Source of the DNA: Patescibacteria group bacterium
GTDB lineage: Bacteria; Patescibacteriota; Microgenomatia; Levybacterales; UBA12049
NCBI GenBank assembly: GCA_038062115.1
Contig: JBBTXS010000009.1
Location: 91,681-155,680, forward strand
Reading direction: 5' to 3'
Length of the DNA: 64,000 nucleotides
This document shows positions 1-64,000 of the stretch, one piece after another (positions within the stretch are counted from its first letter, which is position 1; each line of letters opens with the position of its first letter). The position numbers and the translations under genes were made by a program. Under the pieces are notes generated by a model. That model saw only the letters and a list, made by a program, of their open reading frames with translations, searched no databases and was not told where the DNA came from.

Positions 1-1394
1 GGCAGAAGAACAAATTCAAGAGGAAATAAAAATTCTCTTACTTTAGAAAACGATGAATTTTTAGGTCTATTGGTGAAATCAATGATAACCATTGCCAAGA
101 ATGCGAATAAACACGAAGTTAATATAAAACCAGCGAGTCTTGGCAGACTGTATCCAAGAGTAGTTCTTGAAAAAACAGGATTGAGTATTGGGATAATGTT
201 AGCTGCAATAGTTATTATGAACCAATTAACCGGCCAGAGAAAATGATCAAGCAAAACATTGTATAGTAAAAGTGTTTTCCTTAAAAAGGGAACGTTAGGA
301 ACTGTAAACCACCATTTTATAAAAAGTGGATCATCAGATGCGCCCCAAGACCATCGGCGTTCTTGTTGATACTTATTTTTTAAACTTTTAATATAAGTCG
401 AAGACAGTGGAGAATCCATAGAAGTTTTAAGGAAAATTGGCTCTGTCCATACATTGCCTCCTAATTTGTAAAATGCCTTGAAAAAGATTCTGTAGTCTTC
501 TGGAATAACATCAGAGTCCCAAAATCCCACTTTCTTAAGAAGCGCAAAAGACAAGGAATAGGTTGAATTTGAGATGAGACGGTCTTTTTGTACAAGAAGC
601 CCAGTTCTCCAAAGGCTTCCAAAAAATGAGATAATTCGAATAGGAGCAGGAACATGCCAAAAATTGTTGTGATTTACATTTGCGGATTGCCAGAATTTAT
701 TGTAACGTTTAGGGTCGCTTAAAAAAGCAAAAGTAAGGTATGCAAAATATTGCTTATCAAAGATCGAATCTGCATCAACAGAAGAAACAGTTGCGTAATT
801 TATATCAATAATGCCTGCTTTAATAAGTGTATTATATGCTATCTTTCCAGCATGAGCTTCATTCGAAGACTTTCCTCTAACTTCTGCGGCAAGGTCTTTG
901 TGATAAGTGGCAAAAATATCCGCAAATTTACCTTTAAACTCATTTATTAAGACGTCTGCTTTTTGTTTTGCACCTTTTTCTCTTTTTTCCATAGCAAGTA
1001 CAACAAAAATTTGTTGTGATGGCATGGTCTGAATACTTATGCTTTTGATTGTTTGTCTTAATTTATTTAAATTTTCTTTGTAATTTGGAATTATTACAAC
1101 ATGGTTCACTTTATGAAAATTTTGAGTTGTTTCTACTTTTTGTAGCCAATTAGTGTTCTCTGCAATTTTTATTTTTTTTGAGGAAAGAAATGCTGTTATA
1201 ACAAGGTTAAAGGATTTGTAAAACCAATAAACATCAAAGAAAAGAATAAAGTAAGCCACAATATAGGGAATAAGAAAAGATCCCCAAACTGGAAAAAGAA
1301 TAAGCGTCCAAGAGACTAGTCCCGGAAGCATTTCCAAAAGCCGTTTTGTTTTAATGGGATAGCGAGTAAATATTGTATTGAAAAAGCTTGTCAT
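1..1394 (-). CDS. Family-2 glycosyltransferase, membrane-bound processive (cellulose/chitin-synthase-like); 3' end runs off the window
   Basis: Absent from the ORF track because there is no stop in the window. My reverse-complement read from the ATG (rc of cat at 1392-1394) stays open to base 1: MTSFFNTIFTRYPIKTKRLLEMLPGLVSW...HVVIIPNYKE...VSSVDADS...QQERRWSWG. Hydrophobic N- and C-terminal segments. DxD-like and Q-x-x-RW-like motifs. Confidence 0.7.
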   Translation of the reverse strand, partial: MTSFFNTIFTRYPIKTKRLLEMLPGLVSWTLILFPVWGSFLIPYIVAYFILFFDVYWFYKSFNLVITAFLSSKKIKIAENTNWLQKVETTQNFHKVNHVVIIPNYKENLNKLRQTIKSISIQTMPSQQIFVVLAMEKREKGAKQKADVLINEFKGKFADIFATYHKDLAAEVRGKSSNEAHAGKIAYNTLIKAGIIDINYATVSSVDADSIFDKQYFAYLTFAFLSDPKRYNKFWQSANVNHNNFWHVPAPIRIISFFGSLWRTGLLVQKDRLISNSTYSLSFALLKKVGFWDSDVIPEDYRIFFKAFYKLGGNVWTEPIFLKTSMDSPLSSTYIKSLKNKYQQERRWSWGASDDPLFIKWWFTVPNVPFLRKTLLLYNVLLDHFLWPVNWFIITIAANIIPILNPVFSRTTLGYSLPRLAGFILTSCLFAFLAMVIIDFTNRPKNSSFSKVREFLFPLEFVLL

Positions 1395-1413
1395 AAACTT
1401 AGGGTTTAGTTTA

Positions 1414-2223
1414 TTAGTGTTTAGCGTCTAGTTTAAAGATTGCATTGGCATTTTCTATTGTTTGACGTCTAACTTTTGCAAAAGATACGTTTTTTATTTC
1501 AGCGACTTTCTTACCAACTAGTATAACATAAAAAGGTATGTTTCTACTACCGCGCTTTGGCTCTGGAGTTAAAAATGGGCTGTCTGTTTCGGTTACAATT
1601 CTATTAAGTGGAGCATATTTGACTAAATCTTTGAGCGTAGTTGTTTCTCCCTGTGCTAATCCTTTGTAAGTTATATTGCCATCAAAGCCTACATAAAAGC
1701 CAAGATTTAAGACTTTTCTTAGTAAATCAATATCTTGAGACATACAATGAAACATTCCAGGAGGATTCAAGAGGTATGATTTATGATTTATGAGGATATC
1801 GAGAATGTCTTTGCCAGCATGGCGGTTGTGAATTTGCAAAGGCAGTTTTAGCTTATAAGCAAGTTCAATTTGTTTAATAAAGACCTCTTTTTGAAGTTTT
1901 GGATCAACAATATCATTTGATTTATAGCTAAAGTAATCCAGTCCACACTCCCCAATTCCAACCACTTTTTTCGCATTTTTCGTTAGTTTTACAAGTTCTT
2001 TGTCCCATCCTTTGTCTAATTTATCTGCATGATGAGGATGGATTCCAACGATCGCATATAAATTCTCGTACTTTTGTGCCAATTCTACTGCTTTTTGGCT
2101 TGAGTCAAGCTTTGTTCCAACATTAATAATCTTTGTTACACCAGCATCAAAAGCGTTTTGGATTACTTGGTCATAATCTTTCTCAAATGCATGGAAATTT
2201 AGGTGACAATGTACATCAATCAT
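1414..2223 (-). CDS. TatD-family metal-dependent hydrolase/DNase
   Basis: MIDVHCHLNF...IGECGLDY...PLQIHNRHA...ETDSPFLTP, the classic TatD motifs over the full length. Confidence 0.9.
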   Translation of the reverse strand: MIDVHCHLNFHAFEKDYDQVIQNAFDAGVTKIINVGTKLDSSQKAVELAQKYENLYAIVGIHPHHADKLDKGWDKELVKLTKNAKKVVGIGECGLDYFSYKSNDIVDPKLQKEVFIKQIELAYKLKLPLQIHNRHAGKDILDILINHKSYLLNPPGMFHCMSQDIDLLRKVLNLGFYVGFDGNITYKGLAQGETTTLKDLVKYAPLNRIVTETDSPFLTPEPKRGSRNIPFYVILVGKKVAEIKNVSFAKVRRQTIENANAIFKLDAKH

Positions 2224-2226
2224 GGA

Positions 2227-2448
2227 TTATGCTTTCAAAAATTCTTCGTCATTTATACCAGCTTGTCTGATAATACTTCGAATTGTTCCTGTTTTTACTT
2301 CCTTATGATGAGGCACAACGCAGGTTTTTCTTGTTTGCTCGTTCCACCATATTTCATGAGATCCGCCTGTTGCCCTACGAAATACAAAACCTAGCCTACG
2401 AAGTTTTTTAATAACATCTTTGTAAGAAAGAGGTGAAATATGTACCAT
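2227..2448 (-). CDS. hicA: HicA-family toxin (mRNA interferase)
   Basis: 73 aa with a YcfA/HicA-like pattern: KDVIKKLRRLGFVFRRATGSHEIW...VPHHKEVKTGTIRSIIRQAGI. Sits 3 nt downstream of hicB. Confidence 0.8.
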   Translation of the reverse strand: MVHISPLSYKDVIKKLRRLGFVFRRATGGSHEIWWNEQTRKTCVVPHHKEVKTGTIRSIIRQAGINDEEFLKA

Positions 2449-2451
2449 AAC

Positions 2452-2736
2452 TTAGTTGGCTGATACGATTAAAGGGACACTGAGGATAAATCCCTTTTTT
2501 GCCCTTTGTGTAGTTCTTTTGAGCTTCAGAGGAATAACTATACCCTCTTCTTTATATAATTCAATAAGGGAAGATGCAACATAAGAAATCTCATTAATTG
2601 TTTCTTCGATTGTGTCTCCTTGCGCATAGCAATCTTTCCATGAAGAGCATACAGCAGTAAACCCACCTGCTTTTTCTTCCTGCATAGAAATAGGAAGTTC
2701 GTATTCCTGAATATGTAATGTTTTGTTCTTTTTCAT
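2452..2736 (-). CDS. hicB: HicB-family antitoxin (UPF0150-like N-domain)
   Basis: 94 aa: GGFTAVCSSWKDCYAQGDTIEETINEI...LIELYKEEG. This is the typical HicB RNase-H-like fold signature, and the gene is paired with hicA. Confidence 0.7.
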   Translation of the reverse strand: MKKNKTLHIQEYELPISMQEEKAGGFTAVCSSWKDCYAQGDTIEETINEISYVASSLIELYKEEGIVIPLKLKRTTQRAKKGFILSVPLIVSAN

Positions 2737-2747
2737 AATGAAAATAT

Positions 2748-2856
2748 GGCTGGGTCATAAATACCCATTTGTCATTCCGAGCGAGCGTGAGCGAGTCGAG
2801 GAATCTCGTTGAAGGAGATTTCTCGGCAAGCTCGAAATGACAATTGTGACCCAGTC
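2748..2856. mobile_element. Palindromic MITE-like element (GTCATTCCGAGCG...CTCGAAATGAC core) flanked by a 13-15-bp direct repeat
   Basis: Inverted ends are GGCTGGGTCATAA / TTGTGACCCAGTC. The flanking direct repeat (TC)ATAATGAAAATAT occurs at 2733-2747 and 2855-2869, and the left copy includes the hicB start codon (rc). Confidence 0.7.
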
Positions 2857-2907
2857 ATAATGAAAATATAATAGCAGATTCATTCTTATTCTTCAATGGT
2901 AAATTTC

Positions 2908-3030
2908 GTAACTGTCCACGATTTGACAAAACATCTGCCATCTCGAGCCTAAGCGAGAGATCCCATGGGGATTTCTCACCTACTGCGTAGCTTCGAAATG
3001 ACAATCCTTTGGAAACTCGTGGACGGTTAC
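2908..3030. mobile_element. 123-bp MITE, GTAAC...GTTAC family, diverged copy, with 8-bp TSD
   Basis: TIRs are GTAACTGTCCACGATTTG / AAACTCGTGGACGGTTAC. Palindromic core is CATCTCGAGCCTAAGCGAGAGATCCC...CTTCGAAATGACA. Perfect 8-bp direct repeat TAAATTTC at 2900-2907 and 3031-3038. Confidence 0.85.
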
Positions 3031-3112
3031 TAAATTTCATGATAGACTTTATATTGTAGCTTCAGTTTTTTGATACTCCAGTTGGATAATAGAACCTGAT
3101 ATAATTTCTTTA

Positions 3113-3751
3113 ATGAAAGTAAATAAATTAACTATTCAAAAGAACTGGAAGGAAATAACAAGGAGTAGTTATGACAAACACGCTGAAGAATTTGCAGCAT
3201 TTACAACTATATTTAGAGGTAGATTGCAAAAATGGATTGACTATTTCCCCGCCCAACTTCCTAAGGGTTCATTAATTCTTGATGTTGGATGTGGTGCAGG
3301 AAGGGACGCTTTGTACCTTACTAATAAAGGTCTTTCCATAACTGGTATTGATTTTTCGGAGAAACTTATTGAAATAGCCAAAAAGAAAGTTAGACGTGGA
3401 AAATTTATTGTTATGGATTTTGAAAAGTTATCATTTCCTAAAAATAGTTTTGATGGAATCTGGGCATCCGCAAGTCTTTACCATGTTCCAAGAGAAAATT
3501 TATTAGGGGTTCTTAAAAAACTAAATTTAGTTTTAAAACATGATGGGTTATTTTTCTCCCTATATAGAGTTGGAGAAGGAGAAAAGTTTACAAAAGAGAA
3601 AAGAGGAAATGCTATCCTTGAAAGATTCTGTGCTTATTACAAACCACAAGAGATAGGGAATTTGTTAACTAAAACAGGATTTAACAGTATAATATCAGAG
3701 TTAGATGTCATAGAAACTGGTGACTGGCTAGGAGTTTTTGCAAGAAAATAA
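3113..3751 (+). CDS. Class I SAM-dependent methyltransferase
   Basis: Motif I LDVGCGAGRD, then the post-I/II pattern DGIWASASLYHV. 212 aa. Confidence 0.85.
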   Translation: MKVNKLTIQKNWKEITRSSYDKHAEEFAAFTTIFRGRLQKWIDYFPAQLPKGSLILDVGCGAGRDALYLTNKGLSITGIDFSEKLIEIAKKKVRRGKFIVMDFEKLSFPKNSFDGIWASASLYHVPRENLLGVLKKLNLVLKHDGLFFSLYRVGEGEKFTKEKRGNAILERFCAYYKPQEIGNLLTKTGFNSIISELDVIETGDWLGVFARK

Positions 3752-3762
3752 AAATAGGATGG

Positions 3763-5199
3763 TTAAAGTCTTAGAAATAATGGTTTTTGGGAAGTAATTT
3801 TTGGTTTTTTGAATTGGTCTTCGATTTTTTGGGCAGTTGTTGGAAGAAATGGTTCAAGGAGTATTGCAATTTCTTGGATTTGGTCTATTGCATGATCTAG
3901 GATAGTCTTTAGTCTTTGGCTTTTGGTCTTTACTAATTCCCAAGGTTTTTCGTTATTGATAAAACGATCAAGAAGAGTAATTTTTTTCCAAATAAAAGAC
4001 AGGGCATCGTTAAATCTAAATTCAAACAAAGCCTCTGAATATTCTTCGATGGCAATAATATGTACATATGTTTTGCTTACTGATTGCATTTGCTTATAAT
4101 TGGCAGTTTCTGCAAGTTTTGCAACTCTAGATACTGTGTTCCCCAAACCATTTGCCAAATCAGAATTATATGCTTGAATTAGTTTTTCCTCTGATATATC
4201 ACTATCATCTGTAAGATTAGTGTATCTTAAAAGATAATAACGGACAGCGTCTGCACCATATTTTCTTACCCAATCTGTGGGTCTTATTATATTTCCCAAA
4301 GATTTGCTAATTTTTTGGCCATTGAGAGTTAGGAATCCATTGACAAGAATTGTTTCTGGCAGATCTATCCCAGCACATTTAAGCATGGCAGGCCATAAAA
4401 GCGAATGCCACCTAAGATTGTCTTTTCCTAAAACATGAATCTCTGCAGGCCAGAATTTTTTAAACAGTTTTTCGTTTTCAAGAAAACCAATGCCTGTAAG
4501 GTAATTTGTTAATGCGTCAAACCATACATACATAACTTGTTTTGGTTCATTTGGAATTGGAACGCCCCATGTAAAATTTGATCTTGAGATAGGAATATCT
4601 TTTATGTTTTTGGCAAACTTAAGCATTTCGTTAACCCTTTCTTTTGGAAAAATAAAATCCTGATTTTTTTTAAGATGATTAATCAAAAAATCTTTATATT
4701 TAGACCATTTGAAGAAATAGTTTTCTTCGGTTATTTTTTTAATTTCAAGACTTGGGTGAAAAGGACACTTTCCATCTATCAAATCTGATTGTTCGTAGTA
4801 AGCTTCGCATCCTTCACAATATAATCCTTCGTATTTACCAAGATATATATCCCCGTTATTGTTTACTCGTTTCCATATTTCTTGAGCTACTTTAGTATGA
4901 TCTTCGTCCGTTGTTCTTATGAATCTATCGTATGAGATGTTTAGAGCGTCTTGTTGTTTTTGGTCAGAGTCGGAAATTTTTTTAACAAATTCCGATGGAG
5001 AAATACTAGCTTGTCTTGCAGCTTTTTCTGCCTTTTGGCCATATTCATCGGTACCAGTCAGGAAAAAAACATTTTCCTTTCCAAGTACTATGCGATAATA
5101 TCGAGCCAGAACATCAGCCGCAATCTTTTGGAAAGCATGCCCAATGTGAATTGTGTCATTAACATAATCAATTGCTGTTGTTATATAGAATTTGTTCAC
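3763..5199 (-). CDS. metG: Methionyl-tRNA synthetase (short form, no C-terminal tRNA-binding domain)
   Basis: HIGH-type motif TIHIGHAF, KMSKS-type motif KISKSLGN, and a Cys knuckle CEGCEAYY...CPFH. Confidence 0.95.
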   Translation of the reverse strand: MNKFYITTAIDYVNDTIHIGHAFQKIAADVLARYYRIVLGKENVFFLTGTDEYGQKAEKAARQASISPSEFVKKISDSDQKQQDALNISYDRFIRTTDEDHTKVAQEIWKRVNNNGDIYLGKYEGLYCEGCEAYYEQSDLIDGKCPFHPSLEIKKITEENYFFKWSKYKDFLINHLKKNQDFIFPKERVNEMLKFAKNIKDIPISRSNFTWGVPIPNEPKQVMYVWFDALTNYLTGIGFLENEKLFKKFWPAEIHVLGKDNLRWHSLLWPAMLKCAGIDLPETILVNGFLTLNGQKISKSLGNIIRPTDWVRKYGADAVRYYLLRYTNLTDDSDISEEKLIQAYNSDLANGLGNTVSRVAKLAETANYKQMQSVSKTYVHIIAIEEYSEALFEFRFNDALSFIWKKITLLDRFINNEKPWELVKTKSQRLKTILDHAIDQIQEIAILLEPFLPTTAQKIEDQFKKPKITSQKPLFLRL

Positions 5200-5245
5200 A
5201 AAACAATTCTAGCAGAGGATACGTATTCAAGCAACATAGTTAATT

Positions 5246-5368
5246 GTAACTATTCAGTTCTTACCAATGAAGCTGTCATTTCGAGCGTAGCGAGAAATCC
5301 CCAGGGGATTCTCACGGCTACTTCGTAGCCTCAGAATGACATTCTGTTGGGAACAACTGAATACTTAC
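5246..5368. mobile_element. 123-bp MITE, GTAAC...CTTAC family, copy A, with 8-bp TSD
   Basis: Base-for-base identical to 11915-12037. TIRs are GTAACTATTCAGTTCTTACCAA / TTGGGAACAACTGAATACTTAC. TSD AGTTAATT at 5238-5245 and 5369-5376. Confidence 0.9.
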
Positions 5369-5428
5369 AGTTAATTAGCCTAAAGTAGGCTACTACGTAG
5401 TAACACACTTTAGAAACACGATAAACGC

Positions 5429-5764
5429 CTATTTTTTCTTGGTAAATAGAAGTTCGAGGGTGAAGAAAAGAGCTAATAAAAGAATAAGGAAAAATACGTG
5501 CATTAGGTGAAAAAAGCGAAGAAGTAAATAGGTTGTTATCAATAAGGCAAAGAATAGTCCTCTTCGGTAATGGTTTAAGACATAGGAAACAAAAGAAAAA
5601 ATAAATAAAAAAATAAGGGGAAAGAAAACAACAGTAATCGGTAACCTGTAAGTAGTAATTAGTAATTGGTGGTTGGGAGGAAAAGAAAAAATAATATAAG
5701 TAAGCGTTGCTAAAGACAAAATACTAAATACCAAAAGCCAAAAGGATCGTCTTTTTCGCCGCAT
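5429..5764 (-). CDS. Small integral membrane protein, unknown function
   Basis: 111 aa with about 4 hydrophobic helices. No recognisable family. Confidence 0.5.
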   Translation of the reverse strand: MRRKRRSFWLLVFSILSLATLTYIIFSFPPNHQLLITTYRLPITVVFFPLIFLFIFSFVSYVLNHYRRGLFFALLITTYLLLRFFHLMHVFFLILLLALFFTLELLFTKKK

Positions 5765-5797
5765 ATACTAAAGTGTAGCATATTTAAAAATTACCTC

Positions 5798-5835
5798 TTG
5801 ACAAAAGGTTAGCAGTCATGGTATATTAGTGCCAA
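5798..5835 (+). promoter_or_regulatory. Sigma70-like promoter of hrcA operon overlapping a degenerate CIRCE operator
   Basis: TTGACA (5798-5803), an 18-nt spacer, then TGgTATATT (extended -10, hexamer 5822-5827). TTAGCAGTC-N9-TAGTGCCAA (5809-5835) matches CIRCE TTAGCACTC-N9-GAGTGCTAA in 8/9 + 7/9 positions. Lies directly upstream of hrcA. Confidence 0.65.
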
Positions 5836-5847
5836 TTCGTCAAGATT

Positions 5848-6579
5848 ATGCATGATTTAACACAAAGACAAGTAAGCATATTAAAAAGCCTCATAGAGGA
5901 ATATATTGATACTGCAGAGCCTGTTGGCTCGGAAACTTTGGAGAAAAAACATAATTTAAGTGCATCCCCGGCTACTATTAGAAATGAGATGGTTACCTTA
6001 ACAAAAAAAGGTTATCTTAAAAAAACTCACGCTTCTTCTGGTCGTGTTCCAACACCAACAGGAATGAAGTTTTATGTAAAGCAGTTAATGAAAGAGAAAG
6101 ATTTATCTGTTACTGAAGAAGTTGCAGTTAAAGAAAGTCTTTGGGATTATCGAGGCAAAGAACAACGCTTCCTAAAAGAGCTCACAAAAACTTTAGCAGA
6201 CAAAACTAAAACATTAGCAGTTGTTATTACAGAGGAGGGAGATATTTACTGTTCGGGATTCGCAAATATTTTAGAGATGCCTGAGTTTTTTGATATAGAC
6301 GTAACAAAAAACTTACTTTCTACAATTGACGAGTTTAATTATTTTAGTAATCTTTGTACCAGCATAATAGATGATGGGGATGTTCATATTTTACTTGGAG
6401 AAGAATTGGGTCCAAAACTTCATGGGCCATATGGATTTGTTTTTACTCGTTTTAAGACTCCAATGCGTAAAAATGGTGAGGTTGGAGTCATCGGTCCTAC
6501 CAGACTAGATTATACTTATATTGTTCCAGCAGTAAGATATTTTGGCAACTTAGTTGAGGAAATTGCCCAAGGCTGGTAA
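5848..6579 (+). CDS. hrcA: Heat-inducible transcription repressor HrcA (short form, 243 aa)
   Basis: N-terminal winged helix: RQVSILKSLIEEYIDTAEPVGSETL...SPATIRNEM. First gene of the grpE-dnaK operon. Confidence 0.9.
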   Translation: MHDLTQRQVSILKSLIEEYIDTAEPVGSETLEKKHNLSASPATIRNEMVTLTKKGYLKKTHASSGRVPTPTGMKFYVKQLMKEKDLSVTEEVAVKESLWDYRGKEQRFLKELTKTLADKTKTLAVVITEEGDIYCSGFANILEMPEFFDIDVTKNLLSTIDEFNYFSNLCTSIIDDGDVHILLGEELGPKLHGPYGFVFTRFKTPMRKNGEVGVIGPTRLDYTYIVPAVRYFGNLVEEIAQGW

Positions 6580-6594
6580 AAAGAATTAATAATT

Positions 6595-7137
6595 ATGGAT
6601 AGGAGTGATACAAAGATAAAAATAAGCGAGAAAAAAGGAGAAGTTGAAAAGCAAGACGAAAATCACGAGGAAGAGAAAAAGGTAAATAAAGAAATTGAAG
6701 AATTAAAAAAAAGACTTGAAGAGCTTGACAATAAATACAAACGAGCTTTGGCAGATTATCAGAATTTGGAAAAAAGGGTAAGAGAAGAAAAAAGGGAATG
6801 GCTGCTTACTGTCAACAAAGATCTTCTCTTGCATCTTTTGCCAGTTTTGGATACACTAATACTTGCCAAGAAACATATTAAAGTCCATGATGAAGGTTTA
6901 AGCCTAAGCATTAAACAGTTTGAGGATCTTTTAAAAGCAGAAGGGGTTGAAAGAATAGAGACAGTAGGCAAGAGTTTTGATCCGCACCTTATGCAGTGTG
7001 TGGAAACCATAGAGGGCGAAGAAGGAAAAATAGTAGAAGAGATTAGAGCTGGCTATAAATTACATAATACAGTTTTGCGGGCAGCTCTAGTAAAAGTCGG
7101 AAAGAAAAAGATCGAAAAAGAGGAGATTGTTAATTAA
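6595..7137 (+). CDS. grpE: Nucleotide exchange factor GrpE
   Basis: Coiled-coil ALADYQNLEKRVREE... followed by a C-terminal beta domain FDPHLMQCV...GYKLHNTVLRAALVKV. Confidence 0.95.
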   Translation: MDRSDTKIKISEKKGEVEKQDENHEEEKKVNKEIEELKKRLEELDNKYKRALADYQNLEKRVREEKREWLLTVNKDLLLHLLPVLDTLILAKKHIKVHDEGLSLSIKQFEDLLKAEGVERIETVGKSFDPHLMQCVETIEGEEGKIVEEIRAGYKLHNTVLRAALVKVGKKKIEKEEIVN

Positions 7138-7140
7138 ATT

Positions 7141-9042
7141 ATGGGAAAAATAATTGGCATTGATTTAGGTACAACAAACTCATGCGTTGCTGTAATGGAG
7201 GGCGGATCTCCCAAAGTAATCTATTCGCTAGAGGGACGCAATGTTATTCCATCAGTTGTTGATCCAATTTCCCATGTAGTTGGCGATGTGGCAAAACGCC
7301 AGTTAGTTCTAAAACCTAAACGAACTATCTTTTCGATAAAAAGACTAATGGGGAGAAAATTCAATGACCCATCTGTTCAGTTTGACATGAAATGGCTTCC
7401 ATACACAATTAAGGGTGGGCGTGATGGTATGGCAGTAGTTGAGGTTGAGGGTCGAATCTTTACTCCTCAGGAAATTTCTGCCCAGATTCTGCAGAAAATA
7501 AAGGGAGATGCAGAGGCCTACTTGGGTGGAAAGGTTACACAAGCTGTTATTACAGTTCCAGCGTATTTTGACGACTCACAAAGACAAGCCACTAAACAAG
7601 CAGGAGAAATTGCTGGGCTTGAAGTCCTTCGTATTATAAACGAACCAACAGCATCAGCTTTGGCTTACGGACTAGATAAAAAAAATGCCCATACAATAGC
7701 TATATATGATTTAGGCGGAGGAACCTTTGACATCTCTGTTTTGGAGTTGGGGGATGGGGTTTACGAAGTAAAGTCAACAAATGGAGATACGCATTTGGGA
7801 GGAGATGATTTTGATCAAGTAATTATTAACTATATTGCAGAGGAATTCAAAAAAGGGCATGGCATTGATCTTCGCCGCGATCCACAGGCACTGCAAAGAC
7901 TTAGGGAATCCGCAGAAAAGGCAAAAATCGAGCTTTCAAGCGCACAGCAAGCCGAAATTAATCAACCGTTTATTACTCAGGGCAAAGAAGGCGCTACTCA
8001 CTTAACAATGTCTTTGACGCGCGCAAAGCTTGAACAACTTGTCGACCATCTTATACAAAGAACCCTTCGTCCTGTTGAACAGGCGTTAAAAGATGCAAAA
8101 GAAACTATCTCCGATATAGATGAAGTAGTTTTGGTAGGAGGAATGACAAGAATGCCAAAAGTTATAGAAATAGTTGCCAAATTCTTTGGCAAAGAACCAA
8201 ATAAATCGGTTAATCCAGACGAAGTGGTAGCAGTTGGCGCATCGGTTCAAGGAGGAGTTTTGGGTGGAGAGGTAAAAGACGTATTACTTTTGGATGTAAC
8301 ACCATTGACGCTTGGTATAGAAACATTAGGCGGGGTCTCAACCCCACTTATTGGAAAAAATACAACTATACCAACTTCAAAATCACAAGTTTTTTCAACT
8401 GCTGCGGACAATCAGACACAAGTTGAAATAAATGTATTGCAAGGTGAACGACCTATGGCAGTGGATAATAAATCATTGGGTCGATTTATTTTAAGTGGTA
8501 TCCCTCCAGCGCCTCGTGGTGTTCCTCAAGTTGAGGTTACTTTTGATATCGATACAAACGGCATTCTAAACGTAAAGGCTCAGGATAAAGCAACTGGCAA
8601 AGAGCAAAGCATTAGAATTACTGGCTCAACTGGACTTACTAAAGATGAAGTCGAGAAGATGACTAGAGAAGCAGAAATGCATGCAAAAGAAGATGAGTTG
8701 AAAAAAGAGAAAATTGAGGCCAGAAATTCAGCAGATTCACTTATGTTTACAGCAGAAAAAACACTTAGAGATGCGGCAGATAAAGTAAACGCCGATGTTA
8801 AAAAAGAAGTTGAAGATAAAATAGCAGCTCTTAAGGCAATTCTTGAAACTGGAACTAAAGAAGACTTGATTGCTGCGACTAGAGATTTATCAGACAGTCT
8901 GCAAAAAGTAGGACAAGCAATGTACCAATCCCATACATCGGATGCCAAAGGTCAAAAGTCAGAAGAAACGTCAGGCGGCAACGAAAAGAAAGAAGAAAAG
9001 AAAGATAAGGATGAGCCGGTTGAGGGAGAAGTGGTAAACTAA
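7141..9042 (+). CDS. dnaK: Chaperone DnaK (Hsp70)
   Basis: [23 protein letters not shown] and [10 protein letters not shown] signatures. 633 aa. Confidence 0.98.
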
Positions 9043-9072
9043 TTAAGGATTAATTATTAATGATAAAGGATT

Positions 9073-9097
9073 AAGCGCTAAGAACGGCGCTTATTTG
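9073..9097 (+). terminator. Weak hairpin after dnaK (possible terminator)
   Basis: AAGCGC-taagaacg-GCGCTT followed by ATTTGG. Short stem and a poor T-tract. Confidence 0.3.
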
Positions 9098-9112
9098 GTA
9101 TAATGGATGATT

Positions 9113-10873
9113 ATGTGTGGAATATTTGGTTATATTGGTCATAGACAAAACGCTGCCCATATAGTATTTGAGGGATTAAAACTCTTAGAATATCGCGGAT
9201 ATGATTCGTGGGGTGTGGGAGCAGCAGTTGATAAAAAAATAGTTATTGACAAGCATGCAGGCAAAATCCTCGATGCAAAAGTTAAGCTACCAGATAGCAA
9301 CTTTGCTTTTGGGCATACGAGGTGGGCAACACACGGCGGGGTAACTGATATAAACGCTCATCCTCACCGTGACTGTACTGGAAAAATTGCAGTTGTTCAT
9401 AATGGAATAATCGAAAATTATGAGGAAATAAAAAAAACCTTAGGTCGTAAACATAAAATTATTTCAGAGACTGATACTGAAGTTTTTGCACATCTTATAG
9501 AAGACTATTATAAAAACCATACTCTAATTGAGGCAGTCAGGTTGGCTTTCTTAAAACTGCGTGGACTATCCGCGTTTTTAGTAGCAGACGCCACAGATAA
9601 AACTTTCATTGCAATAAAGACAGGATCCCCTTTTGTTATAGGGATAGGAAAAAAAGAAAATATGGTTGGATCCGATTTCAACTGTTTGCTGTCTTTAACT
9701 AGAAATGTTATTTTTCTTGAGGATAATCAACTTGCAGAAGTAACAGAAAATAATGTTAGCGTTTTTTCTATAAAGACTGGAAAAAAAATTAAATCGCAGA
9801 TTCAAAAAATTGATTGGAAAGAAGCAATAGCCACAAAAGGAAATTTTTCCCACTTTATGATCAAAGAAATCCACGAGCAGCCAAATGTTATAAGAAATAT
9901 CGCCGAAAACTATTCAAGCCAAGTCGAAAAACTGGCAAAAAATATCCAAAAAGCAAAAGGAACTTTTTTTATAGGAGCAGGTACTGCTTTTCATGCAGGA
10001 CTTTCGGGTAATTATCTTTTTTCAAAAATTGCAAAAATGCATGTAAACACTGCTGTTGCATCCGAGTTTAATTACCTAGAGGATTTTCTTACAAAAGACA
10101 GTCTTATTATCGCTCTTTCCCAAAGCGGGGAAACTATTGATGTTGTCGAGCCTTTAGATCGGGCAAAAGCAAAAGGAAGCAAAATTTTTGCCGTAACAAA
10201 TACTTTGGGTTCAACAATTTACAGAATGGCCGATTACAACATGCTTCTTAATGCGGGGGTAGAAAAGGCAGTTGCTTCTACCAAGGCATACATTGCAAAA
10301 ATAAGTGTTATACTTATGCTTGCATATTCTATTGTTGGAAAGGTAGATGAAGTAAAAAAAATTCTTCTCAAAACAGCGGATGAGACACAAAGGATACTTT
10401 CAAAAAAAACAATAGATGGTATTAAAAAAATCGCCAAAGTTTTAAGTAAAGCAGAAAATATCTATGCGATAGGACGGGGAGTTTCATATCCAACAGCTCT
10501 TGAAGCAGCGCTAAAAATCAAAGAAGTTTCCTATATTCCAACCGAAGGACTCGCGGGAGGGGAATTAAAACACGGAACAATAGCTTTGATTAGTCGTTGC
10601 ACCCCATGCATTGTATTTGCCCCTCAGGACGAAACATATGAATCTATACTTTCAAACGCAATCGAAATTAAATCAAGAGGGGGAATAATAATCGGAGTTT
10701 CCCATAAAAATTCTTCTGCGTTCGATCATTTCATAGAAATTAAAGATATAAAAGAGGGATCGTATATAGCACAAATAATTGTTGCTCAACTTCTTGCATA
10801 TTTTATGGCAGTTGATTTAAAACTTGATCCGGACAAGCCAAGAAATTTGGCAAAGAGCGTGACGGTGAAGTGA
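9113..10873 (+). CDS. glmS: Glutamine--fructose-6-phosphate aminotransferase
   Basis: MCGIFGY (catalytic Cys2; I prefer the ATG at 9113 over the ORF-track 9107), two SIS domains, and a C-terminal [11 protein letters not shown](K/E). Confidence 0.95.
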
Positions 10874-10877
10874 GACT

Positions 10878-11738
10878 ATGAATAAAGATTATTATCAAAT
10901 TTTAGGGGTCCCAAAAACAGCCCCTCTTGATGAGATAAAAAGAGCGTATAGGAAACTTGCACTTTTGTATCATCCAGATCGCAACAAGGGTAAAGAGGCA
11001 GAAGTTAAGTTTAAAGAAATAAACAAAGCCTACGAAGTATTGTCTGACCAACAAAAAAGGCAGGCATATGATCAGTTTGGCGCCTCTGCTTTTGAACAAG
11101 GATCCGGTTCTGGGCAGCAAACTGGTCGCTATGGGCCTTTTACATATACTTATACAACATCTGGAGATGCCCCAGATGTTGATTTTGGTGGGTTTTCTGA
11201 TCCTTTTGAAATATTTGAACAGTTTTTTGGCGGAGCATCTCCTTTTGGCAGACGCCAACGCCGTACTACTTATTCTTTAAATATTAGTTTTATGGAGGCA
11301 GTCCACGGAGCCCAGAAACGAGTTACGCTTGATGGAAAGACGCAAACAATAAAAATACCAGCGGGCGTAGATGATGGTTCACGAATTCGTTTTGGAGAAT
11401 ATGATGTTATTGTCGAGGTAACTCCTGACCCAAGATTTAATAGAGAAGGATACGATATTATTACAGAAAAAGAGATATCATTTCCCCAGGCAGCATTAGG
11501 CGATGAAGTTAATGTTGCAGTAGTAGATGGTGATATAAAAATTAGAATTCCTTCGGGAACACAGTCAAATGCTGTTATAAGACTTCGTGGTAAAGGAGTT
11601 CCTCATGTGCAAAGTACAGGCCGGGGAGATCATTATGTAAGAATAAAAGTAATAGTTCCCAAACATTTAACTCGTAGTCAAAAAGAAATTCTGAGGGGAT
11701 TTGAGGAAGAAGGAAAACACAAGAGAGGCTGGTTCTAA
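10878..11738 (+). CDS. J-domain co-chaperone, DnaJ/CbpA-like without zinc-finger domain
   Basis: DYYQILGV...HPDRN J-domain, a G/F-rich linker, and C-terminal substrate-binding domains. There are no CxxCxGxG repeats. 286 aa. Confidence 0.85.
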
Positions 11739-11778
11739 TAAAAATTTGCACGTCATTTCTAGATGGTGAAATGTTAGT

Positions 11779-11906
11779 GTAGCTAACAGTTTACTCTTCT
11801 GACATGAATTTTATTCTTCGAGCGTAAGCGAGAAGTTTACAGCCCTGTTATTTCTCGGCTTTCAGCCTCGAACAATAAAAAGTTTTGACAACTGCTGAAC
11901 GGCTAC
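11779..11906. mobile_element. Degenerate palindromic MITE-like element adjacent to copy B
   Basis: Ends are GTAGCTAACAG... / ...CTGAACGGCTAC. Core is ATTCTTCGAGCGTAAGCGAGAAG...TTCTCGGCTTTCAGCCTCGAACAAT. I could not identify a clean TSD. Confidence 0.5.
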
Positions 11907-11914
11907 AAGACAAT

Positions 11915-12037
11915 GTAACTATTCAGTTCTTACCAATGAAGCTGTCATTTCGAGCGTAGCGAGAAATCCCCAGGGGATTCTCACGGCTACTTCGTAGCCT
12001 CAGAATGACATTCTGTTGGGAACAACTGAATACTTAC
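11915..12037. mobile_element. 123-bp MITE, GTAAC...CTTAC family, copy B, with 8-bp TSD
   Basis: Identical to 5246-5368. TSD AAGACAAT at 11907-11914 and 12038-12045. Confidence 0.9.
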
Positions 12038-12090
12038 AAGACAATAGGTTGCATGTAAAGCCAGCCTGATGTAGAATTGTTATTCATCCT

Positions 12091-12930
12091 ATGGGAAGTG
12101 TAGACCAAGAACCCATAAGTTTAACTATTAAAGAAAGATTTCCCCGCTTAGAAGAAATCCCTGAAGGCATATACCCCAACGGTGGATACCCCAACCATGT
12201 ATTAATTATCCCAGACCGAAATAGAACCTTTGCAAAGAAATTTGCACAAGCGTCAATCTTTGGTCATAGAAAAGGAGCAGAAGCTCTAGAGCAAGGATTG
12301 CTTGATTTATGGGAGCTGGAAATTCCTAACATTAGCATTTGGGGAGCATCCGAAAAAAACATAGACGAAAGAGATAAACACGAAATGAAGGAGCTATTTC
12401 AGCTAGAAGAATCTATGGTAACCAGAAATTTACTTAATCTCCAAAAATATGGAATTCGATTTATTCGTGTAGGCAGAAAAGATAGGCTACCAGCAAGCCT
12501 TCTGACAACTATTCAAAGCGCAGAAAAACTGACTGAAAATAATTCAGAAAAAACACTTCGCTTATTACTTGATTATGGAGAAACCTATAGGCAAAGAGAG
12601 TATGATAAAAAATTAGCCCAAGCCATTATCGACTTAGCTTTACCCCCAAGAACTATTGCTACCGATGACTTAATCAAAAGCCTTAATATCCCTGATATTA
12701 TGCCTCCTGTAGATTGTGCAATAAGAACAGTTGGTCCAAAGGAAGACGAAGATATTGATTTCTTTTGGACATCCGAGATTGGCAGAATTACTGACAAGGC
12801 TTACTGGTTCCTCATTTATAAATATTTTCCAGAAGCTACTACAGAAGACTTTGTTAATGCTATAATAAGTTATTATAAAATAGATAAGAGAAAAGGTGGC
12901 GACTCAAAAAGATCCACTAAAAATGTTTAA
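12091..12930 (+). CDS. uppS: cis-Prenyltransferase (UppS family), divergent
   Basis: HVLIIPDRNRTFAKK compared with the canonical HVAIIMDGNRRWAK. IFGHRKGAEAL and ISIWGASEKNIDER compared with the canonical LTLYAFSTENWKR. Confidence 0.65.
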   Translation: MGSVDQEPISLTIKERFPRLEEIPEGIYPNGGYPNHVLIIPDRNRTFAKKFAQASIFGHRKGAEALEQGLLDLWELEIPNISIWGASEKNIDERDKHEMKELFQLEESMVTRNLLNLQKYGIRFIRVGRKDRLPASLLTTIQSAEKLTENNSEKTLRLLLDYGETYRQREYDKKLAQAIIDLALPPRTIATDDLIKSLNIPDIMPPVDCAIRTVGPKEDEDIDFFWTSEIGRITDKAYWFLIYKYFPEATTEDFVNAIISYYKIDKRKGGDSKRSTKNV

Positions 12931-12933
12931 GCT

Positions 12934-14055
12934 ATGATAGAAAAAGATACAGCACCAGTAGATGCATCAAAATCAGAAACACTGAGTATCCAAGAATTTA
13001 AGGAAAGGTTTGACCCCATTCTTAAAACCACGCTAGAGCAGAAAATTTCTCATCTTACAAAGCTAACCGACGACAAAGAGGATGCTTCGATTTTGGAAGG
13101 GCTTGATTATATGAAAAAACTTGTCCTTGAGGATGGAAAAAGAATAAGACCTTATATGGCGTATTTAATGTATTCTGCTCTTGGTGGCAAAAATACAGAA
13201 CAAGCACTACGATTATTTACTTCTCTTGAGCTATTTCATGCTTTTGGATTTATCCACGATGACATTATTGACAAAGGATCTAGGCGTCGCGGCATGGACA
13301 CTCTACATATACATATCGCAAATAAATTGCAAAAGGGAGGACAATCCACAGACTATTTTCATATAGGCAATTCCCAATCTATACTCCTTGGAGATCGTCT
13401 ACATGGTTGGTCGCAAGAAATCATAAACTCTAATTCTCACTTTGACGAGGAAAAAATAAAAAAAGTAAGAGGTATCTTCGCTGCTATGACTGATCAAGTA
13501 TTTGTGGGTCAAGCAATTGATGTTGATATGACTACCCACCCTCAAGTATCTACTCCTCGCATAGATAAAAAAATCCGTCTTAAAACAGCAAGCTACACAT
13601 TTATAGGGCCAATGTTAATAGGAGCAGCGCTAGCAGGCAAAGATACAGAAAACATCGAAAGATTTTGTGAGGAATTTGGACTACAGCTTGGCATTGCTTT
13701 TCAAACACAGGATGATTTATTTGACATAATCTCGCCAGAGAAGACTTTAGGCAAAACTACTTTATCGGATATACCGGGGCATCAACACACTTATCTTACC
13801 CAATATGTGCTAGAGAATGGAACCGATGATCAAAAAGAAAGGCTTGCTGACTTATCAAATCTACCCCTAACAACAGAAAGTAAAGCAGAAATCCAACAAA
13901 TTTTTGATGAATCTGGAGCAATACAGTTTGGCAAAAAAATCATAGCAAAAAGTATGCAAGCGGCACAACAACTAGTTGCTACAGCGCCAATGGAAACAAA
14001 GGAAAAAAATAGTCTTATTAGAGTAATAAACGATTTGGCAACAAGAAGCCATTAA
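12934..14055 (+). CDS. trans-Polyprenyl diphosphate synthase (FPP/GGPP synthase family)
   Basis: First and second Asp-rich motifs: FHAFGFIHDDIID and FQTQDDLFD. Confidence 0.9.
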   Translation: MIEKDTAPVDASKSETLSIQEFKERFDPILKTTLEQKISHLTKLTDDKEDASILEGLDYMKKLVLEDGKRIRPYMAYLMYSALGGKNTEQALRLFTSLELFHAFGFIHDDIIDKGSRRRGMDTLHIHIANKLQKGGQSTDYFHIGNSQSILLGDRLHGWSQEIINSNSHFDEEKIKKVRGIFAAMTDQVFVGQAIDVDMTTHPQVSTPRIDKKIRLKTASYTFIGPMLIGAALAGKDTENIERFCEEFGLQLGIAFQTQDDLFDIISPEKTLGKTTLSDIPGHQHTYLTQYVLENGTDDQKERLADLSNLPLTTESKAEIQQIFDESGAIQFGKKIIAKSMQAAQQLVATAPMETKEKNSLIRVINDLATRSH

Positions 14056-14070
14056 ATGTGGAGCAAAATT

Positions 14071-14544
14071 TTATCTCTTAGGACTTTGCTTTTTTCTTCT
14101 TGACTTTCCGCCCATGCCAACTTTTCGCCGTTCGCGAACGCGTGCATCACGAGTCAGCAAACCTCTTTTTTTAAGAATTGAGTGAAATTTTTCTTTGTCA
14201 GACTGATCTAAGGCTCTTGCAATACCTAAAATGGTTGCTCCTAGTTGTCCTGCGTTTCCGCCTCCCTGAGCTTTTACTGTAACAGCAAACTTTTTTTCTG
14301 TATTAGTAACTATTAATGGTTCTCTAAATACTTTTTCTGACTCGCTACCAAAATATTCTAATGCCGATCTTTTGTTTACAATAATATCTCCCTTTTTAAC
14401 CTCAACTCCCCATACAATACTATCTTTGGGATAAAGTCTAACCCTTGCAACAGACTCTTTTCGTCTACCAACGGCAAAAACATAATCTTTTTTAGCAACT
14501 TCTTTTTCTGTTATATTTTTTTCTGATTTCGTATCTCTTGCCAT
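14071..14544 (-). CDS. rpsI: 30S ribosomal protein S9
   Basis: C-terminal ...LLTRDARVRERRKVGMGGKSRRKKQSPKR. N-terminal extension of about 25 aa. Confidence 0.95.
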   Translation of the reverse strand: MARDTKSEKNITEKEVAKKDYVFAVGRRKESVARVRLYPKDSIVWGVEVKKGDIIVNKRSALEYFGSESEKVFREPLIVTNTEKKFAVTVKAQGGGNAGQLGATILGIARALDQSDKEKFHSILKKRGLLTRDARVRERRKVGMGGKSRRKKQSPKR

Positions 14545-14546
14545 AC

Positions 14547-15008
14547 TTATGAATTGTAACTTGTAGTTTTGAGTTTTGAGTTTTGAGTTTTGAGTTTTTC
14601 TTTATATGGGTGTTCGTCTTGAGCAAATACAAATAAGCGGCTCATCATTCTATCGCGCAATTTATTTTGCGGAAGCATACCGGAAACTGCATGGCGAATA
14701 ATTTCTTCTGGCTTTCTTTTTCTTAAATCACCTAAGGACTCTATTCTTAAGCCTCCTGGGTAACCCGAAGAACTATAATACTTTTTGAGAATTTCTTTTT
14801 TTCCAGTAACTTTTACGTCTTTTGCATTCACAACTATAACATAGTCGCCAACATCAAGGTTTCTCACAAAATATGGCTTTGATTTTCCCATCAAAATCAC
14901 TGCAATAGTTGATGCTATCCTTCCCAAAGTTTTTCCCTTAACATCCACTAGATGCCAAGATTGTTTTATCTTTGATGCTCTTGTTGGCGCTGTAAATTGA
15001 GCTTCCAT
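14547..15008 (-). CDS. rplM: 50S ribosomal protein L13
   Basis: WHLVDVKGKTLGRIAS...GMLPQNKL. The C-terminal tail is encoded by the GTTTTGAG octamer repeat. Confidence 0.95.
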   Translation of the reverse strand: MEAQFTAPTRASKIKQSWHLVDVKGKTLGRIASTIAVILMGKSKPYFVRNLDVGDYVIVVNAKDVKVTGKKEILKKYYSSSGYPGGLRIESLGDLRKRKPEEIIRHAVSGMLPQNKLRDRMMSRLFVFAQDEHPYKEKLKTQNSKLKTTSYNS

Positions 15009-15490
15009 TATTTTTTAGTTTTAGCCCCTCTTTTTTTAGCCATTGATGACTTATCCTCCGCTTTTTTATCAGTTTTTTCAAATCCCTCTTCTTCATTTTT
15101 CATTTTTAATTTTTCTCCGCCAGATGGCGGATTAATTTGATCACCCTCCACCCATTCCATTAAAACCATTGATGCATTATCCGATAATCTTCTCCCCATT
15201 CTTGTAATCCGACTATAACCACCTTGCCTTCTTGCAAATCTTGGTGCAACTTCAGAAATTGCTTTTTCAACAGCATCTTTGAAAAGGTATGATTGTAATA
15301 CTCTTCTTGCAATATCTCCTTTCTTTGCATAACTCACAATCTTATCTGCGTCCCCCCTAATTGCTTTTGCTTTTTCTTCTGTAGTTTTAATCCTTCCTTG
15401 TAAAATTAAAGAAGAAATTAGACTCTTAAAAAGAGCCTTCCTTTCATTTGTATCTCTTTTAAATTGTCTTCCAAAAATATTTTTTCGCAT
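15008..15490 (-). CDS. rplQ: 50S ribosomal protein L17 (with Lys-rich C-terminal extension)
   Basis: MRKNIFGRQFKRDTNERKALFKSL..GRIKTTEEKAK. I place the start at the internal Met (15490) because the ORF-track N-terminus reads into the repeat region. Confidence 0.9.
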   Translation of the reverse strand: MRKNIFGRQFKRDTNERKALFKSLISSLILQGRIKTTEEKAKAIRGDADKIVSYAKKGDIARRVLQSYLFKDAVEKAISEVAPRFARRQGGYSRITRMGRRLSDNASMVLMEWVEGDQINPPSGGEKLKMKNEEEGFEKTDKKAEDKSSMAKKRGAKTKK

Positions 15491-15510
15491 AATAACAAAC
15501 AATCTCAAAT

Positions 15511-15620
15511 CGCAAAACGCAAATCGCAAAACTACAACTTAAATCTCAAATCTTTTAAGATTTACAGTTTTTAGATTTGAGATGTAGATTTGAGTTTTTA
15601 CATTTGAGATTTGAGATTAA
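15511..15620. repeat. Long imperfect palindrome built from AAATC(T/G)CA / TGAGATTT octamers, rpoA-rplQ intergenic
   Basis: Left half is AATCTCAAATCGCAAAACGCAAATCGCAAAAC...AAATCTCAAATC. Right half is GATTTGAGATGTAGATTTGAG...ATTTGAGATTTGAGATT. Confidence 0.8.
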
Positions 15621-16544
15621 TTATGATACTAATGATAGACCTTTTTGTTTAAGTTTTTCTTCGATAACTGCTATAGATTTATTTCCCATATTTCTCATAG
15701 ACAAAAGGCTTTTCTTTGAAGCTTCCATTAGATGGCCCAGAGTTTCTATACGGTTATTTCGAAGACTATTATAGATTCTTGTTGGAAGGTCTAATTCGTC
15801 AATAGTAAGTCTTAAAACACTATCCGAAACAGATGGAGACTTTGCTTGAGCACCTAAAGATACCATTGCCTTCGGTTCATAGATTTCCGAAAAGTAAGAA
15901 TACAAAATTCTAGCTGCTTCATCTAATGCTTCTCGTGGTTTAACTATACCATTAGTCCAAATTCTAAGAATTAATTTATCCAAATCTGTTTGTCGTCCCA
16001 CACGAGTTGCTGTAACTTCATAATTGACTCTTTTAACTGGCGTAAATACAGCATCTGTTGCAATAACACCAAGGGTGGATATCCTTCGCTCTTCAGCCAA
16101 AGAATAACCCATTCCCCGCTCGACTGTTAATTCCATATCTAGCTTTGCTTTTTTATCACTAAGATAACCTATATAATGGTCTTTATTTGCTACTTCGACA
16201 TCCTCTGGTAAATCTAAATCCGAGGATGTAATCTTTTTTGGTCCTTTTACAACAAGCGCAACTGTGCTTTTTGCCTTTGAATCAAGAAGTATAAGATTTA
16301 ATCCTTTTATATTAAGTAAAAGTTCAACGACATTCTCTTTAAGTCCTGGAACTGTCGAGAATTTATGTTTTACTCCAGAAATTTTAACTGACGTTACTGC
16401 TACTCCAGGAATAGACGACAAAAGAGTTCTTCTTAACGCATTTCCTAAAGTATGTCCGTACCCTGGATCTAGAGGTTCCATTACAAACTCTCCGTAATCC
16501 TGACTTATTTTTTCCTCTTTAATTTTGAAGATTGGATTTAACAT
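15621..16544 (-). CDS. rpoA: DNA-directed RNA polymerase alpha subunit
   Basis: GYGHTLGNALRRTLLSSIPG and a C-terminal alpha-CTD LDLPTRIYNSLRNNRIETLGHL. The start is moved to MLNPIFKIKEE (16544) to avoid overlap with rpsD. Confidence 0.93.
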   Translation of the reverse strand: MLNPIFKIKEEKISQDYGEFVMEPLDPGYGHTLGNALRRTLLSSIPGVAVTSVKISGVKHKFSTVPGLKENVVELLLNIKGLNLILLDSKAKSTVALVVKGPKKITSSDLDLPEDVEVANKDHYIGYLSDKKAKLDMELTVERGMGYSLAEERRISTLGVIATDAVFTPVKRVNYEVTATRVGRQTDLDKLILRIWTNGIVKPREALDEAARILYSYFSEIYEPKAMVSLGAQAKSPSVSDSVLRLTIDELDLPTRIYNSLRNNRIETLGHLMEASKKSLLSMRNMGNKSIAVIEEKLKQKGLSLVS

Positions 16545-16560
16545 AAAGCCTATTGTACCA

Positions 16561-17166
16561 CTATCTTGAGTAGTACTCAACAATCAGTTGTAAATCGAAA
16601 GGAAGCTGAACATCCTCCCTTTTTGGCATTCTTATTAGTTTTCCATAAATTCCTTCTTTTTTTATAAATGGTAATGTATCAGTTTTTTCTTCTAAAGATT
16701 GTAAAACTTGTGGATTTTTCTGAATCTTAGGAGAAAGAGAAATAACATTGTTTACAGTTACTTGGTACGATGGTACATTCACTTTTTTACCATCAACATT
16801 AATGTGTCCATGAGAAACAATTTGACGAGCCATAGCTCTTGTTTTTGCAAAACCAAGTCTGTAAACCAAATTATCAAGTCTAGTCTCAAGAAGAGATATA
16901 AGCATTTCTCCAGTCTCTCCTTTCTTCTTTTCAACTGTTTTAACCAAATTACCAAATTGTTTTTCTAATAATCCGTATATTGTTTTTGCTTTTTGTTTTT
17001 CTCGAAGTTGAATTCCATATTCAGAAAGTCTTCTCTTGAACTTTCGACCCTTTATCCCACCAGGAGGGACATTTAGACGTCTCTCTAAACTTGAAGACTG
17101 TTTATCTAAAATGTTTGCTCCTTCTCTTCTTGCTAATTTATGTTTTGGTCCAGTATATCTAGCCAT
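16561..17166 (-). CDS. rpsD: 30S ribosomal protein S4
   Basis: MARYTGPKHKLARREG...LDNLVYRLGFAKTRAMARQIVSHGHI. Confidence 0.97.
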   Translation of the reverse strand: MARYTGPKHKLARREGANILDKQSSSLERRLNVPPGGIKGRKFKRRLSEYGIQLREKQKAKTIYGLLEKQFGNLVKTVEKKKGETGEMLISLLETRLDNLVYRLGFAKTRAMARQIVSHGHINVDGKKVNVPSYQVTVNNVISLSPKIQKNPQVLQSLEEKTDTLPFIKKEGIYGKLIRMPKREDVQLPFDLQLIVEYYSR

Positions 17167-17567
17167 TAGATTCTCCTTTTTTTCTTTGCCCTAACACCGT
17201 TGTGAGGAATAGATGTTATATCAGCAATTGATGCGATAGAAAGTCCCCCACTTTTAATTGCGCGAAGCGCAGAGTCTCGTCCAGAGCCTGGTCCTTTTAC
17301 ATACACATCTACTATTTTTAAGCCTGCATCCACTGCTTTTCTAACAACTGATTCAACAGCAGAAGTTGCAGCAAAAGGGGTAGATTTTCTAGTGCCCTTA
17401 AAACCCGAAGCGCCAGCACTACCCCATCCGATTGTATCGCCTTTATCATTAGTTATTGTAACCAATGTATTATTAAAAGTTGATGTAATATATACTTTTC
17501 CCTTATTAGATACTTTTACTGCAATTTTTTTCTTTTGTTCTTTTTTTTGTTGCTTTTCTGCAGCCAT
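17166..17567 (-). CDS. rpsK: 30S ribosomal protein S11
   Basis: ITSTFNNTLVTITD..G..WGSAG..GFKGTRKSTPFAA...PHNGVRAKKKRR. Confidence 0.97.
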   Translation of the reverse strand: MAAEKQQKKEQKKKIAVKVSNKGKVYITSTFNNTLVTITNDKGDTIGWGSAGASGFKGTRKSTPFAATSAVESVVRKAVDAGLKIVDVYVKGPGSGRDSALRAIKSGGLSIASIADITSIPHNGVRAKKKRRI

Positions 17568-17573
17568 AAAATT

Positions 17574-17981
17574 TTATTCTTTTTTCTCTGTTTTACTTTC
17601 TGTCATTTTAGCAGCCAGTTCTTTTTTTATTGCTCCAATTGTAACCCTCTTGCCTCTTTTTGTTCTTGCATTAGAGCGAGTCCTTTGCCCTCTAACCGGC
17701 AAGTTTCTACTGTGCCTAATTCCCCTATAAGAACCAATTTCTTTTAATCTTTTAATATTTGCCAAAACTTCTGTTCTTAAATCTCCTTCAAGCTTATATG
17801 CTTCCAATGCCTTTTGTATTATTTTTTGCTCATCTTCCGAAAGAGCATGTACTCTTTTGGCATTCTCTACATTTGTTTTTTTGAGAATTTGCATAGCATT
17901 ACTTCTTCCTATGCCATAAATGTAGGTAAGTGAAATGTCTACTCTCTTTGCATCTGGTATATTAACCCCTGCAATCCTCAT
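17574..17981 (-). CDS. rpsM: 30S ribosomal protein S13
   Basis: MRIAGVNIPDAKRVDISLTYIYGIG. The Met at 17981 is the canonical start, and the ORF-track extension overlaps rpmJ. Confidence 0.95.
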   Translation of the reverse strand: MRIAGVNIPDAKRVDISLTYIYGIGRSNAMQILKKTNVENAKRVHALSEDEQKIIQKALEAYKLEGDLRTEVLANIKRLKEIGSYRGIRHSRNLPVRGQRTRSNARTKRGKRVTIGAIKKELAAKMTESKTEKKE

Positions 17982-17986
17982 AAAAA

Positions 17987-18100
17987 TTACCCTTGTCTTT
18001 GCTTGTGTTTTGGGTTTTCGCAAACGACTCTGACAACTCCTTTTCTTCTAATAATTTTGCATTTAGCACATCTTGGTTTGACACTAGCTTGAACCTTCAT
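17987..18100 (-). CDS. rpmJ: 50S ribosomal protein L36 (zinc-ribbon type)
   Basis: Too short for the ORF track. My rc translation is [37 protein letters not shown]. Its ATG overlaps the infA TGA (ATGA). Confidence 0.9.
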
Positions 18101-18315
18101 TTGTATCTATACACTATCCTTCCTTTTGTCTTATCATAAAGAGTCATTTCTAGGCGAACCTTGTCTCCTGGCAAAATTTTTATAAAATTCATCCTCATTT
18201 TACCAGACAAATGGCAGAGAATTATATCGCCATTTGTAATTTCTACTCTAAAAAGCGTGTTTGGCAACGACTCCTTGACAACGCCTTCTACCTCAAATGA
18301 TCCCTGATGAACCAT
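18097..18315 (-). CDS. infA: Translation initiation factor IF-1
   Basis: 72 aa S1-like OB fold: [39 protein letters not shown]. Confidence 0.97.
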
Positions 18316-18366
18316 ATAAATAAATTGAACTTGATTATACCAAACTATCCTCTAAACCGCAATCGT

Positions 18367-19134
18367 TTATTGGGTCAAAATCATTGGCATATCTTTAGTA
18401 ATAGCAACTGTTCTTTCAAAAAGTCCAGAAAGACTTCCATCCTTTGTTTTAATTGTCCATCCATCATCGTTTGAGTAAACCACATCTGGTTTTCCCATGT
18501 TATAAATAACCTCAATTGCAATTACCATTTCCGCAAGAAGCTTGGGTGTATTTTCTACACTGCCAGCAAGAAAACCTGGAACCTCTGGCTCTTCATGCAG
18601 ACTCTTCCCAACCCCATGCCCTACAAGCGATCTAACCACAGAATATCCTTGTCCTTCTATAATTTTTTGGATATTCTTAGATATATGTCCTATCCTATTT
18701 CCAACTTTCGCAACATTGATCGCCTCCATCAAAGCCCTTTTCCCAGTTTCCAAAAACCTATAAACCTTATCTTCCTTTATCCTTAATCCTTTATCCTTAA
18801 TCCTTATTGTTTCCGCCATATCCGTATAGTAACCCTTGTAATACACTCCACAATCAATTCCAATAATATCTCCTTCTTTTAATTGGTATTTTGTTGGGAT
18901 GCCATGAACTACGACATCGTTAGTTGAGGTACATATTGCATGACAATATCCTTTAACTTTTTTAAATCCAGGCTCTGCTCCCTTTTCTTTTATCAACCTT
19001 TCCGCTAGGCTATCTAATTCAATCTCCGTAACGCCACTTTTTGCATGTTCCGAAACCTCAAACAAAACTTCTGCCAATATTTTTCCGCCTTGCCACATTA
19101 TCTCAATTTCTTTTTCGGTCTTTATGTCAATCAT
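18367..19134 (-). CDS. map: Methionine aminopeptidase type I
   Basis: VVHGIP, DIIGIDCG, GHGVGKSLHEEP and an EVIY-type pattern. Carries an in-frame CCTT(T)A(A)T repeat insertion (IKDKGLRIKEDK). Confidence 0.95.
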   Translation of the reverse strand: MIDIKTEKEIEIMWQGGKILAEVLFEVSEHAKSGVTEIELDSLAERLIKEKGAEPGFKKVKGYCHAICTSTNDVVVHGIPTKYQLKEGDIIGIDCGVYYKGYYTDMAETIRIKDKGLRIKEDKVYRFLETGKRALMEAINVAKVGNRIGHISKNIQKIIEGQGYSVVRSLVGHGVGKSLHEEPEVPGFLAGSVENTPKLLAEMVIAIEVIYNMGKPDVVYSNDDGWTIKTKDGSLSGLFERTVAITKDMPMILTQ

Positions 19135-19688
19135 GCATCTATCCCAAGGCGTTTAAGCAGTTTGTCTACCTCTCTATGTAATTCTTTTATGTCGTCCCCA
19201 TTATTAACAATAATATAATCTGCAATTGCTATTGGGCCTCCTTTATCGAGCTCTTCAAGTTCGGCAATATCTCTTCCTCTTGCTTCTTTAAGGGATAAAG
19301 GTCTTATTGCTCGTTTAGACAATCTTTCGTACCTCTTGGGCGGTTCTGCAAAAACATGTATCAGTATTAGACTAAGTAACTCTTTCTTTAAAAAAGTATA
19401 TTCCTCCCATGAATAAAGTCCGTCAAGCACTATCACATCGTGATCTTTAAGAAGCTTGTCTATTCTTGGCTTCATTTTTATGGCGTATGCTGCCATTCCA
19501 AGTTCTTGACGAAGCTTCTCCCTTACCATTCTTTCGTTTTCCTGAATAAGAGGTAAGCCTAAGGTACTGATGGTCTCATCTGTTATTTGTCCAAATCTAG
19601 CAAACGGAATATTTTTTGTTTCAAGATATTTTGTTGCTTCTGTCTTTCCCGCACCAGCCATTCCCACAATTGCAATTATTTTATTCAT
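19131..19688 (-). CDS. P-loop nucleotide/nucleoside kinase-like protein (resembles archaeal UPF0200 / dephospho-CoA-kinase-like family)
   Basis: Walker A IVGMAGAGKTE. The pattern VLDGLYSWEEY...RYERLSKR...RDIAELE..GGPIAIADYIIVNNG is recalled from archaeal UPF0200 proteins. Family assignment is from memory only. Confidence 0.55.
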   Translation of the reverse strand: MNKIIAIVGMAGAGKTEATKYLETKNIPFARFGQITDETISTLGLPLIQENERMVREKLRQELGMAAYAIKMKPRIDKLLKDHDVIVLDGLYSWEEYTFLKKELLSLILIHVFAEPPKRYERLSKRAIRPLSLKEARGRDIAELEELDKGGPIAIADYIIVNNGDDIKELHREVDKLLKRLGIDA

Positions 19689-20230
19689 GCTCTAACTTTA
19701 ATTTTCCTCAAAATCTCCTTATGTACTTCTTCAACTTTTTTCTCTCCATCAACCTCTACCAAAATTCCTTTTTTGCGATAGTAACCTAATACTGGCTCTG
19801 TAAGTTTGTGAAAAAGTTCAATTCGCTTTCTAATTGCAGCAAGAGTTTCATCGTCTCTTACATCTCCATTTCTGTAAGAAAGGCGCCATAAAGCTTCCTT
19901 ATCAGAAACCTTAAAATAGACAACTTTATCTAAACCATTCTTAAAAGCTTTTGCTTGAACAATAGTCCTTGGAAATCCATCTAAAATATACCCCTTCTCA
20001 TATTCTGAACGCTTAAGATATTCACTTACTATGGCAATAGTTTTTTTGTCTGGAATAAGATATCCAGCATTCATTACTTCTTTAATATATCGCCCAAGAG
20101 AAGTATGTTCTTTGGACAAGTTTCTAAAGATATGACCAGTAGAAAGATATGGTATTTTTAACTTGTTTGACAATAAATTACCCTGCGTTGATTTTCCAGC
20201 TCCCTGTATGCCGATTAAAATTATTTTCAT
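19685..20230 (-). CDS. adk: Adenylate kinase (short, no zinc lid)
   Basis: [17 protein letters not shown]...YLSTGHIFR...ILDGFPRT. Confidence 0.93.
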
Positions 20231-21513
20231 TTACTGAATCCTTCGTAACTTCTCATTACCAACTGCGCTTCAATTGCCTTAATTGTTTCCAATACCACAG
20301 AAACCACAATTAAAATTCCAGTTCCTCCCAAAATGAGTGTTTGAACATTTGTAAAAGTTTTTGCAATACTTGGGAATATAGCAATAATACCAAGAAAAAT
20401 TGCTCCAGCCAAGGTGATGCGAGTTAAGATATAATTTAAATAACCTGCTGTTGGGCTTCCTGGCCTAATCCCTGGAATAAAACCTCCATATTTTTGTATT
20501 TCTCCAGCGATTTTTTTTGGATTAAAAATAACTGCTGTATAAAAATATGTAAATCCAACCACTAGTAGAAAATATAAAATATTATAAAAAATACCATCTG
20601 GATTAAGCAATAGCGAAATTGATGTTGCAATTTTATTAAGAACAATATTTTTTGACGCTGTCAAATAATTGGCAACAAGGGAAGGAACAAGAACTAAAGA
20701 CACAGCAAATATAATAGGAATCACTCCTGCTTGATTAACCCTAAGGGGAAGATGGGTTGATTGCCCCCCATACATTTTGTTTCCTCTTACTCTTTTTGCA
20801 TAATAAACAGTAATTTGTCTTGTCGCTTCATTAATTAAAACTATTGATGCAATCACTACAAGTCCCATCACAAAAAACGTAATTATATTAAAAAAATTAG
20901 CTGCAGTTGTAGTTACTAAGGTTTGGCCAAAAACAACAGGCACTCTTCCAACAATTCCAGCAAAAATAAGAAGCGATATCCCATTACCAACTCCTTTTTG
21001 GGTAATTAGCTCTCCAAGCCAAACCAAAAGCATTGTTCCGGCAGTCATTGTTGCCAAAAGAGATATAAGCTCAATTGGCGCTAGATTAGAAATAATCCTT
21101 TGGCTATTGAGTAAAGCATACATACCAACTGCCTGAAGCACTGCAAGAGGAACAGTTAGCATCCTTGTGTATTGGTTGATTTTTTGTCTGCCCATCTCGC
21201 CTTCTTTTGATAATGCCTCAAGTTTTGGAAAAACAAGGGTTAAAAGCTGCAAAATTATAGAAGCATTGATATATGGATTAAGTCCTAAAGCCATAATCGA
21301 AAAATTAGCAAGCGTTCCTCCCGAAAATATATCAAGTAGTCCCAAAAACTGATTCTCAGAAAAGAGGGTCTTTAATGCGGCTACATTTACTCCAGCAACT
21401 GGTATATGAGCAAATATTCTAAAAACTACAAATATTAAGCTCGTAAATAAAATTTTTTTTCTTACCTCAGGTGAAGCGATGCTGTTTCTAAAAACTCCTA
21501 GGATGTTATTCAT
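20227..21513 (-). CDS. secY: Preprotein translocase subunit SecY
   Basis: 428 aa with about 10 TM segments. Motifs: [16 protein letters not shown] and [11 protein letters not shown]. Confidence 0.97.
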
Positions 21514-21953
21514 ACATGCTCTATTTTACCACCAATTTTTTCAACCTTTAAAACTGCCCTTTTTGAAATTGGCAATCTTATGGTTAAAGGAATCAAGATT
21601 TCCCCATCGCCCAAAATTTTAACCCCATACATTTTTGCATCTTTTTCGCAAACTTTTCTTTTTTTAATTAGAGTTTCAATATCGACAATGCTGTCTTTTT
21701 TAAGAAGATTTAATAGCTTTAAATTTACAATTATTGGCTTTTTTTTAAATGCTTTATTCTTACCTTTGCCCCTCATAAAGGGAAGCCTCTTTATAAGAGG
21801 CAATGCTCCGCCCTCAAAATCAATTGGAATTTTGTTTCGGGCTTTCTGCCCTTTTGTTCCCCGTCCTGCTGTTTTACCGCGCCCTGACCCATGACCCTGG
21901 CCCAAACGCTTTTGACTTCTTTTTGTAATTTTTGTTAACGAATAAAGCTCCAT
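21510..21953 (-). CDS. rplO: 50S ribosomal protein L15
   Basis: [24 protein letters not shown]...[13 protein letters not shown]. Confidence 0.95.
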
Positions 21954-21956
21954 ATT

Positions 21957-22424
21957 TTAATCCAAAGTTTTTGATTGTTTAAGTTTTTTATATCTATAAG
22001 ATATCCTGCTTAGTGCTTCCATGGTTGCATAAACGTTGCTCGCTTGATTTTTTGTTCCTAAAACTTTAGACGAAATATTTTCTATTCCGCAAGCACTAAC
22101 AACACTTCTTACTGCTCCCCCCGCAATAACTCCGCTCCCAATTGGGGCTGGCTTGAGCATTACTCGTGCAGCACCTAACTTAACATTGATAGCAAATGGG
22201 ATTGTCCCATTTACTATTGGGATTTCTATCATATGTTTTTTTGCAAAGCTAACTGCTTTTTTGATTGCCGAAGATACATCAGCAGCTTTTCCAAGACCAA
22301 CACCAACTCGTCCTTTTTTATCACCAACCACTACCAATGTAGAAAAACCAATTTTATTTCCACCCTTAGTTTTCTTAGAGACCCTATTTACCTGAACAAT
22401 CTTTTCTTCAAATCCGCTATCCAT
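21957..22424 (-). CDS. rpsE: 30S ribosomal protein S5
   Basis: VNRVSKKTKGGNKIGFSTLVVVGD..GRVGVGLGKA. Confidence 0.96.
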   Translation of the reverse strand: MDSGFEEKIVQVNRVSKKTKGGNKIGFSTLVVVGDKKGRVGVGLGKAADVSSAIKKAVSFAKKHMIEIPIVNGTIPFAINVKLGAARVMLKPAPIGSGVIAGGAVRSVVSACGIENISSKVLGTKNQASNVYATMEALSRISYRYKKLKQSKTLD

Positions 22425-22771
22425 TAGAACTTTAACCCTCCTTTTCTTGCTGTTTCTGCAAACAAACGCAATCTTCCATGATATGCGTAACTACCACGAT
22501 CAAATATTACATTCTTAATTTTTTTCTGAATTGCTTTTTTTGCCAAAAATAATCCTAATGCCTTAGCGCGTTCTGTCTTCTTTATACCTTTTATATTGTC
22601 TAGATTTTTCTCCGAAACTCCCAAGATAGTTTTCCCTTTTTCATCGTCTATAAGTTGGGCATAAATATATCTGTTTGATCTAAAAACAGATAATCTTGGT
22701 CTATCTTTCCGACCTGTGATTTTTGATCTAACCCTGACCCGCCTTCTTAGTTTTTGTTTAATTTTATTCAT
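22424..22771 (-). CDS. rplR: 50S ribosomal protein L18
   Basis: RPRLSVFRSNRYIYAQLIDD...FDRGSYAYHGRLRLFAETARKGGLKF. Confidence 0.96.
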   Translation of the reverse strand: MNKIKQKLRRRVRVRSKITGRKDRPRLSVFRSNRYIYAQLIDDEKGKTILGVSEKNLDNIKGIKKTERAKALGLFLAKKAIQKKIKNVIFDRGSYAYHGRLRLFAETARKGGLKF

Positions 22772-22776
22772 AATTA

Positions 22777-23331
22777 TTACTTAGCTGAAGATCCAATGGC
22801 TTTAGCAGCCTTTCCAGCCTTTCTCCTAATTATCTCATCTTTATATCTTATACCTTTGCCTTTATAAGGTTCTGGTGGCTTGACTTCTCTAATTTTGGAA
22901 GCAGTATTTCCAACCAGGGTTTTATCTATTCCAGAAACCGTTATTATATTATCTGAAACCGAATAAGTTATTCCCTCTTTCTCTGGAATTTTAACAGGAT
23001 GAGAAAAACCTATAGACAATATAATATCTTTCCCAGACAACGATGCCCTGTACCCAACTCCAGATAGTTCAAGCTTTTTTTCAAAACCAGTAGATACACC
23101 TGTTACCATATTGGCAATTGTTGCCCTAGTTAAACCCAAGACTTCGTTTTTATCTTCGTCTTTCTCTTTTGGCATTACTTGTAAGCGATCATCAACAATT
23201 TTTACACCAACACCTATAGGAATTTTAAAAGTAAGAACTCCTTTTGGGCCGCTAACTTTAATATTATCATTCTCAAAAGAAACCAAGACGCCTTCTTTTA
23301 TGCCAACTGGAACTCTCGAAAGTTTTGACAT
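22777..23331 (-). CDS. rplF: 50S ribosomal protein L6
   Basis: SRVPVGIKEGV...GVGYRA...PEPYKGKGIRYKDE. Confidence 0.96.
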   Translation of the reverse strand: MSKLSRVPVGIKEGVLVSFENDNIKVSGPKGVLTFKIPIGVGVKIVDDRLQVMPKEKDEDKNEVLGLTRATIANMVTGVSTGFEKKLELSGVGYRASLSGKDIILSIGFSHPVKIPEKEGITYSVSDNIITVSGIDKTLVGNTASKIREVKPPEPYKGKGIRYKDEIIRRKAGKAAKAIGSSAK

Positions 23332-23333
23332 AT

Positions 23334-23726
23334 TTATAATATCTTAAAAAGAACCTCCCCTCCAACCCCTTTTCTATATGCATCGCTACCCAGCATAATT
23401 CCCCGACTTGTCGAGATGACTATTGTATTCATGCCTTTCTTTTGAATTTCTGGTATGTTTTTTGCACTAGCATAAACTCGAAGAGATGGTTTAGATATTA
23501 TGTTTACATCCGATATAGCTGGACTTCTTTTATCAAATTTAACAGTCGCTTCCAAAACTTTTCTACCCTCAACCTTTTCTTCTTTTATACTTTTTAAGAA
23601 TCCACCTTTTACCAAAACATTACCGATTTCTTTAACCACTTTACTATAAGGCATAATAACTTTCCTTCTTCGAGAAAAAGAGGCATTTTTAATTCTAATA
23701 ATAAAATCTGCAATTTGATAATCCAT
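23334..23726 (-). CDS. rpsH: 30S ribosomal protein S8
   Basis: MDYQIADFIIRIKNA... The ORF-track N-terminus (MVVLRQAQGTLT) reads into a palindromic-repeat fragment, so the start is set at 23726. Confidence 0.93.
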   Translation of the reverse strand: MDYQIADFIIRIKNASFSRRRKVIMPYSKVVKEIGNVLVKGGFLKSIKEEKVEGRKVLEATVKFDKRSPAISDVNIISKPSLRVYASAKNIPEIQKKGMNTIVISTSRGIMLGSDAYRKGVGGEVLFKIL

Positions 23727-23755
23727 AGTAAGTGTACCCTGAGCCTGTCGAAGGA

Positions 23756-23941
23756 CTACCAAGAGGCTTTAGTAACTCCTGGTAATTCGCCTTTTATCGC
23801 TAGCTCTCTAAAGCATAATCTACATAATCCAAAGCGTCCCATATAACTTCTTGCTCGCCCACATAAATTACAACGGTTTCTTTGACGAACCTTATATTTT
23901 TGTTTTCTCTTAAATTTTACTATGCTAGACACTTTAGCCAT
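23756..23941 (-). CDS. rpsN: 30S ribosomal protein S14, type Z (zinc-binding)
   Basis: 61 aa: CNLCGRARSYMGRFGLCRLCFRE. Confidence 0.95.
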   Translation of the reverse strand: MAKVSSIVKFKRKQKYKVRQRNRCNLCGRARSYMGRFGLCRLCFRELAIKGELPGVTKASW

Positions 23942-23944
23942 ATA

Positions 23945-24484
23945 TTAAAAAGCAAACGGCATGCCCAAAGCTTTGAGTAGGGCATAGCCTTCTTTATTGC
24001 TTCTTGCTGTTGTTACAATACTAATTTCTAAGCCTTGTATTCTATCAACTTTTCCAGGATCTATCTCGGGAAAAACAGTACTTTCCAAAAGACCCAATGT
24101 GTAATTTCCATGTCCATCAAAACTCTCTTTTTTTACACCATGAAAGTCTCTAAATCTCGGCAAAATGATCGCTACCAACTTTGTAAAAAAATCATACATT
24201 TTTTTACCTCTTAGCGTTACCATAAGACCTATTTGATCACCTTGTCTTAGTTTGAAACCAGAAATGGCTTTTTTTGCAATTGTTACCTTTGGTCTCTGTC
24301 CAGTAATAAGAGTCAGGATTGCATTTGCTTTCTCTATATTTTTTTTATCATTTAGAGCATCTTTTACTCCCATGTTAACAACTATTTTAGAAATGACTGG
24401 AACAGCCATTGGGTTTTTTAATCCAAGCGTTTTTTGTAATTCTTGTAAGCTTTTTGTTTTAAATACATTCTTAACACTATCCAT
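23945..24484 (-). CDS. rplE: 50S ribosomal protein L5
   Basis: NPMAVPVISKIVVNMGV...ITGQRP...FDGHGNYTLG. Confidence 0.96.
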   Translation of the reverse strand: MDSVKNVFKTKSLQELQKTLGLKNPMAVPVISKIVVNMGVKDALNDKKNIEKANAILTLITGQRPKVTIAKKAISGFKLRQGDQIGLMVTLRGKKMYDFFTKLVAIILPRFRDFHGVKKESFDGHGNYTLGLLESTVFPEIDPGKVDRIQGLEISIVTTARSNKEGYALLKALGMPFAF

Positions 24485-24490
24485 AGTTTT

Positions 24491-24793
24491 TTATACTGTT
24501 TTTTCGCATTTTTTACAAATTCGAATTTTTTGGTCACCTTCAACCCTAAACCCAACTCGTGTGGGCAATTTACACTCTGGACAGATAAGAGCAACATTAT
24601 AAATAGGCAAAGGCTTTGTTATGGTAATAATTTTAGACTGTTGTTTTTCTGATCTTCTCTTTAAATGCCTTTTATACTGATTAACATTGGCAATTAAAAC
24701 TTTAGTCTTAGAAACTACCCTTTCTATTTTTCCAGTTTTACCTTTATCTTTCCCTTTTATTACTCTTACCTCGTCTCCTTTCGTGAGCTTCAT
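24491..24793 (-). CDS. rplX: 50S ribosomal protein L24 with C-terminal CxxC...CxxC knuckle
   Basis: KOW motif KGDEVRVIKGKDKGKTGKI. C-terminal CPECKLPTRVGFRVEGDQKIRICKKCEK. Confidence 0.93.
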   Translation of the reverse strand: MKLTKGDEVRVIKGKDKGKTGKIERVVSKTKVLIANVNQYKRHLKRRSEKQQSKIITITKPLPIYNVALICPECKLPTRVGFRVEGDQKIRICKKCEKTV

Positions 24794-24795
24794 AA

Positions 24796-25170
24796 TTATA
24801 GTATCTCCTCTGCCATGCTCGCAATCTTTGTAAATCCTTTATCCTTTACCTCTCTTGCAATAGGTCCGAAAATCCTAGTTGCTCGTGGGTTTTTATCCTT
24901 TGGATTATCGATTATAACACCAGCATTATCCGAAAACTTAATAAACGAACCGTCTTTTCTTCCATTTTCTTTTTTTGTTCTAACAAGTACCACCTTTACA
25001 ATTTCGCTATCTTTAACTTGGCCTGTTGGAATTGCCTCTTTAACAACGCAATTCAAAACATCTCCTACATATCCAAACCTTCTTTTTGATCCGCCAAAAA
25101 TATGAATAACCATCAATGATTTTGCTCCACTATTATCGGCAGAGCGCAAAATTGTTCTATGCTGAACCAT
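24796..25170 (-). CDS. rplN: 50S ribosomal protein L14
   Basis: MVQHRTILRSADNSGAK...RIFGPIAREV. Confidence 0.97.
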   Translation of the reverse strand: MVQHRTILRSADNSGAKSLMVIHIFGGSKRRFGYVGDVLNCVVKEAIPTGQVKDSEIVKVVLVRTKKENGRKDGSFIKFSDNAGVIIDNPKDKNPRATRIFGPIAREVKDKGFTKIASMAEEIL

Positions 25171-25402
25171 CTTGTATTACCTCCATTATCTTAAAGTGTT
25201 TATCTTTTGAGATTGGTTTTGTTTCAACAATCTTAACCCTGTCTCCTAAATTTGGAGAAAAACTTCCATTATCTGCCTTGATTTTTTTGTCTATTTTTAT
25301 AAGCTTTTTATAAATTGGGTGGGTTGTTTTAGACGTAATATTAACAACCACAGTTTTTACCATCTTATTCGAAACAATTATTCCTTCAAATATTTTTTTC
25401 AT
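25157..25402 (-). CDS. rpsQ: 30S ribosomal protein S17
   Basis: GIIVSNKMVKTVVV...HPIYKK...GDRVKIVETKPISKDK. Confidence 0.95.
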   Translation of the reverse strand: MKKIFEGIIVSNKMVKTVVVNITSKTTHPIYKKLIKIDKKIKADNGSFSPNLGDRVKIVETKPISKDKHFKIMEVIQDGSA

Positions 25403-25403
25403 A

Positions 25404-25616
25404 TTATAAAGATTTTTCCACCAACTCTTTTTCTCGAATTAATGTTAATATTAAGGCAATTTCTTTTCTTTTTAAGAAAATTGATCTTGTATTTTTAAGC
25501 TTATTTTGCGCTTTATCAAGTTTTAATAAAAATAATTCATTTCTTGCTTTCTCAAGCAAATTTTTTAACTCTTTTAAACTATTTGTTCTAAACGTTTGTT
25601 TATCTTTTAGCTTCAA
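25404..25616 (-). CDS. rpmC: 50S ribosomal protein L29
   Basis: 70 aa helical protein: ELKNLLEKARNELFLLKL. Position between rplP and rpsQ. Confidence 0.9.
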   Translation of the reverse strand: MKLKDKQTFRTNSLKELKNLLEKARNELFLLKLDKAQNKLKNTRSIFLKRKEIALILTLIREKELVEKSL

Positions 25617-25618
25617 AT

Positions 25619-26029
25619 CTAATCTCCCTTCGCAACAATTCTTGTCTTTACAGGCAGCTTGTAAGAAGCAAGTCTTAAAGCGCTATATGCTATATCTTTT
25701 GTAACCCCACCCATTTCAAACAACATCCGTCCTTTCTTAACTGGCGCAACAAACTCGAATACGTCTCCTTTGCCCCCGCCCATTCTGGTTTCAGCGGGCT
25801 TTTTGGTAATTGGTTTATGCGAAAAAATCCTTATCCAAAGTCTTCCGCCACGCTTCGTATAATGAGTAATAGCACGCCTAGCAGCTTCTATTTGCCTGCT
25901 TGTAATCCTAGCTTTCCCAAGAGACAAAAGACCATACTCTCCAAAGGAGATTCTTGTACCGCTTTGTGCGTTACCTCTTATTACCCCCTTAAATGCTTTT
26001 CTAAATTTTGCTCTTTTTGGTACAAGCAT
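25619..26029 (-). CDS. rplP: 50S ribosomal protein L16
   Basis: [15 protein letters not shown]...[15 protein letters not shown]...ETRMGGGKG. Confidence 0.97.
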
Positions 26030-26061
26030 ATTAGTCTAATTAGACAAATTGGTCTAATGGC

Positions 26062-26721
26062 TCATGGTCTGTTTATCCACACCTTCACTCCTATATACCC
26101 TTTTTTTGTTAGTGCTGGAATACTTGAAAAACTAATGTTTTCTCTAATTGTTGAGAGTGGAAGTTTACCAGCATGCATTTTTTCCGTCCTTCCTATCTCT
26201 GCTCCTCCAACTCTACCTGCAAGAACAATTCTAACTCCTTTTGCGTGAGCACCCATAACTTTTTCAATTGCCGATGTCATAACTCTTCTATGAGGCAGAC
26301 GCTTAACCAGTTGATCAGAAATATTCTTCGCAACCAAATAGGAATCTAAATTCGGCTCTTTTACCGGCTCTATTCTAATATCGATTTTTGGCGCTAGTTT
26401 TGAATTTATTTTGACCGCGTCTGACGCGGTTTTGATATTCAAAACTTTATGTAAAAAAACTTTAAGTGTTTCTAGTCCACTACCGCCGCGTCCAATAACC
26501 ATACCTGGCCTTGCCACATAAACAGTCAATTTAACACTATTAATAGATCTCTCAATTTCAATTTGAGAAACCCCGGCATTTTTCAGCCTTTCCACAAGAG
26601 CGGATCTCACTTTAAAATCTTCGAGTAGATTTTCTTTATATTTTTTGTCTGCAAACCATCGGCTACTCCAATTATACACTGTCCCTAGCCTAAAGAGTTT
26701 TGGATTAACTTTTTGTCCCAT
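26062..26721 (-). CDS. rpsC: 30S ribosomal protein S3
   Basis: MGQKVNPKLFRLG...KH domain...GRVGGAEIGRTE. Confidence 0.97.
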   Translation of the reverse strand: MGQKVNPKLFRLGTVYNWSSRWFADKKYKENLLEDFKVRSALVERLKNAGVSQIEIERSINSVKLTVYVARPGMVIGRGGSGLETLKVFLHKVLNIKTASDAVKINSKLAPKIDIRIEPVKEPNLDSYLVAKNISDQLVKRLPHRRVMTSAIEKVMGAHAKGVRIVLAGRVGGAEIGRTEKMHAGKLPLSTIRENISFSSIPALTKKGYIGVKVWINRP

Positions 26722-27055
26722 AATTTTTTTCCTCCAATACTATTTTTATATGACTACTCCTTTTCTTATAAGGATGCGTTCTTCCTCTTGTTGACGCACG
26801 AAATCTTTTAAGAAACGGTCCCTCTATTACTTCTATTCTTTTAATAAACAATAAATCTTTGTTTTGGTGAGCGTTGTTAACTGCATTTGCCACTGCGCTT
26901 TCTAACAACTTAATTAAAACTGTTGCACTTCGTTTCCTTAAAAGAGTTAGAGTATTAAGTGCTTGTTGTACTGAGTTATTTCGTATAACATCGGCAACCA
27001 ACATTACTTTCCTAGGACTAATTCTCGCAGTTTTACTTTGTGCTACAGTCTCCAT
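26705..27055 (-). CDS. rplV: 50S ribosomal protein L22
   Basis: METVAQSKTARISPRKVMLVADVIR. Start set at the internal Met (27055) so it abuts the rpsS stop. Confidence 0.93.
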   Translation of the reverse strand: METVAQSKTARISPRKVMLVADVIRNNSVQQALNTLTLLRKRSATVLIKLLESAVANAVNNAHQNKDLLFIKRIEVIEGPFLKRFRASTRGRTHPYKKRSSHIKIVLEEKNYGTKS

Positions 27056-27056
27056 A

Positions 27057-27341
27057 TTATGTCTTTGAAACCTCCCTTGCCACAACTCTTCCATGATTTC
27101 TAAATGTGCGGGTTGGAGCAAATTCTCCTAGTCGATGTCCAACCATTGTCTCTGTAATAAACACATTAACAAATATCCGACCATTATGAACAGTAAAAGT
27201 ATGACCAACAAATAGAGGCGCAATTTGTGATGCTCTTGCCCATGTTTTTATGGCACTTTTTTCTCCAGTTTGTTTTTGTCTTAGTACCTTTTTTAGTAAT
27301 TTTGGGTCTACAAATGGACCTTTTTTTGATGAACGAGCCAT
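27057..27341 (-). CDS. rpsS: 30S ribosomal protein S19
   Basis: [12 protein letters not shown]...[10 protein letters not shown]...[12 protein letters not shown]. Confidence 0.97.
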
Positions 27342-27343
27342 AC

Positions 27344-28084
27344 TTATTTCTTCCTCCGCTGTATTATATATTTATTTGAATATTTTTTCTTATTCCTTGT
27401 CTTTCCAACAGCTGGCCGTCCTGCATATGTCTTAGGAGTTGACATGCCAATTCCACTTCTGCCTTCTCCTCCTCCATGAGGGTGAGATCTTGGATTCTGA
27501 GCAACTCCTCGAACAACAGGACGGATTCCCATATGTCTTTTTCTGCCAGCATTCCCCATAACTTCATTTTTCCACTCAATATTTCCAACTGTTCCAACAG
27601 TTGCAAAACCTTCCCCTCTAACTTTTCTTAGTTCTCCCGATGGAAGCCTTAGGTGAACAAGTTCTCCTTCTTTTGCCGAAACTGTAGCATAGCTACCAGC
27701 ACCTCTTGCAAGTTGAGCTCCACGGCCTGGCGTCAACTCAACGCTATGAACAACGGTACCAAGCGGTAAAACATTAAGAGGGAGAGAATTGCCAATTTTA
27801 ATCTCTACGTCTTTGCCTCTTTTTATAGTATCGTTTATATTTAATCCAACTGGTCTTAAAATGTATCGCCTTTCTCCATCGCTGTATTGAATAAGAGCAA
27901 GTGTCGCTGTTCTATTGGGATCGTACTCAATTGCCACAACTCTTCCCTCAATGCCTATTTTATTGCGCTTAAAATCAATAACCCTATAATAGCGTTTATG
28001 CTCTCCACCTTGGTGTCGAACAGAAACACTTCCGCTTGAATCTCGTCCCGAATGTTTCTTTTTGATGATTCTTAATTTTCTCAT
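27344..28084 (-). CDS. rplB: 50S ribosomal protein L2 (N-terminally short, 246 aa)
   Basis: [19 protein letters not shown]...[32 protein letters not shown]. Confidence 0.95.
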
Positions 28085-28123
28085 ATCCTTAATTCTGAAT
28101 TCTAAATTCTGAATTCTGAATTT

Positions 28124-28423
28124 TTATTTCCCTCCTATATCAAATATCGAAATTTTTTGTCCAGTAGCAACTTTTGCAACAGCTTTCTTCCAAGGACTTT
28201 GCGAAATCTCAGTTCTTTTCTTTCCAGCCTTTATCTTTTTGCCTTTTACAATCGCAGTTTTAATATCCAAAACATTCACTTTAAATTTATCCTCAATTGC
28301 CTTCTTAATAATTTTTTTGTTAGACTGTATCGCAACTTTAAAAGTAAATTTATTAGAACTTGCGTCTTTCATTGACTTCTCGCTTATTATTGGCGCTAAA
28401 ATAATATCTTGATGAATAGTCAT
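28124..28423 (-). CDS. rplW: 50S ribosomal protein L23
   Basis: ILAPIISEKSM......FTFKV....K..IK.AIE..F.V.V. Position between rplD and rplB. Confidence 0.93.
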   Translation of the reverse strand: MTIHQDIILAPIISEKSMKDASSNKFTFKVAIQSNKKIIKKAIEDKFKVNVLDIKTAIVKGKKIKAGKKRTEISQSPWKKAVAKVATGQKISIFDIGGK

Positions 28424-28424
28424 A

Positions 28425-29144
28425 TTAAATATTCTCCATCTTTAAAAACGTCTCTTTCATTACATCTATTGAGGGTTTCATCAAAAGTATTAGCTTGTTA
28501 TCTAAAACTTCGTAAACGTTAAGAATATCTGCGTTTACAATATTTACTCCCTTAATGTTTCTCGAAGCTCTATAAACATTCTCAAATTCTTTTTTAGTTG
28601 AGGGCGTTACCAATAACACTTTCTTATCCTTATCCCTTATGCCCAAGTTTTTCATTGCCGAAACCATCAATTTAGTTTTTGGTTCTATTTTCTCAAAACC
28701 AGTTAAACCTTTTAATTGACCTTTCTTGAATTTGGAAGTTAGAGCAGAAAAAAGAGCCAATCTTTTCATTTTTTTAGAAAGTTTTAAGGAAAAATCTCTT
28801 GGTTTTGGACCAAAAACAATACCTCCACCAACAAAAATTGGAGCTTTTCTAGATCCATGCCTTGCGCGCCCTGTATGTTTTTGTGCCCAAATTTTTTTAG
28901 TCGAGCCACTAACTTCTCCCCTTGTTTTTGTAGAGGCAGTTCCCATTCTCTGATTTGCCAAATAAACCCTAACAGATTGAGCCATAAGTTGATTGTTAAC
29001 TTTTGCTCCAAAAATTTCTTTTGGTAATTCGATCTTCTCTGCAGCTTTACCTTGTATGTCAAAGCAATCAATAGTTAATCCGCTCGCTCTCTTAATCTTT
29101 GTTCGTAATTTTTGAGATTTGAGATTTGAGATTTTATTTACCAT
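28425..29144 (-). CDS. rplD: 50S ribosomal protein L4 (repeat-encoded N-terminal extension)
   Basis: GSTKKIWAQKHTGRARHGSRKAPIFVGGGIVFGP. The first ~20 aa (MVNKISNLKSQKLRTK) are encoded by the GAGATTTG octamer repeat. Confidence 0.93.
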   Translation of the reverse strand: MVNKISNLKSQKLRTKIKRASGLTIDCFDIQGKAAEKIELPKEIFGAKVNNQLMAQSVRVYLANQRMGTASTKTRGEVSGSTKKIWAQKHTGRARHGSRKAPIFVGGGIVFGPKPRDFSLKLSKKMKRLALFSALTSKFKKGQLKGLTGFEKIEPKTKLMVSAMKNLGIRDKDKKVLLVTPSTKKEFENVYRASRNIKGVNIVNADILNVYEVLDNKLILLMKPSIDVMKETFLKMENI

Positions 29145-29814
29145 TTATATCCTCCTTGTACAATGGTATAAACTTCTTGTCTTCTCCTACCTTTTTAATC
29201 ATTACTAAACTATTTACACTTCCTGGCACTAAGCCTTTAATAGATATTTGATCTTGTCCAACATCAACAATCCTTAAGTTCTTAATTGTTACGCGAGTAT
29301 GTCCCATTCGCCCTGCCATTCTTTTTCCTTTATAAACTCTTCCTGGTGTTGTTGTTTGCCCAATAGATCCTGGGGCTCTTTCTCTATCGGATTGGCCGTG
29401 CGTCCTTGGTCCTCCTTTAAAATGATGTCTTTTTACAACGCCTGCATATCCTTTACCTTTTGAAATACCTATAACATCAACAATGTCTCCTGGTTTAAAA
29501 ACTTCTGTTGCGATAATTTTAGTTCTGAGGGGTAGGGTCGAGGCGCCGTCGGAATCGGCTAATCGGACTTCTCTTAAAAATTGAGGTGCAGTTTGTAAAT
29601 TTGCCTTTTTCATAATCCCCTGCAATGCCCGCTTGGGATTTTTTTTAATTCCGAATCCAATTTGGATCGCAGAATATCCATTTCTATCTTTTGTTTTAAT
29701 CCCAATAATAACATTGTCTCCTATCACTAATTTTGTGACAGGGATGCGAGTCCCGTTTTCCAAAAATCTCTGTGACTGCTCAATTTTCTTTCCCAACATT
29801 GCTCGTATGCTCAT
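29134..29814 (-). CDS. rplC: 50S ribosomal protein L3
   Basis: MLGKKIEQSQRF..NGTRIPVTKL...KGKGYAGVVKRHHFKGGPRTHGQS. The start could be 29814 or the Met at 29799. Confidence 0.95.
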   Translation of the reverse strand: MSIRAMLGKKIEQSQRFLENGTRIPVTKLVIGDNVIIGIKTKDRNGYSAIQIGFGIKKNPKRALQGIMKKANLQTAPQFLREVRLADSDGASTLPLRTKIIATEVFKPGDIVDVIGISKGKGYAGVVKRHHFKGGPRTHGQSDRERAPGSIGQTTTPGRVYKGKRMAGRMGHTRVTIKNLRIVDVGQDQISIKGLVPGSVNSLVMIKKVGEDKKFIPLYKEDINGK

Positions 29815-29825
29815 AAAAACAAAAA

Positions 29826-29845
29826 AGCGACCACATAGAGTCGCT
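29826..29845 (-). promoter_or_regulatory. Terminator-like hairpin + U-tract directly upstream of rplC start (possible attenuator)
   Basis: Minus-strand RNA is AGGAGCGACucuauguGGUCGCUUUUUUGUUUUUAUG(rplC). 6-bp GC-rich stem, 8-nt loop, and a 12-nt U-rich tract that ends at the ATG. Confidence 0.4.
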
Positions 29846-29969
29846 CCTAATTAGGGCCAATCTTCCCTAAAACTACCTACTATGTAGACAAATACACCTC
29901 CAATCGGTTAATCATGATTTAAGGTAGAGTTAATTATATAACGCCAAAAGAGGAAATGCAATACGTCCA

Positions 29970-30278
29970 CTACATCTTTATTTCTATATCAATACCCGCT
30001 GGTAATTCCAAATGTGTTAGGCTGTCTATAGTTTTATCAGTGGGCGAAATAATATCGATTAATCTTTTATGAACCCTTATTTGGAAATGGTCTCTTGCAT
30101 CTTTATCTATAAATGGAGACCTATTTACTGCGTAGACGCTTCTTTGAGTAGGAAGAGGAATAGGGCCAACAACTTTTGCTCCAGTTCGTATTGCAGTATC
30201 TAAGATTTGTTGACAACAGGAATCTATAACTCGTGCATCATAACTTTTTAAACGTACTCTAATTCTACCTTTTGGCAT
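29970..30278 (-). CDS. rpsJ: 30S ribosomal protein S10
   Basis: IRVRLKSYD..VIDSCCQQI...GPIPLPT...RSPFIDKDARDHFQIRVHKRLIDI. Confidence 0.97.
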   Translation of the reverse strand: MPKGRIRVRLKSYDARVIDSCCQQILDTAIRTGAKVVGPIPLPTQRSVYAVNRSPFIDKDARDHFQIRVHKRLIDIISPTDKTIDSLTHLELPAGIDIEIKM

Positions 30279-30298
30279 TTTTAAATGTGCTTAGATTA

Positions 30299-31486
30299 CT
30301 ATGCTATTATTTTAGAGATCACTCCAGCCCCAACCGTCTTTCCACCTTCTCTTATTGCAAACCTAAGACCTTCCTCAAGAGCAACTGGAACAATAAGTTT
30401 AACTGACATCTTTGTATTGTCTCCTGGCATAACCATTTCAACGCCCTTTGGAAGCGTAACCTCTGCTGTCACATCTGTTGTTCTAATATAGAACTGGGGT
30501 CTGTAACCAGTAAAGAATGGCGTATGACGTCCACCTTCCTCTTTAGCAAGAACGTAAGCCTCTGCCTCAAACTCTTTGTGTGGAGTAATACTACCGGGTT
30601 TTGCAACAACTTGTCCTCTTTCTACATCGTCTTTTTCTATTCCGCGAACCAAAAGTCCAACATTGTCTCCTGCCTGTCCTTCATCGAGTTGTTTTTTGAA
30701 CATCTCAACTCCAGTTACTACCGATGCTTTTGTTTCTCTAATTCCAACAATCTCAATTGAATCGTTAACTTTTATCTTACCTCTTTCTATTCTTCCAGTA
30801 ACAACTGTTCCTCGACCTTTTATAGAAAATACGTCTTCTATGGGCATTAGAAATGGCTTATCGATATCTCGCTTGGGAATTGGAATATATTTATCAACTG
30901 CATCCATTAATGCCATAATTTGCTTTTCGCCTTCAGGATCGCCCTCAAGAGCTTTAAGAGCCGAACCTCTTACTATTGGTATTTCGCTTCCCGGGTATTG
31001 ATATTTTGTAAGAAGTTCTTTAACTTCCATCTCAACCAAATCTAATAATTCTTGATCTTGAACCATATCCACTTTATTAAGAAATACTACAATTGCTGGA
31101 ACTCCAACTTGACGAGCCAATAAAATGTGTTCTCGAGTTTGAGGCATTGGACCATCTGGAGCAGAAACTACCAATATTGCACCATCCATTTGCGCAGCAC
31201 CTGTAATCATATTTTTTATATAATCTGCGTGTCCGGGAGCATCAATATGGGCATAATGTCTTTTTGCTGTTTCGTATTCAATGTGGGAAATATTTATTGT
31301 AACTCCTCTTGCTCTTTCTTCTGGAGCGTTATCTATATCTTCGTACTTTTTAGCCTCTGCCATTCCTTTTTTGGATAAAACAGTAGCAATTGCAGCTGTT
31401 AAGGTTGTCTTGCCATGATCAACATGGCCAATAGTGCCAATATTTATATGAGGTTTTGTTCTTTGGTATTTCTTTGTCTCTGCCAT
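30299..31486 (-). CDS. tuf: Elongation factor Tu
   Basis: [21 protein letters not shown] and NKVD motifs. 395 aa. Confidence 0.99.
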
Positions 31487-31527
31487 TTAATATAAAATAA
31501 GTCCTTAATTTTCTTAAGGACAAATGT

Positions 31528-31556
31528 ACTATACAATATTTTTTTTACCCCGTCAA
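31528..31556 (-). promoter_or_regulatory. Candidate sigma70-like promoter for tuf/S10 cluster
   Basis: On the minus strand: TTGACG (rc of 31551-31556), 17 nt, then TATAGT (rc of 31528-31533). It is followed by the 5'-UTR hairpin GTCCTTAA-gaaaa-TTAAGGAC (31501-31521) and a U-rich run up to the ATG. Confidence 0.45.
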
Positions 31557-31611
31557 TAGTCAAAATAAATTTGTGTCAGTAACGGTGACCTGTTACAATT
31601 TGTAATATTCC

Positions 31612-31640
31612 TTAAATTACTCTCTTATTTGTGCTATAAT
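31612..31640 (+). promoter_or_regulatory. Candidate promoter giving a near-leaderless transcript for the 31648 ORF
   Basis: TTAAAT (31612-31617), 17 nt, then TGcTATAAT (hexamer 31635-31640). The ATG at 31648 is only 7 nt after the -10, and there is no SD. Confidence 0.4.
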
Positions 31641-31647
31641 GTAAAGT

Positions 31648-32100
31648 ATGCATAAAGCTTTTTATGCAAGCGGATTACTCTATCATTTAAAAACACAACA
31701 GATTCTCTTGCATCAACAAAATAAAAAAAATAATGTACTTTCTACATGGTCTATGATGCGTGGACAGGGTCAGAAAAAAGAGGATGCTCAAAAAACCTTC
31801 CAGAGAATTATATACAAGCTCTTAAGAGTAAAAGTTAATCCAAAACACATTCATCCTGTTTACGATTACTTCCACGAGACTCTTCAGGCAACACATTATG
31901 TGCTTTATGCCGAAGTAGGTAGTATAAAAAATTTCCATTCCTCAAAAAAAGGAACTTTATCCTGGTTTACTTTTAAACAAGCAACAAAACTTCCTTTTCG
32001 TGATCAAACAAGACAAGATCTTGTGGTTTCAGAGCGAGTAATTAAAGCTCAAGCAAGGAGCAAGGAGTCAGAACATAATCTATACAACGTCCAACCATAG
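31648..32100 (+). CDS. Hypothetical protein, possibly a degenerate NUDIX-fold protein
   Basis: ASGLLYH...ILLHQQ...W.MMRGQGQKKEDAQKTFQRIIYKLL loosely follows G-x5-E-x7-RE-x2-EE, but the catalytic RE/EE positions are replaced. Confidence 0.35.
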   Translation: MHKAFYASGLLYHLKTQQILLHQQNKKNNVLSTWSMMRGQGQKKEDAQKTFQRIIYKLLRVKVNPKHIHPVYDYFHETLQATHYVLYAEVGSIKNFHSSKKGTLSWFTFKQATKLPFRDQTRQDLVVSERVIKAQARSKESEHNLYNVQP

Positions 32101-32253
32101 GTCTATTGCTCCCCCTGAAGGACTTATTCATTAACAAGGGAATTGAGTTTGATTATAGCCTAGAAGAACTAAAAATTCTATATTCTAATTTCCAGTTGCC
32201 TATTTAGTTTTCTTATTCTTATTTATTGCTAATCCCAAAACATCTGCATAGTC

Positions 32254-32655
32254 TTATTTTAAGAGATTTTCAAGATTCTTAATCGTAGCTGGTGGTATTA
32301 CTCGTAAAATGTCTTGCGGTATTTCAGAAAAAGATTTTATCCAGTGATAGTCAGGCTTATCTTCAATGATTTCAAATAGCCTTTTATTACCAGTTGAATA
32401 GATTGAGTAATGATTAGCGTTAACTACATAGGGATAATCTTTTAAGTCTCTTCTAAAAATGTCCATGCCTGCAATAGCAATGCTTGCACCAGAATAATTG
32501 CTTATTTGACTAAAAGATGCACTACCTGCAACAAACTCAAACATTGGAGGCAAGGTTACTTCTGGAATGGGAGAATGGTCAAAAGGCTTTATCTCCCAAT
32601 CTTGATTTGCTAAGAAACCTTTTAGGTTTTCTATTGATGTTATCTTGCGTTTCAT
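32254..32655 (-). CDS. Hypothetical protein
   Basis: 133-aa ORF in an intergenic-looking context. No family recognised. Confidence 0.4.
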   Translation of the reverse strand: MKRKITSIENLKGFLANQDWEIKPFDHSPIPEVTLPPMFEFVAGSASFSQISNYSGASIAIAGMDIFRRDLKDYPYVVNANHYSIYSTGNKRLFEIIEDKPDYHWIKSFSEIPQDILRVIPPATIKNLENLLK

Positions 32656-32721
32656 AAACTCTGTTTAAGAAAACTTGCCATTTAAAAAAACGCCTTCTTT
32701 GATTATTTATGGGTAAGGCTA

Positions 32722-32919
32722 TTAAGCGAGTTTTACGTTTTTTGCTCTTGGGCCTCTTTCGCTTTCTACAATATCAAAAGTAACCGCTGCTCCTTCTTGA
32801 AGAGCATCAAAAGTAACACCGACCAAATCTGTAGAATGGAAAAAAAGATCTTTTGTTTCTCCAACGCGTGAAATAAACCCAAATCCTTTTTCTGTTTTTG
32901 TTTTAATTGTTCCGGTCAT
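32722..32919 (-). CDS. cspA: Cold-shock domain protein
   Basis: MTGTIKTKTEKGFGFISR...DLFFHSTDL (RNP1/RNP2-like). AGGAGG lies 9 nt upstream of the ATG at 32919. The ORF-track N-terminal extension is discarded. Confidence 0.9.
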   Translation of the reverse strand: MTGTIKTKTEKGFGFISRVGETKDLFFHSTDLVGVTFDALQEGAAVTFDIVESERGPRAKNVKLA

Positions 32920-33012
32920 GGTATGTTGTACCTCCTTTCGTTTTCTTATTATACTATCTGAGAGGATAATTTGTAAGTACATGCAATATTGGAAGATGTG
33001 TTATAATCCATT

Positions 33013-33456
33013 ATGGCTTTTAATAGAGATAATAGATCGCGTGGCGGGCGCGACTTTGGCAGAGAAAGGCAAATGTTTAAGGCAACCTGCAGCAACTGCG
33101 GCAAAGAATGTGAAGTTCCCTTTAAACCCACAGGAAGCAAACCTGTTTATTGCAGAGACTGTTTTAGAACCATGGGAGGAAGCTCATTTTCAAGGCGGGA
33201 CGATAGAGGCTCATCAAGGCCAAATTTTGACAATAGCAACAGGGGATCGTCCTATCCTCAATATAAAGAACAATTTGAAACGCTTAATGTCAAGCTTGAT
33301 AAAATCTTAAAATTATTAAATCCGGAAAAGCCAGTGGAAGCACCAAAAGTAGTTACAGAGCCTAAAGCTGAGAAAGTATCGAAAACTGTAGAAAAGGAAA
33401 AGCCAGCAAAAAAGAAAACAAAACCCAAAAAGCAAGTAACTACAGAAACGGTTTAA
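33013..33456 (+). CDS. Zinc-ribbon protein with RGG-like N-terminus and Lys-rich disordered tail
   Basis: CSNCGKECEVPFKPTGSKPVYCRDCF (CxxC-x17-CxxC), flanked by RSRGGRDFGRER and KKKTKPKK low-complexity segments. Confidence 0.7.
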   Translation: MAFNRDNRSRGGRDFGRERQMFKATCSNCGKECEVPFKPTGSKPVYCRDCFRTMGGSSFSRRDDRGSSRPNFDNSNRGSSYPQYKEQFETLNVKLDKILKLLNPEKPVEAPKVVTEPKAEKVSKTVEKEKPAKKKTKPKKQVTTETV

Positions 33457-33555
33457 AATAATTGTTCCACCTAATGGGAAATACCATAACTTAATTTGCT
33501 TCAACTCGATTGATGGCTGTAGTGTATGCTAACGTTTATAAGGAGGTGATAAAAA

Positions 33556-33795
33556 ATGAAAACAATGACATGCCAACAACTCGCTGGAGCTTGCGGTATG
33601 CAGTTTCATGCTGATACTTGGGAAAAAATGGCGCAGTTGAGCAAACAACACGGTACGGAAATGTTTAATAAGGGCGATAAGCCACATCTTGATGCCATGG
33701 AAAAAATGAAAGAGCTTATGAATAAACCTGAGGAAATGAAAGAATGGTTTGATAAAAAGCAAAAAGAATTTGACGCTTTACGTGAAGATAAGTAA
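33556..33795 (+). CDS. DUF1059-like small protein
   Basis: MKTMTCQQLAGACGMQFHADTWEKM...HG. Strong SD AAGGAGGTGA 7 nt upstream. Confidence 0.65.
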   Translation: MKTMTCQQLAGACGMQFHADTWEKMAQLSKQHGTEMFNKGDKPHLDAMEKMKELMNKPEEMKEWFDKKQKEFDALREDK

Positions 33796-33806
33796 TGTTA
33801 ACTTTG

Positions 33807-33878
33807 CTCCCCCGCGTGGATTCGAACCACGAACCACTCGCTTAACAGGCGAATGCTCTACCATTGAGCTACAGGGGA
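33807..33878 (-). tRNA. tRNA-Asn (GTT)
   Basis: The rc folds as acceptor TCCCCTG/CGGGGGA, D arm GCTC-AATGGTA-GAGC, anticodon arm TTCGC-CTGTTAA-GCGAG, and T arm CGTGG-TTCGAAT-CCACG, with discriminator G. CCA is not encoded (GCAA follows). Confidence 0.9.
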
Positions 33879-34197
33879 ATGTCTTCCAAGCACTAATTTT
33901 ATCATTAAACTATGCATAAATCCACCCCATAATTTTCCTATTAGTTGCAGAGTCGCTAAAGCGAATCGCAAATACCCGTATTGGTGTATGTTTTTTCTGA
34001 CCTTTTTACCTGACTTATCAATCCCTAAAGATACATACTCATCAACATCTATTATCCTCATAATCACCGGTAAAATAAGTGAAGGATTAGTTATTTTCTC
34101 TTATTCTTTTTATAGTTATCTTCATTTTAAATGGACTATATCAAAAAATTAAATCTTCTAATTGCTTTCTTCTTTAAAAATTTTCTATAATGATCTT

Positions 34198-34743
34198 ATG
34201 AATAAGTTTTTGATTCCTACAATAGTTATCGTTGTTATAGGGATCAGTGGCTTTTTTGTCTTCGGTAAGCCTAGTTCCGAACCTTCTATGCAAACCCCTG
34301 TTCTTTCCTCGCCAACATCAATTTCAACAGAAGCTACACAACCAGCGCAAGATGAAACGGTCAATTATCAAGCCGTATTCGCCATTTACACAAATAGTGT
34401 TTTTCGCGTATTTACTGCACCAATGTATCACAATTTATCTAAAGATGTGTATATTCAAGCAGATAATCCTAATATTGTGCTTGTTAAAAAATCAGGAGTT
34501 AGCTGGAATGATTTTTTCAATACACTCCCATTTAGTGTAACAAAAGACTGTCTAATTACCGGTACTAAAGAAACATTTTGTACCAATCCAACCAAAACCT
34601 TAAAATTTTATCTTAATCGAGTACGAAACGACAATCTGCTTAATCTTGAAATAAAACCAAACGATAAGGTGTTAATTACCTACGGCGACGAAAATGAAAC
34701 AGAAATTAACAAGCAAATAGAAAAACTGTCTTCAAGCTTTTAG
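34198..34743 (+). CDS. Membrane-anchored/secreted hypothetical protein
   Basis: MNKFLIPTIVIVVIGISGFFVF signal-anchor, then a Cys-containing soluble domain. Start moved to 34198. Confidence 0.6.
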   Translation: MNKFLIPTIVIVVIGISGFFVFGKPSSEPSMQTPVLSSPTSISTEATQPAQDETVNYQAVFAIYTNSVFRVFTAPMYHNLSKDVYIQADNPNIVLVKKSGVSWNDFFNTLPFSVTKDCLITGTKETFCTNPTKTLKFYLNRVRNDNLLNLEIKPNDKVLITYGDENETEINKQIEKLSSSF

Positions 34744-34746
34744 CAC

Positions 34747-35109
34747 CTACTTTTCTATTTGCGTAATCTTTGTGTGGGATCTTGTAACAGAGATGTGAGA
34801 AAATTCAGATTCCTCCGCGGCACCATGCCAGTGGTCTTCTCCGGCAGGAGTCCAGATAACGTCTCCTTCTTTGACTTCAAACTCTTGCTTCTCTGTTGCT
34901 ACAATACCGCGACCTTTAAGAACAATCAGCATTTGGTCATTTGAATGTTTATGGAATTTATTTCTTACGCCTTTGGGAAAATGCACGTAATCAATACTTA
35001 AATCGCTTCCCTCGTTATCCGTTACCGGCGACTGCCGGATAACTTCTCCTGTAAACAGGGGCTTGTGCAAATGCTGCTTTTTAGTGTCTTTAATATTGAT
35101 AATTTTCAT
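34747..35109 (-). CDS. Cupin-domain protein
   Basis: FHKHSNDQMLIVLKGRG...GDVIWTPAGEDHWHGA, the two cupin His motifs. Confidence 0.85.
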   Translation of the reverse strand: MKIINIKDTKKQHLHKPLFTGEVIRQSPVTDNEGSDLSIDYVHFPKGVRNKFHKHSNDQMLIVLKGRGIVATEKQEFEVKEGDVIWTPAGEDHWHGAAEESEFSHISVTRSHTKITQIEK

Positions 35110-35153
35110 TTGACTTTCTAATGTTAACACGTTTGGAACTCAGTTTCTAGTAG

Positions 35154-35405
35154 TTGCAATGTAGACTTAGAACGCATTTTTGTCAACAAAAGAAAAATTT
35201 ACATGCCTATCTTACCAAAGACCGCATAGTGCTTATGAGCTCTGACATGGTGGGACCAGAGGGATATGTCAAGGGAAACACCATTTTTCTATGTCTGGTT
35301 TGCAGCAGCAAAGAAGAAATTGAAACATTCTTTTCAAAACTTTCTGAGGGTGGACAAGTTACACACCCATTGAAAGAGGAATTCTCTGCAACATATAGTT
35401 CGTAG
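35154..35405 (+). pseudogene. Fragment of a PhnB/VOC-like (glyoxalase-fold) gene
   Basis: IVLMSSDMVGPEGYVKGNTIFLCLVCSSKEEIETFFSKLSEGGQVTHPLKEEF resembles the middle of PhnB-like proteins. N-terminal ~45 aa and C-terminal ~25 aa are missing. Confidence 0.45.
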
Positions 35406-35427
35406 TAATAAGATCAAACATAGTAGG

Positions 35428-35709
35428 TTATTTATGGAGATTATTGAAGTGCTTCTCAATATCTTTATCACTTTTTAATACAGTGTATTTTCCTTCCTTA
35501 AGATCTTGTAGACTTTTGCCAATCAGTTTTTCTGTTTCTTCATCAACCATGGGTAGATCTTCGACCTGCTCTTTTATATCAAAGACAGCAAGCATGCGGA
35601 CATACTCCGTAAAAGAAATGCCGAGTTTTTCTGCTTTTCTTTCAACCAGAGTATAGAGATTGGGAGAAAAGGTTATTAGTTTTTGCACTCTATCTTTTTG
35701 CAATTTCAT
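35428..35709 (-). CDS. Ribbon-helix-helix (CopG/ParD-like) protein, orphan antitoxin-like
   Basis: MKLQKDRVQKLITFSPNLYTLVERKAEKLGISFTEYVRML has the RHH pattern. There is no adjacent toxin ORF. Confidence 0.55.
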   Translation of the reverse strand: MKLQKDRVQKLITFSPNLYTLVERKAEKLGISFTEYVRMLAVFDIKEQVEDLPMVDEETEKLIGKSLQDLKEGKYTVLKSDKDIEKHFNNLHK

Positions 35710-35921
35710 AGTTTTTATATATATTTTGCTTATATTAAGCATATTTTACAGGGTAAAGCTGCCTTTGTCAAGCGTGTAAAATACTTTTCATCTGCTATGC
35801 TTGCGTTAACAAAGGAAAACCAGTCCAGCTAGCTAATATTCCCAAAAAGCCGTAAGATTTGGTTTTGAGGAAAAAAGAGAGGATGGGAGGTTATGTCGGA
35901 CGACAATAGAAATGTCACCCC

Positions 35922-36716
35922 CTAATAGTTCACTTTGTAGTATCGTCTCCATGGATGATTAAGAGACGGTTTCCAATTCAGTTTATGCGTTGTAAGAATT
36001 AATGGTTGTCTATTCATCTTCTTAGGCCTTTCTGGCAAAACTGTGTAATTGAGATATTTTTCTCTTAACGAGAAATGTATCGTTTCATCAAGCCATTCTT
36101 CAACAAGAACTTTGTCTTTTGCCCTAACAGTTGTCGGCTGAAGTTCCGTTAACTGATACCACTTGTTTTTAAACTGATACGAGTTTCGCAGTTCTAGTAG
36201 AATACCTATATGTCATTCCCGCGAAAGCGGGAATCTATACCAATAATTTATTTATATGGATTCCGTGTCAAGCACGGAATGACAAATGTGCGAAACTCGT
36301 GACTGAATAGTAAAGTCATTGTTTACTCGGCGTTTTGATTGCGCAGAAAAGATGCGGTGTATATTTTTTCTGTCAGTGTCTGAGAGTAATCTATGAATAT
36401 CGCCTTCTTTTGCGGGAATAACTGCAAATCTATTATTGAACTTTGGCAGAAAAACTTTTTCTAAAAACCTATTTCCCTCCTCAGGAGTATTTATGTTGGC
36501 AAGTCGCATTTCTTTCATCAGTCTATCCCGCAGGGTTTCAAACAATCGTTCTACTCTTCCTTTTGCTTCAGGGGAATGGGCAGTGATTAAAAGTATATCC
36601 AAATCTTTTGTTCCTCGTTTAAACTGCGTCATTAATTCATGATTATCTACGGCTGCTTTATAGTTAATCTTGTAAGTGGAATGGTATTTTATATTGGACG
36701 CATATAAAGAAGGCAA
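35922..36716 (-). pseudogene. Remnant of an rve/DDE-type transposase (C-terminal ~40%), interrupted by a MITE
   Basis: HSPEAKGRVERLFETLRDRLMKEMRL...FLPKFNNRFAV...DFTIQ | MITE | (Y)QFKNKWYQLTELQPTTVRAKDKVLVEEWLDETIHF...*. The N-terminal HTH and the first part of the catalytic core are absent. Confidence 0.75.
36179..36300. mobile_element. 122-bp MITE inserted in the transposase remnant
   Basis: 12-bp perfect TIR ACGAGTTTCGCA / TGCGAAACTCGT. Core is TGTCATTCCCGCGAAAGCGGGAAT...ATTCCGTGTCAAGCACGGAATGACA. Removing it rejoins the transposase reading frame. Confidence 0.85.
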
Positions 36717-36717
36717 T

Positions 36718-36831
36718 AAAGACCATACATTAATGGCAAAATATCTAAGGGATAAATTTAAAGTAAATCCCTGGTGGGCGCAGATTATTACAAATCGCTA
36801 CGAATGGAACCGCGGATTAAGAAATAAATAA
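36718..36831 (+). pseudogene. 3' fragment of a DUF4287-like gene
   Basis: KDHTLMAKYLRDKFKVNPWWAQIITNRYEWNRGLRNK* resembles the C-terminus of DUF4287 proteins. It begins exactly where the transposase remnant ends. Confidence 0.35.
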
Positions 36832-36876
36832 TTTTAAGTTTCTTTGTACGCGGTTGATGTAGAAATTGAGCTAAAT

Positions 36877-37485
36877 TTATAGATTTTGCCACAGGATAGT
36901 ACAGGCACAAGTACGGTAGGGGGACCATTTTTTGGTAATTTTTTCAATCTGTTTTCTCGTTGGCTCTCTCTTAAATCCATATAACTTCTTAATTGCCTTC
37001 CTAAGTCCTAAATCCCCATGGGAGAAAACATCAGGCCTTGCAAGCGCGAACATTACAAACATCTCAGCTGTCCAAGGACCAATGCCTTTTATTTTTGTAA
37101 GCTCTTTTATTACTTCTTCGTCTGTCATGCTATCGAGTTCCTCAAGTTTCAATTCTCTATTCACCACTTTTTGCGCTAAACCTTTTATAAATCTCACCTT
37201 TGCGTTTGAAGTTCCTGTTGCTCTTAACTTCTGATGGCTTAATTTAAGAGCATGTCCTGGTGTTATTTTTCCATTTGAATACAGCATTTGAAACCTTTTG
37301 TAAATTGTCGCACTTGCCTTATCAGAAAGTTGTTGATTTATAATCTCTCCACATAGTTTTGCAAAATAATCTTTTGGGGCGACCTTTTCTAAAAGATAAA
37401 GGTCTTTTATAGCTTTGTAAAGAATTGGATCCACTTTCTTGAAGTGGTTTTTTATTTTTTTAAGAATAAGGTGATTTTTTCCCAT
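36877..37485 (-). CDS. DNA-3-methyladenine glycosylase II (AlkA-like, HhH-GPD)
   Basis: LTKIKGIGPWTAEMFVMFALARPDVFSHGDLGLRKAI, an HhH-GPD motif with the catalytic Asp. Confidence 0.85.
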   Translation of the reverse strand: MGKNHLILKKIKNHFKKVDPILYKAIKDLYLLEKVAPKDYFAKLCGEIINQQLSDKASATIYKRFQMLYSNGKITPGHALKLSHQKLRATGTSNAKVRFIKGLAQKVVNRELKLEELDSMTDEEVIKELTKIKGIGPWTAEMFVMFALARPDVFSHGDLGLRKAIKKLYGFKREPTRKQIEKITKKWSPYRTCACTILWQNL

Positions 37486-37570
37486 TTTTAGTTAATATTG
37501 AAAATAATAATACCATAATTCCATTTTCTCCTAGGTTGTTGACAACGATATAATAAAAGTGGAGGTTTTT

Positions 37571-38188
37571 TCAATGGTTATCTTTGTTGAACACAGTCAC
37601 TGAGTCTCTATTGAATTGCTCTTCTATAGTTAGAGTATTACCATTCTTTAAAAGTGTTAGTTTTAACTTGATGGTCTGTTTGCCATTTAGAGGTTGATTG
37701 CCAAATTGGATATGCCAATGAAGCTTGCCTTTTTGTCCCGGGGTTAAACTTAAGAATTCACCTTTGTAGTACTGTGGAGAAATATTAAGATATTCTATTT
37801 TGTCCCAACTTTGTTTGGAGGGAAATTTTTCCCAAGTACCGCTTTTTTGAGAATAGGTTTTATCTTCTACCGCGTAAGTTAAATCGAATGACTTTACTTG
37901 TAAATCAGAGGAGGTGTCATTAAACAAAAGAATCTCTGTTTCCTCATTGGAAAAATTTCCTTCCCCTGGCCAATAATGTTGTAAGGAAACTCCACCCTTT
38001 TGGTAAAAAGGTTTCTTCATTCCATAACCTCCGGAAGAGTTTTGTTGCTGAGGGGGTTGGTTTTGTAGGTTCTGGGGGTGTTGGTTTGACTCACCAGATT
38101 GTCGCGGGGATTTATCACCTGGTTTGAACATAATAACGAGTCCTCCTAAAACCGCAACGATGATTACTACGAATATTACTTTCGTCAT
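37571..38188 (-). CDS. Membrane-anchored hypothetical protein
   Basis: N-terminal TM VIFVVIIVAVLGGLVIMF, a Q/N/P-rich linker, then a beta-rich domain. Overlaps the upstream gene by 4 nt. Confidence 0.55.
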   Translation of the reverse strand: MTKVIFVVIIVAVLGGLVIMFKPGDKSPRQSGESNQHPQNLQNQPPQQQNSSGGYGMKKPFYQKGGVSLQHYWPGEGNFSNEETEILLFNDTSSDLQVKSFDLTYAVEDKTYSQKSGTWEKFPSKQSWDKIEYLNISPQYYKGEFLSLTPGQKGKLHWHIQFGNQPLNGKQTIKLKLTLLKNGNTLTIEEQFNRDSVTVFNKDNH

Positions 38189-39507
38189 CTTTTAAACTCT
38201 GCATAATTGGTGAGTTTCCAGAGGCCACCGCCGCATGAAGTTTGGTTTGTTTTTTCAATCTGTAAGGTTGTTGAAGTGGGCATAGTAAGCATAATAACTA
38301 CTCTAACATTATTCCTATAGGTATCGTCTGTTTCAAAACAATACACATTACCATCTGCTTTTATGTCCTTAAAATGTCTGTTAATGCGTTCCGAGTCTTG
38401 AGGTTGAAAGTTGTAAGTTCCCCAAGAAAACCCTTTACTTTCAGCTGAGTTTCCCATTGAGATTACCCCAATGGTTGGATCTGTATTGTCATAAGCCAAA
38501 GCCAAATGGGGATTCTCATGAGCCACATATTCCTCACCTTTTGCTATCCATACTCCTTGCGCTGTCCCTGGAAGATCCCAGTTGGCTTGCCCACAGACAG
38601 GTTCTGCCGTTCTTTTTCGCCCTCCGTCTGGAGTTCCTAAGCGAGATTTTAGCTGTTCTTTTAATGGAGCAGTGTAATAATCAAGCGGACAGACAGTGTA
38701 TTGCTTTTGTTCCTGGCCAAGCCAGCGTTTTGGATTTGCCAAAGTTGCAGGAGTCGCTCTTTTATCAAATAAACCAAAATCAAACACCATCTGTCCTTCT
38801 CCTCCACCGGCAGTACCTATTTGTTCACCAGCTTTCACCTGAATATTTACCCTTTTATTGCAAAGCTTAAAGGTTAACGTCCCAAACTTTTTGTAAGACC
38901 TTTGGTATTCATCGCACCTTAAGATCTGTCCTTCATCAAACGCTTTTTGGAGCTTTGAAGAAAACGTTTTGAAATGATCAAATAAACCTTTCACTTCTCT
39001 ACATGGAGAAAAATGAATCACTCCATCATTAAAATCTGGCCTTTCTTTTGCCTCGGTAAACCGAATCTCTGTAATGGTTATATCTGCAGGAGCAAAAGCA
39101 GGGATTTCTACTGGCAAACTGTTGAAATTATTCGGGTCTATGCGTCTGGGATGAAAATATAGATGGTGGGTAGGCAGGACATGAGAGGTAGGAGCAAGAG
39201 TTCCCAAAGGGACAATACCATTAAAGTCAGTGGGGTTTAGAGGAGCTACAGAAAAAAGCTCTCTTTTACTCCCACAAGAAGGAAGATTGGCAACATCAGA
39301 AAACCAGTCCTGCGATTGATCTCCTGTATGATTTTGATTTGCTTGTTGTTTTTGTGAATACTTAGGCGTCTCTTGTTGGAAACGCTGCATAATAACAAAA
39401 CCTAATCCAAGCAGTAGTGCCCCAAAAGCAAAGGCGCCAATAAGAAAATAACGAACAGTGAGCTTATTTTTTAACTCTTGAAATTTTGCAAGCATTTCTT
39501 CTTCCAT
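38185..39507 (-). CDS. Membrane-anchored Cys-rich hypothetical protein
   Basis: TM YFLIGAFAFGALLLGLGFVIM, a Q-rich linker, and a ~370-aa extracytoplasmic domain. VKAGEQIGTAGGGEGQMVFDFGLFD is only faintly LytM/M23-like, without the HxH motif. Confidence 0.55.
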   Translation of the reverse strand: MEEEMLAKFQELKNKLTVRYFLIGAFAFGALLLGLGFVIMQRFQQETPKYSQKQQANQNHTGDQSQDWFSDVANLPSCGSKRELFSVAPLNPTDFNGIVPLGTLAPTSHVLPTHHLYFHPRRIDPNNFNSLPVEIPAFAPADITITEIRFTEAKERPDFNDGVIHFSPCREVKGLFDHFKTFSSKLQKAFDEGQILRCDEYQRSYKKFGTLTFKLCNKRVNIQVKAGEQIGTAGGGEGQMVFDFGLFDKRATPATLANPKRWLGQEQKQYTVCPLDYYTAPLKEQLKSRLGTPDGGRKRTAEPVCGQANWDLPGTAQGVWIAKGEEYVAHENPHLALAYDNTDPTIGVISMGNSAESKGFSWGTYNFQPQDSERINRHFKDIKADGNVYCFETDDTYRNNVRVVIMLTMPTSTTLQIEKTNQTSCGGGLWKLTNYAEFKR

Positions 39508-39632
39508 TATCTACTTATCAAGGACGAGAAATCAAGTGGAGATAAGAATAATTCCAACTACGCCTGCCTACTTCAGGAAAAATCACCTTATTGGTGACCT
39601 CAAAAAAGATTTTTTTCTTGGGGTAGGTGATC

Positions 39633-41069
39633 TTAGAACGAATTCCAAAGTACTTGATTGGTAATTTCGTGGTGGAAAATAATCTCAGAAGTTTTAACAC
39701 GAACACCCAGTTCCTTGGGACAACGGTCGGCTGATGCTTGTTTAAAGGAAAGATATTTTTCTTTATTCGAAGGACCCAAAATTCGATCTATAAACTCGCT
39801 GCTTTTAAAGAGTTTCATTGCGTCATTTATTGTTCCTGGCAAAAAACGAAGTCTCTGCCCTTTATCAGAATTATTAACAAGGTTATTTCCTTCTAATCCG
39901 GTTTTAAGCATGGAATACAGCACTAAATAAGGATTTGCATCAGGCGCAACGGATCTAAGTTCAATACGGGCAGTTTTTTCATTTGCAACTGGAATACGAA
40001 TCATGGATCCTCTATCAATTGGGGAAACTTTAATTTGATTAGGAGCTTCAAAGTGTGGATCCAAGCGTCGATATGCATTGACACTAGAGTTTAAAACCAA
40101 GCAAATTTCTGGAGCATGATTTAAGATGCGAGATATAAAATTCCACGCAGTTTTAGAAAGGCCATCTCGTCCGTTTTTTTCATAGAATATATTTTTGCCG
40201 CTTTTGCTTAAAGAAAAATTAGTATGCATGCCACTACCATTTATTCCAACCATTGGCTTGGGTAAAAAAGAAGCAGTAATTCCCATGTTGTTTGCTACTT
40301 GGCGACACACCAATTTATATAATTGGATCTGATCGCACGCTCGTAAAGCCTCTGTGTATGAAAAGTTCATTTCGAATTGAGACGGAGCTACTTCGGGATG
40401 ATCTTTTTCGTTTTGGAATCCCATTGCCCGATGCGCTTCAGATGAGGCATCAATAAATTGTCGAAGTCTATCTAAGGGAAGGGAATGAAAATAACCACCC
40501 ATTGATATGAGCTGAAATCCAGTCCGCTCGTCAAAGTTTTGCTCTGCATTAATGCCGCTTAGTAAAAATCCTTCGATCTCAGAAGATGCGTAGGCAGTTA
40601 AGCCCTTTTTAGCCTTAAGAGTTCGAGCATATTCTTGTAAAATCCCTCGAAAATCAGATTCGTACTGTCCTCGTTCTCTGTTTTGAATATTGGCAAAAAA
40701 TATTACTTTCCCTGGCCCAAACACATCAGATGGAAGCCACATAATGCTTGTCCAATCAACAGAAAGCCGAAGATCCGACTCTCTTTGTAAAGTAAATCCC
40801 CGAATAGACGATCCATCAAAGGTAAGATTGTCAAAAGATTCAAGGAAAAACTTCTTATCATAGTCAAGCATATGAAATCTTCCTTCGATATCTGAAAAGC
40901 AAAGCGTTACAGCTTTTAGCAATTTTTCTTTTTTAAGATACAAGAGGTATTCTGCCTGTAGTTGTTTGGGGTCGACTTTATCTCCTTTTTCTTTCGCCGA
41001 CAAATTCATCTTCTCGAGCTTATCGTAGGGGATTTCCAAAAAATGTTTGAGCTGAGTATTAGAATTCAT
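39633..41069 (-). CDS. glnA: Glutamine synthetase (type I-like)
   Basis: FDGSSIRGF, NGSGMHTNFSL and ELRSVAPDANPYL motifs. Start set at MNSNTQ (41069). Confidence 0.9.
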   Translation of the reverse strand: MNSNTQLKHFLEIPYDKLEKMNLSAKEKGDKVDPKQLQAEYLLYLKKEKLLKAVTLCFSDIEGRFHMLDYDKKFFLESFDNLTFDGSSIRGFTLQRESDLRLSVDWTSIMWLPSDVFGPGKVIFFANIQNRERGQYESDFRGILQEYARTLKAKKGLTAYASSEIEGFLLSGINAEQNFDERTGFQLISMGGYFHSLPLDRLRQFIDASSEAHRAMGFQNEKDHPEVAPSQFEMNFSYTEALRACDQIQLYKLVCRQVANNMGITASFLPKPMVGINGSGMHTNFSLSKSGKNIFYEKNGRDGLSKTAWNFISRILNHAPEICLVLNSSVNAYRRLDPHFEAPNQIKVSPIDRGSMIRIPVANEKTARIELRSVAPDANPYLVLYSMLKTGLEGNNLVNNSDKGQRLRFLPGTINDAMKLFKSSEFIDRILGPSNKEKYLSFKQASADRCPKELGVRVKTSEIIFHHEITNQVLWNSF

Positions 41070-41196
41070 ATTCTTCAATTCATATTTTTCATAATAAAAT
41101 ATCACTAAATTATACTATTTGTCAATTAGATCAACCACAACACACTTTATTATTTTTTCTCAAGAAGATATACTAACAATAGTAATCAAGTAAGAT

Positions 41197-42327
41197 ATGG
41201 GTAGAAGAATTTTTATCTTAATACTTCTTGCGGTAACAGTTTTATTTGTTAGTATAGCTTTTCTTTTTGGAAATGCCGTTCCAAGAGAAAACTCGCTGCC
41301 AAAAATAGAACCAACAATAAAAACAGAGGATAAAAGCCGTATAGAGATTCCGAGAGCATCGATTATCGCCAGTGGTTTGGAAATTCCTTGGGGGTTAGCT
41401 TTTTTACCAGACGGAAGTATTTTGTTTACCGAGCGGCCAGGTCAAGTTAGAATGATTGACATGGAGGGAAATTTTTTACCCTCACCTATTGCCAATATTC
41501 CCCAAGTAAAACATATTGGTGAGGGTGGGCTTTTAGGAATTGCTATACACCCTGATTTTAAAAACAATAAGCATATTTATCTTTATTACACTTATTCAAG
41601 TACTGAAAACAATACATTAAATAGAGTGGCAAGGTTTAATTTTGAAAATGGCACACTGACACACGAGCAGGTTATAGTTGATGCTATTCCCGGGGCAATA
41701 AATCACAACGGAGGAAGAATAAAATTTGGACCAGATAATTTTTTGTATATCACAACCGGGGACGCTCAAAATCCATCTTTAGCTCAAGACGTAAACTCTT
41801 TAGCCGGAAAAATTCTAAGAGTAACAGACGAGGGAAAACCTGCAGCTGGAAATCCTTTTAATAATCTTGTTTATTCCAACGGCCACAGAAATCCTCAAGG
41901 GTTTAGTTGGGACGGCAAGGGTAGGCTTTGGGCTACAGAACATGGCCCACAAGCTCGTGATGAATTAAACCTTATAGAAAAAGGAGCAAATTACGGCTGG
42001 CCTGTTATTACCGGCAATGAAGAAAGAGAAGGAATGAAGAAACCAGTGCTTCAAAGCGGTGATTCCACATGGGCTCCTGCTGGAGCGGTGTTTGTAGAAA
42101 ATTCTATCTTCTTTGCAGGTCTTAGAGGCAATGCACTTTTTGAGGCTAAACTTCTTGATGGCGAGGTTGAGCTTAAAGAGTACCTAAAAGGCGAATTTGG
42201 AAGAATTAGAGATGTAGTTTTAGGTTCTGATGGTTTTTTATACATTACGACCAGCAATCGTGACGGTCGGGGAATACCAAGAGAAGGAGATGACAAGATA
42301 ATAAGAATCAATCCTAAAAAGCTCTAA
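41197..42327 (+). CDS. PQQ-dependent (soluble) sugar dehydrogenase, YliI/sorbosone-dehydrogenase family, membrane-anchored
   Basis: PWGLAFLPDGSILFTERPGQVR, GLLGIAIHPDF, NHNGGRIKFGPD, GHRNPQGFSWD and DELNLIEKGANYGWP. Confidence 0.9.
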   Translation: MGRRIFILILLAVTVLFVSIAFLFGNAVPRENSLPKIEPTIKTEDKSRIEIPRASIIASGLEIPWGLAFLPDGSILFTERPGQVRMIDMEGNFLPSPIANIPQVKHIGEGGLLGIAIHPDFKNNKHIYLYYTYSSTENNTLNRVARFNFENGTLTHEQVIVDAIPGAINHNGGRIKFGPDNFLYITTGDAQNPSLAQDVNSLAGKILRVTDEGKPAAGNPFNNLVYSNGHRNPQGFSWDGKGRLWATEHGPQARDELNLIEKGANYGWPVITGNEEREGMKKPVLQSGDSTWAPAGAVFVENSIFFAGLRGNALFEAKLLDGEVELKEYLKGEFGRIRDVVLGSDGFLYITTSNRDGRGIPREGDDKIIRINPKKL

Positions 42328-42397
42328 AGAATAAAGATACATGATCCCCAAGAACAAATTCATAATTTTAGATTATGGTAGGACGAAATAAGTAAAA

Positions 42398-43009
42398 TCA
42401 CATAATTCTTTTTTCTGTGCCTTTTGTAAGGCGAGCTAAATTTTCTCTATGTGTCCACGTGACGATTATCGATAAGACTAAGTAAAAAATAATTAGTTTT
42501 GGAAATATAAAATATGCAATTATAGGCAAAGTGTAAGTGGATAGGATAGATGAGATTGAGACAATTTTGGTTGTCAAAAAGACTGCCAAAAATACAATAA
42601 AGGCAATTACGATTATTAATGGGTTAATTGCAAGAAGAGATCCAAGTCCAGTGGCTACTCCTTTACCGCCTTTAAATTTTAGCCAAATAGGAAATATGTG
42701 AGCAAGTATAGCAACTGCCGCAATAATTAATGCTTGATCTAGAGGTAAAAATTCTAAAGCTATTTTTGTTGGAATAAAGCCTTTAAGTATGTCTCCAATA
42801 AGAACCAAAACCGCTGGTCTCCATCCTAATGCTCTTAGAGAATTTGTAAAACCAATATTGCCGCTTCCTTTTTTCTGAACATCTATTCCTTGCATGTGCC
42901 CAATTATTTTGCCAAAAGGTATAGATCCAAGAAAGTACGCAAAGCAAATAAATAACAAAAATTGCATAAAGATAATTAACATTATGAAGAATTCATTTAG
43001 ATTATTCAA
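42398..43009 (-). CDS. plsY: Glycerol-3-phosphate acyltransferase PlsY
   Basis: GSIPFGKIIG...KKGSGNIGFTN..RALG...GGKGVAT. The exact start is uncertain. Confidence 0.9.
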   Translation of the reverse strand: MNNLNEFFIMLIIFMQFLLFICFAYFLGSIPFGKIIGHMQGIDVQKKGSGNIGFTNSLRALGWRPAVLVLIGDILKGFIPTKIALEFLPLDQALIIAAVAILAHIFPIWLKFKGGKGVATGLGSLLAINPLIIVIAFIVFLAVFLTTKIVSISSILSTYTLPIIAYFIFPKLIIFYLVLSIIVTWTHRENLARLTKGTEKRIM

Positions 43010-43025
43010 CAGGAGTAAAAGTTTA

Positions 43026-44681
43026 TCATACCTCGATCACAACAGGGAGTACTAGGGGACGGCGGCGGAGGGTACGAAAGATGCTGCGTTCTGATGTTTC
43101 GCCAATTCTCTTTCGTATATAAACCCAATCTGTAACTCTTCCTTTTCTTAAGGCAAAATTTCTTATTAATTCTTTTTTTAGTTCTTTGTTTATTATTGCA
43201 TTATTTATCTTTGAAAGTCCGCGGGCTATAATATTTGGGGCACCAACAATTTGTCCATTTTGTGCATCTACCTCAACCATCACTATGACCACCCCATCTT
43301 TCGATATTTTTTGTCTGTCGCGAATTACAAAATGCTCTACCACTTCTTCTGATATTTCATCAACATACACACTTCCAAGCTCTATTTTTTTACCCAAAAA
43401 TCCTTTATCTTTTGAAAAAATTACTTCTTGCCCATCCTCAATTAAAAAAATTTGCTTTTCTTCAAAACCAAGGCGCTCTGCCAAATCTTTATAAGCTGCC
43501 ATATGCCTAAATGTTCCTCCTATTGGCAAGATATTTCGAGCGTTAGCTAGTGTTATCATTAGCATTAAATCTTCTGCCGCAGCATGACCCGAAACATGAA
43601 AATCATCATTATTTTTTGAATAAATAACTTTAACTCCTTTCTTGGAAATACTATCAATAAGAGAGTTTATAGACACCTCGTTGCCTGGTATTGGATCAGA
43701 AGAAAAAACTATAACATCATTTGGAGATATTTTAACTTCTCTATGCTCTCCATTTACAACTCGGGACAACGCAGAATTTTCTTGCCCTTGACTTCCAGCG
43801 ACAAAAAGTAACAGGTTGCTATCTTTATAGTTTTTAATATCCTCAAGCGTTATCTCCATGCCTTTTTCAAGTTTCATATAGCCCAATTTTTGGGCGATTT
43901 TCGAAGCTTTTACTAAAGAACGACCTACAAAACATACTTTTCTGCCAAGCTTTTTTGCAGCTACTATTGCCTGATTTAGCCTAGAGATGTTGGAAGAATA
44001 TGTTGTTAAAATAAATTTTCCGCTGCACAGCCTCATTTCTTGTTCGATATTTTCTGACAATATTCTTTCTGAAGGAGTGTGCCCTTCTCTTTCTGCACCT
44101 AGACAGTCTGACATTAAGCACATTACCCCCTGTTTTGATACTTCGGATATTTTTGCAAAATCTGTTTTATTGCCATCAAATGGGGTTAAATCAAACTTAA
44201 AATCGCTGGCATGATAAAAATTACCAACTGGAGTTTTTATAAAAATATGCGCGGTATCTGGAATAGAATGGGTTACTCGAATAAACGAAATAATAAAATC
44301 TCCCAAACGGATGTCTTCTTCTCCAAATTTAACTGTTTTTACTCTTACAGTTTCTCCAAACTCAGTAAGTTTTTCATTTGCAAAGGCTGCTGTTAACGGA
44401 GTTGCATAAATTGGAAAACCTGGGAGACTTGGCAAAATAAATGGTAATGCACCAATATGATCTTCATGACCGTGCGTTAAAACCATACCAATAATTTTCT
44501 TTTTTGTTTTTAAGAGATAAGAAATATCTGGTAGCAAAAGATCGACACCAAGCATGGTTTCATCGGCAAAACCTAAACCACAATCAACAATAAGTATCTG
44601 ATCATTATACTCATACAGATACATGTTTTTGGTTACATCCCCTACGCCACCTAAAGGGATGAAAGAAACGTGATTATTCAT
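43026..44681 (-). CDS. rnj: Ribonuclease J
   Basis: Metallo-beta-lactamase/beta-CASP: IVDCGLGF...LTHGHEDHIGALPF...HVSGHAAAEDL. Confidence 0.93.
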   Translation of the reverse strand: MNNHVSFIPLGGVGDVTKNMYLYEYNDQILIVDCGLGFADETMLGVDLLLPDISYLLKTKKKIIGMVLTHGHEDHIGALPFILPSLPGFPIYATPLTAAFANEKLTEFGETVRVKTVKFGEEDIRLGDFIISFIRVTHSIPDTAHIFIKTPVGNFYHASDFKFDLTPFDGNKTDFAKISEVSKQGVMCLMSDCLGAEREGHTPSERILSENIEQEMRLCSGKFILTTYSSNISRLNQAIVAAKKLGRKVCFVGRSLVKASKIAQKLGYMKLEKGMEITLEDIKNYKDSNLLLFVAGSQGQENSALSRVVNGEHREVKISPNDVIVFSSDPIPGNEVSINSLIDSISKKGVKVIYSKNNDDFHVSGHAAAEDLMLMITLANARNILPIGGTFRHMAAYKDLAERLGFEEKQIFLIEDGQEVIFSKDKGFLGKKIELGSVYVDEISEEVVEHFVIRDRQKISKDGVVIVMVEVDAQNGQIVGAPNIIARGLSKINNAIINKELKKELIRNFALRKGRVTDWVYIRKRIGETSERSIFRTLRRRPLVLPVVIEV

Positions 44682-44703
44682 AATTTAACAAATTAAAATT
44701 ATT

Positions 44704-45762
44704 CTACATTTTTGGTAAAAATTCTTTAATATTCTCATTTGTAATTTGAACCGATTGCGCCTTGCCCTCTACAACAAGCCTTGCTACCTTTCTAGAAATT
44801 CCCTCAATCGTTCGCTCAAGGCTTCGAATTCCCGAGTCAAATCCTAAAGGCCTTACAACTGTTGGCCAAACTATATCATCAATTGCTATCTGATTTTCGG
44901 ATAAACCAGTTTGTTTTCTTATTTTTGGAAATAAGAAACTTTTTGCAATTGTTATTTTTTCTTCATCTGTGAAAGATGGCATCTGAACCATTTCAAGTCT
45001 ATCCAAAACTGCTGTTGCAATATTAGTTGTATTGTTAACAGTTGCTACAAACAATACTTGTGATAAATCAAATGGATAGTCGATATAATGATCTATAAAA
45101 GCTTTGTTTTGCTCTGCATCTAAAAGCTCAACTAAAACTCCCATAATATCCGATCTTTCTTCTCCAGTTACTCTATCTAGTTCATCTAACAAAATTACGC
45201 AGTTTTTGCTTTGCGTATGGACTAAACTTTTCATAATAAGTCCTGGTTCTGCATCGGGAACTGTTCTTGATTGTCCCCTTAAAGCCTGTACTCCTCCCAT
45301 CCCTCCAAATGGAATTCTTTCAAACTTTCTGCCCAAAGCTTCCGCAACAGAATAAGCAAGAGTTGTTTTTCCAGTACCCACTAGCCCTATAAAACAAAGT
45401 ACTGGAGATTTTAATTCTTGATTAGGTGTCCTATTTTTAGTATTTAGAATTAAAGAAGATAAATATTCTAATATTTTGTCTTTAGCACTGTCTAGCCCAT
45501 AATGGTTTTTATCCAAAATTTGCTTTGCAACCTTGAGGTCTAATATGTCTTTTGTCTGTTTATCAAAAGGAAGTCTGCATATCCAGTTTACATAATTAGA
45601 CAAACTTGCAAAGTCAATAAATCCTCCTCCTGTATTAAGACTATTTCTAACAGTAGCAATTTCTTCCTCAATCCTTTCAAGTAAATCGTCTGGGATGGAT
45701 GATTCTTTTAATCTTTGCTCAATTTTTTTTATTTGGCGATCTAGAGAAATAGAGGAATCCAT
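44704..45762 (-). CDS. Lon-like AAA+ ATPase module without protease domain
   Basis: ILDKNHYGLDSAKDKILEYL (the Lon pre-ATPase motif), Walker A GLVGTGKTT and Walker B ILLDELDRV. The ORF ends after the alpha-helical lid, with no Ser-Lys protease domain. 352 aa. Confidence 0.75.
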   Translation of the reverse strand: MDSSISLDRQIKKIEQRLKESSIPDDLLERIEEEIATVRNSLNTGGGFIDFASLSNYVNWICRLPFDKQTKDILDLKVAKQILDKNHYGLDSAKDKILEYLSSLILNTKNRTPNQELKSPVLCFIGLVGTGKTTLAYSVAEALGRKFERIPFGGMGGVQALRGQSRTVPDAEPGLIMKSLVHTQSKNCVILLDELDRVTGEERSDIMGVLVELLDAEQNKAFIDHYIDYPFDLSQVLFVATVNNTTNIATAVLDRLEMVQMPSFTDEEKITIAKSFLFPKIRKQTGLSENQIAIDDIVWPTVVRPLGFDSGIRSLERTIEGISRKVARLVVEGKAQSVQITNENIKEFLPKM

Positions 45763-45896
45763 AAAATGATAATACTAAAAAAAAAGCAGATTAACAATAG
45801 TTTGTTTCTACAACGCTCGTTGCGTATAGTATAATTCCCCTTAGGGGATTTCCCAGCAGGAGGCTAGCGGAGAGCGCAGCGAGGAGTTCACTAAGT

Positions 45897-46937
45897 ATGA
45901 AGTATAAACTTGTTGTTTGCGGAGGGACATTCGATCATTTTCATAAAGGGCATAGAGAATTTTTGCGATATGGGCTATCTATTAGCGATAAACTTCTTGT
46001 AGGGTTGACTACCGATGAATTCGTTAAGGCAAAAGATACGATTGGGCCAATTTACGATTACAAAACAAGAAAACAAGAGCTTGAAAATTTTTTTATTCAA
46101 GAGAAGGCAAGAAATAGAGTATCTATAGAACCAATTGGCAGTATTTATATACCAAAAATTTGGGAGCAGCTCTCAATAGAGGCAATTGTTGTATCAAAAA
46201 ATACAATTTCGGCTGCAAAGAAAATTAATTTAGTAAGAAAAGAGCAAAGAAAATATCCATTAATAATTAAGACTGTACAATTAGTTAAAAGCCAGCATAA
46301 TGAGTATATTTCTTCATCGAGTATAAGAAGTGGAGAAATTAATAGAGAAGGAAGACTAAATGTAAATCCCTATTGGTTAAATCACAGTTTGATTATTACA
46401 GAAGAATTGAAAAAAGAGTTTAAAAAGCCATTTGGGATACTCATTAAAGATAAAAAAGATTATGGTAATTTGATCTCCCCTTTTATTATAACAGTAGGGG
46501 ATATTACTACAAAAGTGTTTAACCAAATGGGTCAAAACCCTGATATTTCTGTTGTAGATTTTCGTGTTGCAAGGCATAAAGAGTTTTTTAGTCTTAAAGA
46601 TCTTGGTTTTTCGAAAGTGCAAGAAGTTATTAGGGTAAATAATCCACAAGGATATTTAACTTCTGATCTTTTCGAAGCAGTTTCTAATATATTTGGATCA
46701 CCGAAGAGTAGATGCCGCATAGTGCTTAAAATAGAAGGAGAAGAAGATCTTTCTGTATTGCCCTTAACACTTCGCGCTCCTCTTTCCTCAATAGTATTTT
46801 ACGGTCAACCAGGAGAAGGAGTTGTAAGGGTAGATATAACCGAAAGGAGCAAAGAAGTAGCCTATGGTCTTGCTAATCAATTCAAAATTGTCAATACCAA
46901 TTTCGACAGCCCATTAAAAAAAATATTGTACTTGTAA
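45897..46937 (+). CDS. Fusion protein: archaeal-type phosphopantetheine adenylyltransferase (cytidylyltransferase fold) + DUF359 (archaeal GTP-dependent dephospho-CoA kinase family)
   Basis: N-terminal domain: VVCGGTFDHFHKGH ... ISSSSIRSGE. C-terminal domain: ITVGDITT...DISVVDFRVARH...VNNPQGYLTSDL...IEGEEDLSVLPLTLRAPLSSIVFYGQPGEGVVRV, matching the VGD / NP.G / GEEDL / YGQP pattern recalled for DUF359. Confidence 0.7.
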   Translation: MKYKLVVCGGTFDHFHKGHREFLRYGLSISDKLLVGLTTDEFVKAKDTIGPIYDYKTRKQELENFFIQEKARNRVSIEPIGSIYIPKIWEQLSIEAIVVSKNTISAAKKINLVRKEQRKYPLIIKTVQLVKSQHNEYISSSSIRSGEINREGRLNVNPYWLNHSLIITEELKKEFKKPFGILIKDKKDYGNLISPFIITVGDITTKVFNQMGQNPDISVVDFRVARHKEFFSLKDLGFSKVQEVIRVNNPQGYLTSDLFEAVSNIFGSPKSRCRIVLKIEGEEDLSVLPLTLRAPLSSIVFYGQPGEGVVRVDITERSKEVAYGLANQFKIVNTNFDSPLKKILYL

Positions 46938-47057
46938 AAAAATTAAATATTGATTTATATGTTGATGATGATTTACAATTGCTTGAACACGTAAAAATTC
47001 TTTTGGCTAAACAAAAAGGTGCTCCCAACGTTCACCTCCGAGGTGAACCACGAAAGT

Positions 47058-49472
47058 ATGAATTTTTCTGATGTCATATTTGTTGCACAGTGGTGGGTAA
47101 TGTTTTTTATAATTGGTCTTATCTTTTTGCCAATTACTTGTTCTGTATTTTCTAAATTTTTTGATAAAGGTTATATTTTTTCAAAAATTATTGGAATTGT
47201 CTGTGTAAGTTATGTACTGTTTCTTCTGGGAGTTTTAAAACTTCTACCTTTCACCTTATTAACAATAGATGCGGTAATAATTGGTTTTTTTATTTTCAAT
47301 ATTTTCTTAATATCTAAACGTCCTAGTATCTTAACCTCCTTAAAAAACTCTTGGCGAATATTTCTTTTTGAGGAATTACTTTTTATACTAGCTCTTTTTT
47401 TCTGGTCTTTTATACGCGGTCATCAGCCAGACATTCATGGGTTAGAAAAATACATGGACTTTGGATTTATCAACTCAATAATTAGAAGCACACACTTTCC
47501 ACCACTTGATATGTGGTTTACTCCATATCCAATTAACTATTACTATTTTGGTCACTTAGTTACTGCTGTGTTAACAAAACTTAGCGTAATACCATCCTCT
47601 GTAACTTTTAATCTGATGCTAGCAACTATTTTTGGTTTTACATTTACCTGTGGTTTCTCAATAGGGCTCAATTTATTTTATAAATTCAGTCCGCCAGTTG
47701 GCGGATCAAAAATAGTCAGTGCTTCTGTGATTGCAGGCTTTTTAACTGGGATTTTACTATCCTTTGCCGGCAATCTTCATACTATCTACGCATTCTTTAA
47801 ACCTTACGTAAATGAAAACCCAGTTCCGTTCTGGCAACTAGCATTTTCTCCCAATTCTTCCCCAAACTCTTATTGGTATCCTAACGCAACTCGTTTTATC
47901 CATAATACAATCCATGAATTTCCTATTTATTCTTCTGTTGTTTCTGATCTACACGGACACTTCCTTGATGTTCCGTTTGTGCTGCTAACAATAGCTGTAC
48001 TTTTATCGTTAGTATTAAAATCACAAATCACAAATCACAAGCCACAAATAAATCCAAATATTCAAAATACTAAGCCTCTTGCAGTTTTGAATTTTGGTAA
48101 TTGGAATTTATTTAGGATTTGGAATTTAGGATTTGGAACTTTGTTGTTATTGGGATTCTTCTTAGCAATAATGTATATGACAAATGCGTGGGACGGACTC
48201 ATCTATTTTGGTCTGACCTCCTTAATTCTAGCGTGCTTGATAATTTTTCGACTTCAACATGCCAAACAGCCAAATACTACCAATAACCCAATACTACAAA
48301 TACTACCAATCAATAAAAAAATATTTAATAATTGGGTTATTGATTTGTTTATTGGGTTATTTGTTTATTTGTTTATTATTGGTATTACTTTCCTCATTCT
48401 TTCCCTTCCATTTAACCTCAATTTCAAACCGTTTGCTTCTGGTATCGGAGTTCTCTGTGCGCCAGAATTTATAACCAATATTGGTAAACTTGGTCCATTT
48501 TTATTCGAGAAAGATCACTGTCAGCATTCACCATGGTGGCAGCTTTTGATTCTATACGGTTTCTTTTACTTCTGGGTCGTATCATTTCTTGTCATGATCT
48601 TCAAAATCAAAAATCAATCCCCGATTCAATCGGGGACAAAAATTAAAAATGCAAATCAAAAATTAAAAAGTTTTAAAAATTTAAATTTCATTGAAAATTT
48701 AACTCCTTCTGATATTTTTGTACTTCTACTAATTGCTTTTTCTACTCTTCTTATCATTATTCCTGAATTTATTTATATTAAGGATATTTATCCTGGCCAC
48801 TATAGAGCAAATACAATGTTTAAACTTGTATACCAGTCTTTTATTATGCTCTCTATTGCTTCGGCTTACATAATAGTTAGAATAATGCCAATTATTCTAC
48901 GTCGCTTGAGGAACACCATACCTAATATTTTTAATTTTTCCTTTGTATATTTGCTATTTTCTATTTTATTTTTTATATTAGTAATGATTTATCCATACTT
49001 TGCCATAAATTCTTATTACAACAATCTAAAAGAGTACCTAAGTTTGGATGGCATAGAATATCTCAAGCCTCTTTACCCAACTGATTACCAAGCAATTTTG
49101 TGGATAAACAAAAATATTAAAGGACAGCCAGCAATCTTAGAAGCTCAAGGAGATTCCTATACAGACTATGGGAGAGTCTCCGCTAATACTGGACTCCCAA
49201 CAGTATTAGGCTGGGTGGTGCACGAATGGCTCTGGCGTGGAACATATGATATTCCGTCTCCTAGAATTAACGATGTAAAAGCACTATATGAAACCAAAGA
49301 CGTAAACGATGCTAAAGATCTTCTAAAAAAATATAATGTCTCCCTTGTGTTTATTGGAGAACTAGAAAAACAAAAATATCCAACACTTAATGAAGAAAAA
49401 TTTAAAACTCTAGGAAAACCCATCTATAAAAACGGGAATACAAAAATTTACAGGTTAAATAACACAAAATAA
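47058..49472 (+). CDS. DUF2298 ('chlor_Arch_YYY') polytopic membrane protein, GT-C-like
   Basis: RGHQPDIHGLEKYMDFGFINS...PINYYYFGH signature with many TM helices. Two in-frame repeat-derived inserts. Start set at MNFSDV (47058). Confidence 0.8.
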   Translation: MNFSDVIFVAQWWVMFFIIGLIFLPITCSVFSKFFDKGYIFSKIIGIVCVSYVLFLLGVLKLLPFTLLTIDAVIIGFFIFNIFLISKRPSILTSLKNSWRIFLFEELLFILALFFWSFIRGHQPDIHGLEKYMDFGFINSIIRSTHFPPLDMWFTPYPINYYYFGHLVTAVLTKLSVIPSSVTFNLMLATIFGFTFTCGFSIGLNLFYKFSPPVGGSKIVSASVIAGFLTGILLSFAGNLHTIYAFFKPYVNENPVPFWQLAFSPNSSPNSYWYPNATRFIHNTIHEFPIYSSVVSDLHGHFLDVPFVLLTIAVLLSLVLKSQITNHKPQINPNIQNTKPLAVLNFGNWNLFRIWNLGFGTLLLLGFFLAIMYMTNAWDGLIYFGLTSLILACLIIFRLQHAKQPNTTNNPILQILPINKKIFNNWVIDLFIGLFVYLFIIGITFLILSLPFNLNFKPFASGIGVLCAPEFITNIGKLGPFLFEKDHCQHSPWWQLLILYGFFYFWVVSFLVMIFKIKNQSPIQSGTKIKNANQKLKSFKNLNFIENLTPSDIFVLLLIAFSTLLIIIPEFIYIKDIYPGHYRANTMFKLVYQSFIMLSIASAYIIVRIMPIILRRLRNTIPNIFNFSFVYLLFSILFFILVMIYPYFAINSYYNNLKEYLSLDGIEYLKPLYPTDYQAILWINKNIKGQPAILEAQGDSYTDYGRVSANTGLPTVLGWVVHEWLWRGTYDIPSPRINDVKALYETKDVNDAKDLLKKYNVSLVFIGELEKQKYPTLNEEKFKTLGKPIYKNGNTKIYRLNNTK

Positions 49473-49556
49473 CTACAAAAAATTTATTTCTTTCTAAAGT
49501 ATTACGCTATGTAACATTGTACTTTGGTAAAAAACTTTTTGAAAAAAACCTAAACA

Positions 49557-50651
49557 CTATTTTGCGGAAAAAACTTTAGAGATCGGGCAGTTACCAGTTT
49601 TTATTTCGCAGTCTACATACTTTTGAATTTCCGAAAAATCTCCATTTCCCACCCTTGGAATTAAAACCCACTCATTATTATAGGTATACGATGTTTCTGG
49701 ATGCGTCAAAAGTCCTGGTCGGTTTTTTTGTTCATCCCCATAATCTAAAACTACATTTTGTATATTGGCATTCTTCATTTTTGTCGAAAGTCTTATAAAA
49801 TCGTCAAACTCATCTTCTTTAATATTCGTATCGATGCTATCTTTGACAACGGTATAAAGATTTACAATTTTTGCTGGATTAAGTAGAGTTTCCAAAGATA
49901 TAGCTTTATCTTTAATTGCTTTTATTAGTTCTCCTTGTCTTTTACTTCTTGCAAAATCTGTTCCCTCGTCGCCCGTAGCATGGCGGGAGCGTATAAATTC
50001 AAGAGCTTTCTCTCCATCCATATGCTGCAATCCTTTATCAAAATGAAGATGCAAATAGCGGCACGGAAATGCGTCTAGTTGGGATGAGGCAGTTGCAAGA
50101 GATTTTAGCTCTTCATCGCTATGACCGCAGGAATCATTTTCTTTTCCAGAAATTGGATACTGGTAATCGTCAAAGGCAGACGACACATACACGTCTACTC
50201 CTCCCAAAAGACTTATTGCTTTTTCAACTCCATCAAAGTCAATCCGCAAAACGTAGTCTATAGGTTGACCTACAATTTTTGAGACAAAAGATTTAGCCAT
50301 AGAAATTCCACCCTTAGCATAAACGGTATTTATTCTTCCTTTAATGTCCATCGTCCATAGATCTCTTGGGATAGAAACGAGTACTGCCTTTTCTTTATTA
50401 GAATCTATGCTTACAAAAATTATTGTATCTGTAAGATTAGGCCCTTCGTGCTTGCCCCCGCCTACCCCAAGCAATAATAGATTTATACGGCCATCTGTTT
50501 TTTTAAGCGTAATCTTTTGGTTGAAAAGAAGGCTAGATAAAGGAAAATATTTAGAAGATATCAATGAAAATAAAATTAATAAAAAAAATAGGGCTGCGAG
50601 AATAACACCAGTCTTTTTTTTACGCATTCTTAACAATCTCCAAAAACTCAA
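49557..50651 (-). CDS. LytR-CpsA-Psr (LCP) family cell-envelope glycopolymer ligase
   Basis: N-terminal TM, then NLLLLGVGG...LTDTIIFVSID...VSIPRDLW...INTVYA. Confidence 0.88.
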   Translation of the reverse strand: MSFWRLLRMRKKKTGVILAALFFLLILFSLISSKYFPLSSLLFNQKITLKKTDGRINLLLLGVGGGKHEGPNLTDTIIFVSIDSNKEKAVLVSIPRDLWTMDIKGRINTVYAKGGISMAKSFVSKIVGQPIDYVLRIDFDGVEKAISLLGGVDVYVSSAFDDYQYPISGKENDSCGHSDEELKSLATASSQLDAFPCRYLHLHFDKGLQHMDGEKALEFIRSRHATGDEGTDFARSKRQGELIKAIKDKAISLETLLNPAKIVNLYTVVKDSIDTNIKEDEFDDFIRLSTKMKNANIQNVVLDYGDEQKNRPGLLTHPETSYTYNNEWVLIPRVGNGDFSEIQKYVDCEIKTGNCPISKVFSAK

Positions 50652-51315
50652 GAGGATTAAGACTTGCTCCGCCTACTAACACGCCATCAATACTTGGCAT
50701 TTTGGTAAAGGAATTAACATTTAAAGATGTTACACTGCCTCCATACAAAACTGGAGTATCATTAACAATTTCTTTTATTTTCGCTGCCACACTTTCTGCA
50801 TTTTGAGGAGTGTCTGCTTGTCCTGAGCCAATCGCAAACAAAGGCTCATACGCTAGGATAATTCTATTGTCGTAACTTTGAATTTTGAACCTTGAACTTT
50901 GAACTTGATCAAGATTTGAGATGCACAATATTGGAATTAAACTATGTTTCATTGCCATCTCGATTTTTTTAGCAACCATATCATCGTCTTCTCCAAAATT
51001 TTTTCTTCTCTCTGAATGCCCAACAATTACATAATTGGCGAATTCCTTAATTTGTGCACCGTTAACCTCACCGGTATAAGCTCCCTTGTCAAATGGAGAA
51101 ATATCCTGAGCGGCAGATTCAACAGAAAGTTTTAGATTCCTCATGCAGTAGCGAGCGTGTTCGAGCGATACAAAAGAAGATGCAACGATGACCTTTTTTC
51201 CCCCAACCCTTGTTTTCCCACCTTTAACTCCATCGTCAAAATCATGAAGCCATTTTTCAGTTTCCTTAACAGTTTTATTCGATTTCCAGTTAGCAATAAT
51301 AAATAGCTTCTTCAT
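50620..51315 (-). CDS. tpiA: Triosephosphate isomerase
   Basis: FIIANWKSN, YVIVGHSERR, AYEPLFAIGSG and GGASL motifs. Start set at MKKLF (51315). Carries an in-frame TTGAAC(T/C)T repeat insert. Confidence 0.92.
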   Translation of the reverse strand: MKKLFIIANWKSNKTVKETEKWLHDFDDGVKGGKTRVGGKKVIVASSFVSLEHARYCMRNLKLSVESAAQDISPFDKGAYTGEVNGAQIKEFANYVIVGHSERRKNFGEDDDMVAKKIEMAMKHSLIPILCISNLDQVQSSRFKIQSYDNRIILAYEPLFAIGSGQADTPQNAESVAAKIKEIVNDTPVLYGGSVTSLNVNSFTKMPSIDGVLVGGASLNPLEFLEIVKNA

Positions 51316-51330
51316 GTGATACAATTGTAT

Positions 51331-51417
51331 TGTCATTGCGAGCGCAAGGCGAAGCAATCTCCACTCTTATTGAGATCGCCACGGGACGCACCGTCTGGTG
51401 CATCCCTCGCGATGACA
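51331..51417. repeat. Palindromic GTCATTGCGAGCG-type element upstream of pcrA
   Basis: TGTCATTGCGAGCGCAAGGCGAAGCAATC...GCATCCCTCGCGATGACA. It produces the false N-terminal extension in the ORF track. Confidence 0.8.
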
Positions 51418-51437
51418 CAGTTCACTTATTATACTCT

Positions 51438-53360
51438 ATGCAAAAAGAATTTCTCAAGGACTTAAATCTGGAGCAAAAAAAAGCGGTCCTACATAACCTG
51501 GGCCCAATGATAATTTTAGCAGGTGCTGGGTCTGGAAAAACAAGAGTGTTAACCTATAAAGTTATATATCTAATAAAACAAAAAGGTATAGATCCCCTAA
51601 ATATCCTTATGGTAACATTTACAAACAAGGCAGCGAACGAGATGAAAGAACGTGTGCAAAGATTTCTAGCTACCGACCAATCACCAATCACCAATCACCA
51701 ATCACCCACTATCTCCACTTTCCATTCTATTTGCGCCAAAATACTAAGGATTGATGGAAAATATATTGGTATTTCTTCTAGATTTGTTATTTATGATACG
51801 CAAGACCAGACAGATGCAACAAAAGAAGCTATGAAAAAACTTAGTATATCTGTTAAAGACTATAAACCAGTATCTATTTTAGCAACTATTTCTCAGGCAA
51901 AAAACGAGCTTATTTCAGACGCAGAGTATTCTAAATATGCAAGAGGACATTTTCAAGAGACTGTAGCAAAAGTTTATCCAGTTTATCAAGAAATTCTCAA
52001 AGCAAATTATGCACTTGATTTTGACGATTTATTGCTAAAAACAGTTTATCTTTTTGAACAAAATCCTCAGCTTCTTGAAAAGTATCAAAATCGCTTTCGT
52101 TATATTTTGATAGACGAATATCAAGATACAAACCATGCGCAGTATACACTTGCAAAAATGCTTTCAGATAAATTTAAAAATATTTGTGTCGTTGGAGACT
52201 TTTCTCAAAGTATTTATAGTTGGAGAGGAGCAGATTTTAGAAATCTAACAAAATTTAAAACTGATTTTAAAAATGTAGTAACTTTTGCGCTTTCTCAAAA
52301 TTATCGCTCAACCCAAAAAATTTTAGATGCAGCATCTTCTGTTATATCTAGAAATACTACCCATCCAGTGCTTAAACTTTGGACAGAAAATCCAAATGGA
52401 GAAGATGTTACCATTTATGAGGCAGGAAACGAGCATGAAGAAGTAGAATTTATCGTTAGTCAATTATCCAATTTGAAATATGAAATTACAAATTTAAAGT
52501 ATACAGATTTTGCCATTCTTTACAGAACCAATGCTCAATCTAGAATCATTGAAGAAGTTTTTATACATAGAGGTACCCCATATATTTTAATTGGAGGAAC
52601 AAGGTTTTACGAAAGAAAAGAAATAAAAGATGTATTAGCATATCTTAGAGTCTTAGCAAATTCAAAAGACATGGTTTCTTACAAACGGATTGAGAAATTA
52701 GGTAAAGGAAGGCTTGAAAAGTTTCTAGATTTTCAGAATAAAGTCATTCTGGGGATCCGCCAGCTGGCGGAGACTCCAGAATCTCCTGATACGAAAAGAC
52801 ATTCTGGACAAGCCAGAATGACGACTATTGATATTTTGGATCAAGTTCTTAAAAAAACAGAATATCTATCTTTATATAATGAGAAAAATGAAGAAGATAG
52901 AACAAGACTAGAAAATATTAAAGAACTGCGTTCTGTTGCTGTTTCGCTACCAAAACTTACGCAATTCTTAGAAAATGTTTCCCTTGTTGAACAAGAATAC
53001 CTGCCAGATAAACCTAATAATAACGGAAAAAAAGATGCAGTAACCTTAATGACCTTACATGCTGCTAAAGGACTCGAGTTTCCTATAGTTTTTATGATTG
53101 GCATGGAAGAAGGACTTTTTCCTCATAGCAGAAGCTTAATGGACAAGAACGAACTCGAAGAAGAAAGAAGACTCTGCTATGTAGGGATGACTAGAGCCAA
53201 AAGTCGACTTTTCCTAACATACACAAGACAACGACTTTTCTTTGGACAAAAAATGTCAAACACTGTCTCTAGATTTATTTTTGAGCTTCCAGAGAGCGTT
53301 CTTGCTAAAAATCTTAAGTCTATTAATAAACAGAAAAGCGAAATACCAGAATGGCTATGA
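51438..53360 (+). CDS. pcrA: ATP-dependent DNA helicase PcrA/UvrD family
   Basis: LNLEQKKAV...ILAGAGSGKTRVLT, ILIDEYQDTN, QNYRST and TLHAAKGLEFP motifs. Contains two in-frame repeat inserts. Confidence 0.93.
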   Translation: MQKEFLKDLNLEQKKAVLHNLGPMIILAGAGSGKTRVLTYKVIYLIKQKGIDPLNILMVTFTNKAANEMKERVQRFLATDQSPITNHQSPTISTFHSICAKILRIDGKYIGISSRFVIYDTQDQTDATKEAMKKLSISVKDYKPVSILATISQAKNELISDAEYSKYARGHFQETVAKVYPVYQEILKANYALDFDDLLLKTVYLFEQNPQLLEKYQNRFRYILIDEYQDTNHAQYTLAKMLSDKFKNICVVGDFSQSIYSWRGADFRNLTKFKTDFKNVVTFALSQNYRSTQKILDAASSVISRNTTHPVLKLWTENPNGEDVTIYEAGNEHEEVEFIVSQLSNLKYEITNLKYTDFAILYRTNAQSRIIEEVFIHRGTPYILIGGTRFYERKEIKDVLAYLRVLANSKDMVSYKRIEKLGKGRLEKFLDFQNKVILGIRQLAETPESPDTKRHSGQARMTTIDILDQVLKKTEYLSLYNEKNEEDRTRLENIKELRSVAVSLPKLTQFLENVSLVEQEYLPDKPNNNGKKDAVTLMTLHAAKGLEFPIVFMIGMEEGLFPHSRSLMDKNELEEERRLCYVGMTRAKSRLFLTYTRQRLFFGQKMSNTVSRFIFELPESVLAKNLKSINKQKSEIPEWL

Positions 53361-54451
53361 ATATAAATAGCGTTGCAACTCATCCCCTGCAATCTTTAAA
53401 CTGGGGAGAGTTTAGAAAAAAAACTGGGGTTAAAGTTGTTAGACAAAATGGATTACAAATAACAATTCACAAAATACCCCATTTTGCTTGGACAATTGGA
53501 TATTTTCCAAAAGGCACCATGCCAACAGAGGAAGTAATTCATGAGCTTGAAAAAATTGGTAAAAATGAAAGATGCATTTTTATTCAGATCGAACCGAATA
53601 TAGCTATTGCTCGTCATTCTGGGGAGGAGGAACGACGACTCCAGAATCTCTCTCGGATGCAACATGAGAACGTAAGAGATTCTGGACAAGCCAGAATGAC
53701 AGAATACGGACTTCGTCCCGCCGCTCATCCTCTCTTCACCAAATATACTTTTATTCTCGGGCTAACAAAATCAGAGGATGAACTACTGAAAAACATGCAT
53801 CCCAAAACTAGGTACAATATTAAAGTTGCTCAAAAACACGGCGTTAAGGTAATTGAAGATAACTCAGATGAAGCATTTGAAACATACTTAAGACTTACTA
53901 GGGAAACAACCAAAAGACAAGGCTTTTATGCACATACAGAAAATTACCATAGATTAATGTGGGAAACCCTCGGAATTCAGAATTCAGAATCTATAATTCA
54001 GAATTTCGATAGGAATAAATTGACAGCACATCTTTTTTTGGCAAAATATATACCTCCTTCGTCTAATTCTGAATTATTAATTATAAATTCTAAATTGCAA
54101 GCGCTAACGCTTGCCGCTTGGATTCTTTTTGTCTATAAAGATACACTTTATTATCCCTATGGAGCATCATCAAACCAGTATCGCGAAACTATGGCATCAA
54201 ATCTTATGATGTGGGAGGCAATAAAATTTGGAAAAAAATTAGGTCTTAAAAAATTCGATATGTGGGGAGCGCTGGGCCCAAATCCAGACACTAATGATCC
54301 GTGGTATGGTTTTCATAGATTTAAAGAAGGATATGGCGGAAAATTGGTTGAATTTGTTGGAAGTTACGATCTTGTTATAAATCCAATTTTATATCAACTA
54401 TATAAATTTGCAGATAAACTTCGCTGGTTGATCTTGAAACTTAAAAGCTAA
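53351..54451 (+). CDS. FemAB-family peptidoglycan interpeptide-bridge aminoacyltransferase
   Basis: NMHPKTRYNIKVAQKHGV...YPYGASSN.YRE.MASNLMMWEAIKFGKKLGLKKFDMWG. Contains three in-frame repeat-derived segments. Confidence 0.85.
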   Translation: MAMNINSVATHPLQSLNWGEFRKKTGVKVVRQNGLQITIHKIPHFAWTIGYFPKGTMPTEEVIHELEKIGKNERCIFIQIEPNIAIARHSGEEERRLQNLSRMQHENVRDSGQARMTEYGLRPAAHPLFTKYTFILGLTKSEDELLKNMHPKTRYNIKVAQKHGVKVIEDNSDEAFETYLRLTRETTKRQGFYAHTENYHRLMWETLGIQNSESIIQNFDRNKLTAHLFLAKYIPPSSNSELLIINSKLQALTLAAWILFVYKDTLYYPYGASSNQYRETMASNLMMWEAIKFGKKLGLKKFDMWGALGPNPDTNDPWYGFHRFKEGYGGKLVEFVGSYDLVINPILYQLYKFADKLRWLILKLKS

Positions 54452-54489
54452 GTGTGATAGTTCGAACTATCGAACTATAAAACACAAAA

Positions 54490-55014
54490 TTAGACTACAT
54501 ACAAACTAAGTTTATTTTTTTCATCGATCTTAGCTTCTGGCAAGGCAATATTATATTTATAGCTTACAATTCTTGTTTCTTTTTTTAATTCTTTTTTAAA
54601 CTTTGGCAAAAGACGATTTAGTGCTTTTGGGACAAGATAAACAAACACTACTGTTGCATCGGAAATATCTACGTCAAAAAAATTCTTTCTCTTAATCTGC
54701 ACTTTGTCCGAAAGTTTGTTACTATGTAGTAGCATACTTGAGATAAAGGACCGTAAAGGATCTATTTCTATCCCCACTCCTTTTGCCCCAAATTCTTTTG
54801 CGGCAACTACCAGAGCTGTTCCGTCTCCAGACCCCAAATCATAGACAATATCGTCTTTTCCAACCTTTGCCAATCGACACATTGCTCTGGCAATTTTTTT
54901 ATTCGTCCTCCACCACGGAGACCAAGGACTATCCGGCGGCCACACAGCAGAAAGGACAAGAAGCAAGGATACGATAATACCAAGAAGAATGCTATTAATC
55001 AACAAAAAGCTCAT
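54490..55014 (-). CDS. Membrane-anchored class I SAM-dependent methyltransferase
   Basis: N-terminal TM, then VYDLGSGDGTALVVAAKEFGAKGVGIEIDP. Confidence 0.8.
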   Translation of the reverse strand: MSFLLINSILLGIIVSLLLVLSAVWPPDSPWSPWWRTNKKIARAMCRLAKVGKDDIVYDLGSGDGTALVVAAKEFGAKGVGIEIDPLRSFISSMLLHSNKLSDKVQIKRKNFFDVDISDATVVFVYLVPKALNRLLPKFKKELKKETRIVSYKYNIALPEAKIDEKNKLSLYVV

Positions 55015-55037
55015 TAGGAAAATTCTACATTATTTTT

Positions 55038-55088
55038 TGTAAGATTTCAGTCGAAATAATTGTAGTGTAATATCACTGAAATCTTACA
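55038..55088. repeat. 51-bp hairpin repeat R1 (14-bp perfect arms)
   Basis: TGTAAGATTTCAGT-cgaaataattgtagtgtaatatc-ACTGAAATCTTACA. Confidence 0.9.
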
Positions 55089-55361
55089 ATCGAAGCCCAT
55101 GCCCTAATACTCTCTGCCCTTGGCATAAGTCAGGCAGCCCAGTTTCTCAAAGACATGGAAGAAAGTAACACAGTGGTCATTCGGGTGCGGGCCGCTGATG
55201 AAGAACGGGCGAAACAGATTCTCTTTCAATACGACGACAAAGACTTTTCCTTTGCTGATGCGATCAGCTTTGCTGTCATAGAGCGACTGCGCATCTCCTA
55301 CGCCTTCACTTTTGACCACCACTTCACCCAGTACGGTCTAACCGTTCTTACCGCCAGTTAG
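55089..55361 (+). pseudogene. vapC: 5'-truncated PIN-domain (VapC-like) toxin gene
   Basis: The frame is open from directly after R1: IEAHALILSALGISQAAQFLKDMEESNTVVIRVRAADEERAKQILFQYDDKDFSFADAISFAVIERLRISYAFTFDHHFTQYGLTVL*. The first ~30 aa, including the first acidic residue, are missing. Visibly higher GC than the flanks. Confidence 0.65.
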
Positions 55362-55396
55362 GTGCGGCTCTACCCTACACCAGCCATCACATTTTG

Positions 55397-55661
55397 GATA
55401 GCGTACCAATTCTCGGTTGCTTTTTTGTTAAAACCTGTTTGAAAAGTAGTTGTTTTTCCTTCTCTGTCATTGCGAACCAGTCCGCAGACTGGTGTAGCAA
55501 TCTCCAAATGCATGAGATTGCTTCGTCTCCGTCATCTGACGGATCCTCGCAATGACAAATACTTCACCTTCTATCTTCTGTTAACAGAGGATACTTAAAC
55601 GATTGTCTCAATATGTCAATCTGAATACAAGGATTTAGCAACCGGAAAACAATACGCTATC
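55397..55661. mobile_element. 265-bp MITE with 8-bp TSD
   Basis: TIRs GATAGCGTA..GGTTGC / GCAACC..TACGCTATC. Internal core TGTCATTGCGAACCAGTCCGCAGACTGGTGTAGCAATC...GATCCTCGCAATGACA. TSD ACATTTTG at 55389-55396 and 55662-55669. Confidence 0.85.
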
Positions 55662-55719
55662 ACATTTTGCCACTTGACAATAAATCGTATATCTATTCTA
55701 TAATCGAGTAAGTACCCCC

Positions 55720-55867
55720 TGTAAGATTTCAGTCAAAATAGAGGAAAATTTGCAATGCCTGGGGGTTGAAAGTATATATAGTTTACCTTGCAAATACAGT
55801 CTAAAACAGAAATTAGCTGATTTATCATCTATTGCAAATTGTAGTATAATATCACTGAAATCTTACA
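55720..55867. repeat. 148-bp hairpin repeat R2 (same arms as R1, expanded loop containing a copy of the sodX 3' end)
   Basis: Left arm 55720-55733 and right arm 55854-55867. 55720-55787 is nearly identical to 56392-56460. The loop end AATTGTAGTATAATATC matches the R1 loop end. Confidence 0.9.
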
Positions 55868-55888
55868 GTCGGAGAAGGGAGCACTGTT

Positions 55889-56332
55889 ATGGGTTCGTCA
55901 AAGATAAGTTTCGCAGTAGTCACAGCAGTTTTCTTGGCAGTGGCGGGTGTTTTGGCGGTCTTTGAGGTGTTTGCTAACAGCGTGTCAGCCGCACCCAAGA
56001 TCACAGACCCGCTAGTTGTGAAAGCGTGCATGCGGGCTAACGGCAATATTCGGGTGACCATGACTTGGCATGACCTGGAAGGCGGAGTAGGAGCGGTGAC
56101 TGGGATTGCGAGCTATTATGCAGGTGCTCGAACTGCTTCACTAGCCTACACGCAGTTCCGCTACCAGACTAGTCCCTACCCTTTGTCTGGGCGGCAGGTC
56201 ATGGAATTTGCGCCGGCTCCGAACGTTCCGAGTCCAAATGACGGCCCCGTAAATCAGGTCTTTTACATCTTCGGCACTACACCTCCCTCAGTCGACTTCA
56301 GTGGCAGCATCACGGACTTCCGGAAATGCTAG
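55889..56332 (+). CDS. Secreted hypothetical protein (signal peptide, two Cys), GC-rich cargo gene
   Basis: MGSSKISFAVVTAVFLAVAGVLAVFEVFANSVSA|APK... SD-like AAGGGAG lies 8-9 nt upstream. Codon and GC usage are clearly unlike the neighbours. Confidence 0.65.
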   Translation: MGSSKISFAVVTAVFLAVAGVLAVFEVFANSVSAAPKITDPLVVKACMRANGNIRVTMTWHDLEGGVGAVTGIASYYAGARTASLAYTQFRYQTSPYPLSGRQVMEFAPAPNVPSPNDGPVNQVFYIFGTTPPSVDFSGSITDFRKC

Positions 56333-56391
56333 TGGGTCACTTGTCACGGATATAGCCTTTTCTCCAAGCTGTTAACTGTCATGAGCATGAC

Positions 56392-56436
56392 TGTAAGATT
56401 TCAGTCAAAATAGAGGAAAATTTGCAATGCCTGGGG
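56392..56436. repeat. Solo left arm R3 + shared 31-nt segment abutting sodX stop
   Basis: TGTAAGATTTCAGTCAAAATAGAGGAAAATTTGCAATGCCTGGGG, identical to 55720-55764. Confidence 0.9.
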
Positions 56437-56736
56437 TTAGAAAGTATATATCACTTTACCGATAATATCGTTTTTTGAGATCCAGCCAAACCTCTTACTA
56501 TCCATACTATCTTTTTCGTTGTCTCCTTTTACGAAATATTTTTTTCCGTCATCTGACTGATCAATTTTGGTAATTCTTTTCATAAGCACTCTCTCATTTT
56601 TTCTAAAAACCACAATATCACCCATTTTTGGTTTTGAGAAAAAATAGGGAAGGCTGCTTGCTAAAACACTTTGTCCATTTTTAATAGTAGGTTCCATGCT
56701 GTGGCCTTCGATCTTGAAAAGTGAAAAAAGAAGCAT
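56437..56736 (-). CDS. sodX: S26-family signal-peptidase-like NiSOD maturation protease
   Basis: GHSMEPTIKNG (catalytic Ser), VLMKRI (Lys) and GDNEKDSMDSR. Immediately downstream of sodN. Confidence 0.8.
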   Translation of the reverse strand: MLLFSLFKIEGHSMEPTIKNGQSVLASSLPYFFSKPKMGDIVVFRKNERVLMKRITKIDQSDDGKKYFVKGDNEKDSMDSKRFGWISKNDIIGKVIYTF

Positions 56737-56755
56737 TATGCTTATATTGTTTGTT

Positions 56756-57268
56756 TTATTGCTTAGGAATAATTATTGTTCCACCGCTTGGGTAAGGAGC
56801 ATTTATTTTTGTTGATTTTATACTTTTTGTCTTCCAAAATATTTCTGCTATTTCTTGAACAGTCTCTAAGAGGTTGTTCGCGGCATCAATATTTACTTCT
56901 TGCCGAGCCTTTGATGCAAGCTTCATTGTTTTAAATACTAAATCATGAAGTTCTGGATATTTATTCAAGTGTTCATCTTTAAAATAATCTCCCCACAAAA
57001 CTCGAATTTCATGTTTAACAATCTCGGCATGTTCTTCTTTTACTTTTGTGTAGCGGGAGAGTGCATGAATAAATTTCTTTCTTTCCTCAATAGACGCATT
57101 TTGATCAATCTTTAAATCGCGAATAAGATTCGTCATTCTAATAACAGTATGTGCTGCCATTTGCGCATTGTGCGGATCATAAATTCCACAAGGAATATCG
57201 CAGTGACCATAAGCAATTTGTGTTGGTAAAATTTTAGATACCAATAAAAATAATCTTTGCATTATCAT
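56756..57268 (-). CDS. sodN: Nickel-containing superoxide dismutase precursor
   Basis: The Ni-hook HCDIPCGIYDP follows a leader peptide. VLWGDYFK, YPELHDLV and IFWKTK match the Streptomyces SodN pattern. Confidence 0.9.
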   Translation of the reverse strand: MIMQRLFLLVSKILPTQIAYGHCDIPCGIYDPHNAQMAAHTVIRMTNLIRDLKIDQNASIEERKKFIHALSRYTKVKEEHAEIVKHEIRVLWGDYFKDEHLNKYPELHDLVFKTMKLASKARQEVNIDAANNLLETVQEIAEIFWKTKSIKSTKINAPYPSGGTIIIPKQ

Positions 57269-57305
57269 AATTTGATAGTAATACTAATCTGTTCTCTTGT
57301 CAACC

Positions 57306-58514
57306 TTAACTTTGTTTCAGTTCGCTTTCAAATTTATTCCACTTCCTGAAAGCTTTAAGCATGGGCAAAATTCCTAAAAGATATAGAAGGAATACTATCT
57401 GCTCAACGATCCAACCAATAACTCCACCAATATAAAAATTATTTATCTGTAAAATCGCAAAATGGCCTTTTAAAGGAACAATATATCCAAAATGAGACAA
57501 CTTATATTCTTTAAGAGGTAATTTTTTTATAAGTCTATAAATATTCTCTGCTGCAATTTTTCCCTGTTTTTGGGCAACTTCTGCAACTAGTGGCGCATAC
57601 TTTTTTGTTTTATGATCTATAAATTCTGCATTATCACCAATAGCAAAAATGTTATCAAAGCCTACAACTTGCAAATAATTATTGACTATTAATTGTCCTT
57701 TTGCATTGGTCGCAAAACCGCATTTAGCAATTATGCTTGCTGTCCTTACTCCTCCTGTCCAAATAAAGATATCGTAATTATAAGAATTACCAATATCTGT
57801 TTTTATGGCATCTTTGTTTACACTTTTAACATATTCACCCAAACAAAGTCTAACCCCAAAACTCTCTAGACGTTTTTTGGCGATTTCTGATGCTTTTTGG
57901 TCTAATTCTTTTAATAAACGCTCAGATTTTTGGATAAGCATTACTCTCATGCAGTCATCTTTACAAAAAAGTTGTTTTGCAAGACGTTCTCGAAAACTTA
58001 TAAGTTCTGCGACAAGCTCTGTTCCCGAAAACCCACCTCCCCCAATAACAACATCTACTACTCCTAATTTTGCTTTTTTGTGATATGCATTTTTGATCGC
58101 TTTTTTAATCTCTATTGCATCGGATAAAGTTTTTAGCGTAAGACTGTGTTGGGTAAGTCCGGGTATACCAAAATAAGCAGGTTCACTTCCCAAAGCAATA
58201 ACCAGATAATCGTAATAAAAACAAGCCTTATTTTTTGTTCTTATAAACTTATTTTCCGTATCAATTAAAGTAATCTCTCCACGAGCAACACTTACTTTGC
58301 GCTCAAAAATTTCTTTTAAAGGTATTGCTATATTTTTTTTCGGTGCCTCAGATGTTGCAACTTCATAAAGTGATGGGGTAAACAAATGATAATTATTTTT
58401 ATCTAAAAGGGTAATTCTAATATCAAGTTCGCATGCCTTTTTTACAAGCTCTAAAGCTGTTCTTATACCGGCAAATCCACCACCTAAAATAACGACATTT
58501 TTATTAAAGCTCAT
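57306..58514 (-). CDS. NDH-2-like FAD-dependent pyridine nucleotide-disulfide oxidoreductase with C-terminal membrane anchor
   Basis: Two dinucleotide folds: VVILGGGFAG and VVIGGGGFSGTE. GDNA motif. C-terminal hydrophobic helices. Confidence 0.85.
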   Translation of the reverse strand: MSFNKNVVILGGGFAGIRTALELVKKACELDIRITLLDKNNYHLFTPSLYEVATSEAPKKNIAIPLKEIFERKVSVARGEITLIDTENKFIRTKNKACFYYDYLVIALGSEPAYFGIPGLTQHSLTLKTLSDAIEIKKAIKNAYHKKAKLGVVDVVIGGGGFSGTELVAELISFRERLAKQLFCKDDCMRVMLIQKSERLLKELDQKASEIAKKRLESFGVRLCLGEYVKSVNKDAIKTDIGNSYNYDIFIWTGGVRTASIIAKCGFATNAKGQLIVNNYLQVVGFDNIFAIGDNAEFIDHKTKKYAPLVAEVAQKQGKIAAENIYRLIKKLPLKEYKLSHFGYIVPLKGHFAILQINNFYIGGVIGWIVEQIVFLLYLLGILPMLKAFRKWNKFESELKQS

Positions 58515-58516
58515 TT

Positions 58517-58581
58517 GAAGAGATCCTTCGCAGGTCTCTCCTGCTCAGGATGAATGTGAACGGTACGTGTTCACATTCATC
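58517..58581. repeat. Palindromic element (GATGAATGTGAAC-N7-GTTCACATTCATC plus AGAGA..TCTCT hairpin) in divergent intergenic region
   Basis: 13-bp perfect arms at 58549-58561 and 58569-58581. The adjacent CCTGCTCAGGATGA resembles the GTCATCCTGAGC-type repeat core. Confidence 0.75.
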
Positions 58582-58667
58582 TTATAGAGTTTACAAATAT
58601 TTCTCAAGGTGTATACGCAAGTTTTTGTGATTGACAGGAAAAATTGTAAATGATATGTTAATAGAGT

Positions 58668-58964
58668 ATGGTGGATCCTGCCCAAACGGCTTTATTTTTA
58701 GTGATTGTTGTTTTAACCGTTCTTCTTTTGGCTTTGGGTATTCAAGTATTTTTTATTCTTCGAGAACTTCGTCAAACAATTTCTAAAGCAAATAAGGTTT
58801 TGGACAATACTAATTTAATTACAGAAAAGGTTTCTGGTCCTATTTCAGCATTTTCCTCTTGGGCTTTAGGGATTAAAGCAGGAGCTTCTTTTTTAAATCT
58901 TTTTAAAAAAAATACAAAAGCAAAGCGGAGCTTTGTAGCAAAGGAGACGCATGGAGAGCAATAA
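58668..58964 (+). CDS. DUF948-like small membrane protein
   Basis: One N-terminal TM followed by a coiled segment RELRQTISKANKVLDNTNLITEKV. Confidence 0.55.
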   Translation: MVDPAQTALFLVIVVLTVLLLALGIQVFFILRELRQTISKANKVLDNTNLITEKVSGPISAFSSWALGIKAGASFLNLFKKNTKAKRSFVAKETHGEQ

Positions 58965-59256
58965 CAATGGAGGTAACAAATTTCTAAATGGTTTTTTGCT
59001 AGGTGCATTAATTGGTGGAGGAGCTATTTTTTTGTTAAGTTCGGAAAAAGGGAAGAAAATTTTGAAGATACTTTCGGAAGAAGGACTAGACAAAATTTCT
59101 GATTTACTACAAGAGCAAGAAAATACTATGGAGGATGATCTTGGAGAAGATGAAGCTTTCTCGGTTAATGGTGAATCAGAAGATAATACCGTTAAGGAAG
59201 AAAAAAAGCCGTTTGTAAGAAGGTTTTTTAGAGGAATATCAAAGCGCACTAGATAG
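58951..59256 (+). CDS. YtxH-like general-stress membrane protein
   Basis: FLNGFLLGALIGGGAIFLLSSEKGKK, typical of YtxH. Overlaps the upstream gene by 14 nt. Confidence 0.6.
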   Translation: MESNNNGGNKFLNGFLLGALIGGGAIFLLSSEKGKKILKILSEEGLDKISDLLQEQENTMEDDLGEDEAFSVNGESEDNTVKEEKKPFVRRFFRGISKRTR

Positions 59257-59262
59257 GCTTAC

Positions 59263-60219
59263 TTAATTAACGTATTTTTGGATATTTAAGTTATGAGCTT
59301 CAAGAGTTTTGGCAAAGTGTAAGTGTCCAGATTTATCAGAAATGTAATACAAATAATCTGTAAGTGCTGGGTTTAAAACTCTCTGTAAGGCATCAAGTCC
59401 TGGATTTGCAATAGGAGCCGGTGGAAGACCAATATTTTTGTAAGTATTGTAGGAAGAATTAATATTTAAATCTTCAAGGGTTAAATTTTTCTTCCACCAT
59501 CTTTTCTCATTTTTTTGATAGCCTAAAGTATATTGTACTGTTGCGTCAATCTGTAAAGGCATAGAAAGCTTGAGTCTGTTTAAAACGACAGAGGCTACAA
59601 GGGGTCGATCTTTTTGGAATTTTGCTTCGCGTTCTATCATGGACGCAATAATTACAATTTGTTGAGTCGAAAGATTACTGTTTGGGTTTTTTATACTCTT
59701 AAATTTTTTGTCAAAATTATTTTTCATAATATTTATTATAAGATTAATATCTGCATCTTTTGGAATAAGGTAAGTGTCGGGAAAAAGATATCCTTCATGC
59801 TCTACAAGTTGATTTCTCCAGCTTGATTGATAATTTGGTACATTTTTTTCGAGCATATCTGCTATTTCTTCGGCTCTTTGCCCTTCTGGAATCGTAACCC
59901 AAAGATCTATTGTTCCATGGGTAAGATTTTGGGCGATTTCTTCAGCGCTCATAGAAGGACTTAAGCGAAAATCCCCTGCTTCAATTTTCTTATCTAGCCC
60001 TAATTTTTTAATCATCAAGAAAAAAACAATAGGGTCTTTAATTAAATTTTTAGTTTTAAGCTTGTTTGCTATTTCGCGAACCTCTTCCCCCTTTGGTACT
60101 ACGAAGATATGAAATGTTTTATCGTTTGGGCTTGCGGGACTAATGCCATTCTGCCACCAAAGCATACCTATAATGCTTGATGCAATAATAAGAATAACGA
60201 GTAAGAATAGTTTTTTCAT
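59263..60219 (-). CDS. mltG: Endolytic murein transglycosylase MltG (YceG-like)
   Basis: N-terminal TM, then SMIEREA...YNTYKNIGLPPAPIANPG...HLHFAKTLEAHN. Confidence 0.9.
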   Translation of the reverse strand: MKKLFLLVILIIASSIIGMLWWQNGISPASPNDKTFHIFVVPKGEEVREIANKLKTKNLIKDPIVFFLMIKKLGLDKKIEAGDFRLSPSMSAEEIAQNLTHGTIDLWVTIPEGQRAEEIADMLEKNVPNYQSSWRNQLVEHEGYLFPDTYLIPKDADINLIINIMKNNFDKKFKSIKNPNSNLSTQQIVIIASMIEREAKFQKDRPLVASVVLNRLKLSMPLQIDATVQYTLGYQKNEKRWWKKNLTLEDLNINSSYNTYKNIGLPPAPIANPGLDALQRVLNPALTDYLYYISDKSGHLHFAKTLEAHNLNIQKYVN

Positions 60220-61490
60220 ACGAAATCCAATATTGGAAAATGCAATAAAGACTCTTTTGCTTCTTTGAGAGTATACAAGTTTTCGCTAAAAAGCGTATAG
60301 AGCGTTTGTCCTTTTTGAGCTGTTTCTCCAATTTTTCTGTCCAAGACTATACCAGCGCCTTTCTGTTTTGGTGCACCTAATATTTTTGCAATTATAGTAA
60401 GATTTTTACTACCTATACTTTTTACAACCCCATTTTTAGACGCTGTTATTTTATAATAAAATTTTCCCGGTTTTAAATCCTCGCTATCTATATGTTGACG
60501 ACCTTCTTGTACATGAATTATTTCCTGCATTTTTCTAAAGGCAAGGCCGTTTCTTAGGATTTTTGTTGCCCATCCAAAACAGTTGCCATAATTTTTTTTA
60601 ACATAAGTCTGAAGTATTTCTGGAGAATCTTTTAGACAAATCTCTAAAAGATTTCCGGCAAGATTTATACTTCTAATCTCAAGATCGAGCGGTCGATTTG
60701 GTTTTTGTTGTAATACCCTAAGCGCTTCTCTGGTTTCTAGTATTGGCCCAATCCCGCGTCCTTCTGGTTGATTTGTTTTATGAATTAAAATACGAATTTT
60801 TATATTGAATTTTTTTGCTAGATACTCAAATTTTTCTTTTAGAACTTCTGCATCTTTTAACCTATGTATTTTTACTGTTTTACCATATGGTAAATCGATT
60901 ACAACATGATTTGAGCCAAATGCAATTTTTTTAGCCATTATAGATACTATAATTTTGTCGAAACTTTCAAGTATTAGTGGTTTTTCTACATTTATTAGTG
61001 CATCATCCGCCGGGGCTATATTAAAGCTTCCTCCCCATACAATACAACCATTTGTTTTTTTAACTATTTCATATATTTTTTCTTTTGTAAATGTAACTTT
61101 GGCCAATGTTTCCATGTCATCTGCTGTTCCACTACATGTAGTGATTGCTTTAGATGAACTTTTGGGAATGGTAAAGCCAGCTGCTGCAACAATTGGCACA
61201 ACAATAAGTGTTGTACGAGTTCCCGGTACGCCTCCGATGGAGTGTTTATCGGCAACTATCCCTGAGAATTTCAATTTTTCCCCGGTTTCAACCATTGCTT
61301 TTGTTAGAAAATAAAGCTCTTGATTAGAAAATCCTTTTGAATAACCCGATGCTGCAAAATAGGTTGTTAAAATGTCTCCCAGTCGGTTGTGCGCTATTTG
61401 ATCCATGATTGAATACAATTCTTTATACGTTAATGGTTTACCAAGCAGTTTTTTTTGTATGGCACTTATTGCAATATTTAAGGCTTTCAT
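60216..61490 (-). CDS. deoA: Pyrimidine-nucleoside / AMP phosphorylase family protein
   Basis: DKHSIGGVPGTRTTLIVVPI...SSKAITTCSGTADDMETL. 424 aa. Confidence 0.8.
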   Translation of the reverse strand: MKALNIAISAIQKKLLGKPLTYKELYSIMDQIAHNRLGDILTTYFAASGYSKGFSNQELYFLTKAMVETGEKLKFSGIVADKHSIGGVPGTRTTLIVVPIVAAAGFTIPKSSSKAITTCSGTADDMETLAKVTFTKEKIYEIVKKTNGCIVWGGSFNIAPADDALINVEKPLILESFDKIIVSIMAKKIAFGSNHVVIDLPYGKTVKIHRLKDAEVLKEKFEYLAKKFNIKIRILIHKTNQPEGRGIGPILETREALRVLQQKPNRPLDLEIRSINLAGNLLEICLKDSPEILQTYVKKNYGNCFGWATKILRNGLAFRKMQEIIHVQEGRQHIDSEDLKPGKFYYKITASKNGVVKSIGSKNLTIIAKILGAPKQKGAGIVLDRKIGETAQKGQTLYTLFSENLYTLKEAKESLLHFPILDFV

Positions 61491-61629
61491 AATTGTCCTC
61501 TTATTTGTTTTATGCCACGAGAGATAATCCCTTTTGCGAGAAAGATAATAAAGTATATAACAGTATTCAGGATTCTATAAACAGTTGGCCAAATTTTTAT
61601 TAAAAATTTCTGCATGTTACGACCCAGCT

Positions 61630-62370
61630 TCAAATTTTTTCAAGGCTAGCTTTAACAACAAGTCTTTTCCAAACGGTTCCTGGAGGAGTGCAGGTAACTA
61701 GGGTTACATAAGAATTGTCAAAGGTTTGAGAAAATACGGATGTATCAGATGGATCAACTACAGAAATACTATATATTTTATACAAATAAGATACGCCATT
61801 TACGTGCGTCAAAATTCTGTCTCCAATTTTAAGTTTGTAGGCATTTGCAAAAATCGTTTTGTAATCTTTAGGATTAAAAAGCTGTGGTAAGGTGGAATGG
61901 CCAAAAATTACAGCATTGCCTAAATCTCCTGGAATACTTGTCCCTTGGTAATTTACTAAATGGGCTCCCACATTATTATCAACAGCTGACACATGGGCAT
62001 TATCTATTTGTATTTTTGGGATAGAAAGAGTATAAGAAGAAACTTTAAGAGATCCTTTTCTACCTAATTTACTAACGCTAAAGGTTGGAAACCAATTTTC
62101 TGCATTTGTATAATCAACTCCAGTTAGTGTGTTTTTAGCCTGAATAATAAGGTTTTCTATAATAGAAGAATTTACAACAATTGATTTTGGAATAGGCATT
62201 GTCATATTTTGGGAAGCAAATACTCTCTGGAAATAAATTTGCCATAAGATTAGAGGCGAGAAAATATAAACTGCTATCAAAAGTCCTACTATCAATAATG
62301 TTGCACTTGCAATTCTAAAAGATTTTTTTAATAAATTTCCAGACGTTTTTTTGTAATAGTATTTACTCAT
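61630..62370 (-). CDS. Sortase (membrane-anchored transpeptidase)
   Basis: N-terminal TM, IFGHSTL (catalytic His), TLVTCTPPG (TLxTC Cys) and a C-terminal R in KRLVVKA. Confidence 0.88.
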   Translation of the reverse strand: MSKYYYKKTSGNLLKKSFRIASATLLIVGLLIAVYIFSPLILWQIYFQRVFASQNMTMPIPKSIVVNSSIIENLIIQAKNTLTGVDYTNAENWFPTFSVSKLGRKGSLKVSSYTLSIPKIQIDNAHVSAVDNNVGAHLVNYQGTSIPGDLGNAVIFGHSTLPQLFNPKDYKTIFANAYKLKIGDRILTHVNGVSYLYKIYSISVVDPSDTSVFSQTFDNSYVTLVTCTPPGTVWKRLVVKASLEKI

Positions 62371-64000
62371 TTACGTTGACAATAATTTTTATATTTTTGG
62401 AAGTTTTAGTAAGTATTTTTGGCAAGAATGGAATATTTGGCGAGAATGATATATTTATGTCGGACACTTGGGGGATTTTTGAAAGTTTTGCTAAAGCAAT
62501 CTTATATGAAACGCCAGAAAGCTCGGAAACTAATGATTTTTTATCTATAATAGGCTGTAGTAAAGCCTTAATCCTAAGATTTGCACTAATATTATCCTTG
62601 TTCTGGGTGACATCTTTAATATCTATTTTTACGTTTTCGTAGTTTATGGTCATATTATTTGAAATATTATTTTGAACAAGAGAGCGGCTTAACGACTTAA
62701 GATCATCATTTTTATAAGCAATGCTTTCATAAATAACTGTTGCGTTTAGCGTTATTTTGTCGGCCTGTTCTCCGATTTCTTTATCTAATTTTTTCTTACC
62801 TAGGGTTTTATTGGTAAAAATAGGAAGTAAACTTTTATCTTTTGAGATTTGTTTTGCAATATCGTCTTTAGCCCGGCTCACAAGCAATTTAGGCAGTTCT
62901 TCTAACAATTTATCTACATCGTTTTTCGAAACAACAGTAACTTCTTTTTTTGTCCCGCCACCAAAAGGACTATCGTTTTTTGCGACTATATCGGAAGTAT
63001 CAAAATTGGAAACGCTAAACTTGGTTGCCGAGGGAAGGTTTAATTCTTTGCCAATTTGTCTTGCCGTAACAGAAACTTGTGCTGTAGTAGGAGAAACTGT
63101 TTCGTCTGCCGAATGTGATGCAACACCTTTTAGAGTAAGAGAATCATCGAGTGTAAATTCTAAACCATTTGGAGATCTTATTATAGTTGCCTGCGGAAGA
63201 GTTTTTTCTTGAGTAAGACTATTAAAAATTGTTACTTTGCCTTTTGCATGACTTCCTATTTCTTTTTTGCCTGTTGTCGCAATTGAGTTTGAACCTTCTT
63301 CCGATACAGATACTGTTTCTCCCGCAATTACTCCTTTTGAAGGATCCGAAGTTGTGGATGTTGAGAAAGAAACATTTTTATTTTGCTCTATTATTCTTGG
63401 TTTTATGGTTAAAACTACTGTTGCCGATGTTCCAAATAAATAATAAATAAAAAATAAAGCTATACTAGCAGCAACGACAATAGGAATAAAAATATTTTTT
63501 TTGCTAGTTGGAATAGCGATTGGAATTTTCTTAAGACGGGAAAGCACGGACAAATTATCTTTTACTCTTACTAAGAGTGAATTTACTTTAGTTTTTGATA
63601 TTTTGGGAGGGACTATTTCTTGTTTAGCCTGAGCTTTGTCGAAGGGTTCTTCTTTTTTTTGCGCGATAGGACTTATGGTAATATCTTTTTCGCCAATAAA
63701 CCCAAAGCCAATGAGCGAGGAATACTCTTCTTCTTGCTCTTTTTCTACCTCCCTATCTATTCCTGCAATTGATTCCTCTTTATTGAGCCCTTCTTTTTTC
63801 TTGGGTTCTTGTAATACTTCAAAACCCATTTGAGTTGCAGCCCCAAAAAGAACTGCTTTTGCATCAAAGTTGGGAGGAAGAGTTGCTATTTGAGGAAGAT
63901 GCAAAAAAGGCAAGCTCTTGCTCCATGAATGAGAAATAAATTCCTGGCTTAGATCTTTTTCTCCATCAAAAAGTATAATTCTAGATGGTAAAATCTCCGA
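62363..64000 (-). CDS. Large single-pass membrane protein, unknown function; 5' end runs off window
   Basis: The frame stays open upstream of the ORF-track TTG start to base 64000 (...SEILPSRIILFDGEKDLSQEFISHSWSKSLPFLHL...). TM IFIPIVVAASIALFFIYYLF, then a ~350-aa S/T/K-rich extracytoplasmic region. 8-nt overlap with the sortase gene. Confidence 0.6.
   Translation of the reverse strand, partial: SEILPSRIILFDGEKDLSQEFISHSWSKSLPFLHLPQIATLPPNFDAKAVLFGAATQMGFEVLQEPKKKEGLNKEESIAGIDREVEKEQEEEYSSLIGFGFIGEKDITISPIAQKKEEPFDKAQAKQEIVPPKISKTKVNSLLVRVKDNLSVLSRLKKIPIAIPTSKKNIFIPIVVAASIALFFIYYLFGTSATVVLTIKPRIIEQNKNVSFSTSTTSDPSKGVIAGETVSVSEEGSNSIATTGKKEIGSHAKGKVTIFNSLTQEKTLPQATIIRSPNGLEFTLDDSLTLKGVASHSADETVSPTTAQVSVTARQIGKELNLPSATKFSVSNFDTSDIVAKNDSPFGGGTKKEVTVVSKNDVDKLLEELPKLLVSRAKDDIAKQISKDKSLLPIFTNKTLGKKKLDKEIGEQADKITLNATVIYESIAYKNDDLKSLSRSLVQNNISNNMTINYENVKIDIKDVTQNKDNISANLRIKALLQPIIDKKSLVSELSGVSYKIALAKLSKIPQVSDINISFSPNIPFLPKILTKTSKNIKIIVNVNE

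Follow-up and report, generated by a model that had tools for sequence, protein, structure and literature searches.

Classical bacterial MITEs, such as Correia/NEMIS in Neisseria, Nezha in cyanobacteria, RUP in Streptococcus and MITEPsy1/2 in Pseudomonas syringae, are non-coding elements of ~100-250 bp that share their TIRs with full-length IS. They are flanked by TSDs, can fold in their interior and occur in many copies between genes; the same is true of a 123-bp element in the 64-kb stretch of DNA analysed here (the window). RPEs, palindromic repeats that lie within Rickettsia genes, resemble its interior, as do REP/BIME. What sets the element apart from the classical MITEs (Correia/NEMIS, Nezha, RUP, MITEPsy1/2; PMC3189936) is that its parent family is IS66 and its host belongs to the CPR.

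The hallmarks of IS66 are 20-30-bp IR starting GTAAGCG and 8-bp DRs (PMC11946415), and an ISBst12-type single-gene subgroup is listed in the family (PMC8024623; ISfinder/ISsaga). Like IS66 single-ORF elements, the window element has TIRs of 20-30 bp starting GTAA and 8-bp duplications (PMC11946415), and its partner elements, 1.5 kb long with one gene, encode a DDE_Tnp_IS66/NF033517 transposase. Unlike them it has no gene, and its TIR continues GTAACTATTCAG instead of the canonical GTAAGCG. Assignment to the ISBst12-type subgroup is by gene layout only and not by direct comparison to ISBst12.

We consider it very probable that the 123-bp repeats are non-autonomous IS66-family MITEs, mobilised in trans by a DDE transposase of the IS66 family, and that the two identical copies stem from a young burst. 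The element is of an ordinary kind in an unusual host. No description of an IS66-derived MITE was found in the literature, and searches for MITEs in CPR and for the core and TIR strings of the element returned nothing relevant.

Three 123-bp elements and their surroundings

The host is a Levybacteria-like member of the Patescibacteria (CPR) from Hainich aquifer groundwater, with a small (roughly 1-Mb-class) genome. Assemblies of the 0.1-µm fraction from the Hainich aquifer contain exact matches to proteins of the window, whose closest named homologues are from Candidatus Levybacteria / Microgenomates. CPR/Patescibacteria genomes are very small and usually called streamlined; a young multi-copy MITE burst would show selfish DNA still proliferating there.

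The copies, termed A, B and C, have the following features (strand in parentheses).

5238-5245 (no strand): left TSD of copy A, AGTTAATT, the same as 5369-5376
5246-5368 (+): MITE copy A (123 bp), in the gap from the ORF 5429-5764(-) stop codon to the metG 3763-5199(-) start codon
5246-5267 (+): left TIR of copy A, GTAACTATTCAGTTCTTACCAA, with 2/22 differences from the TIRs of IS66-family IS at loci L019 and L064
5275-5340 (+): internal palindromic core of copy A, GTCAT...ATGAC, 66 nt, multi-hairpin
5347-5368 (-): right TIR of copy A, reverse complement GTAAGTATTCAGTTGTTCCCAA
5369-5376 (no strand): right TSD of copy A, AGTTAATT
11907-11914 (no strand): left TSD of copy B, AAGACAAT, overlapping the -10-like GACAAT of a TTGACA-18-GACAAT promoter-like site
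11915-12037 (+): MITE copy B, 123 bp, identical to A, between dnaJ (10878-11738) and uppS (12091-12930)
12038-12045 (no strand): right TSD of copy B, AAGACAAT, the same as 11907-11914
2900-2907 (no strand): left TSD of copy C, TAAATTTC, the same as 3031-3038
2908-3030 (+): MITE copy C, 123 bp, older diverged subfamily, TIR variant GTAACYGTCCACGA...
3031-3038 (no strand): right TSD of copy C, TAAATTTC

The original prediction had called A and B identical from a base-by-base comparison; a script comparison agrees at 123/123 positions, with shared bases running just 1 further on each side, and a repeat search of the window recovered the same 123-bp family. The predicted 22-nt imperfect TIRs are borne out by a match at 19/22 positions between GTAACTATTCAGTTCTTACCAA and the reverse complement GTAAGTATTCAGTTGTTCCCAA. 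A search of the window for this TIR with up to 3 mismatches returned exactly the four ends of A and B, where shuffles gave an expectation of 0. Different 8-bp duplications at A and B had also been claimed, and each is perfect (8/8), as is that of C; at the composition of the window (35.7% GC), the chance of an 8/8 flank match is ~2.9e-5 per site. The third copy is, as described, of the same length, diverged and flanked by its own TSD. Aligned with copy A over 126 columns it has 90 identical positions, and its TIRs, GTAACTGTCCACGATTTGACAAA / GTAACCGTCCACGAGTTTCCAAA, are a distinct variant.

The element as a whole folds as a single long hairpin (DNA MFE -23.6 kcal/mol, z = -5.2 against dinucleotide shuffles). 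The claim of a palindromic core thus holds as to the hairpin, but the core is not private to the MITE, since GTCAT...ATGAC hairpins also occur without these TIRs (see below). The element is non-coding, and the ORFs that overlap it are spurious and cross its borders. Being small, non-coding, multi-copy and intergenic in every case, with TIRs and site-specific 8-bp TSDs, it merits the name MITE that it had been given.

The copies have housekeeping genes as neighbours (metG, hrcA-grpE-dnaK-glmS-dnaJ, uppS and a ribosomal protein cluster). Copies A and B are both upstream insertions, 46 nt from the metG start and 53 nt from that of uppS, respectively; copy C occupies a divergent spacer between ORF 2452-2736(-) and a methyltransferase gene, 3113-3751(+). 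Inserts adjoin essential genes, namely metG and uppS here and gyrB at the Hainich locus L008. Next to copy C, a HicA toxin gene at 2227-2448 (PF07927, E = 1e-20) and its 94-aa partner ORF 2452-2736 directly adjoin the two small elements at 2751-3030.

Possible effects on neighbouring genes were considered. In a test for a MITE-borne -35 box or outward promoter, the sole site was ATGACA-18-AATACT, which scores 9/12. Its frequency equals that of chance, so effects on neighbour genes are speculative. Hybrid -35/-10 pairings at the sites of A, L006 and L008 are poor, and the spacing from ATGACA to the TIR differs between subfamilies. Promoter supply by the MITE is thus a weak possibility. At site B the -10-like GACAAT is part of the duplicated octamer, and the insertion would thus have split this hexamer from its -35 (TTGACA). 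Distances to the next start codon, with conservative ATG starts, range from 46 to 146 nt, and no rule of fixed spacing is claimed.

The identical copies might in principle be an assembly artefact, or else a terminator or functional RNA that was duplicated. In four other runs, short contigs (L042, L046-L048) stop 28-55 nt inside the element, a sign of confused assemblers, although such breaks are also expected of a dispersed repeat. Against an artefact, which had been named as a possible refutation, Hainich H41 contigs L041 and L043/L001 hold both A and B in the same unique flanks (L041 has copy C too); the full copies in L041 and L043 were assembled independently, and all same-strain assemblies are occupied. 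An RNA or terminator would agree with the great stability of the hairpin. The element has no Rfam match, however, in a whole-window scan at gathering thresholds that gave one tRNA only, and no terminator-like T-run or terminator-like site was found at it. Different TSDs at each site, and orthologous spacers of relatives that are free of the element, speak against artefact and RNA alike, and we give almost no credence to either. The repeat accounts for the contig breaks that recur in Hainich assemblies, and its insertions can serve as strain-level markers for uncultured populations.

The wider family and its IS66 partners

Public collections were scanned with GTAASTATTCAGTTSTTMCCAA and a one-N version (termini pattern GTAASTATTCAGTTNTTMCCAA). 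Four MAG contigs have the TIR pattern, three of them from Patescibacteria (a Hainich H51 Patescibacteria group isolate, Magasanikbacteria and Daviesbacteria) and the fourth from a bin with the label Gammaproteobacteria. It also occurs at 35 metagenome loci, in many cases at the end of a contig. Most hits proved to be complete elements (111-181 bp, with both TIRs), and 23 further complete ones in this size range were recognised through fuzzy TIR searches and alignment. The architecture is constant: a 22-nt TIR, a few bases, a GTCAT...ATGAC multi-hairpin core of variable length, and the second TIR. In an alignment of family elements, the TIRs are conserved across lineages far better than the cores.

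A young A-type subfamily comprises at least seven loci, including A and B of the window. Copies at the Hainich H51 loci L006, L008, L011, L012 and L032 are 98-100% identical to A/B, with 100% at L008 and 121/123 at L011. The H51 cov-22 contigs with further A-type copies do not overlap the window and have similar GC content. Perfect 8-bp TSDs flank five of the seven young copies (AGTTAATT at A, AAGACAAT at B, and TTTATTTT, CTAATTAA and GAATTTGC among L006, L012 and L032); in the flanks of L008 and L011 a TSD is absent. Elsewhere in the family, an element at 1081-1202 of L004, from the Daviesbacteria MAG, has GCTTTTTT on both sides, a perfect 8-bp TSD, and the flanks of L028 match at 7/8 TSD positions. 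C-type elements have a second member, L012 2058-2180 (111/123 identical), which has no TSD and is hence taken to be older.

The prediction had proposed a search for a full-length IS with the same TIRs and 8-bp TSD, and 1.5-kb IS66-family elements were indeed found in other groundwater metagenomes. These partners are single-gene IS with the same termini (GTAASTATTCAGTTNTTMCCAA), and the gene is for an IS66-family DDE transposase. Two loci, L023 and L019, have TIR pairs >1 kb apart. L019 648-2155 (1508 bp) is filled by one ORF that matches PF03050 DDE_Tnp_IS66 (E = 6e-49) and NF033517, IS66 family transposase (241 bits against a cutoff of 180). The element at L064 778-2301 (1524 bp) is intact, with one 495-aa ORF ending inside the TIR, and its TIRs are GTAACTATTCAGTTCTCCCCAA and GTAACTATTCAGTTCTTCCCAG. 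The two are 98.8% identical, with a 16-nt gap in L019 that shifts the reading frame, and their TIRs differ from the left TIR of copy A at 2/22 positions. No TSD was found for the full-length copy in L019. Four other contigs end within the first 23-28 codons of this transposase gene, which is typical of a multi-copy IS.

L023 1616-3453 was rejected as a cargo-carrying version of the element with an AAA_14/DUF4143 ATPase. The ATPase gene is bracketed by two separate small MITEs of the family in inverted orientation; the arrangement has the look of a composite transposon but was judged a case of two independent insertions.

At least 1977 related proteins came from a homologue search, most of them 470-495 aa long and on contigs of ~1.5 kb, and some named 'IS66 family transposase [Candidatus Woesebacteria]'. 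Fetched homologues (L049, L050/L051 and L053-55) have 54-62% identity and come from single-gene elements of 1503-1555 bp with a gene of 475-495 aa. The homologue elements (L049-L055) have related TIRs starting GTTAGTATTCAGTT..., GTAACTGATTAGTT... or GTAACTATTCAGTT..., and three (L049, L050 and L051) have perfect 8-bp TSDs, GCCCTTCC, ACATAAGG and ATAATATA. The partner elements lack the tnpA/tnpB of the canonical IS66 group, for which there is no room beside the single gene. Identity of partner transposases to plasmid-borne IS66 transposases is only 28-31%, placing them in a distant clade.

Similarity between MITE and IS is limited to the 22-nt ends, and the interiors are unrelated. The MITE ends, GTAAC... 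and GTAAG..., are 22 nt long and start with GTAA, as IS66 TIRs do. On sequence grounds, the source of the ends is assigned to a single-gene clade of the IS66 family. This ties a widespread groundwater repeat family to a single-gene IS66 clade that branches deeply and has barely any characterised members.

A mechanism can be proposed from these parts. Two 22-nt IS66-type TIRs starting GTAA would serve as ends around a non-coding, self-complementary GTCAT...ATGAC core. An IS66-family DDE transposase, encoded by a 1.5-kb single-gene IS with the same ends, would act in trans, bind both TIRs and integrate the element at a target cut staggered by 8 bp, and repair of the stagger would give the 8-bp duplications. 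Copies A and B would come from a young burst, and C from an older subfamily with diverged TIRs. The anatomy, the duplications, the copy family, the absence in relatives and the full-length partners are observed; the mobilising role of this transposase, its present or recent source in the organism and the chemistry of the steps are inferred. That the window has no intact cognate transposase was predicted correctly: tblastn with eight IS66-clade transposases detected no IS66 transposase or remnant in the 64-kb window or in any fetched Hainich locus.

Unoccupied sites and the age of the copies

The closest relatives found keep the gene order metG-hrcA-grpE-dnaK-glmS-dnaJ; they are L056/L057 (DnaJ 89% identical) and L059 (79%). 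No TIR-like sequence was found in 16 kb of L057 and L059. Between dnaJ and uppS, L057 has a spacer of just 96 bp where the window has 352 bp, and the L057 alignment holds to about window position 11815, followed by extra window DNA that includes copy B. Copy A is absent from the metG upstream spacer in both relatives. These are unoccupied orthologous spacers and not base-exact empty sites, the divergence (DnaJ 79-89%) being too great for base-level footprints. The window's DnaJ is 286 aa long, against 298 aa in all close relatives, and the DNA alignment has a 1-nt indel near the dnaJ 3' end (window 11690-11760, L057 8640-8700), just upstream of the repeat-rich spacer. L008 was considered as another species' orthologue of the glmS-dnaJ region and rejected, since the genes it carries are a Y1_Tnp gene and an unrelated FemAB-fusion gene.

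The claim of recent activity is in part upheld. Copy identity, intact TSDs and absence in relatives together point to a recent burst; the step from these sequence features to activity is inferential, and on the other side stand the TSD-less copies at L008 and L011 and a transposase not found in the window or in fetched Hainich DNA. Could the MITEs be old and immobile, and their identity the work of gene conversion or homologous recombination? The copy at L008, 100% identical to A/B yet TSD-less, and the TSD-less L011 suggest recombination between copies, and the search turned up no transposase near any Hainich copy. But drift would erode TSDs, and those of five of the seven young copies are still perfect over 8 bp; both window sites are also unoccupied in syntenic relatives. 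The C subfamily shows what decay looks like, with 90% identity and the TSD lost in L012. Conversion tracts covering exactly 123 bp and stopping no more than 1 bp from the TIR tips are also unlikely. We therefore regard conversion of old copies as an improbable source of the identity, and prefer recent transposition. Given the two TSD-less young copies, and no transposase in the window or Hainich loci, recombination or gene conversion among some copies is likely.

GTCAT...ATGAC hairpins without IS66-type ends

Six window sites have GTCAT...ATGAC hairpins without IS66 ends (2771-2841, 36212-36283, 51332-51416, 52743-52822, 53613-53700 and 55466-55556). Their closing stems are 10-11 bp, with GTCAT/ATGAC kept and inner positions that covary. 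The core at 2771-2841 sits in a 105-bp element, 2751-2855, flanked by a 14-bp perfect direct repeat, CATAATGAAAATAT. This element has short inverted ends, CTGGGTCA..., around a core GTCATTCCGAGCG...CTCGAAATGAC and lies 52 bp from copy C; its end type and duplication length differ from those of the IS66 MITE. The naked or decayed cores in intergenic DNA include those at 36120-36380, 51332-51416, 55466-55556 and 11818-11875. Decayed TIR-like ACGAGTTTCGCA repeats flank the core at 36212-36283, as does TACTATTCAGT, which resembles A-/C-type ends, and the adjoining ORF 36252-36716(-) has a sub-threshold rve_3 match (E = 0.0095).

Such naked cores raise the question of whether the mobile unit is the hairpin itself, REP/RPE-like and moved by a Y1 (IS200/RAYT-like) enzyme or an unknown route, with the IS66-like ends incidental. 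Besides the six sites and their covarying stems, this account can draw on a Y1_Tnp gene 88 bp from the L008 MITE that recurs in L020. Yet the exactly repeated unit includes the TIRs and stops at them, the 8-bp TSDs lie outside the TIRs and not beside the core, and the TIRs are far more conserved than the cores across lineages. To our knowledge, Y1/HUH transposition (IS200/IS605, REP/RAYT) makes no TSD, which counts further against it. Since the repeated unit ends exactly at the TIRs, with TSDs outside, the Y1/RAYT route is disfavoured, and we hold it very improbable that the 123-bp elements moved in this way.

The 123-bp unit also differs from RPE and REP in having DDE-type TIRs and TSDs, which they lack; REP, RAYT and RPE call for a palindrome without TIR-flanking TSDs, and L008 and L020 are the only loci with a Y1_Tnp gene close by. 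Its interior hairpin resembles RPE and REP/BIME palindromes in form, with naked versions in frame in uvrD and femAB, but has no sequence similarity to RPE/REP, and a mobilising enzyme is at most a candidate. That candidate for the naked hairpins is Y1_Tnp. In L008 it is a 230-aa gene at 2016-2708 (IS200-like, RAYT-like; PF01797, E = 6e-11), 88 bp from the 100%-identical MITE; it recurs at 86% identity in another metagenome (L020 10988-11665), and none is in the window.

Two naked cores lie in frame within genes. The one at 52743-52822 is inside the uvrD/pcrA-like ORF 51438-53360, giving ...FQNK-VILGIRQLAETPESPDTKRHSGQARMT-TIDIL... (VILG...GQARMT), and that at 53613-53700 is inside the FemAB-family ORF 53351-54451 (RHSG...GQARMT). 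Of 32 close UvrD orthologues in an alignment, seven share the VIL...ARMT insert at this linker position, and the other 25 are without it. The closest UvrD relative (87% identical) is among the insert-less, and its DNA (L063) has neither the uvrD nor the femAB insert. In a Levybacteria MAG, GCA_016182235.1 (L065), the uvrD insert is a 77-nt GTCATTCTGG...CCAGAATGAC hairpin. PcrA structures align on both sides of the UvrD insert, and the region between is a variable linker.

The GTCAT...ATGAC hairpin may be an independent RPE-like module that circulates in Levybacteria-like CPR, in intergenic DNA, in MITE interiors with at least two kinds of end and, in frame, in the coding sequence of housekeeping genes; in that case two unrelated mobile systems would be combined in the IS66 MITE as a chimera. 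We offer this as a tentative reading, plausible but short of probable. A literature search for RPE-like elements in CPR found nothing. If hairpin modules do enter conserved proteins in frame, some of the variation in protein length in CPR would stem from them.

Other repeats were noted in the same part of the window. Short AATTCTGAATTC-type repeats are at 28090-28122, 53973-54012 and 54050-54097. Two AATTCTGAATTC-type blocks (24 and 48 nt) are in frame in the FemAB-family gene and absent from L063, so that this gene, with its hairpin and repeat blocks, holds three kinds of extra in-frame repeat DNA. Two direct repeat pairs, 55058-55095/55837-55874 (38 nt, 92%) and 55719-55779/56391-56451 (61 nt, 97%), are spaced 779 and 672 nt apart. 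They surround small ORFs, one of which (55889-56332, 147 aa) starts with a signal-peptide-like N-terminus and has no match in Pfam, and they look like duplicated promoter or leader regions.

What the first reader, a model, noticed from the sequence alone, without database searches (positions are those of the whole stretch)
45897..46937. Single-polypeptide fusion of archaeal-type PPAT and DUF359 (archaeal GTP-dependent dephospho-CoA kinase) in a bacterium
Residues ~1-150 carry the cytidylyltransferase-fold signatures GGTFDHFHKGH and ISSSSIRSGE, typical of archaeal/eukaryotic-type phosphopantetheine adenylyltransferase. Residues ~170-335 carry the motifs I recall for DUF359/COG1909: VGD, NPxG, GEEDL and YGQPxxG. 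DUF359 is the family shown to be the archaeal dephospho-CoA kinase. The last two CoA-biosynthesis steps would then be fused, as in eukaryotic CoA synthase, but built from archaeal-type parts and located in a CPR-like bacterium. This suggests a CoA salvage route of archaeal origin.
Basis: partly seen in the sequence, partly recalled or inferred. Interest (0 to 1): 0.58.

Follow-up and report, generated by a model that had tools for sequence, protein, structure and literature searches.

The report
Archaeal-type fused CoA synthase in CPR bacterium
A groundwater CPR (Microgenomates/Levybacteria-like) bacterium encodes one 346-residue protein that joins the archaeal-type enzymes for the last two steps of coenzyme A synthesis; the fusion is real and looks intact, but the same architecture is already known from uncultured archaea and is common, though undiscussed, in CPR genomes.

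Summary
ORF 45897..46937 (+) encodes 346 aa. The N-terminal half is an archaeal/eukaryotic-type phosphopantetheine adenylyltransferase (PPAT), scoring 133.6 bits against NCBIfam NF001985 (cutoff 104). The C-terminal half is a DUF359/arCOG04076 GTP-dependent dephospho-CoA kinase (DPCK), scoring 98.8 bits against PF04019 (cutoff 25).

All PPAT motifs are present, and so are the three Asp residues shown by mutagenesis to matter in T. kodakarensis DPCK. These positions do not vary in 38 homologs. A confident AlphaFold model (pLDDT 90) superposes on 8jvc (DPCK) and 3do8 (archaeal PPAT). The window is bacterial by its ribosomal operon, RpoA and EF-Tu.

The architecture is not new. The PPAT–arCOG04076 fusion in uncultured archaea was the clue that led to the archaeal DPCK in 2019. 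At least 554 species-level genomes encode the fused protein, mostly Levybacteria and other Microgenomates plus some Micrarchaeota (DPANN). Fused C-halves form one clade (bootstrap 0.51) nested among standalone DPCKs whose named members are all archaeal. This fits one fusion event and one inter-domain transfer, direction unresolved.

I found no paper describing the bacterial occurrence. Whether it is the only CoA route (salvage) could not be tested. Verdict: new member of a known kind, moderate interest.

The parts
45897..46937 (+). Complete gene for the 346-aa bifunctional PPAT/DPCK (stop codon included)
   Evidence: ORF list. Both Pfam domains lie in one uninterrupted frame. All 120 listed homologs have similar length and cover at least 88% of the query, and 119 of them carry both Pfam domains in the precomputed column.
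45900..46361 (+). N-terminal PPAT domain (aa 2-155), archaeal/eukaryotic type
   Evidence: NF001985 scores 133.6 bits against a cutoff of 104 over aa 2-155. PF01467 scores 56 bits against 21. 3do8 matches by sequence at E 2e-10 and by fold with target TM 0.77-0.80.
45921..45953 (+). Nucleotidyltransferase signature GGTFDHFHKGH (aa 9-19, contains the HxGH motif)
   Evidence: Motif positions. G9, G10, T11, F12, D13, G18 and H19 are invariant and H16 is at least 90% conserved in 38 homologs.
46308..46328 (+). Second PPAT signature ISSSSIR (aa 138-144)
   Evidence: S139, S140, I143 and R144 are invariant in 38 homologs.
46362..46391 (+). Short inter-domain connector (aa 156-165)
   Evidence: It lies between the two HMM matches. 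It is modelled with high confidence, with block pLDDT 93-95. The variable insertion hotspot seen in some homologs lies further on, between window residues about 185 and 195.
46392..46892 (+). C-terminal DUF359 / GTP-dependent dephospho-CoA kinase domain (aa 166-332)
   Evidence: PF04019 scores 98.8 bits against a cutoff of 25. 8jvc matches at E 2e-20 over aa 167-321. Foldseek to 8jvc/8jvg gives E about 1e-14 and target TM 0.84-0.88.
46500..46502 (+). Asp202 (in VGD), aligned with catalytic Asp48 of TK1697
   Evidence: Alignment to 8jvc. The D48A mutant was severely defective. Invariant in 38 homologs.
46557..46559 (+). Asp221, aligned with Asp67 of TK1697
   Evidence: Invariant in 38 homologs.
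46746..46748 (+). Asp284 (in GEEDL), aligned with Asp125 of TK1697
   Evidence: G281, E282, E283, D284 and L285 are invariant.
45881..45886 (+). Shine-Dalgarno-like GAGGAG, 10 nt upstream of the ATG
   Evidence: Read directly from the sequence printed. This is an inference only.
45807..45835 (+). Promoter-like TCTACA-17-TATAAT in the 134-nt gap to the divergent upstream gene
   Evidence: Consensus scan, 10 of 12 matches, but the number of such sites in the region is no higher than in shuffles. Weak evidence.

Best explanation
The gene encodes a bifunctional CoA synthase built from archaeal-type parts. The N-terminal domain (PPAT) transfers AMP from ATP to 4'-phosphopantetheine and makes dephospho-CoA. 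The C-terminal domain (DUF359-type DPCK, a derived Rossmann-like fold distantly related to thiamine pyrophosphokinase) then phosphorylates the 3'-hydroxyl of dephospho-CoA to give CoA. By analogy with the T. kodakarensis enzyme, the phosphate donor is probably GTP.

What is shown: both domains are assigned by HMMs, the fold agrees, and all known catalytic residues are present and conserved. What is inferred: the two activities themselves, the GTP preference, any channelling of dephospho-CoA between the fused active sites, and the physiological role.

The most likely role is to supply CoA in a genome-reduced CPR bacterium. This could be the end of a complete pathway. More probably, by analogy with the truncated PPAT+DPCK pathways proposed for mycoplasmas, it converts scavenged 4'-phosphopantetheine into CoA.

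On evolution, the fused gene belongs to one family shared by Microgenomates (CPR) and Micrarchaeota (DPANN). Its kinase half nests within archaeal DPCKs, which implies an archaeal origin of the parts and at least one inter-domain transfer of the already fused gene.
For: Domain assignment: PF01467 and PF04019 both score above Pfam's cutoffs. The NCBIfam PPAT subfamily NF001985 scores above its cutoff, and bacterial CoaD (TIGR01510) scores far below its own.

Solved relatives: 8jvc, a GTP-dependent DPCK, at E 2e-20, and 3do8 at E 2e-10.

Structure: AlphaFold2 gives pLDDT 90.2 and pTM 0.86. Foldseek places the C-half on 8jvc/8jvg (target TM 0.84-0.88) and the N-half on 3do8 (0.77-0.80).

Catalytic residues: TK1697 Asp48, Asp67 and Asp125, whose Ala mutants impaired growth, align with Asp202, Asp221 and Asp284. 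These, together with GGTFD..GH and SS..IR, are invariant in 38 homologs of 43-93% identity, which indicates purifying selection on both active sites.

Functional logic: the same fusion in archaea was used to predict, and then prove, DPCK function for the family.

Prevalence: 1195 database hits, and 119 of the 120 listed carry both Pfam domains. At least 554 species-representative genomes encode a relative, and 79 of the 80 fetched loci encode a full-length fused ORF; the remaining one is cut by the contig end. Of the 150 closest 50%-identity clusters for the kinase half, 132 are proteins of 300 aa or more, consistent with fused forms.

Bacterial host: bacterial RpoA, EF-Tu, L2, S3, L17, SecY, MltG, sortase, PlsY, LytR and FemAB are all in the same window.

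Phylogeny: all 101 fused C-halves form one clade (bootstrap 0.51) apart from 24 standalone sequences, and every named one of those is archaeal.
Against: No bacterial or fused member of this family has been assayed. Identity to the characterised T. kodakarensis enzyme is only about 30%. The kinase half scores far below the narrow Thermococcales equivalog cutoff (88 bits against 300), as expected for a distant lineage. The residues that specify GTP could not be checked, because the structure paper was not available. No CoA-related gene is a conserved neighbour, so genomic context adds no support. The rest of the genome was not visible, so a canonical CoaD/CoaE elsewhere cannot be excluded. Bootstrap support for the key phylogenetic nodes is only about 0.5, from NJ trees on about 170-330 columns.
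Confidence: 0.8

Rival explanations
1. The protein is active as proposed but redundant. The genome also carries canonical bacterial CoaD/CoaE, or another DPCK, so there is no displacement and no dependence on an archaeal-type route.
For: Only 64 kb of the genome was visible. A P-loop kinase related to archaeal CoaE-like proteins lies at 19131..19688 (-). It matches AAA_18 and PRK08356 and the UPF0200/AdkA-like structures 3lw7 and 3h0k at E about 4e-10.
Against: That P-loop ORF does not match the CoaE family at E below 0.01. The T. kodakarensis CoaE homologs of arCOG01045, which it may resemble, had no DPCK activity. No ORF in the window matches CoaD, CoaE or CoaBC.
Confidence: 0.15
2. The DUF359 half phosphorylates a different substrate, for example pantetheine or another cofactor precursor, in line with its distant relationship to thiamine pyrophosphokinase. 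The protein would then not be a CoA synthase in the strict sense.
For: About 30% identity to the only characterised member. The family is distantly related to thiamine pyrophosphokinases. No assay exists for any fused or bacterial member.
Against: It is fused to PPAT, whose product is the DPCK substrate. All three catalytic Asp are conserved, as are the family motifs NPxG, GEEDL and YGQP. The fused clade nests within the DPCK family, which belongs to the pan-archaeal core. The fusion was the successful basis for predicting the function.
Confidence: 0.06
3. The N-terminal domain is a different nucleotidyltransferase, for example FMN adenylyltransferase, NMNAT or a sugar-phosphate or glycerol-phosphate cytidylyltransferase.
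For: PF01467 is a broad superfamily. Weak matches to glycerol-3-phosphate cytidylyltransferase and to NMNAT/Nudix models are listed.
Against: Only the PPAT subfamily model exceeds its curated cutoff (133.6 bits against 104). All other models fall far below theirs, for example TIGR01518 at 31.8 against 165. The best structural match for this half is 3do8, which is labelled PPAT in the PDB sequence file.
Confidence: 0.04
4. Artefact: the gene is archaeal DNA mis-assembled into a bacterial contig.
For: Both halves are of archaeal type.
Against: The identical protein, with the same upstream gene and a similarly placed large downstream ORF, occurs in three independent assemblies. GC content is uniform across the window. 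Hundreds of CPR genomes, including complete chromosomes, carry it. True archaeal loci have about 59% GC, against about 37% here.
Confidence: 0.01

Closest known systems
Archaeal fused PPAT-arCOG04076 proteins (e.g. AIF21550.1 of a group II/III euryarchaeote, cited by Shimosaka et al. 2019; Micrarchaeota proteins P0267, P0269 and P0280 found here)
   Same: For the Micrarchaeota proteins examined here: the same two domains in the same order (PPAT N-terminal, DUF359 C-terminal), similar length (about 320-345 aa) and alignment over the full length. Micrarchaeota members are 31-41% identical to CPR members, and their C-halves fall in the same fused clade.
   Different: The host is a bacterium (CPR/Microgenomates) rather than an archaeon, with low-GC coding and a different gene neighbourhood. 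The relation to the MGII/III fused proteins could not be examined, because their sequences were not retrievable.
T. kodakarensis TK1697 (GTP-dependent DPCK, PDB 8jvc/8jvf/8jvg) and TK2128 (PPAT)
   Same: The same families and fold for the two halves. The catalytic residues Asp48, Asp67 and Asp125 are conserved.
   Different: In T. kodakarensis the two enzymes are separate proteins. Identity is about 30%. That enzyme is thermophilic, whereas this one comes from a groundwater organism, presumably mesophilic.
Eukaryotic CoA synthase (COASY)
   Same: One polypeptide carries PPAT followed by DPCK. The PPAT domain belongs to the same archaeal/eukaryotic PPAT type. (Domain order is from general knowledge; the bifunctionality is stated in the abstract listed and.)
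   Different: The COASY kinase domain is a P-loop CoaE-type DPCK (PF01121) that uses ATP. Here the kinase is the unrelated DUF359 fold, so the two fusions are convergent in their kinase halves.
Bacterial CoaD + CoaE
   Same: The same two reactions.
   Different: These are separate genes. CoaD is a different subfamily (TIGR01510 scores 23 bits against a cutoff of 103). CoaE is a P-loop kinase with no similarity to the C-half.
Archaeal bifunctional PPAT/NTP phosphatase (NCBIfam NF002250)
   Same: An archaeal-type PPAT domain is fused to a second enzyme. The PPAT half matches at 95 bits.
   Different: The partner domain is an NTP phosphatase, not DUF359. The full-length cutoff of 489 is not met.

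Membership tests
Archaeal/eukaryotic-type PPAT (NCBIfam NF001985; Pfam PF01467 superfamily) | Profile score above the curated cutoff | tested here: met
   NF001985 scores 133.6 bits against a cutoff of 104 over aa 2-155. PF01467 scores 56.2 against 21.
Archaeal/eukaryotic-type PPAT (NCBIfam NF001985; Pfam PF01467 superfamily) | HxGH nucleotide-binding motif and ISxxxIR motif | tested here: met
   GGTFDHFHKGH at aa 9-19 and ISSSSIR at aa 138-144. Both are conserved in 38 homologs.
Archaeal/eukaryotic-type PPAT (NCBIfam NF001985; Pfam PF01467 superfamily) | Nucleotidyltransferase Rossmann-like fold resembling a solved archaeal PPAT | tested here: met
   Foldseek to 3do8 chains A and B gives E 5e-6 and 1e-5, target TM 0.77-0.80.
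Archaeal/eukaryotic-type PPAT (NCBIfam NF001985; Pfam PF01467 superfamily) | Adenylyl transfer from ATP to 4'-phosphopantetheine | not testable with these tools
   Needs an enzyme assay.
GTP-dependent dephospho-CoA kinase (DUF359 / PF04019 / arCOG04076) | Profile score above Pfam's gathering cutoff | tested here: met
   PF04019 scores 98.8 bits against a cutoff of 25, covering profile positions 1-125 of 126.
GTP-dependent dephospho-CoA kinase (DUF359 / PF04019 / arCOG04076) | Three conserved Asp residues needed for function (TK1697 D48, D67, D125) | tested here: met
   They align with D202, D221 and D284, which are invariant in 38 homologs.
GTP-dependent dephospho-CoA kinase (DUF359 / PF04019 / arCOG04076) | Fold of the solved T. 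kodakarensis DPCK | tested here: met
   Foldseek to 8jvc/8jvg gives E 8e-15 to 1e-13, target TM 0.84-0.88 and rmsd 2.1-3.7 A.
GTP-dependent dephospho-CoA kinase (DUF359 / PF04019 / arCOG04076) | DPCK activity and preference for GTP as phosphate donor | not testable with these tools
   Needs an assay. The residues that specify GTP could not be compared, because the structure paper was not available.
Thermococcales DPCK equivalog (NCBIfam NF041125) | Score above the equivalog cutoff | tested here: not met
   88.2 bits against a cutoff of 300. The model is lineage-specific, so the protein is not filed under it.
Fused PPAT-DPCK family shared with archaea | Both domains in one uninterrupted ORF, in the order PPAT then DPCK | tested here: met
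   The same order is seen in Micrarchaeota proteins that align over their full length.
Fused PPAT-DPCK family shared with archaea | Common descent with the archaeal fused proteins (one clade apart from standalone DPCKs) | tested here: inconclusive
   All 101 fused C-halves form one clade, but bootstrap is only 0.51 (NJ, 169 columns). The split between Micrarchaeota and CPR in full-length data has bootstrap 0.51.
Eukaryotic CoA synthase (COASY) | P-loop CoaE-type DPCK domain (PF01121) fused to PPAT | tested here: not met
   There is no PF01121 match. The C-half is PF04019. The protein works like COASY but is not a member.
Bacterial CoaD (TIGR01510) | Score above the equivalog cutoff | tested here: not met
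   23.4 bits against a cutoff of 103.3.

The most novel reading that the evidence does not exclude
Microgenomates (CPR) bacteria have wholly replaced the bacterial CoaD/CoaE pair with a single archaeal-derived, GTP-dependent bifunctional CoA synthase. On this reading they acquired it already fused by inter-domain transfer to or from DPANN Micrarchaeota living in the same aquifers, and it is their only way to make CoA, from scavenged 4'-phosphopantetheine. This would be the first bacterial lineage that depends on the archaeal DPCK family, and a shared cofactor-salvage module linking the two ultra-small radiations.
Probability: 0.4. Interest if true: 0.55.

Novelty: new member of a known kind. 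Interest (0 to 1): 0.4.

Why it matters
If the enzyme works as predicted, a large bacterial class makes CoA with archaeal machinery. The DUF359 DPCK would then no longer be an archaea-only family, as the discovery paper described it. It would also be a clear case of a fused metabolic gene shared between CPR bacteria and DPANN archaea.

There are practical consequences too. Public annotation names most of these proteins only 'pantetheine-phosphate adenylyltransferase', 'cytidyltransferase-like' or 'DUF359 domain-containing'. Metabolic reconstructions that look for CoaE will therefore wrongly score CoA synthesis as incomplete in these genomes.

The fused, mesophilic protein is also a convenient object for testing GTP dependence and substrate channelling. 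The finding does not open a new category, because the architecture and both activities are already known.

Tried and rejected
(1) Single-domain NJ trees rooted on one outgroup each (TkDPCK for the C-half, 3do8 for the N-half) gave deep nodes with bootstrap below 0.3, which is uninformative. I replaced them with an unrooted full-length test and a C-half tree with 25 standalone sequences. The strict split 'all fused against all standalone' failed, because one 190-aa sequence (P0242) pairs with a fused CPR protein. It may be a secondary fission or a mis-called gene.

(2) Gene neighbourhood: I clustered up to four genes on each side of the fusion gene in the 80 loci. The recurrent neighbours are GreA, SBP_bac_1, VanW, a generic RfaE-II-like adenylyltransferase, a Kbl-like aminotransferase, a Tdh-like dehydrogenase, class-I LysRS and Ham1. 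None belongs to the CoA pathway and none is shared with the window.

(3) The P-loop ORF 19131..19688 as a hidden CoaE: rejected by HMMs. Its nearest solved relatives are archaeal UPF0200/AdkA-like proteins.

(4) Ten literature searches found no description of the fusion in CPR. The TkDPCK structure paper is not in the library, so GTP-binding residues were not compared.

(5) Whole-genome absence of PanK/PoK, PPS, CoaBC, CoaD and CoaE could not be tested, because only 64 kb plus flanks of up to 10 kb on each side are reachable.

(6) Loci titled 'uncultured Gammaproteobacteria' were considered as a possible occurrence outside CPR. I rejected this for the group as a whole: about half of them share the Levybacteria synteny, and their mean GC is 37%, the same as the Levybacteria-labelled loci. 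The remainder were not individually verified.

(7) One locus labelled Saccharibacteria (L029) could not be confirmed or refuted as such.
Full report
**The observation.** The window has an ORF at 45897..46937 on the + strand, 346 aa with an ATG start. Pfam finds two domains above its curated cutoffs. CTP_transf_like (PF01467) covers aa 7-145 at 56.2 bits against a cutoff of 21. DUF359 (PF04019) covers aa 204-329 at 98.8 bits against 25, matching 125 of the 126 profile positions.

NCBIfam refines the N-half. The archaeal/eukaryotic-type PPAT subfamily NF001985 scores 133.6 bits, above its cutoff of 104. Bacterial CoaD (TIGR01510) reaches only 23 bits against a cutoff of 103. The C-half aligns end to end (aa 167-332) with the Thermococcales GTP-dependent DPCK model, but it scores below that narrow model's cutoff. 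Among solved structures, the best sequence matches are T. kodakarensis GTP-dependent DPCK (8jvc, E 2e-20, aa 167-321) and A. fulgidus 3do8, labelled PPAT (E 2e-10, aa 6-153).

**Is the protein intact and probably active?** Shimosaka et al. (2019) showed that Ala substitutions of Asp48, Asp67 and Asp125 in TK1697 impair growth. In the HMMER alignment to 8jvc these residues correspond to Asp202, Asp221 and Asp284 here. I aligned the window protein with 37 fused homologs of 43-93% identity. These three Asp never vary, nor do the surrounding VGD, GEEDL and YGQP motifs, nor the PPAT signatures G9-D13, G18, H19, S139, S140, I143 and R144. Both active sites are therefore under purifying selection.

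AlphaFold2 with this alignment gives a confident two-domain model, with mean pLDDT 90.2 and pTM 0.86; only the last 12 residues are disordered. Foldseek against the PDB places the C-half on 8jvc/8jvg (E about 1e-14, target TM 0.84-0.88) and the N-half on 3do8 (target TM 0.77-0.80). Other cytidylyltransferases and bacterial PPATs come further down the list.

**Is the host a bacterium?** Yes. The same window holds a bacterial ribosomal-protein operon and other bacterial hallmark genes. Bacterial RpoA, EF-Tu, bacterial-type L2 and S3, L17, SecY and MltG all score above their NCBIfam cutoffs, and a sortase is present. PlsY, LytR_cpsA_psr, FemAB, UvrD, RNase J, TIM and a Lon-like AAA protein surround the gene.

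Homologs that carry names are Patescibacteria, Microgenomates and Levybacteria. The exact protein is on record in metagenome contigs whose names begin 'Hain_...H32/H51_02um', with the same upstream gene and a similarly placed large downstream ORF. From these names I infer Hainich aquifer groundwater, 0.2 um fraction.

**How common is it, and is it known?** The fusion is widespread. There are 1195 database hits, and 119 of the 120 listed carry both Pfam domains at about 330-346 aa. Of the 80 loci fetched, 79 hold a full-length fused ORF and one is cut by the contig end. Those with meaningful names are mostly Levybacteria, plus Chisholm-, Curtiss-, Roizman- and Beckwithbacteria. About half of the loci titled 'uncultured Gammaproteobacteria' share the Levybacteria synteny, and as a group they have 37% GC, so I take those titles to be placeholders. 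An exhaustive search with the kinase half found 2146 clusters at 50% identity with E up to 1e-3, and 132 of the best 150 are proteins of at least 300 aa, consistent with fused forms.

The architecture itself is already published. [quoted passage not shown] That paper presents the family as archaeal: its iterative PSI-BLAST retrieved only arCOG04076 members. Ten full-text searches found no paper that mentions the family or the fusion in CPR bacteria. Public annotation mostly calls these proteins 'pantetheine-phosphate adenylyltransferase', 'cytidyltransferase-like' or 'DUF359 domain-containing'.

**Evolution.** Three of the 80 loci are archaeal by their titles. L059 and L072 are flanked by GatE, ribosomal protein S19e, archaeal SRP54, an archaeal CCA-adding enzyme, Elp3 and GGGP synthase. 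I recognised these from the translated sequences, not by HMM. All three archaeal loci have about 59% GC. The nearest relatives of the L072 fused protein are other Micrarchaeota (40-100% identity), followed directly by CPR proteins at about 39%.

In an unrooted NJ tree of full-length proteins (328 columns), the six named Micrarchaeota plus nine unnamed sequences separate from all 43 named CPR sequences in a single split, with bootstrap 0.51. The closest standalone DUF359 proteins that carry names are all archaeal: Micrarchaeota, Euryarchaeota and Halobacteriota. In a C-half tree with 25 standalone sequences, all 101 fused C-halves plus one 190-aa sequence form one clade (bootstrap 0.51), and the other 24 standalone sequences lie outside it.

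The simplest reading is one fusion event within archaeal DPCK diversity, followed by one transfer of the fused gene between DPANN and CPR. The direction is unresolved and support is modest. Gene exchange between Patescibacteria and Micrarchaeota or Nanoarchaeota in groundwater has been reported in general terms.

**Function in the cell.** The mechanism I commit to is PPAT making dephospho-CoA from 4'-phosphopantetheine and ATP, and the DUF359 domain phosphorylating it to CoA. The donor is probably GTP, as in T. kodakarensis. Whether this closes a complete pathway or a truncated salvage route could not be decided.

No ORF in the 64-kb window matches CoaD, CoaE, CoaBC or a pantothenate kinase. 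That screen samples only a few per cent of each genome. Truncated PPAT+DPCK routes fed by scavenged 4'-phosphopantetheine have been proposed for mycoplasmas, which makes the salvage reading plausible for a CPR organism.

Gene context gives no help. The neighbours conserved in Levybacteria are GreA, a solute-binding protein, VanW, a generic adenylyltransferase, Kbl/Tdh-like enzymes, class-I LysRS and Ham1. None is related to CoA and none is shared with the window. A promoter-like site and a Shine-Dalgarno-like GAGGAG precede the gene, and no terminator-like site separates it from the downstream DUF2298 gene. These signals are weak.

**A possible second DPCK.** ORF 19131..19688 (-), between map and adk in the ribosomal operon, is a P-loop kinase. 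It does not match CoaE. It matches AAA_18, the uncharacterised model PRK08356, and the archaeal UPF0200/AdkA-like structures 3lw7 and 3h0k. The archaeal CoaE homologs TK1334 and TK2192 (arCOG01045) lacked DPCK activity. The TK1334 primer encodes the N-terminus MIVIVTGM, which resembles this ORF, but I did not test membership.

**Verdict.** The protein works like eukaryotic CoA synthase but is not a member of that family, because its kinase half is an unrelated fold. It is a member of the fused PPAT-DPCK family already known from archaea, here in a bacterium. Novelty: new member of a known kind. Interest is moderate (0.4). The bacterial occurrence is undiscussed in the literature I could search and is relevant to CPR metabolic reconstruction and to CPR-DPANN gene sharing, but neither the architecture nor the chemistry is new.

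Noticed in passing
window 19131-19688 (-): A 185-aa P-loop kinase sits between methionine aminopeptidase and adenylate kinase in the ribosomal-protein operon. It is not CoaE by HMM. Its closest relatives are archaeal UPF0200/AdkA-like proteins (3lw7 and 3h0k, E about 4e-10) and the model PRK08356. It may be a bacterial copy of the archaeal CoaE-like kinases (arCOG01045), whose function is unknown.
   Followed up: partly
window 52743-52822 (inside the UvrD-like gene 51330-53360) and 53613-53700 (inside the FemAB-like gene 53351-54451); also the insertion hotspot early in the C-terminal half of fusion homologs P0010, P0015, P0034, P0040 and P0047: Palindromic inserts of about 80-90 nt (GTCATTCTGGGG...CCAGAATGAC) lie in frame inside conserved protein-coding genes and add peptides such as '...PESP...SGQARMT'. 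Similar peptides appear as insertions early in the C-terminal half of some PPAT-DPCK homologs, relative to the others. This resembles the Rickettsia palindromic elements that insert into coding genes (from memory, not tested).
   Followed up: partly
window 5245-5369, 11914-12038 (identical) and 2907-3031 (62% identical): A 125-nt intergenic repeat folds into a long hairpin (-46 to -52 kcal/mol, z-score -6 to -7 on either strand). The diverged copy keeps the outer stem through changes on both arms. There is no Rfam match at E up to 1. Its core, TCAGAATGACA, resembles the in-frame inserts above. It may be a MITE-like element or a structured RNA.
   Followed up: partly
window 55058-55095, 55719-55779, 55831-55874 and 56389-56451: Direct and inverted repeats of 38-61 nt (92-97% identical between copies) flank a small ORF of unknown function (55889-56332, predicted signal peptide by eye, no Pfam match).
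   Followed up: no
window 60216-61490 (-): Archaeal-type thymidine/AMP phosphorylase-like gene. NF003338 scores 458 bits, above its cutoff of 434. TIGR03327 (AMP phosphorylase) scores 418, below its cutoff. This is another gene in this bacterial window whose best models are archaeal.
   Followed up: no
window 56756-57268 (-) and 57306-58514 (-): A nickel superoxide dismutase (sodN, 161.8 bits against a cutoff of 90) lies next to a pyridine-nucleotide-disulfide oxidoreductase that has weak similarity to CoA-disulfide reductase (103 bits against 579). An oxidative-stress pair in a CPR genome.
   Followed up: no
L072 7983-8393 (-), L059 9445-9840 (-); 47 CPR loci, e.g. L024 5367-5912 (-): A second small adenylyl/cytidylyltransferase (RfaE-domain-II-like; TIGR00125 above cutoff) lies 230 bp upstream of the fused gene, divergently, in Micrarchaeota locus L072, with a similar small ORF close upstream in L059. 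In 47 Levybacteria-type loci it lies 2.8-9 kb upstream on the opposite strand. It is absent from the window, and its function and the meaning of the linkage are unknown.
   Followed up: partly
window 38185-39507 (-), 37571-38188 (-), 34162-34743 (+) and 62363-63913 (-): Four sizeable ORFs (193-516 aa). Three have no Pfam match at E up to 0.01, and 62363-63913 has only a weak sub-cutoff match to Baseplate_J. Typical CPR 'dark matter'.
   Followed up: no

Follow-up and report, generated by a model that had tools for sequence, protein, structure and literature searches.

CGTC-tagged REPs are a superfamily of palindromic repeats, which a survey found mostly in alphaproteobacteria (PMC3733652). Their units were defined by Di Nocera, De Gregorio and Rocco (2013, BMC Genomics 14:522; PMC3733652) as carrying an unpaired CGTC tag (variants TGTC and CCTC), a stem of 8–9 bp that begins with an A-T and then a T-A pair, a loop of 4–5 nt and a 3-nt unpaired tail with the consensus CCA, and they mostly form head-to-head dimers. 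Dimers within genes encode 20–30 amino acids and are enriched in repair genes, with hosts including UvrD/Rep helicases and UvrC, and no transposase or RAYT is known for the repeats (PMC3733652). In-frame copies in UvrD-type helicase hosts, and different families at one orthologous site, have already been published for this superfamily. It takes in Rickettsia RPE-4 and RPE-6, and also the Neisseria dRS3 or NIME repeats, which are CGTC-1 (Di Nocera 2013, PMC3733652). RPE-4, -6 and -7 have ATGAC at their ends and interrupt housekeeping genes without breaking the frame, at places that are solvent-exposed in the protein (Ogata 2000, 2002; Matsutani 2013, PMC3767692); UvrC, PBP1C and an ATP-dependent DNA helicase are among the RPE hosts. 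Different groups occur at the same site of orthologues, and a hot spot and a common origin were both considered (PMC3767692). MITEs such as ERIC, BOX, Correia and QMITE1 also fuse in frame with host ORFs (review PMC10969869).

Here we describe two palindromic elements in a 64-kb stretch of a metagenome-assembled Levybacteria genome (the window). The first (52743–52822, plus strand, 80 nt) lies in a pcrA/uvrD-type helicase gene and the second (53613–53700, plus strand, 88 nt) in the adjacent FemAB-family gene. Both consist of two CGTC-type hairpin units joined head to head, and the strings quoted for them in the preliminary description are found at exactly these positions. Aligned with each other, the pcrA and fem elements share the identical blocks GTCATTCTGGGGA, GACTCCAGAATCTC and ATTCTGGACAAGCCAGAATGAC, with exact lengths of 13, 14 and 22 nt. 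Their hairpins read GTCATTCTGG...CCAGAATGAC, with GTCAT and ATGAC as the termini. At one mismatch or fewer, GTCATTCTGG occurs 11 times against 2.65 expected, a count reached in 0 of 100 shuffles, and its four exact matches are all termini of these two elements. Compared with shuffles, the folding z-scores of the two are −5.4 and −3.5 as DNA and −5.7 and −4.6 as RNA, with RNA folding energies of −37.4 and −36.2 kcal/mol.

In general a unit combines a stem, closed by a CTTGT/ACAAG loop, with an unpaired (C/T)GTC tag and a tail of 3 nt. In the pcrA element, the left unit (52743–52785, plus strand) has the tag (A)GTC, the stem ATTCTGGGG/CTCCAGAAT, a 19-nt loop containing a nested palindrome, CCGCCAGCTGGCGG (52757–52770), and the tail CTC; the right unit (52801–52822, minus strand) has the stem ATTCTGG/CCAGAAT, the 5-nt loop ACAAG (CTTGT on the other strand) and the tag GAC(G). 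The fem element consists of a left unit (53613–53650; tag CGTC, 14-nt loop, tail CTC), a spacer (53651–53678) and a right unit (53679–53700; tag TGTC on the minus strand) identical to that of the pcrA element. In both elements the left stem has 9 bp with one mismatch and the right stem 7 bp. The tags pair as AGTC left with CGTC right in pcrA and as CGTC left with TGTC right in fem, and orthologous copies at the PcrA site are mostly CGTC...GACG. Among 14 related units the tag is TGTC in nine, CGTC in four and AGTC in one, stem positions 1 and 2 are A-T and T-A throughout (14/14), positions 3 and 5–8 covary via several Watson-Crick pair types, and the most frequent loop and tail are CTTGT and CCA. 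Tags lie outside, the head-to-head arrangement, in both elements and in every dimer detected in the window or L202–L207; in a copy within the ArgRS gene of L029 they lie inside.

By most features of the published definition, applied to their sequence, both segments belong to the CGTC-tagged REP superfamily. They share with it the tag, the A-T/T-A start of the stem, the 3-nt tail, the head-to-head dimers and, within the 64 kb of the window, the lack of an accompanying transposase. Unlike the described members, they reside in a Candidate Phyla Radiation (CPR)/Levybacteria host, their right stem at 7 bp is slightly shorter than 8–9, and their tail is CTC, not CCA. The short right unit, with 5 nt, keeps to the 4–5 nt loop of the definition; the left loops are expanded (10–32 nt in relatives), often with a nested palindrome, so that at 14 and 19 nt half of each dimer falls outside it. 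The preliminary description had drawn an analogy with the Rickettsia RPEs; the elements fall under the CGTC-tagged REP definition and bear the same ATGAC signature as RPE-4/6/7, which makes for a closer relation than analogy. By their described features they resemble RPE-4, -6 and -7 in the ATGAC termini, the in-frame position within housekeeping genes and the location in low-pLDDT loops, and differ in belonging to another phylum, with a free-living or episymbiotic rather than obligately intracellular host. They cannot be RPEs by name, because the host is a member of the Levybacteria, and RPE-1/2/3 are longer (about 100–150 bp) and unrelated. The dRS3 repeats are intergenic, and prophages and IS110-type elements integrate at them, an association not seen for the present elements; their core, ATTCCC-N8-GGGAAT, we take to be the same as that of the window element at 36212 (ATTCCCGCGAAAGCGGGAAT).

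GTAG REPs and REPINs, which RAYT tyrosine transposases mobilise, are likewise inverted doublets of small hairpins with no target duplication and a presumed single-strand hairpin intermediate; the (C/T)GTC tag in place of GTAG, and the absence of a Y1 transposase or RAYT gene from the window, rule out a GTAG REPIN. Thirty ORFs of the window (64 kb only), scanned for a transposase, gave housekeeping Pfam families or no match, with none found, Y1/RAYT included. MITEs too are small palindromic repeats, non-autonomous and open to read-through, but they have IS-derived terminal inverted repeats and target-site duplications; no IS lies in the window, and no target-site duplication was found. A DDE-type MITE is rejected, as no direct repeat lies beside any of 12 CTGG-family dimers (12 flank pairs); no conserved target motif was found in the element flanks either.

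Both host genes are, judged from sequence comparison, functional and under purifying selection. The helicase gene (51435–53360, plus strand) encodes 640 amino acids from the conserved start MQKEFLKDL, and its product carries the Pfam domains UvrD-helicase and UvrD_C, is a 100% match to P0001 and matches PcrA 1PJR with an E value of 2.9e-164. The second gene (53351–54451, plus strand) overlaps the pcrA stop by 10 nt and encodes a FemX-like lipid II aminoacyl-transferase (PF02388 and PF13480; FemA/FemB family by NCBI name; 6SNR FemX, E 1.9e-22). Relative to L001, dN/dS is 0.117 for pcrA and 0.123 for fem and the helicase motifs of PcrA are intact, which rules out pseudogenes, one of the two things that the preliminary description had named as speaking against its reading. 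Its term 'essential' for the two genes is presumptive, by analogy with other bacteria.

Both elements are read through without stops, as originally stated, in the ORFs 51330(51435)–53360 and 53351–54451. As translated, each insert comprises the element plus its outer tag base(s): 27 amino acids in PcrA (VILGIRQLAETPESPDTKRHSGQARMT; codons 52743–52823, 81 nt) and 30 in Fem (RHSGEEERRLQNLSRMQHENVRDSGQARMT; codons 53612–53701, 90 nt), with predicted junction peptides QLAETPESPDTK, MTTIDILDQVLK and DSGQAR. A common peptide type, ILG...SGQARMT, had been proposed for both. The right end SGQARMT is indeed common to the two, and is the sole part that is; ILG is confined to pcrA, because the left ends of the two elements are read in different frames. 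Structure models place the inserts in what is predicted to be low-confidence coil, in the 2B region of PcrA and in the N-terminal domain of the FemX-like transferase. Residues 438–459 of the PcrA model have pLDDT <50, between helices 423–441 and 463–474, and the insert occupies a gap that 1PJR residues 419 and 478 enclose; in the Fem model, residues 84–92 and 101–108 have pLDDT <50, between strands 73–77 and 128–133. This coil between conserved secondary-structure elements agrees with the surface position that the preliminary description had proposed to test. A six-frame synthetic peptide query found only two proteins. The sole matches to the pcrA insert in an exhaustive representative search were eukaryotic Ki-67-like repeat proteins, a chance resemblance.

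Orthologue alignments identify both segments as insertions into length-variable linkers, bearing out the lineage-specific insertion first proposed. The pcrA element is missing from about 106 of 120 Levybacteria PcrA orthologues, and L001, the closest syntenic relative, lacks the pcrA and the fem element alike; ancestral conserved sequence is thereby ruled out. Empty linkers hold no remnants of the ATGAC motif, and the fem-element site is hypervariable among orthologues. Element-bearing PcrA orthologues belong to at least 9–10 separate lineages, each with element-free sisters, and the element always follows FQxx(V); a subfamily with a CAGCTG loop occupies the PcrA site in three non-sister lineages. 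At the Fem site the families CTGG, CCCGAA/GCTGAA and CCCGTG are found 3–5 codons after EPN. A metagenome-contig scan with PcrA alignment, run on the universal motif DEYQDTN, recovered only relatives of ≤58% identity, of no use for comparing the sites. Intact PcrA-site elements (n=6) measure 80, 56, 107, 77, 56 and 95 nt, all 2 mod 3, and Fem-site copies (n=3) 88, 55 and 58 nt, all 1 mod 3. All copies retained at one site share a frame-preserving length class and lack stops despite variable loop lengths, statistics that carry the ascertainment bias of orthologues gathered by protein search. Compact copies are stop-free in four of six frames.

Conservation of the elements far exceeds that of synonymous sites, which are saturated: fourfold-site identity between the window and L202–L207 is 0.21–0.46 (random value 0.32), and alignable element parts are 83–100% identical. 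The nested palindrome of the pcrA element has undergone a compensatory C:G to T:A change in L204 and L203, and it is intact in a decayed L204 copy whose termini are degenerate. The linker TDLDNKT is common to P0002 and P0020/22, which suggests an empty ancestral site for the lineages of P0001 and P0005. The window and L001 form a mosaic with a breakpoint about 60–80 nt upstream of the pcrA element, and element-free L001 differs from the window by a whole recombination tract. Mosaic breakpoints lie near repeats in four of four cases, a proximity for which no significance is claimed because repeats are very dense, about one per 430 nt. Among the relatives compared, no transposition event was seen, nor any donor copy, nor an empty site whose background was otherwise the same.

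The majority of copies in the window are intergenic. CGTC-type dimers number 8–9 in its 64 kb, with the CTGG core in only two. The intergenic ones, listed without strand, include 2771–2841 (GTCATTCCGAGC...GCTCGAAATGAC), 5275–5340, duplicated at 100% identity at 11944–12009 within a 125-nt repeat, and 55466–55556 (GTCATTGCGAAC...CTCGCAATGAC), downstream of a methyltransferase gene. A canonical CGTC heterodimer lies at 36212–36283 (TGTC-ATTCCCGC-GAAA-GCGGGAAT-CTA ... TGG-ATTCCGTG-TCAAG-CACGGAAT-GACA). A sibling of another stem family (51332–51416, also without strand; GTCATTGCGAGC...CGCGATGAC) sits between the divergent tpiA and pcrA genes; it is open in the pcrA frame, yet upstream of the conserved pcrA start, and the mechanical pcrA ORF from 51330 traverses it. 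The two-hairpin architecture that the preliminary description had recognised in intergenic GTCATT-type repeats is present in these six GTCATT...AATGAC elements of the window, with other stem cores. Related copies are present at other Levybacteria loci and genes. In-frame copies of the same family also occur in ArgRS, UvrC (three units), a MiaB-like enzyme, GT2, Ham1 and AHSA1 proteins, and orientation relative to the gene is identical in all intragenic head-to-head dimers seen (pcrA, fem, Ham1, AHSA1). Among the matches listed, the 22-nt right-unit hairpin is found in many phyla, for example Nitrospirota, Gammaproteobacteria and Patescibacteria. A genome-contig scan with a 17-base gapped pattern gave at least 120 loci where about 2,000 chance matches are expected, and a gap-length peak at 5–6 nt points to real hairpins among the matches listed. 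Phages are no obvious vector, since the 22-mer gave only three matches in viral contigs.

We consider it likely that both segments are CGTC-tagged REP dimers lying in frame in permissive linkers, translated as extra loops and carried as selfish or near-neutral passengers. The elements are in themselves non-coding repeats; the frame and stop statistics suggest that translation yields disordered additional loops, of 27 and 30 residues. Their survival within genes would come from the few permissive loops that can tolerate them. Copies would be either recent or continually re-homogenised from a pool of copies, and a recombinase, either Y1/HUH-type or otherwise REP-recognising, probably moves them by way of a hairpin intermediate of single-stranded DNA. 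The elements may also pass among Levybacteria lineages by homologous recombination of host-gene segments. Occupation of the same two loops in many lineages would reflect permissive sites together with re-use or conversion of resident copies. Purely random insertion predicts neither the single orientation of the intragenic head-to-head dimers nor the spread of the CAGCTG-loop subfamily.

For the history of the two sites, one ancient insertion at each, followed by vertical and recombinational inheritance, repeated loss or erosion, and gene conversion that may switch the family, is quite conceivable, if short of probable. Site, orientation and frame are alike in all lineages, the L204 copy is visibly decaying and a mosaic breakpoint adjoins the element; the same alternative was put forward for Rickettsia RPE-4/6/7 (PMC3767692). 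However, this history requires precise in-frame loss to have happened over 20 times in the PcrA tree, no gene-conversion donor was found, and empty linkers without ATGAC remnants speak against past occupation. Recurrent site-directed insertion of CGTC dimers of several families at the same stretch of pcrA and fem, in independent Levybacteria lineages, is possible but rather doubtful. The many element-bearing lineages with element-free sisters, the different families at the Fem site, the ancestral empty state suggested by TDLDNKT and the near-identity of elements despite saturated synonymous sites argue for it, but the flanks lack a conserved target motif or duplication, the gene tree is confounded by recombination, one orientation in every lineage is simpler under a single origin, and selection for few permissive loops can look like targeting.

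It is unlikely that a copying or conversion mechanism, specific for site and orientation, actively and repeatedly places CGTC dimers, along with period-7 tandem arrays, in a few CPR protein loops. If this were true, those loops would become hypervariable, and phyletic profiling could reveal the enzyme that mobilises CGTC repeats, which Rickettsia, Neisseria and Nitrospirota also have, as CPR genomes are only ~1 Mb.

We think it distinctly improbable that the hairpin (as DNA or RNA) or the peptide has a selected function, for example in translational pausing, mRNA stability, modulation of the regulatory 2B domain of PcrA or diversification of protein loops. A compensatory change has maintained palindromy at the price of replacing Ala with Thr, nucleotide conservation is far above neutral, the same loops are occupied recurrently, and PcrA and UvrC as hosts echo the repair-gene enrichment published for intragenic REPs. 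Yet most orthologues, that of the closest relative included, do without the element, the peptides of the two genes differ by frame and are predicted to be disordered, and the elements are mostly intergenic. Untranslated segments, removed from the transcript like introns or bypassed by the ribosome, are very improbable: the RNA structure is very stable (−36 to −37 kcal/mol), but the preserved frame and absent stops at variable loop lengths, together with the lack of any Rfam family matching the elements, intron and ribozyme families included, rule out intron, intein or bypass, and splice-like boundaries are not conserved. An assembly chimera, or pseudogenes with junk, can be dismissed even though the source is a metagenome-assembled genome, for an identical PcrA protein is recorded on four contigs (NCBI and ENA), related elements lie at the same sites in independent metagenomes, and dN/dS is ~0.12 with motifs intact.

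With the two segments read as CGTC-tagged REP dimers, a known class of protein-invading palindromic repeats is now seen in the Candidate Phyla Radiation, beyond Rickettsia and other proteobacteria. No description of such repeats in CPR/Patescibacteria turned up in the searchable literature, in keeping with the earlier supposition that the lineage lacked one. New are the CPR/Levybacteria host lineage, the recurrent use of the two loops across many lineages of Levybacteria, element conservation far above that of saturated synonymous sites, and the same 22-nt hairpin in distant phyla. In CPR genomes the repeats inflate and distort protein alignments and produce false N-terminal extensions, such as that of the pcrA ORF, and they account for peptides, DSGQARMT for one, that recur in many metagenomic proteins. 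Tiny CPR genomes with many well-conserved copies are a good place to seek the CGTC transposase.

The two elements lie on the plus strand exactly where the preliminary description had quoted them, at 52743-52822 in pcrA (80 nt) and at 53613-53700 in fem, which encodes a FemAB-family (Fem) protein (88 nt). Their termini are the four exact matches to the 10-mer GTCATTCTGG in the window; with at most one mismatch there are 11 matches where 2.65 would be expected, a count reached in none of 100 shuffles. Aligned to each other, the elements share identical blocks of 13 nt (GTCATTCTGGGGA), 14 nt (GACTCCAGAATCTC) and 22 nt (ATTCTGGACAAGCCAGAATGAC). The predicted folding energies of the pcrA and fem elements are -20.3 and -17.7 kcal/mol as DNA (z -5.4 and -3.5 against shuffled controls) and -37.4 and -36.2 kcal/mol as RNA (z -5.7 and -4.6 against shuffled controls). 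Since all four arms have the core ATTCTGG/CCAGAAT, two topologies compete: hairpins side by side, or outer arm paired with outer arm and inner with inner. Both elements sit within long ORFs with zero stops in the frame used, so the proposed read-through stands. Of the peptide thought to be shared, the right end (SGQARMT) is indeed common to both, but the left ends differ by frame (VILG in PcrA, RHSGE in Fem).

Each element consists of hairpin units in an inverted pair (a dimer). Six further GTCATT...AATGAC elements in the window, all intergenic and with different stem cores, have the same two-hairpin plan. We surveyed 14 units from the window and other loci. Their tags are TGTC (9), CGTC (4) and AGTC (1); the first two stem pairs never vary (A-T, then T-A), positions 3 and 5-8 show covariation across several kinds of Watson-Crick pair, and the most frequent loop and tail are CTTGT and CCA. 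CGTC-tagged REPs are defined by an unpaired CGTC/TGTC tag, a stem of 8-9 bp that almost invariably starts with A-T pairs, a loop of 4-5 nt and a 3-nt tail; most of them form head-to-head dimers (tags outside), and no transposase is dedicated to them (PMC3733652). The superfamily includes Neisseria dRS3 (CGTC-1) and, in R. conorii, RPE-6 (CGTC-1) and RPE-4 (CGTC-4), and its intragenic dimers add 20-30 aa, with enrichment in replication/repair genes including UvrD/Rep helicases (PMC3733652). Because our units match this definition, the analogy drawn earlier with Rickettsia palindromic elements (RPEs) becomes a superfamily relationship. They differ from the published repeats in the 7-bp stem of the right unit, in the CTC tail and in the left loop, which is enlarged to 14-19 nt (10-32 nt in relatives) and frequently contains a nested palindrome. 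A literature search on such repeats in CPR/Patescibacteria gave no paper, and the preliminary description likewise knew of no formal one; the elements are a new lineage and variant within a superfamily described before. Elsewhere in the window, a CGTC-type dimer with about 60 nt of flank forms a 125-nt repeat at 5245-5369 and 11914-12038 (100% identical, 6.7 kb apart, behind a MetRS and a DnaJ-domain gene), with a 62% copy at 2907-3031.

The first host ORF encodes a UvrD/PcrA helicase (Pfam UvrD-helicase and UvrD_C; E 2.9e-164 against Geobacillus PcrA, 1PJR) with the motifs AGAGSGKT, DEYQDTN, QNYRS and YVGMTRA. The protein is a 100% match to a Patescibacteria MAG protein recorded on four contigs, and its relatives carry the name Candidatus Levybacteria. 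The second encodes a FemAB-family transferase (E 1.9e-22 against S. aureus FemX, 6SNR). We infer from other bacteria that both genes would be essential. Gene order is unchanged in L001, the closest syntenic relative, but neither element is present: L001 carries QNTDLDNKTTIDIL at the PcrA site and an (AATTTCG)n array in place of the Fem element. Of 120 Levybacteria PcrA orthologues, about 106 have just a short, variable linker at the PcrA site; the segments are insertions into variable linkers. Pseudogene status, which would undercut this reading, is ruled out by dN/dS values against L001 of 0.117 (pcrA) and 0.123 (fem). In predicted models both inserts fall in low-pLDDT regions between secondary-structure elements. 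The PcrA insert (~436-462; pLDDT <50 at 438-459) is a coil between helices 423-441 and 463-474 in the AlphaFold model and lies in an unaligned gap against 1PJR (residues 419 to 478), which we take to be the 2B subdomain start; the Fem insert (~86-115; pLDDT <50 at 84-92 and 101-108) lies between strands 73-77 and 128-133.

Elements with this stem core (the CTGG family) are not confined to one lineage. Among the matches listed, the right hairpin ATTCTGG-N5/6-CCAGAATGAC occurs in Nitrospirota, Thermodesulfovibrionales, Gammaproteobacteria, Acidobacteriota, Chloroflexota and several CPR phyla, usually as second unit behind a GTCATTCC(C/A)GC first unit. Gap lengths peak sharply at 5-6 nt, so these matches are not chance. 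The unit ATTCTGGACAAGCCAGAATGAC is identical in Nitrospirota-type genomes (L028, Thermodesulfovibrionales; L004, L077, L079, L109, L118 and L121), where heterodimers have GTCATTCCCGCTTGTCGGGAATC as first and ATTCTGGACAAGCCAGAATGAC as second half, a 22-nt hairpin exactly identical across phyla. The family also has in-frame copies in further bona fide proteins: an arginyl-tRNA synthetase from a second Levybacteria genome, UvrC (as three single units), a MiaB-like radical-SAM enzyme, a GT2 glycosyltransferase, a Ham1 protein, an AHSA1-domain protein and a Thermodesulfovibrionales ORF, a putative restriction-modification methylase identified by eye outside the Pfam check.

Both loops are occupied recurrently. 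In a neighbour-joining tree of 120 PcrA proteins with the insert masked, the proteins with an element are spread over at least 9-10 separate lineages, every one of which has element-free sisters; position (after FQxx(V)), frame and orientation are constant. DNA of six loci gives compact 56-nt dimers (L202, L206), long-loop variants (the window, L205, L207), a copy whose termini are eroded (L204) and one into which another, unrelated palindrome, CCCTCACCC...GGGTGAGGG (peptide PHPNPLPKGEG; L203 3150-3200), is nested in frame. In almost all of the 120 orthologues the Fem site, 3-5 codons past EPN, is hypervariable: about 7 carry the CTGG family, about 10 carry members of other CGTC families (with peptides such as CHPELVSGS...MLKQVQHD, VIPVKTGIQ and VILSEAKN) and many others carry peptides derived from period-7 arrays. 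L202 has CTGG dimers in PcrA and two Fem sites and a partial copy in its DUF2298 gene.

Period-7 tandem arrays, three units of which make 7 codons, are themselves abundant in the window, within ORFs (pcrA, 51676-51706; tpiA, 50874-50906; DUF2298 gene, 48018-48049 and 48110-48138; fem, 53973-54005 with an inverted partner at 54065-54101) and intergenically (14565-14598, 15501-15618, 18773-18806, 28091-28122, 29111-29134). They resemble cyanobacterial STRR heptamers; we found no description of them in CPR. Fem orthologues have two more hypervariable sites, either side of the conserved NKLTAHLxLAKY strand, with heptamer-derived peptides (KSQKSKVKSQK, RIQNSKFKIQNS) or CGTC dimers. In L206 (4684-5680) fem is two ORFs with a frameshift within an (AGAAGTC)n array, which may reflect an assembly error, a pseudogene or phase variation.

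The six intact PcrA-site elements (80, 56, 107, 77, 56 and 95 nt) are all 2 mod 3 and the three Fem-site copies (88, 55 and 58 nt) all 1 mod 3, in a sample of protein-search hits and hence subject to ascertainment. This constancy indicates selection on the reading frame and argues for translated elements. Stop-free frames number four of six in compact CTGG dimers, three of six in the two window copies and one to three of six in the window's intergenic families. Fourfold sites are saturated between the window and L202-L207 (identity 0.21-0.46; random expectation 0.32), yet alignable element parts are 83-100% identical; the copies are therefore recent, re-homogenised or constrained at the nucleotide level. 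No target-site duplication was found in 12 flank pairs, and no transposase among 30 window ORFs scanned. Against L001 the window is a mosaic (45815-55000) of blocks with 92-97% and 57-80% nucleotide identity, which implies frequent homologous recombination among Levybacteria. Identity is 90-100% to ~52,680, then ~70-80% across the remaining pcrA, fem and the next gene, and for the C-terminal PcrA part the L001 protein is no longer distinctly closest. The two elements thus share one exchanged tract, so the filled/empty difference is not a clean insertion. Each of four window/L001 junctions has a heptamer array or the pcrA element no more than about 100 nt away; with repeats so dense, we do not call this significant. 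Further on, within 55058-56451, an ORF (55889-56332; 147 aa, no Pfam match) is flanked by direct repeats, one of 61 nt (97%) and one of 38 nt (92%), that also have inverted copies. L202 has no such ORF between its methyltransferase and signal-peptidase genes, and the segment is possibly a small inserted cassette.

The best supported reading takes the elements for REP-type hairpin dimers that are selfish or near-neutral. Functional proteins would tolerate them in permissive loops, where they would be translated, recent copying or conversion would keep copies close to the genomic pool, and movement between lineages may proceed partly via homologous recombination. Each site may have been struck once or many times. 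RPE-4/6/7, whose signature is ATGAC, pose the identical question: orthologous Rickettsia genes (e.g. UvrC, an ATP-dependent DNA helicase, PBP1C) carry different RPE groups at one site, and both a 'hot spot' and a 'common origin' were kept as options (PMC3767692). A selected role of hairpin or peptide is possible but not required; the nested palindrome (CCGCCAGCTGGCGG in the window, CCGTCAGCTGACGG in L204) retains a compensatory pair at the cost of an Ala to Thr change. We think it unlikely that a directed, orientation-specific process writes repeats into CPR protein loops, although if true this might lead to the mobiliser of CGTC repeats. Removal of the elements from the RNA is effectively excluded, and so are an artefact and pseudogenes.

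The dimers also bear on annotation. The mechanical pcrA ORF begins 35 codons early (51330-51434) because its frame stays open through an intergenic CGTC dimer at 51332-51416 (MSLRAQGEAISTLIEIATGR...), and MLRLALAMT is a comparable spurious N-terminal extension of the tpiA ORF. Such in-frame-open CGTC dimers will lead gene prediction astray in CPR genomes.
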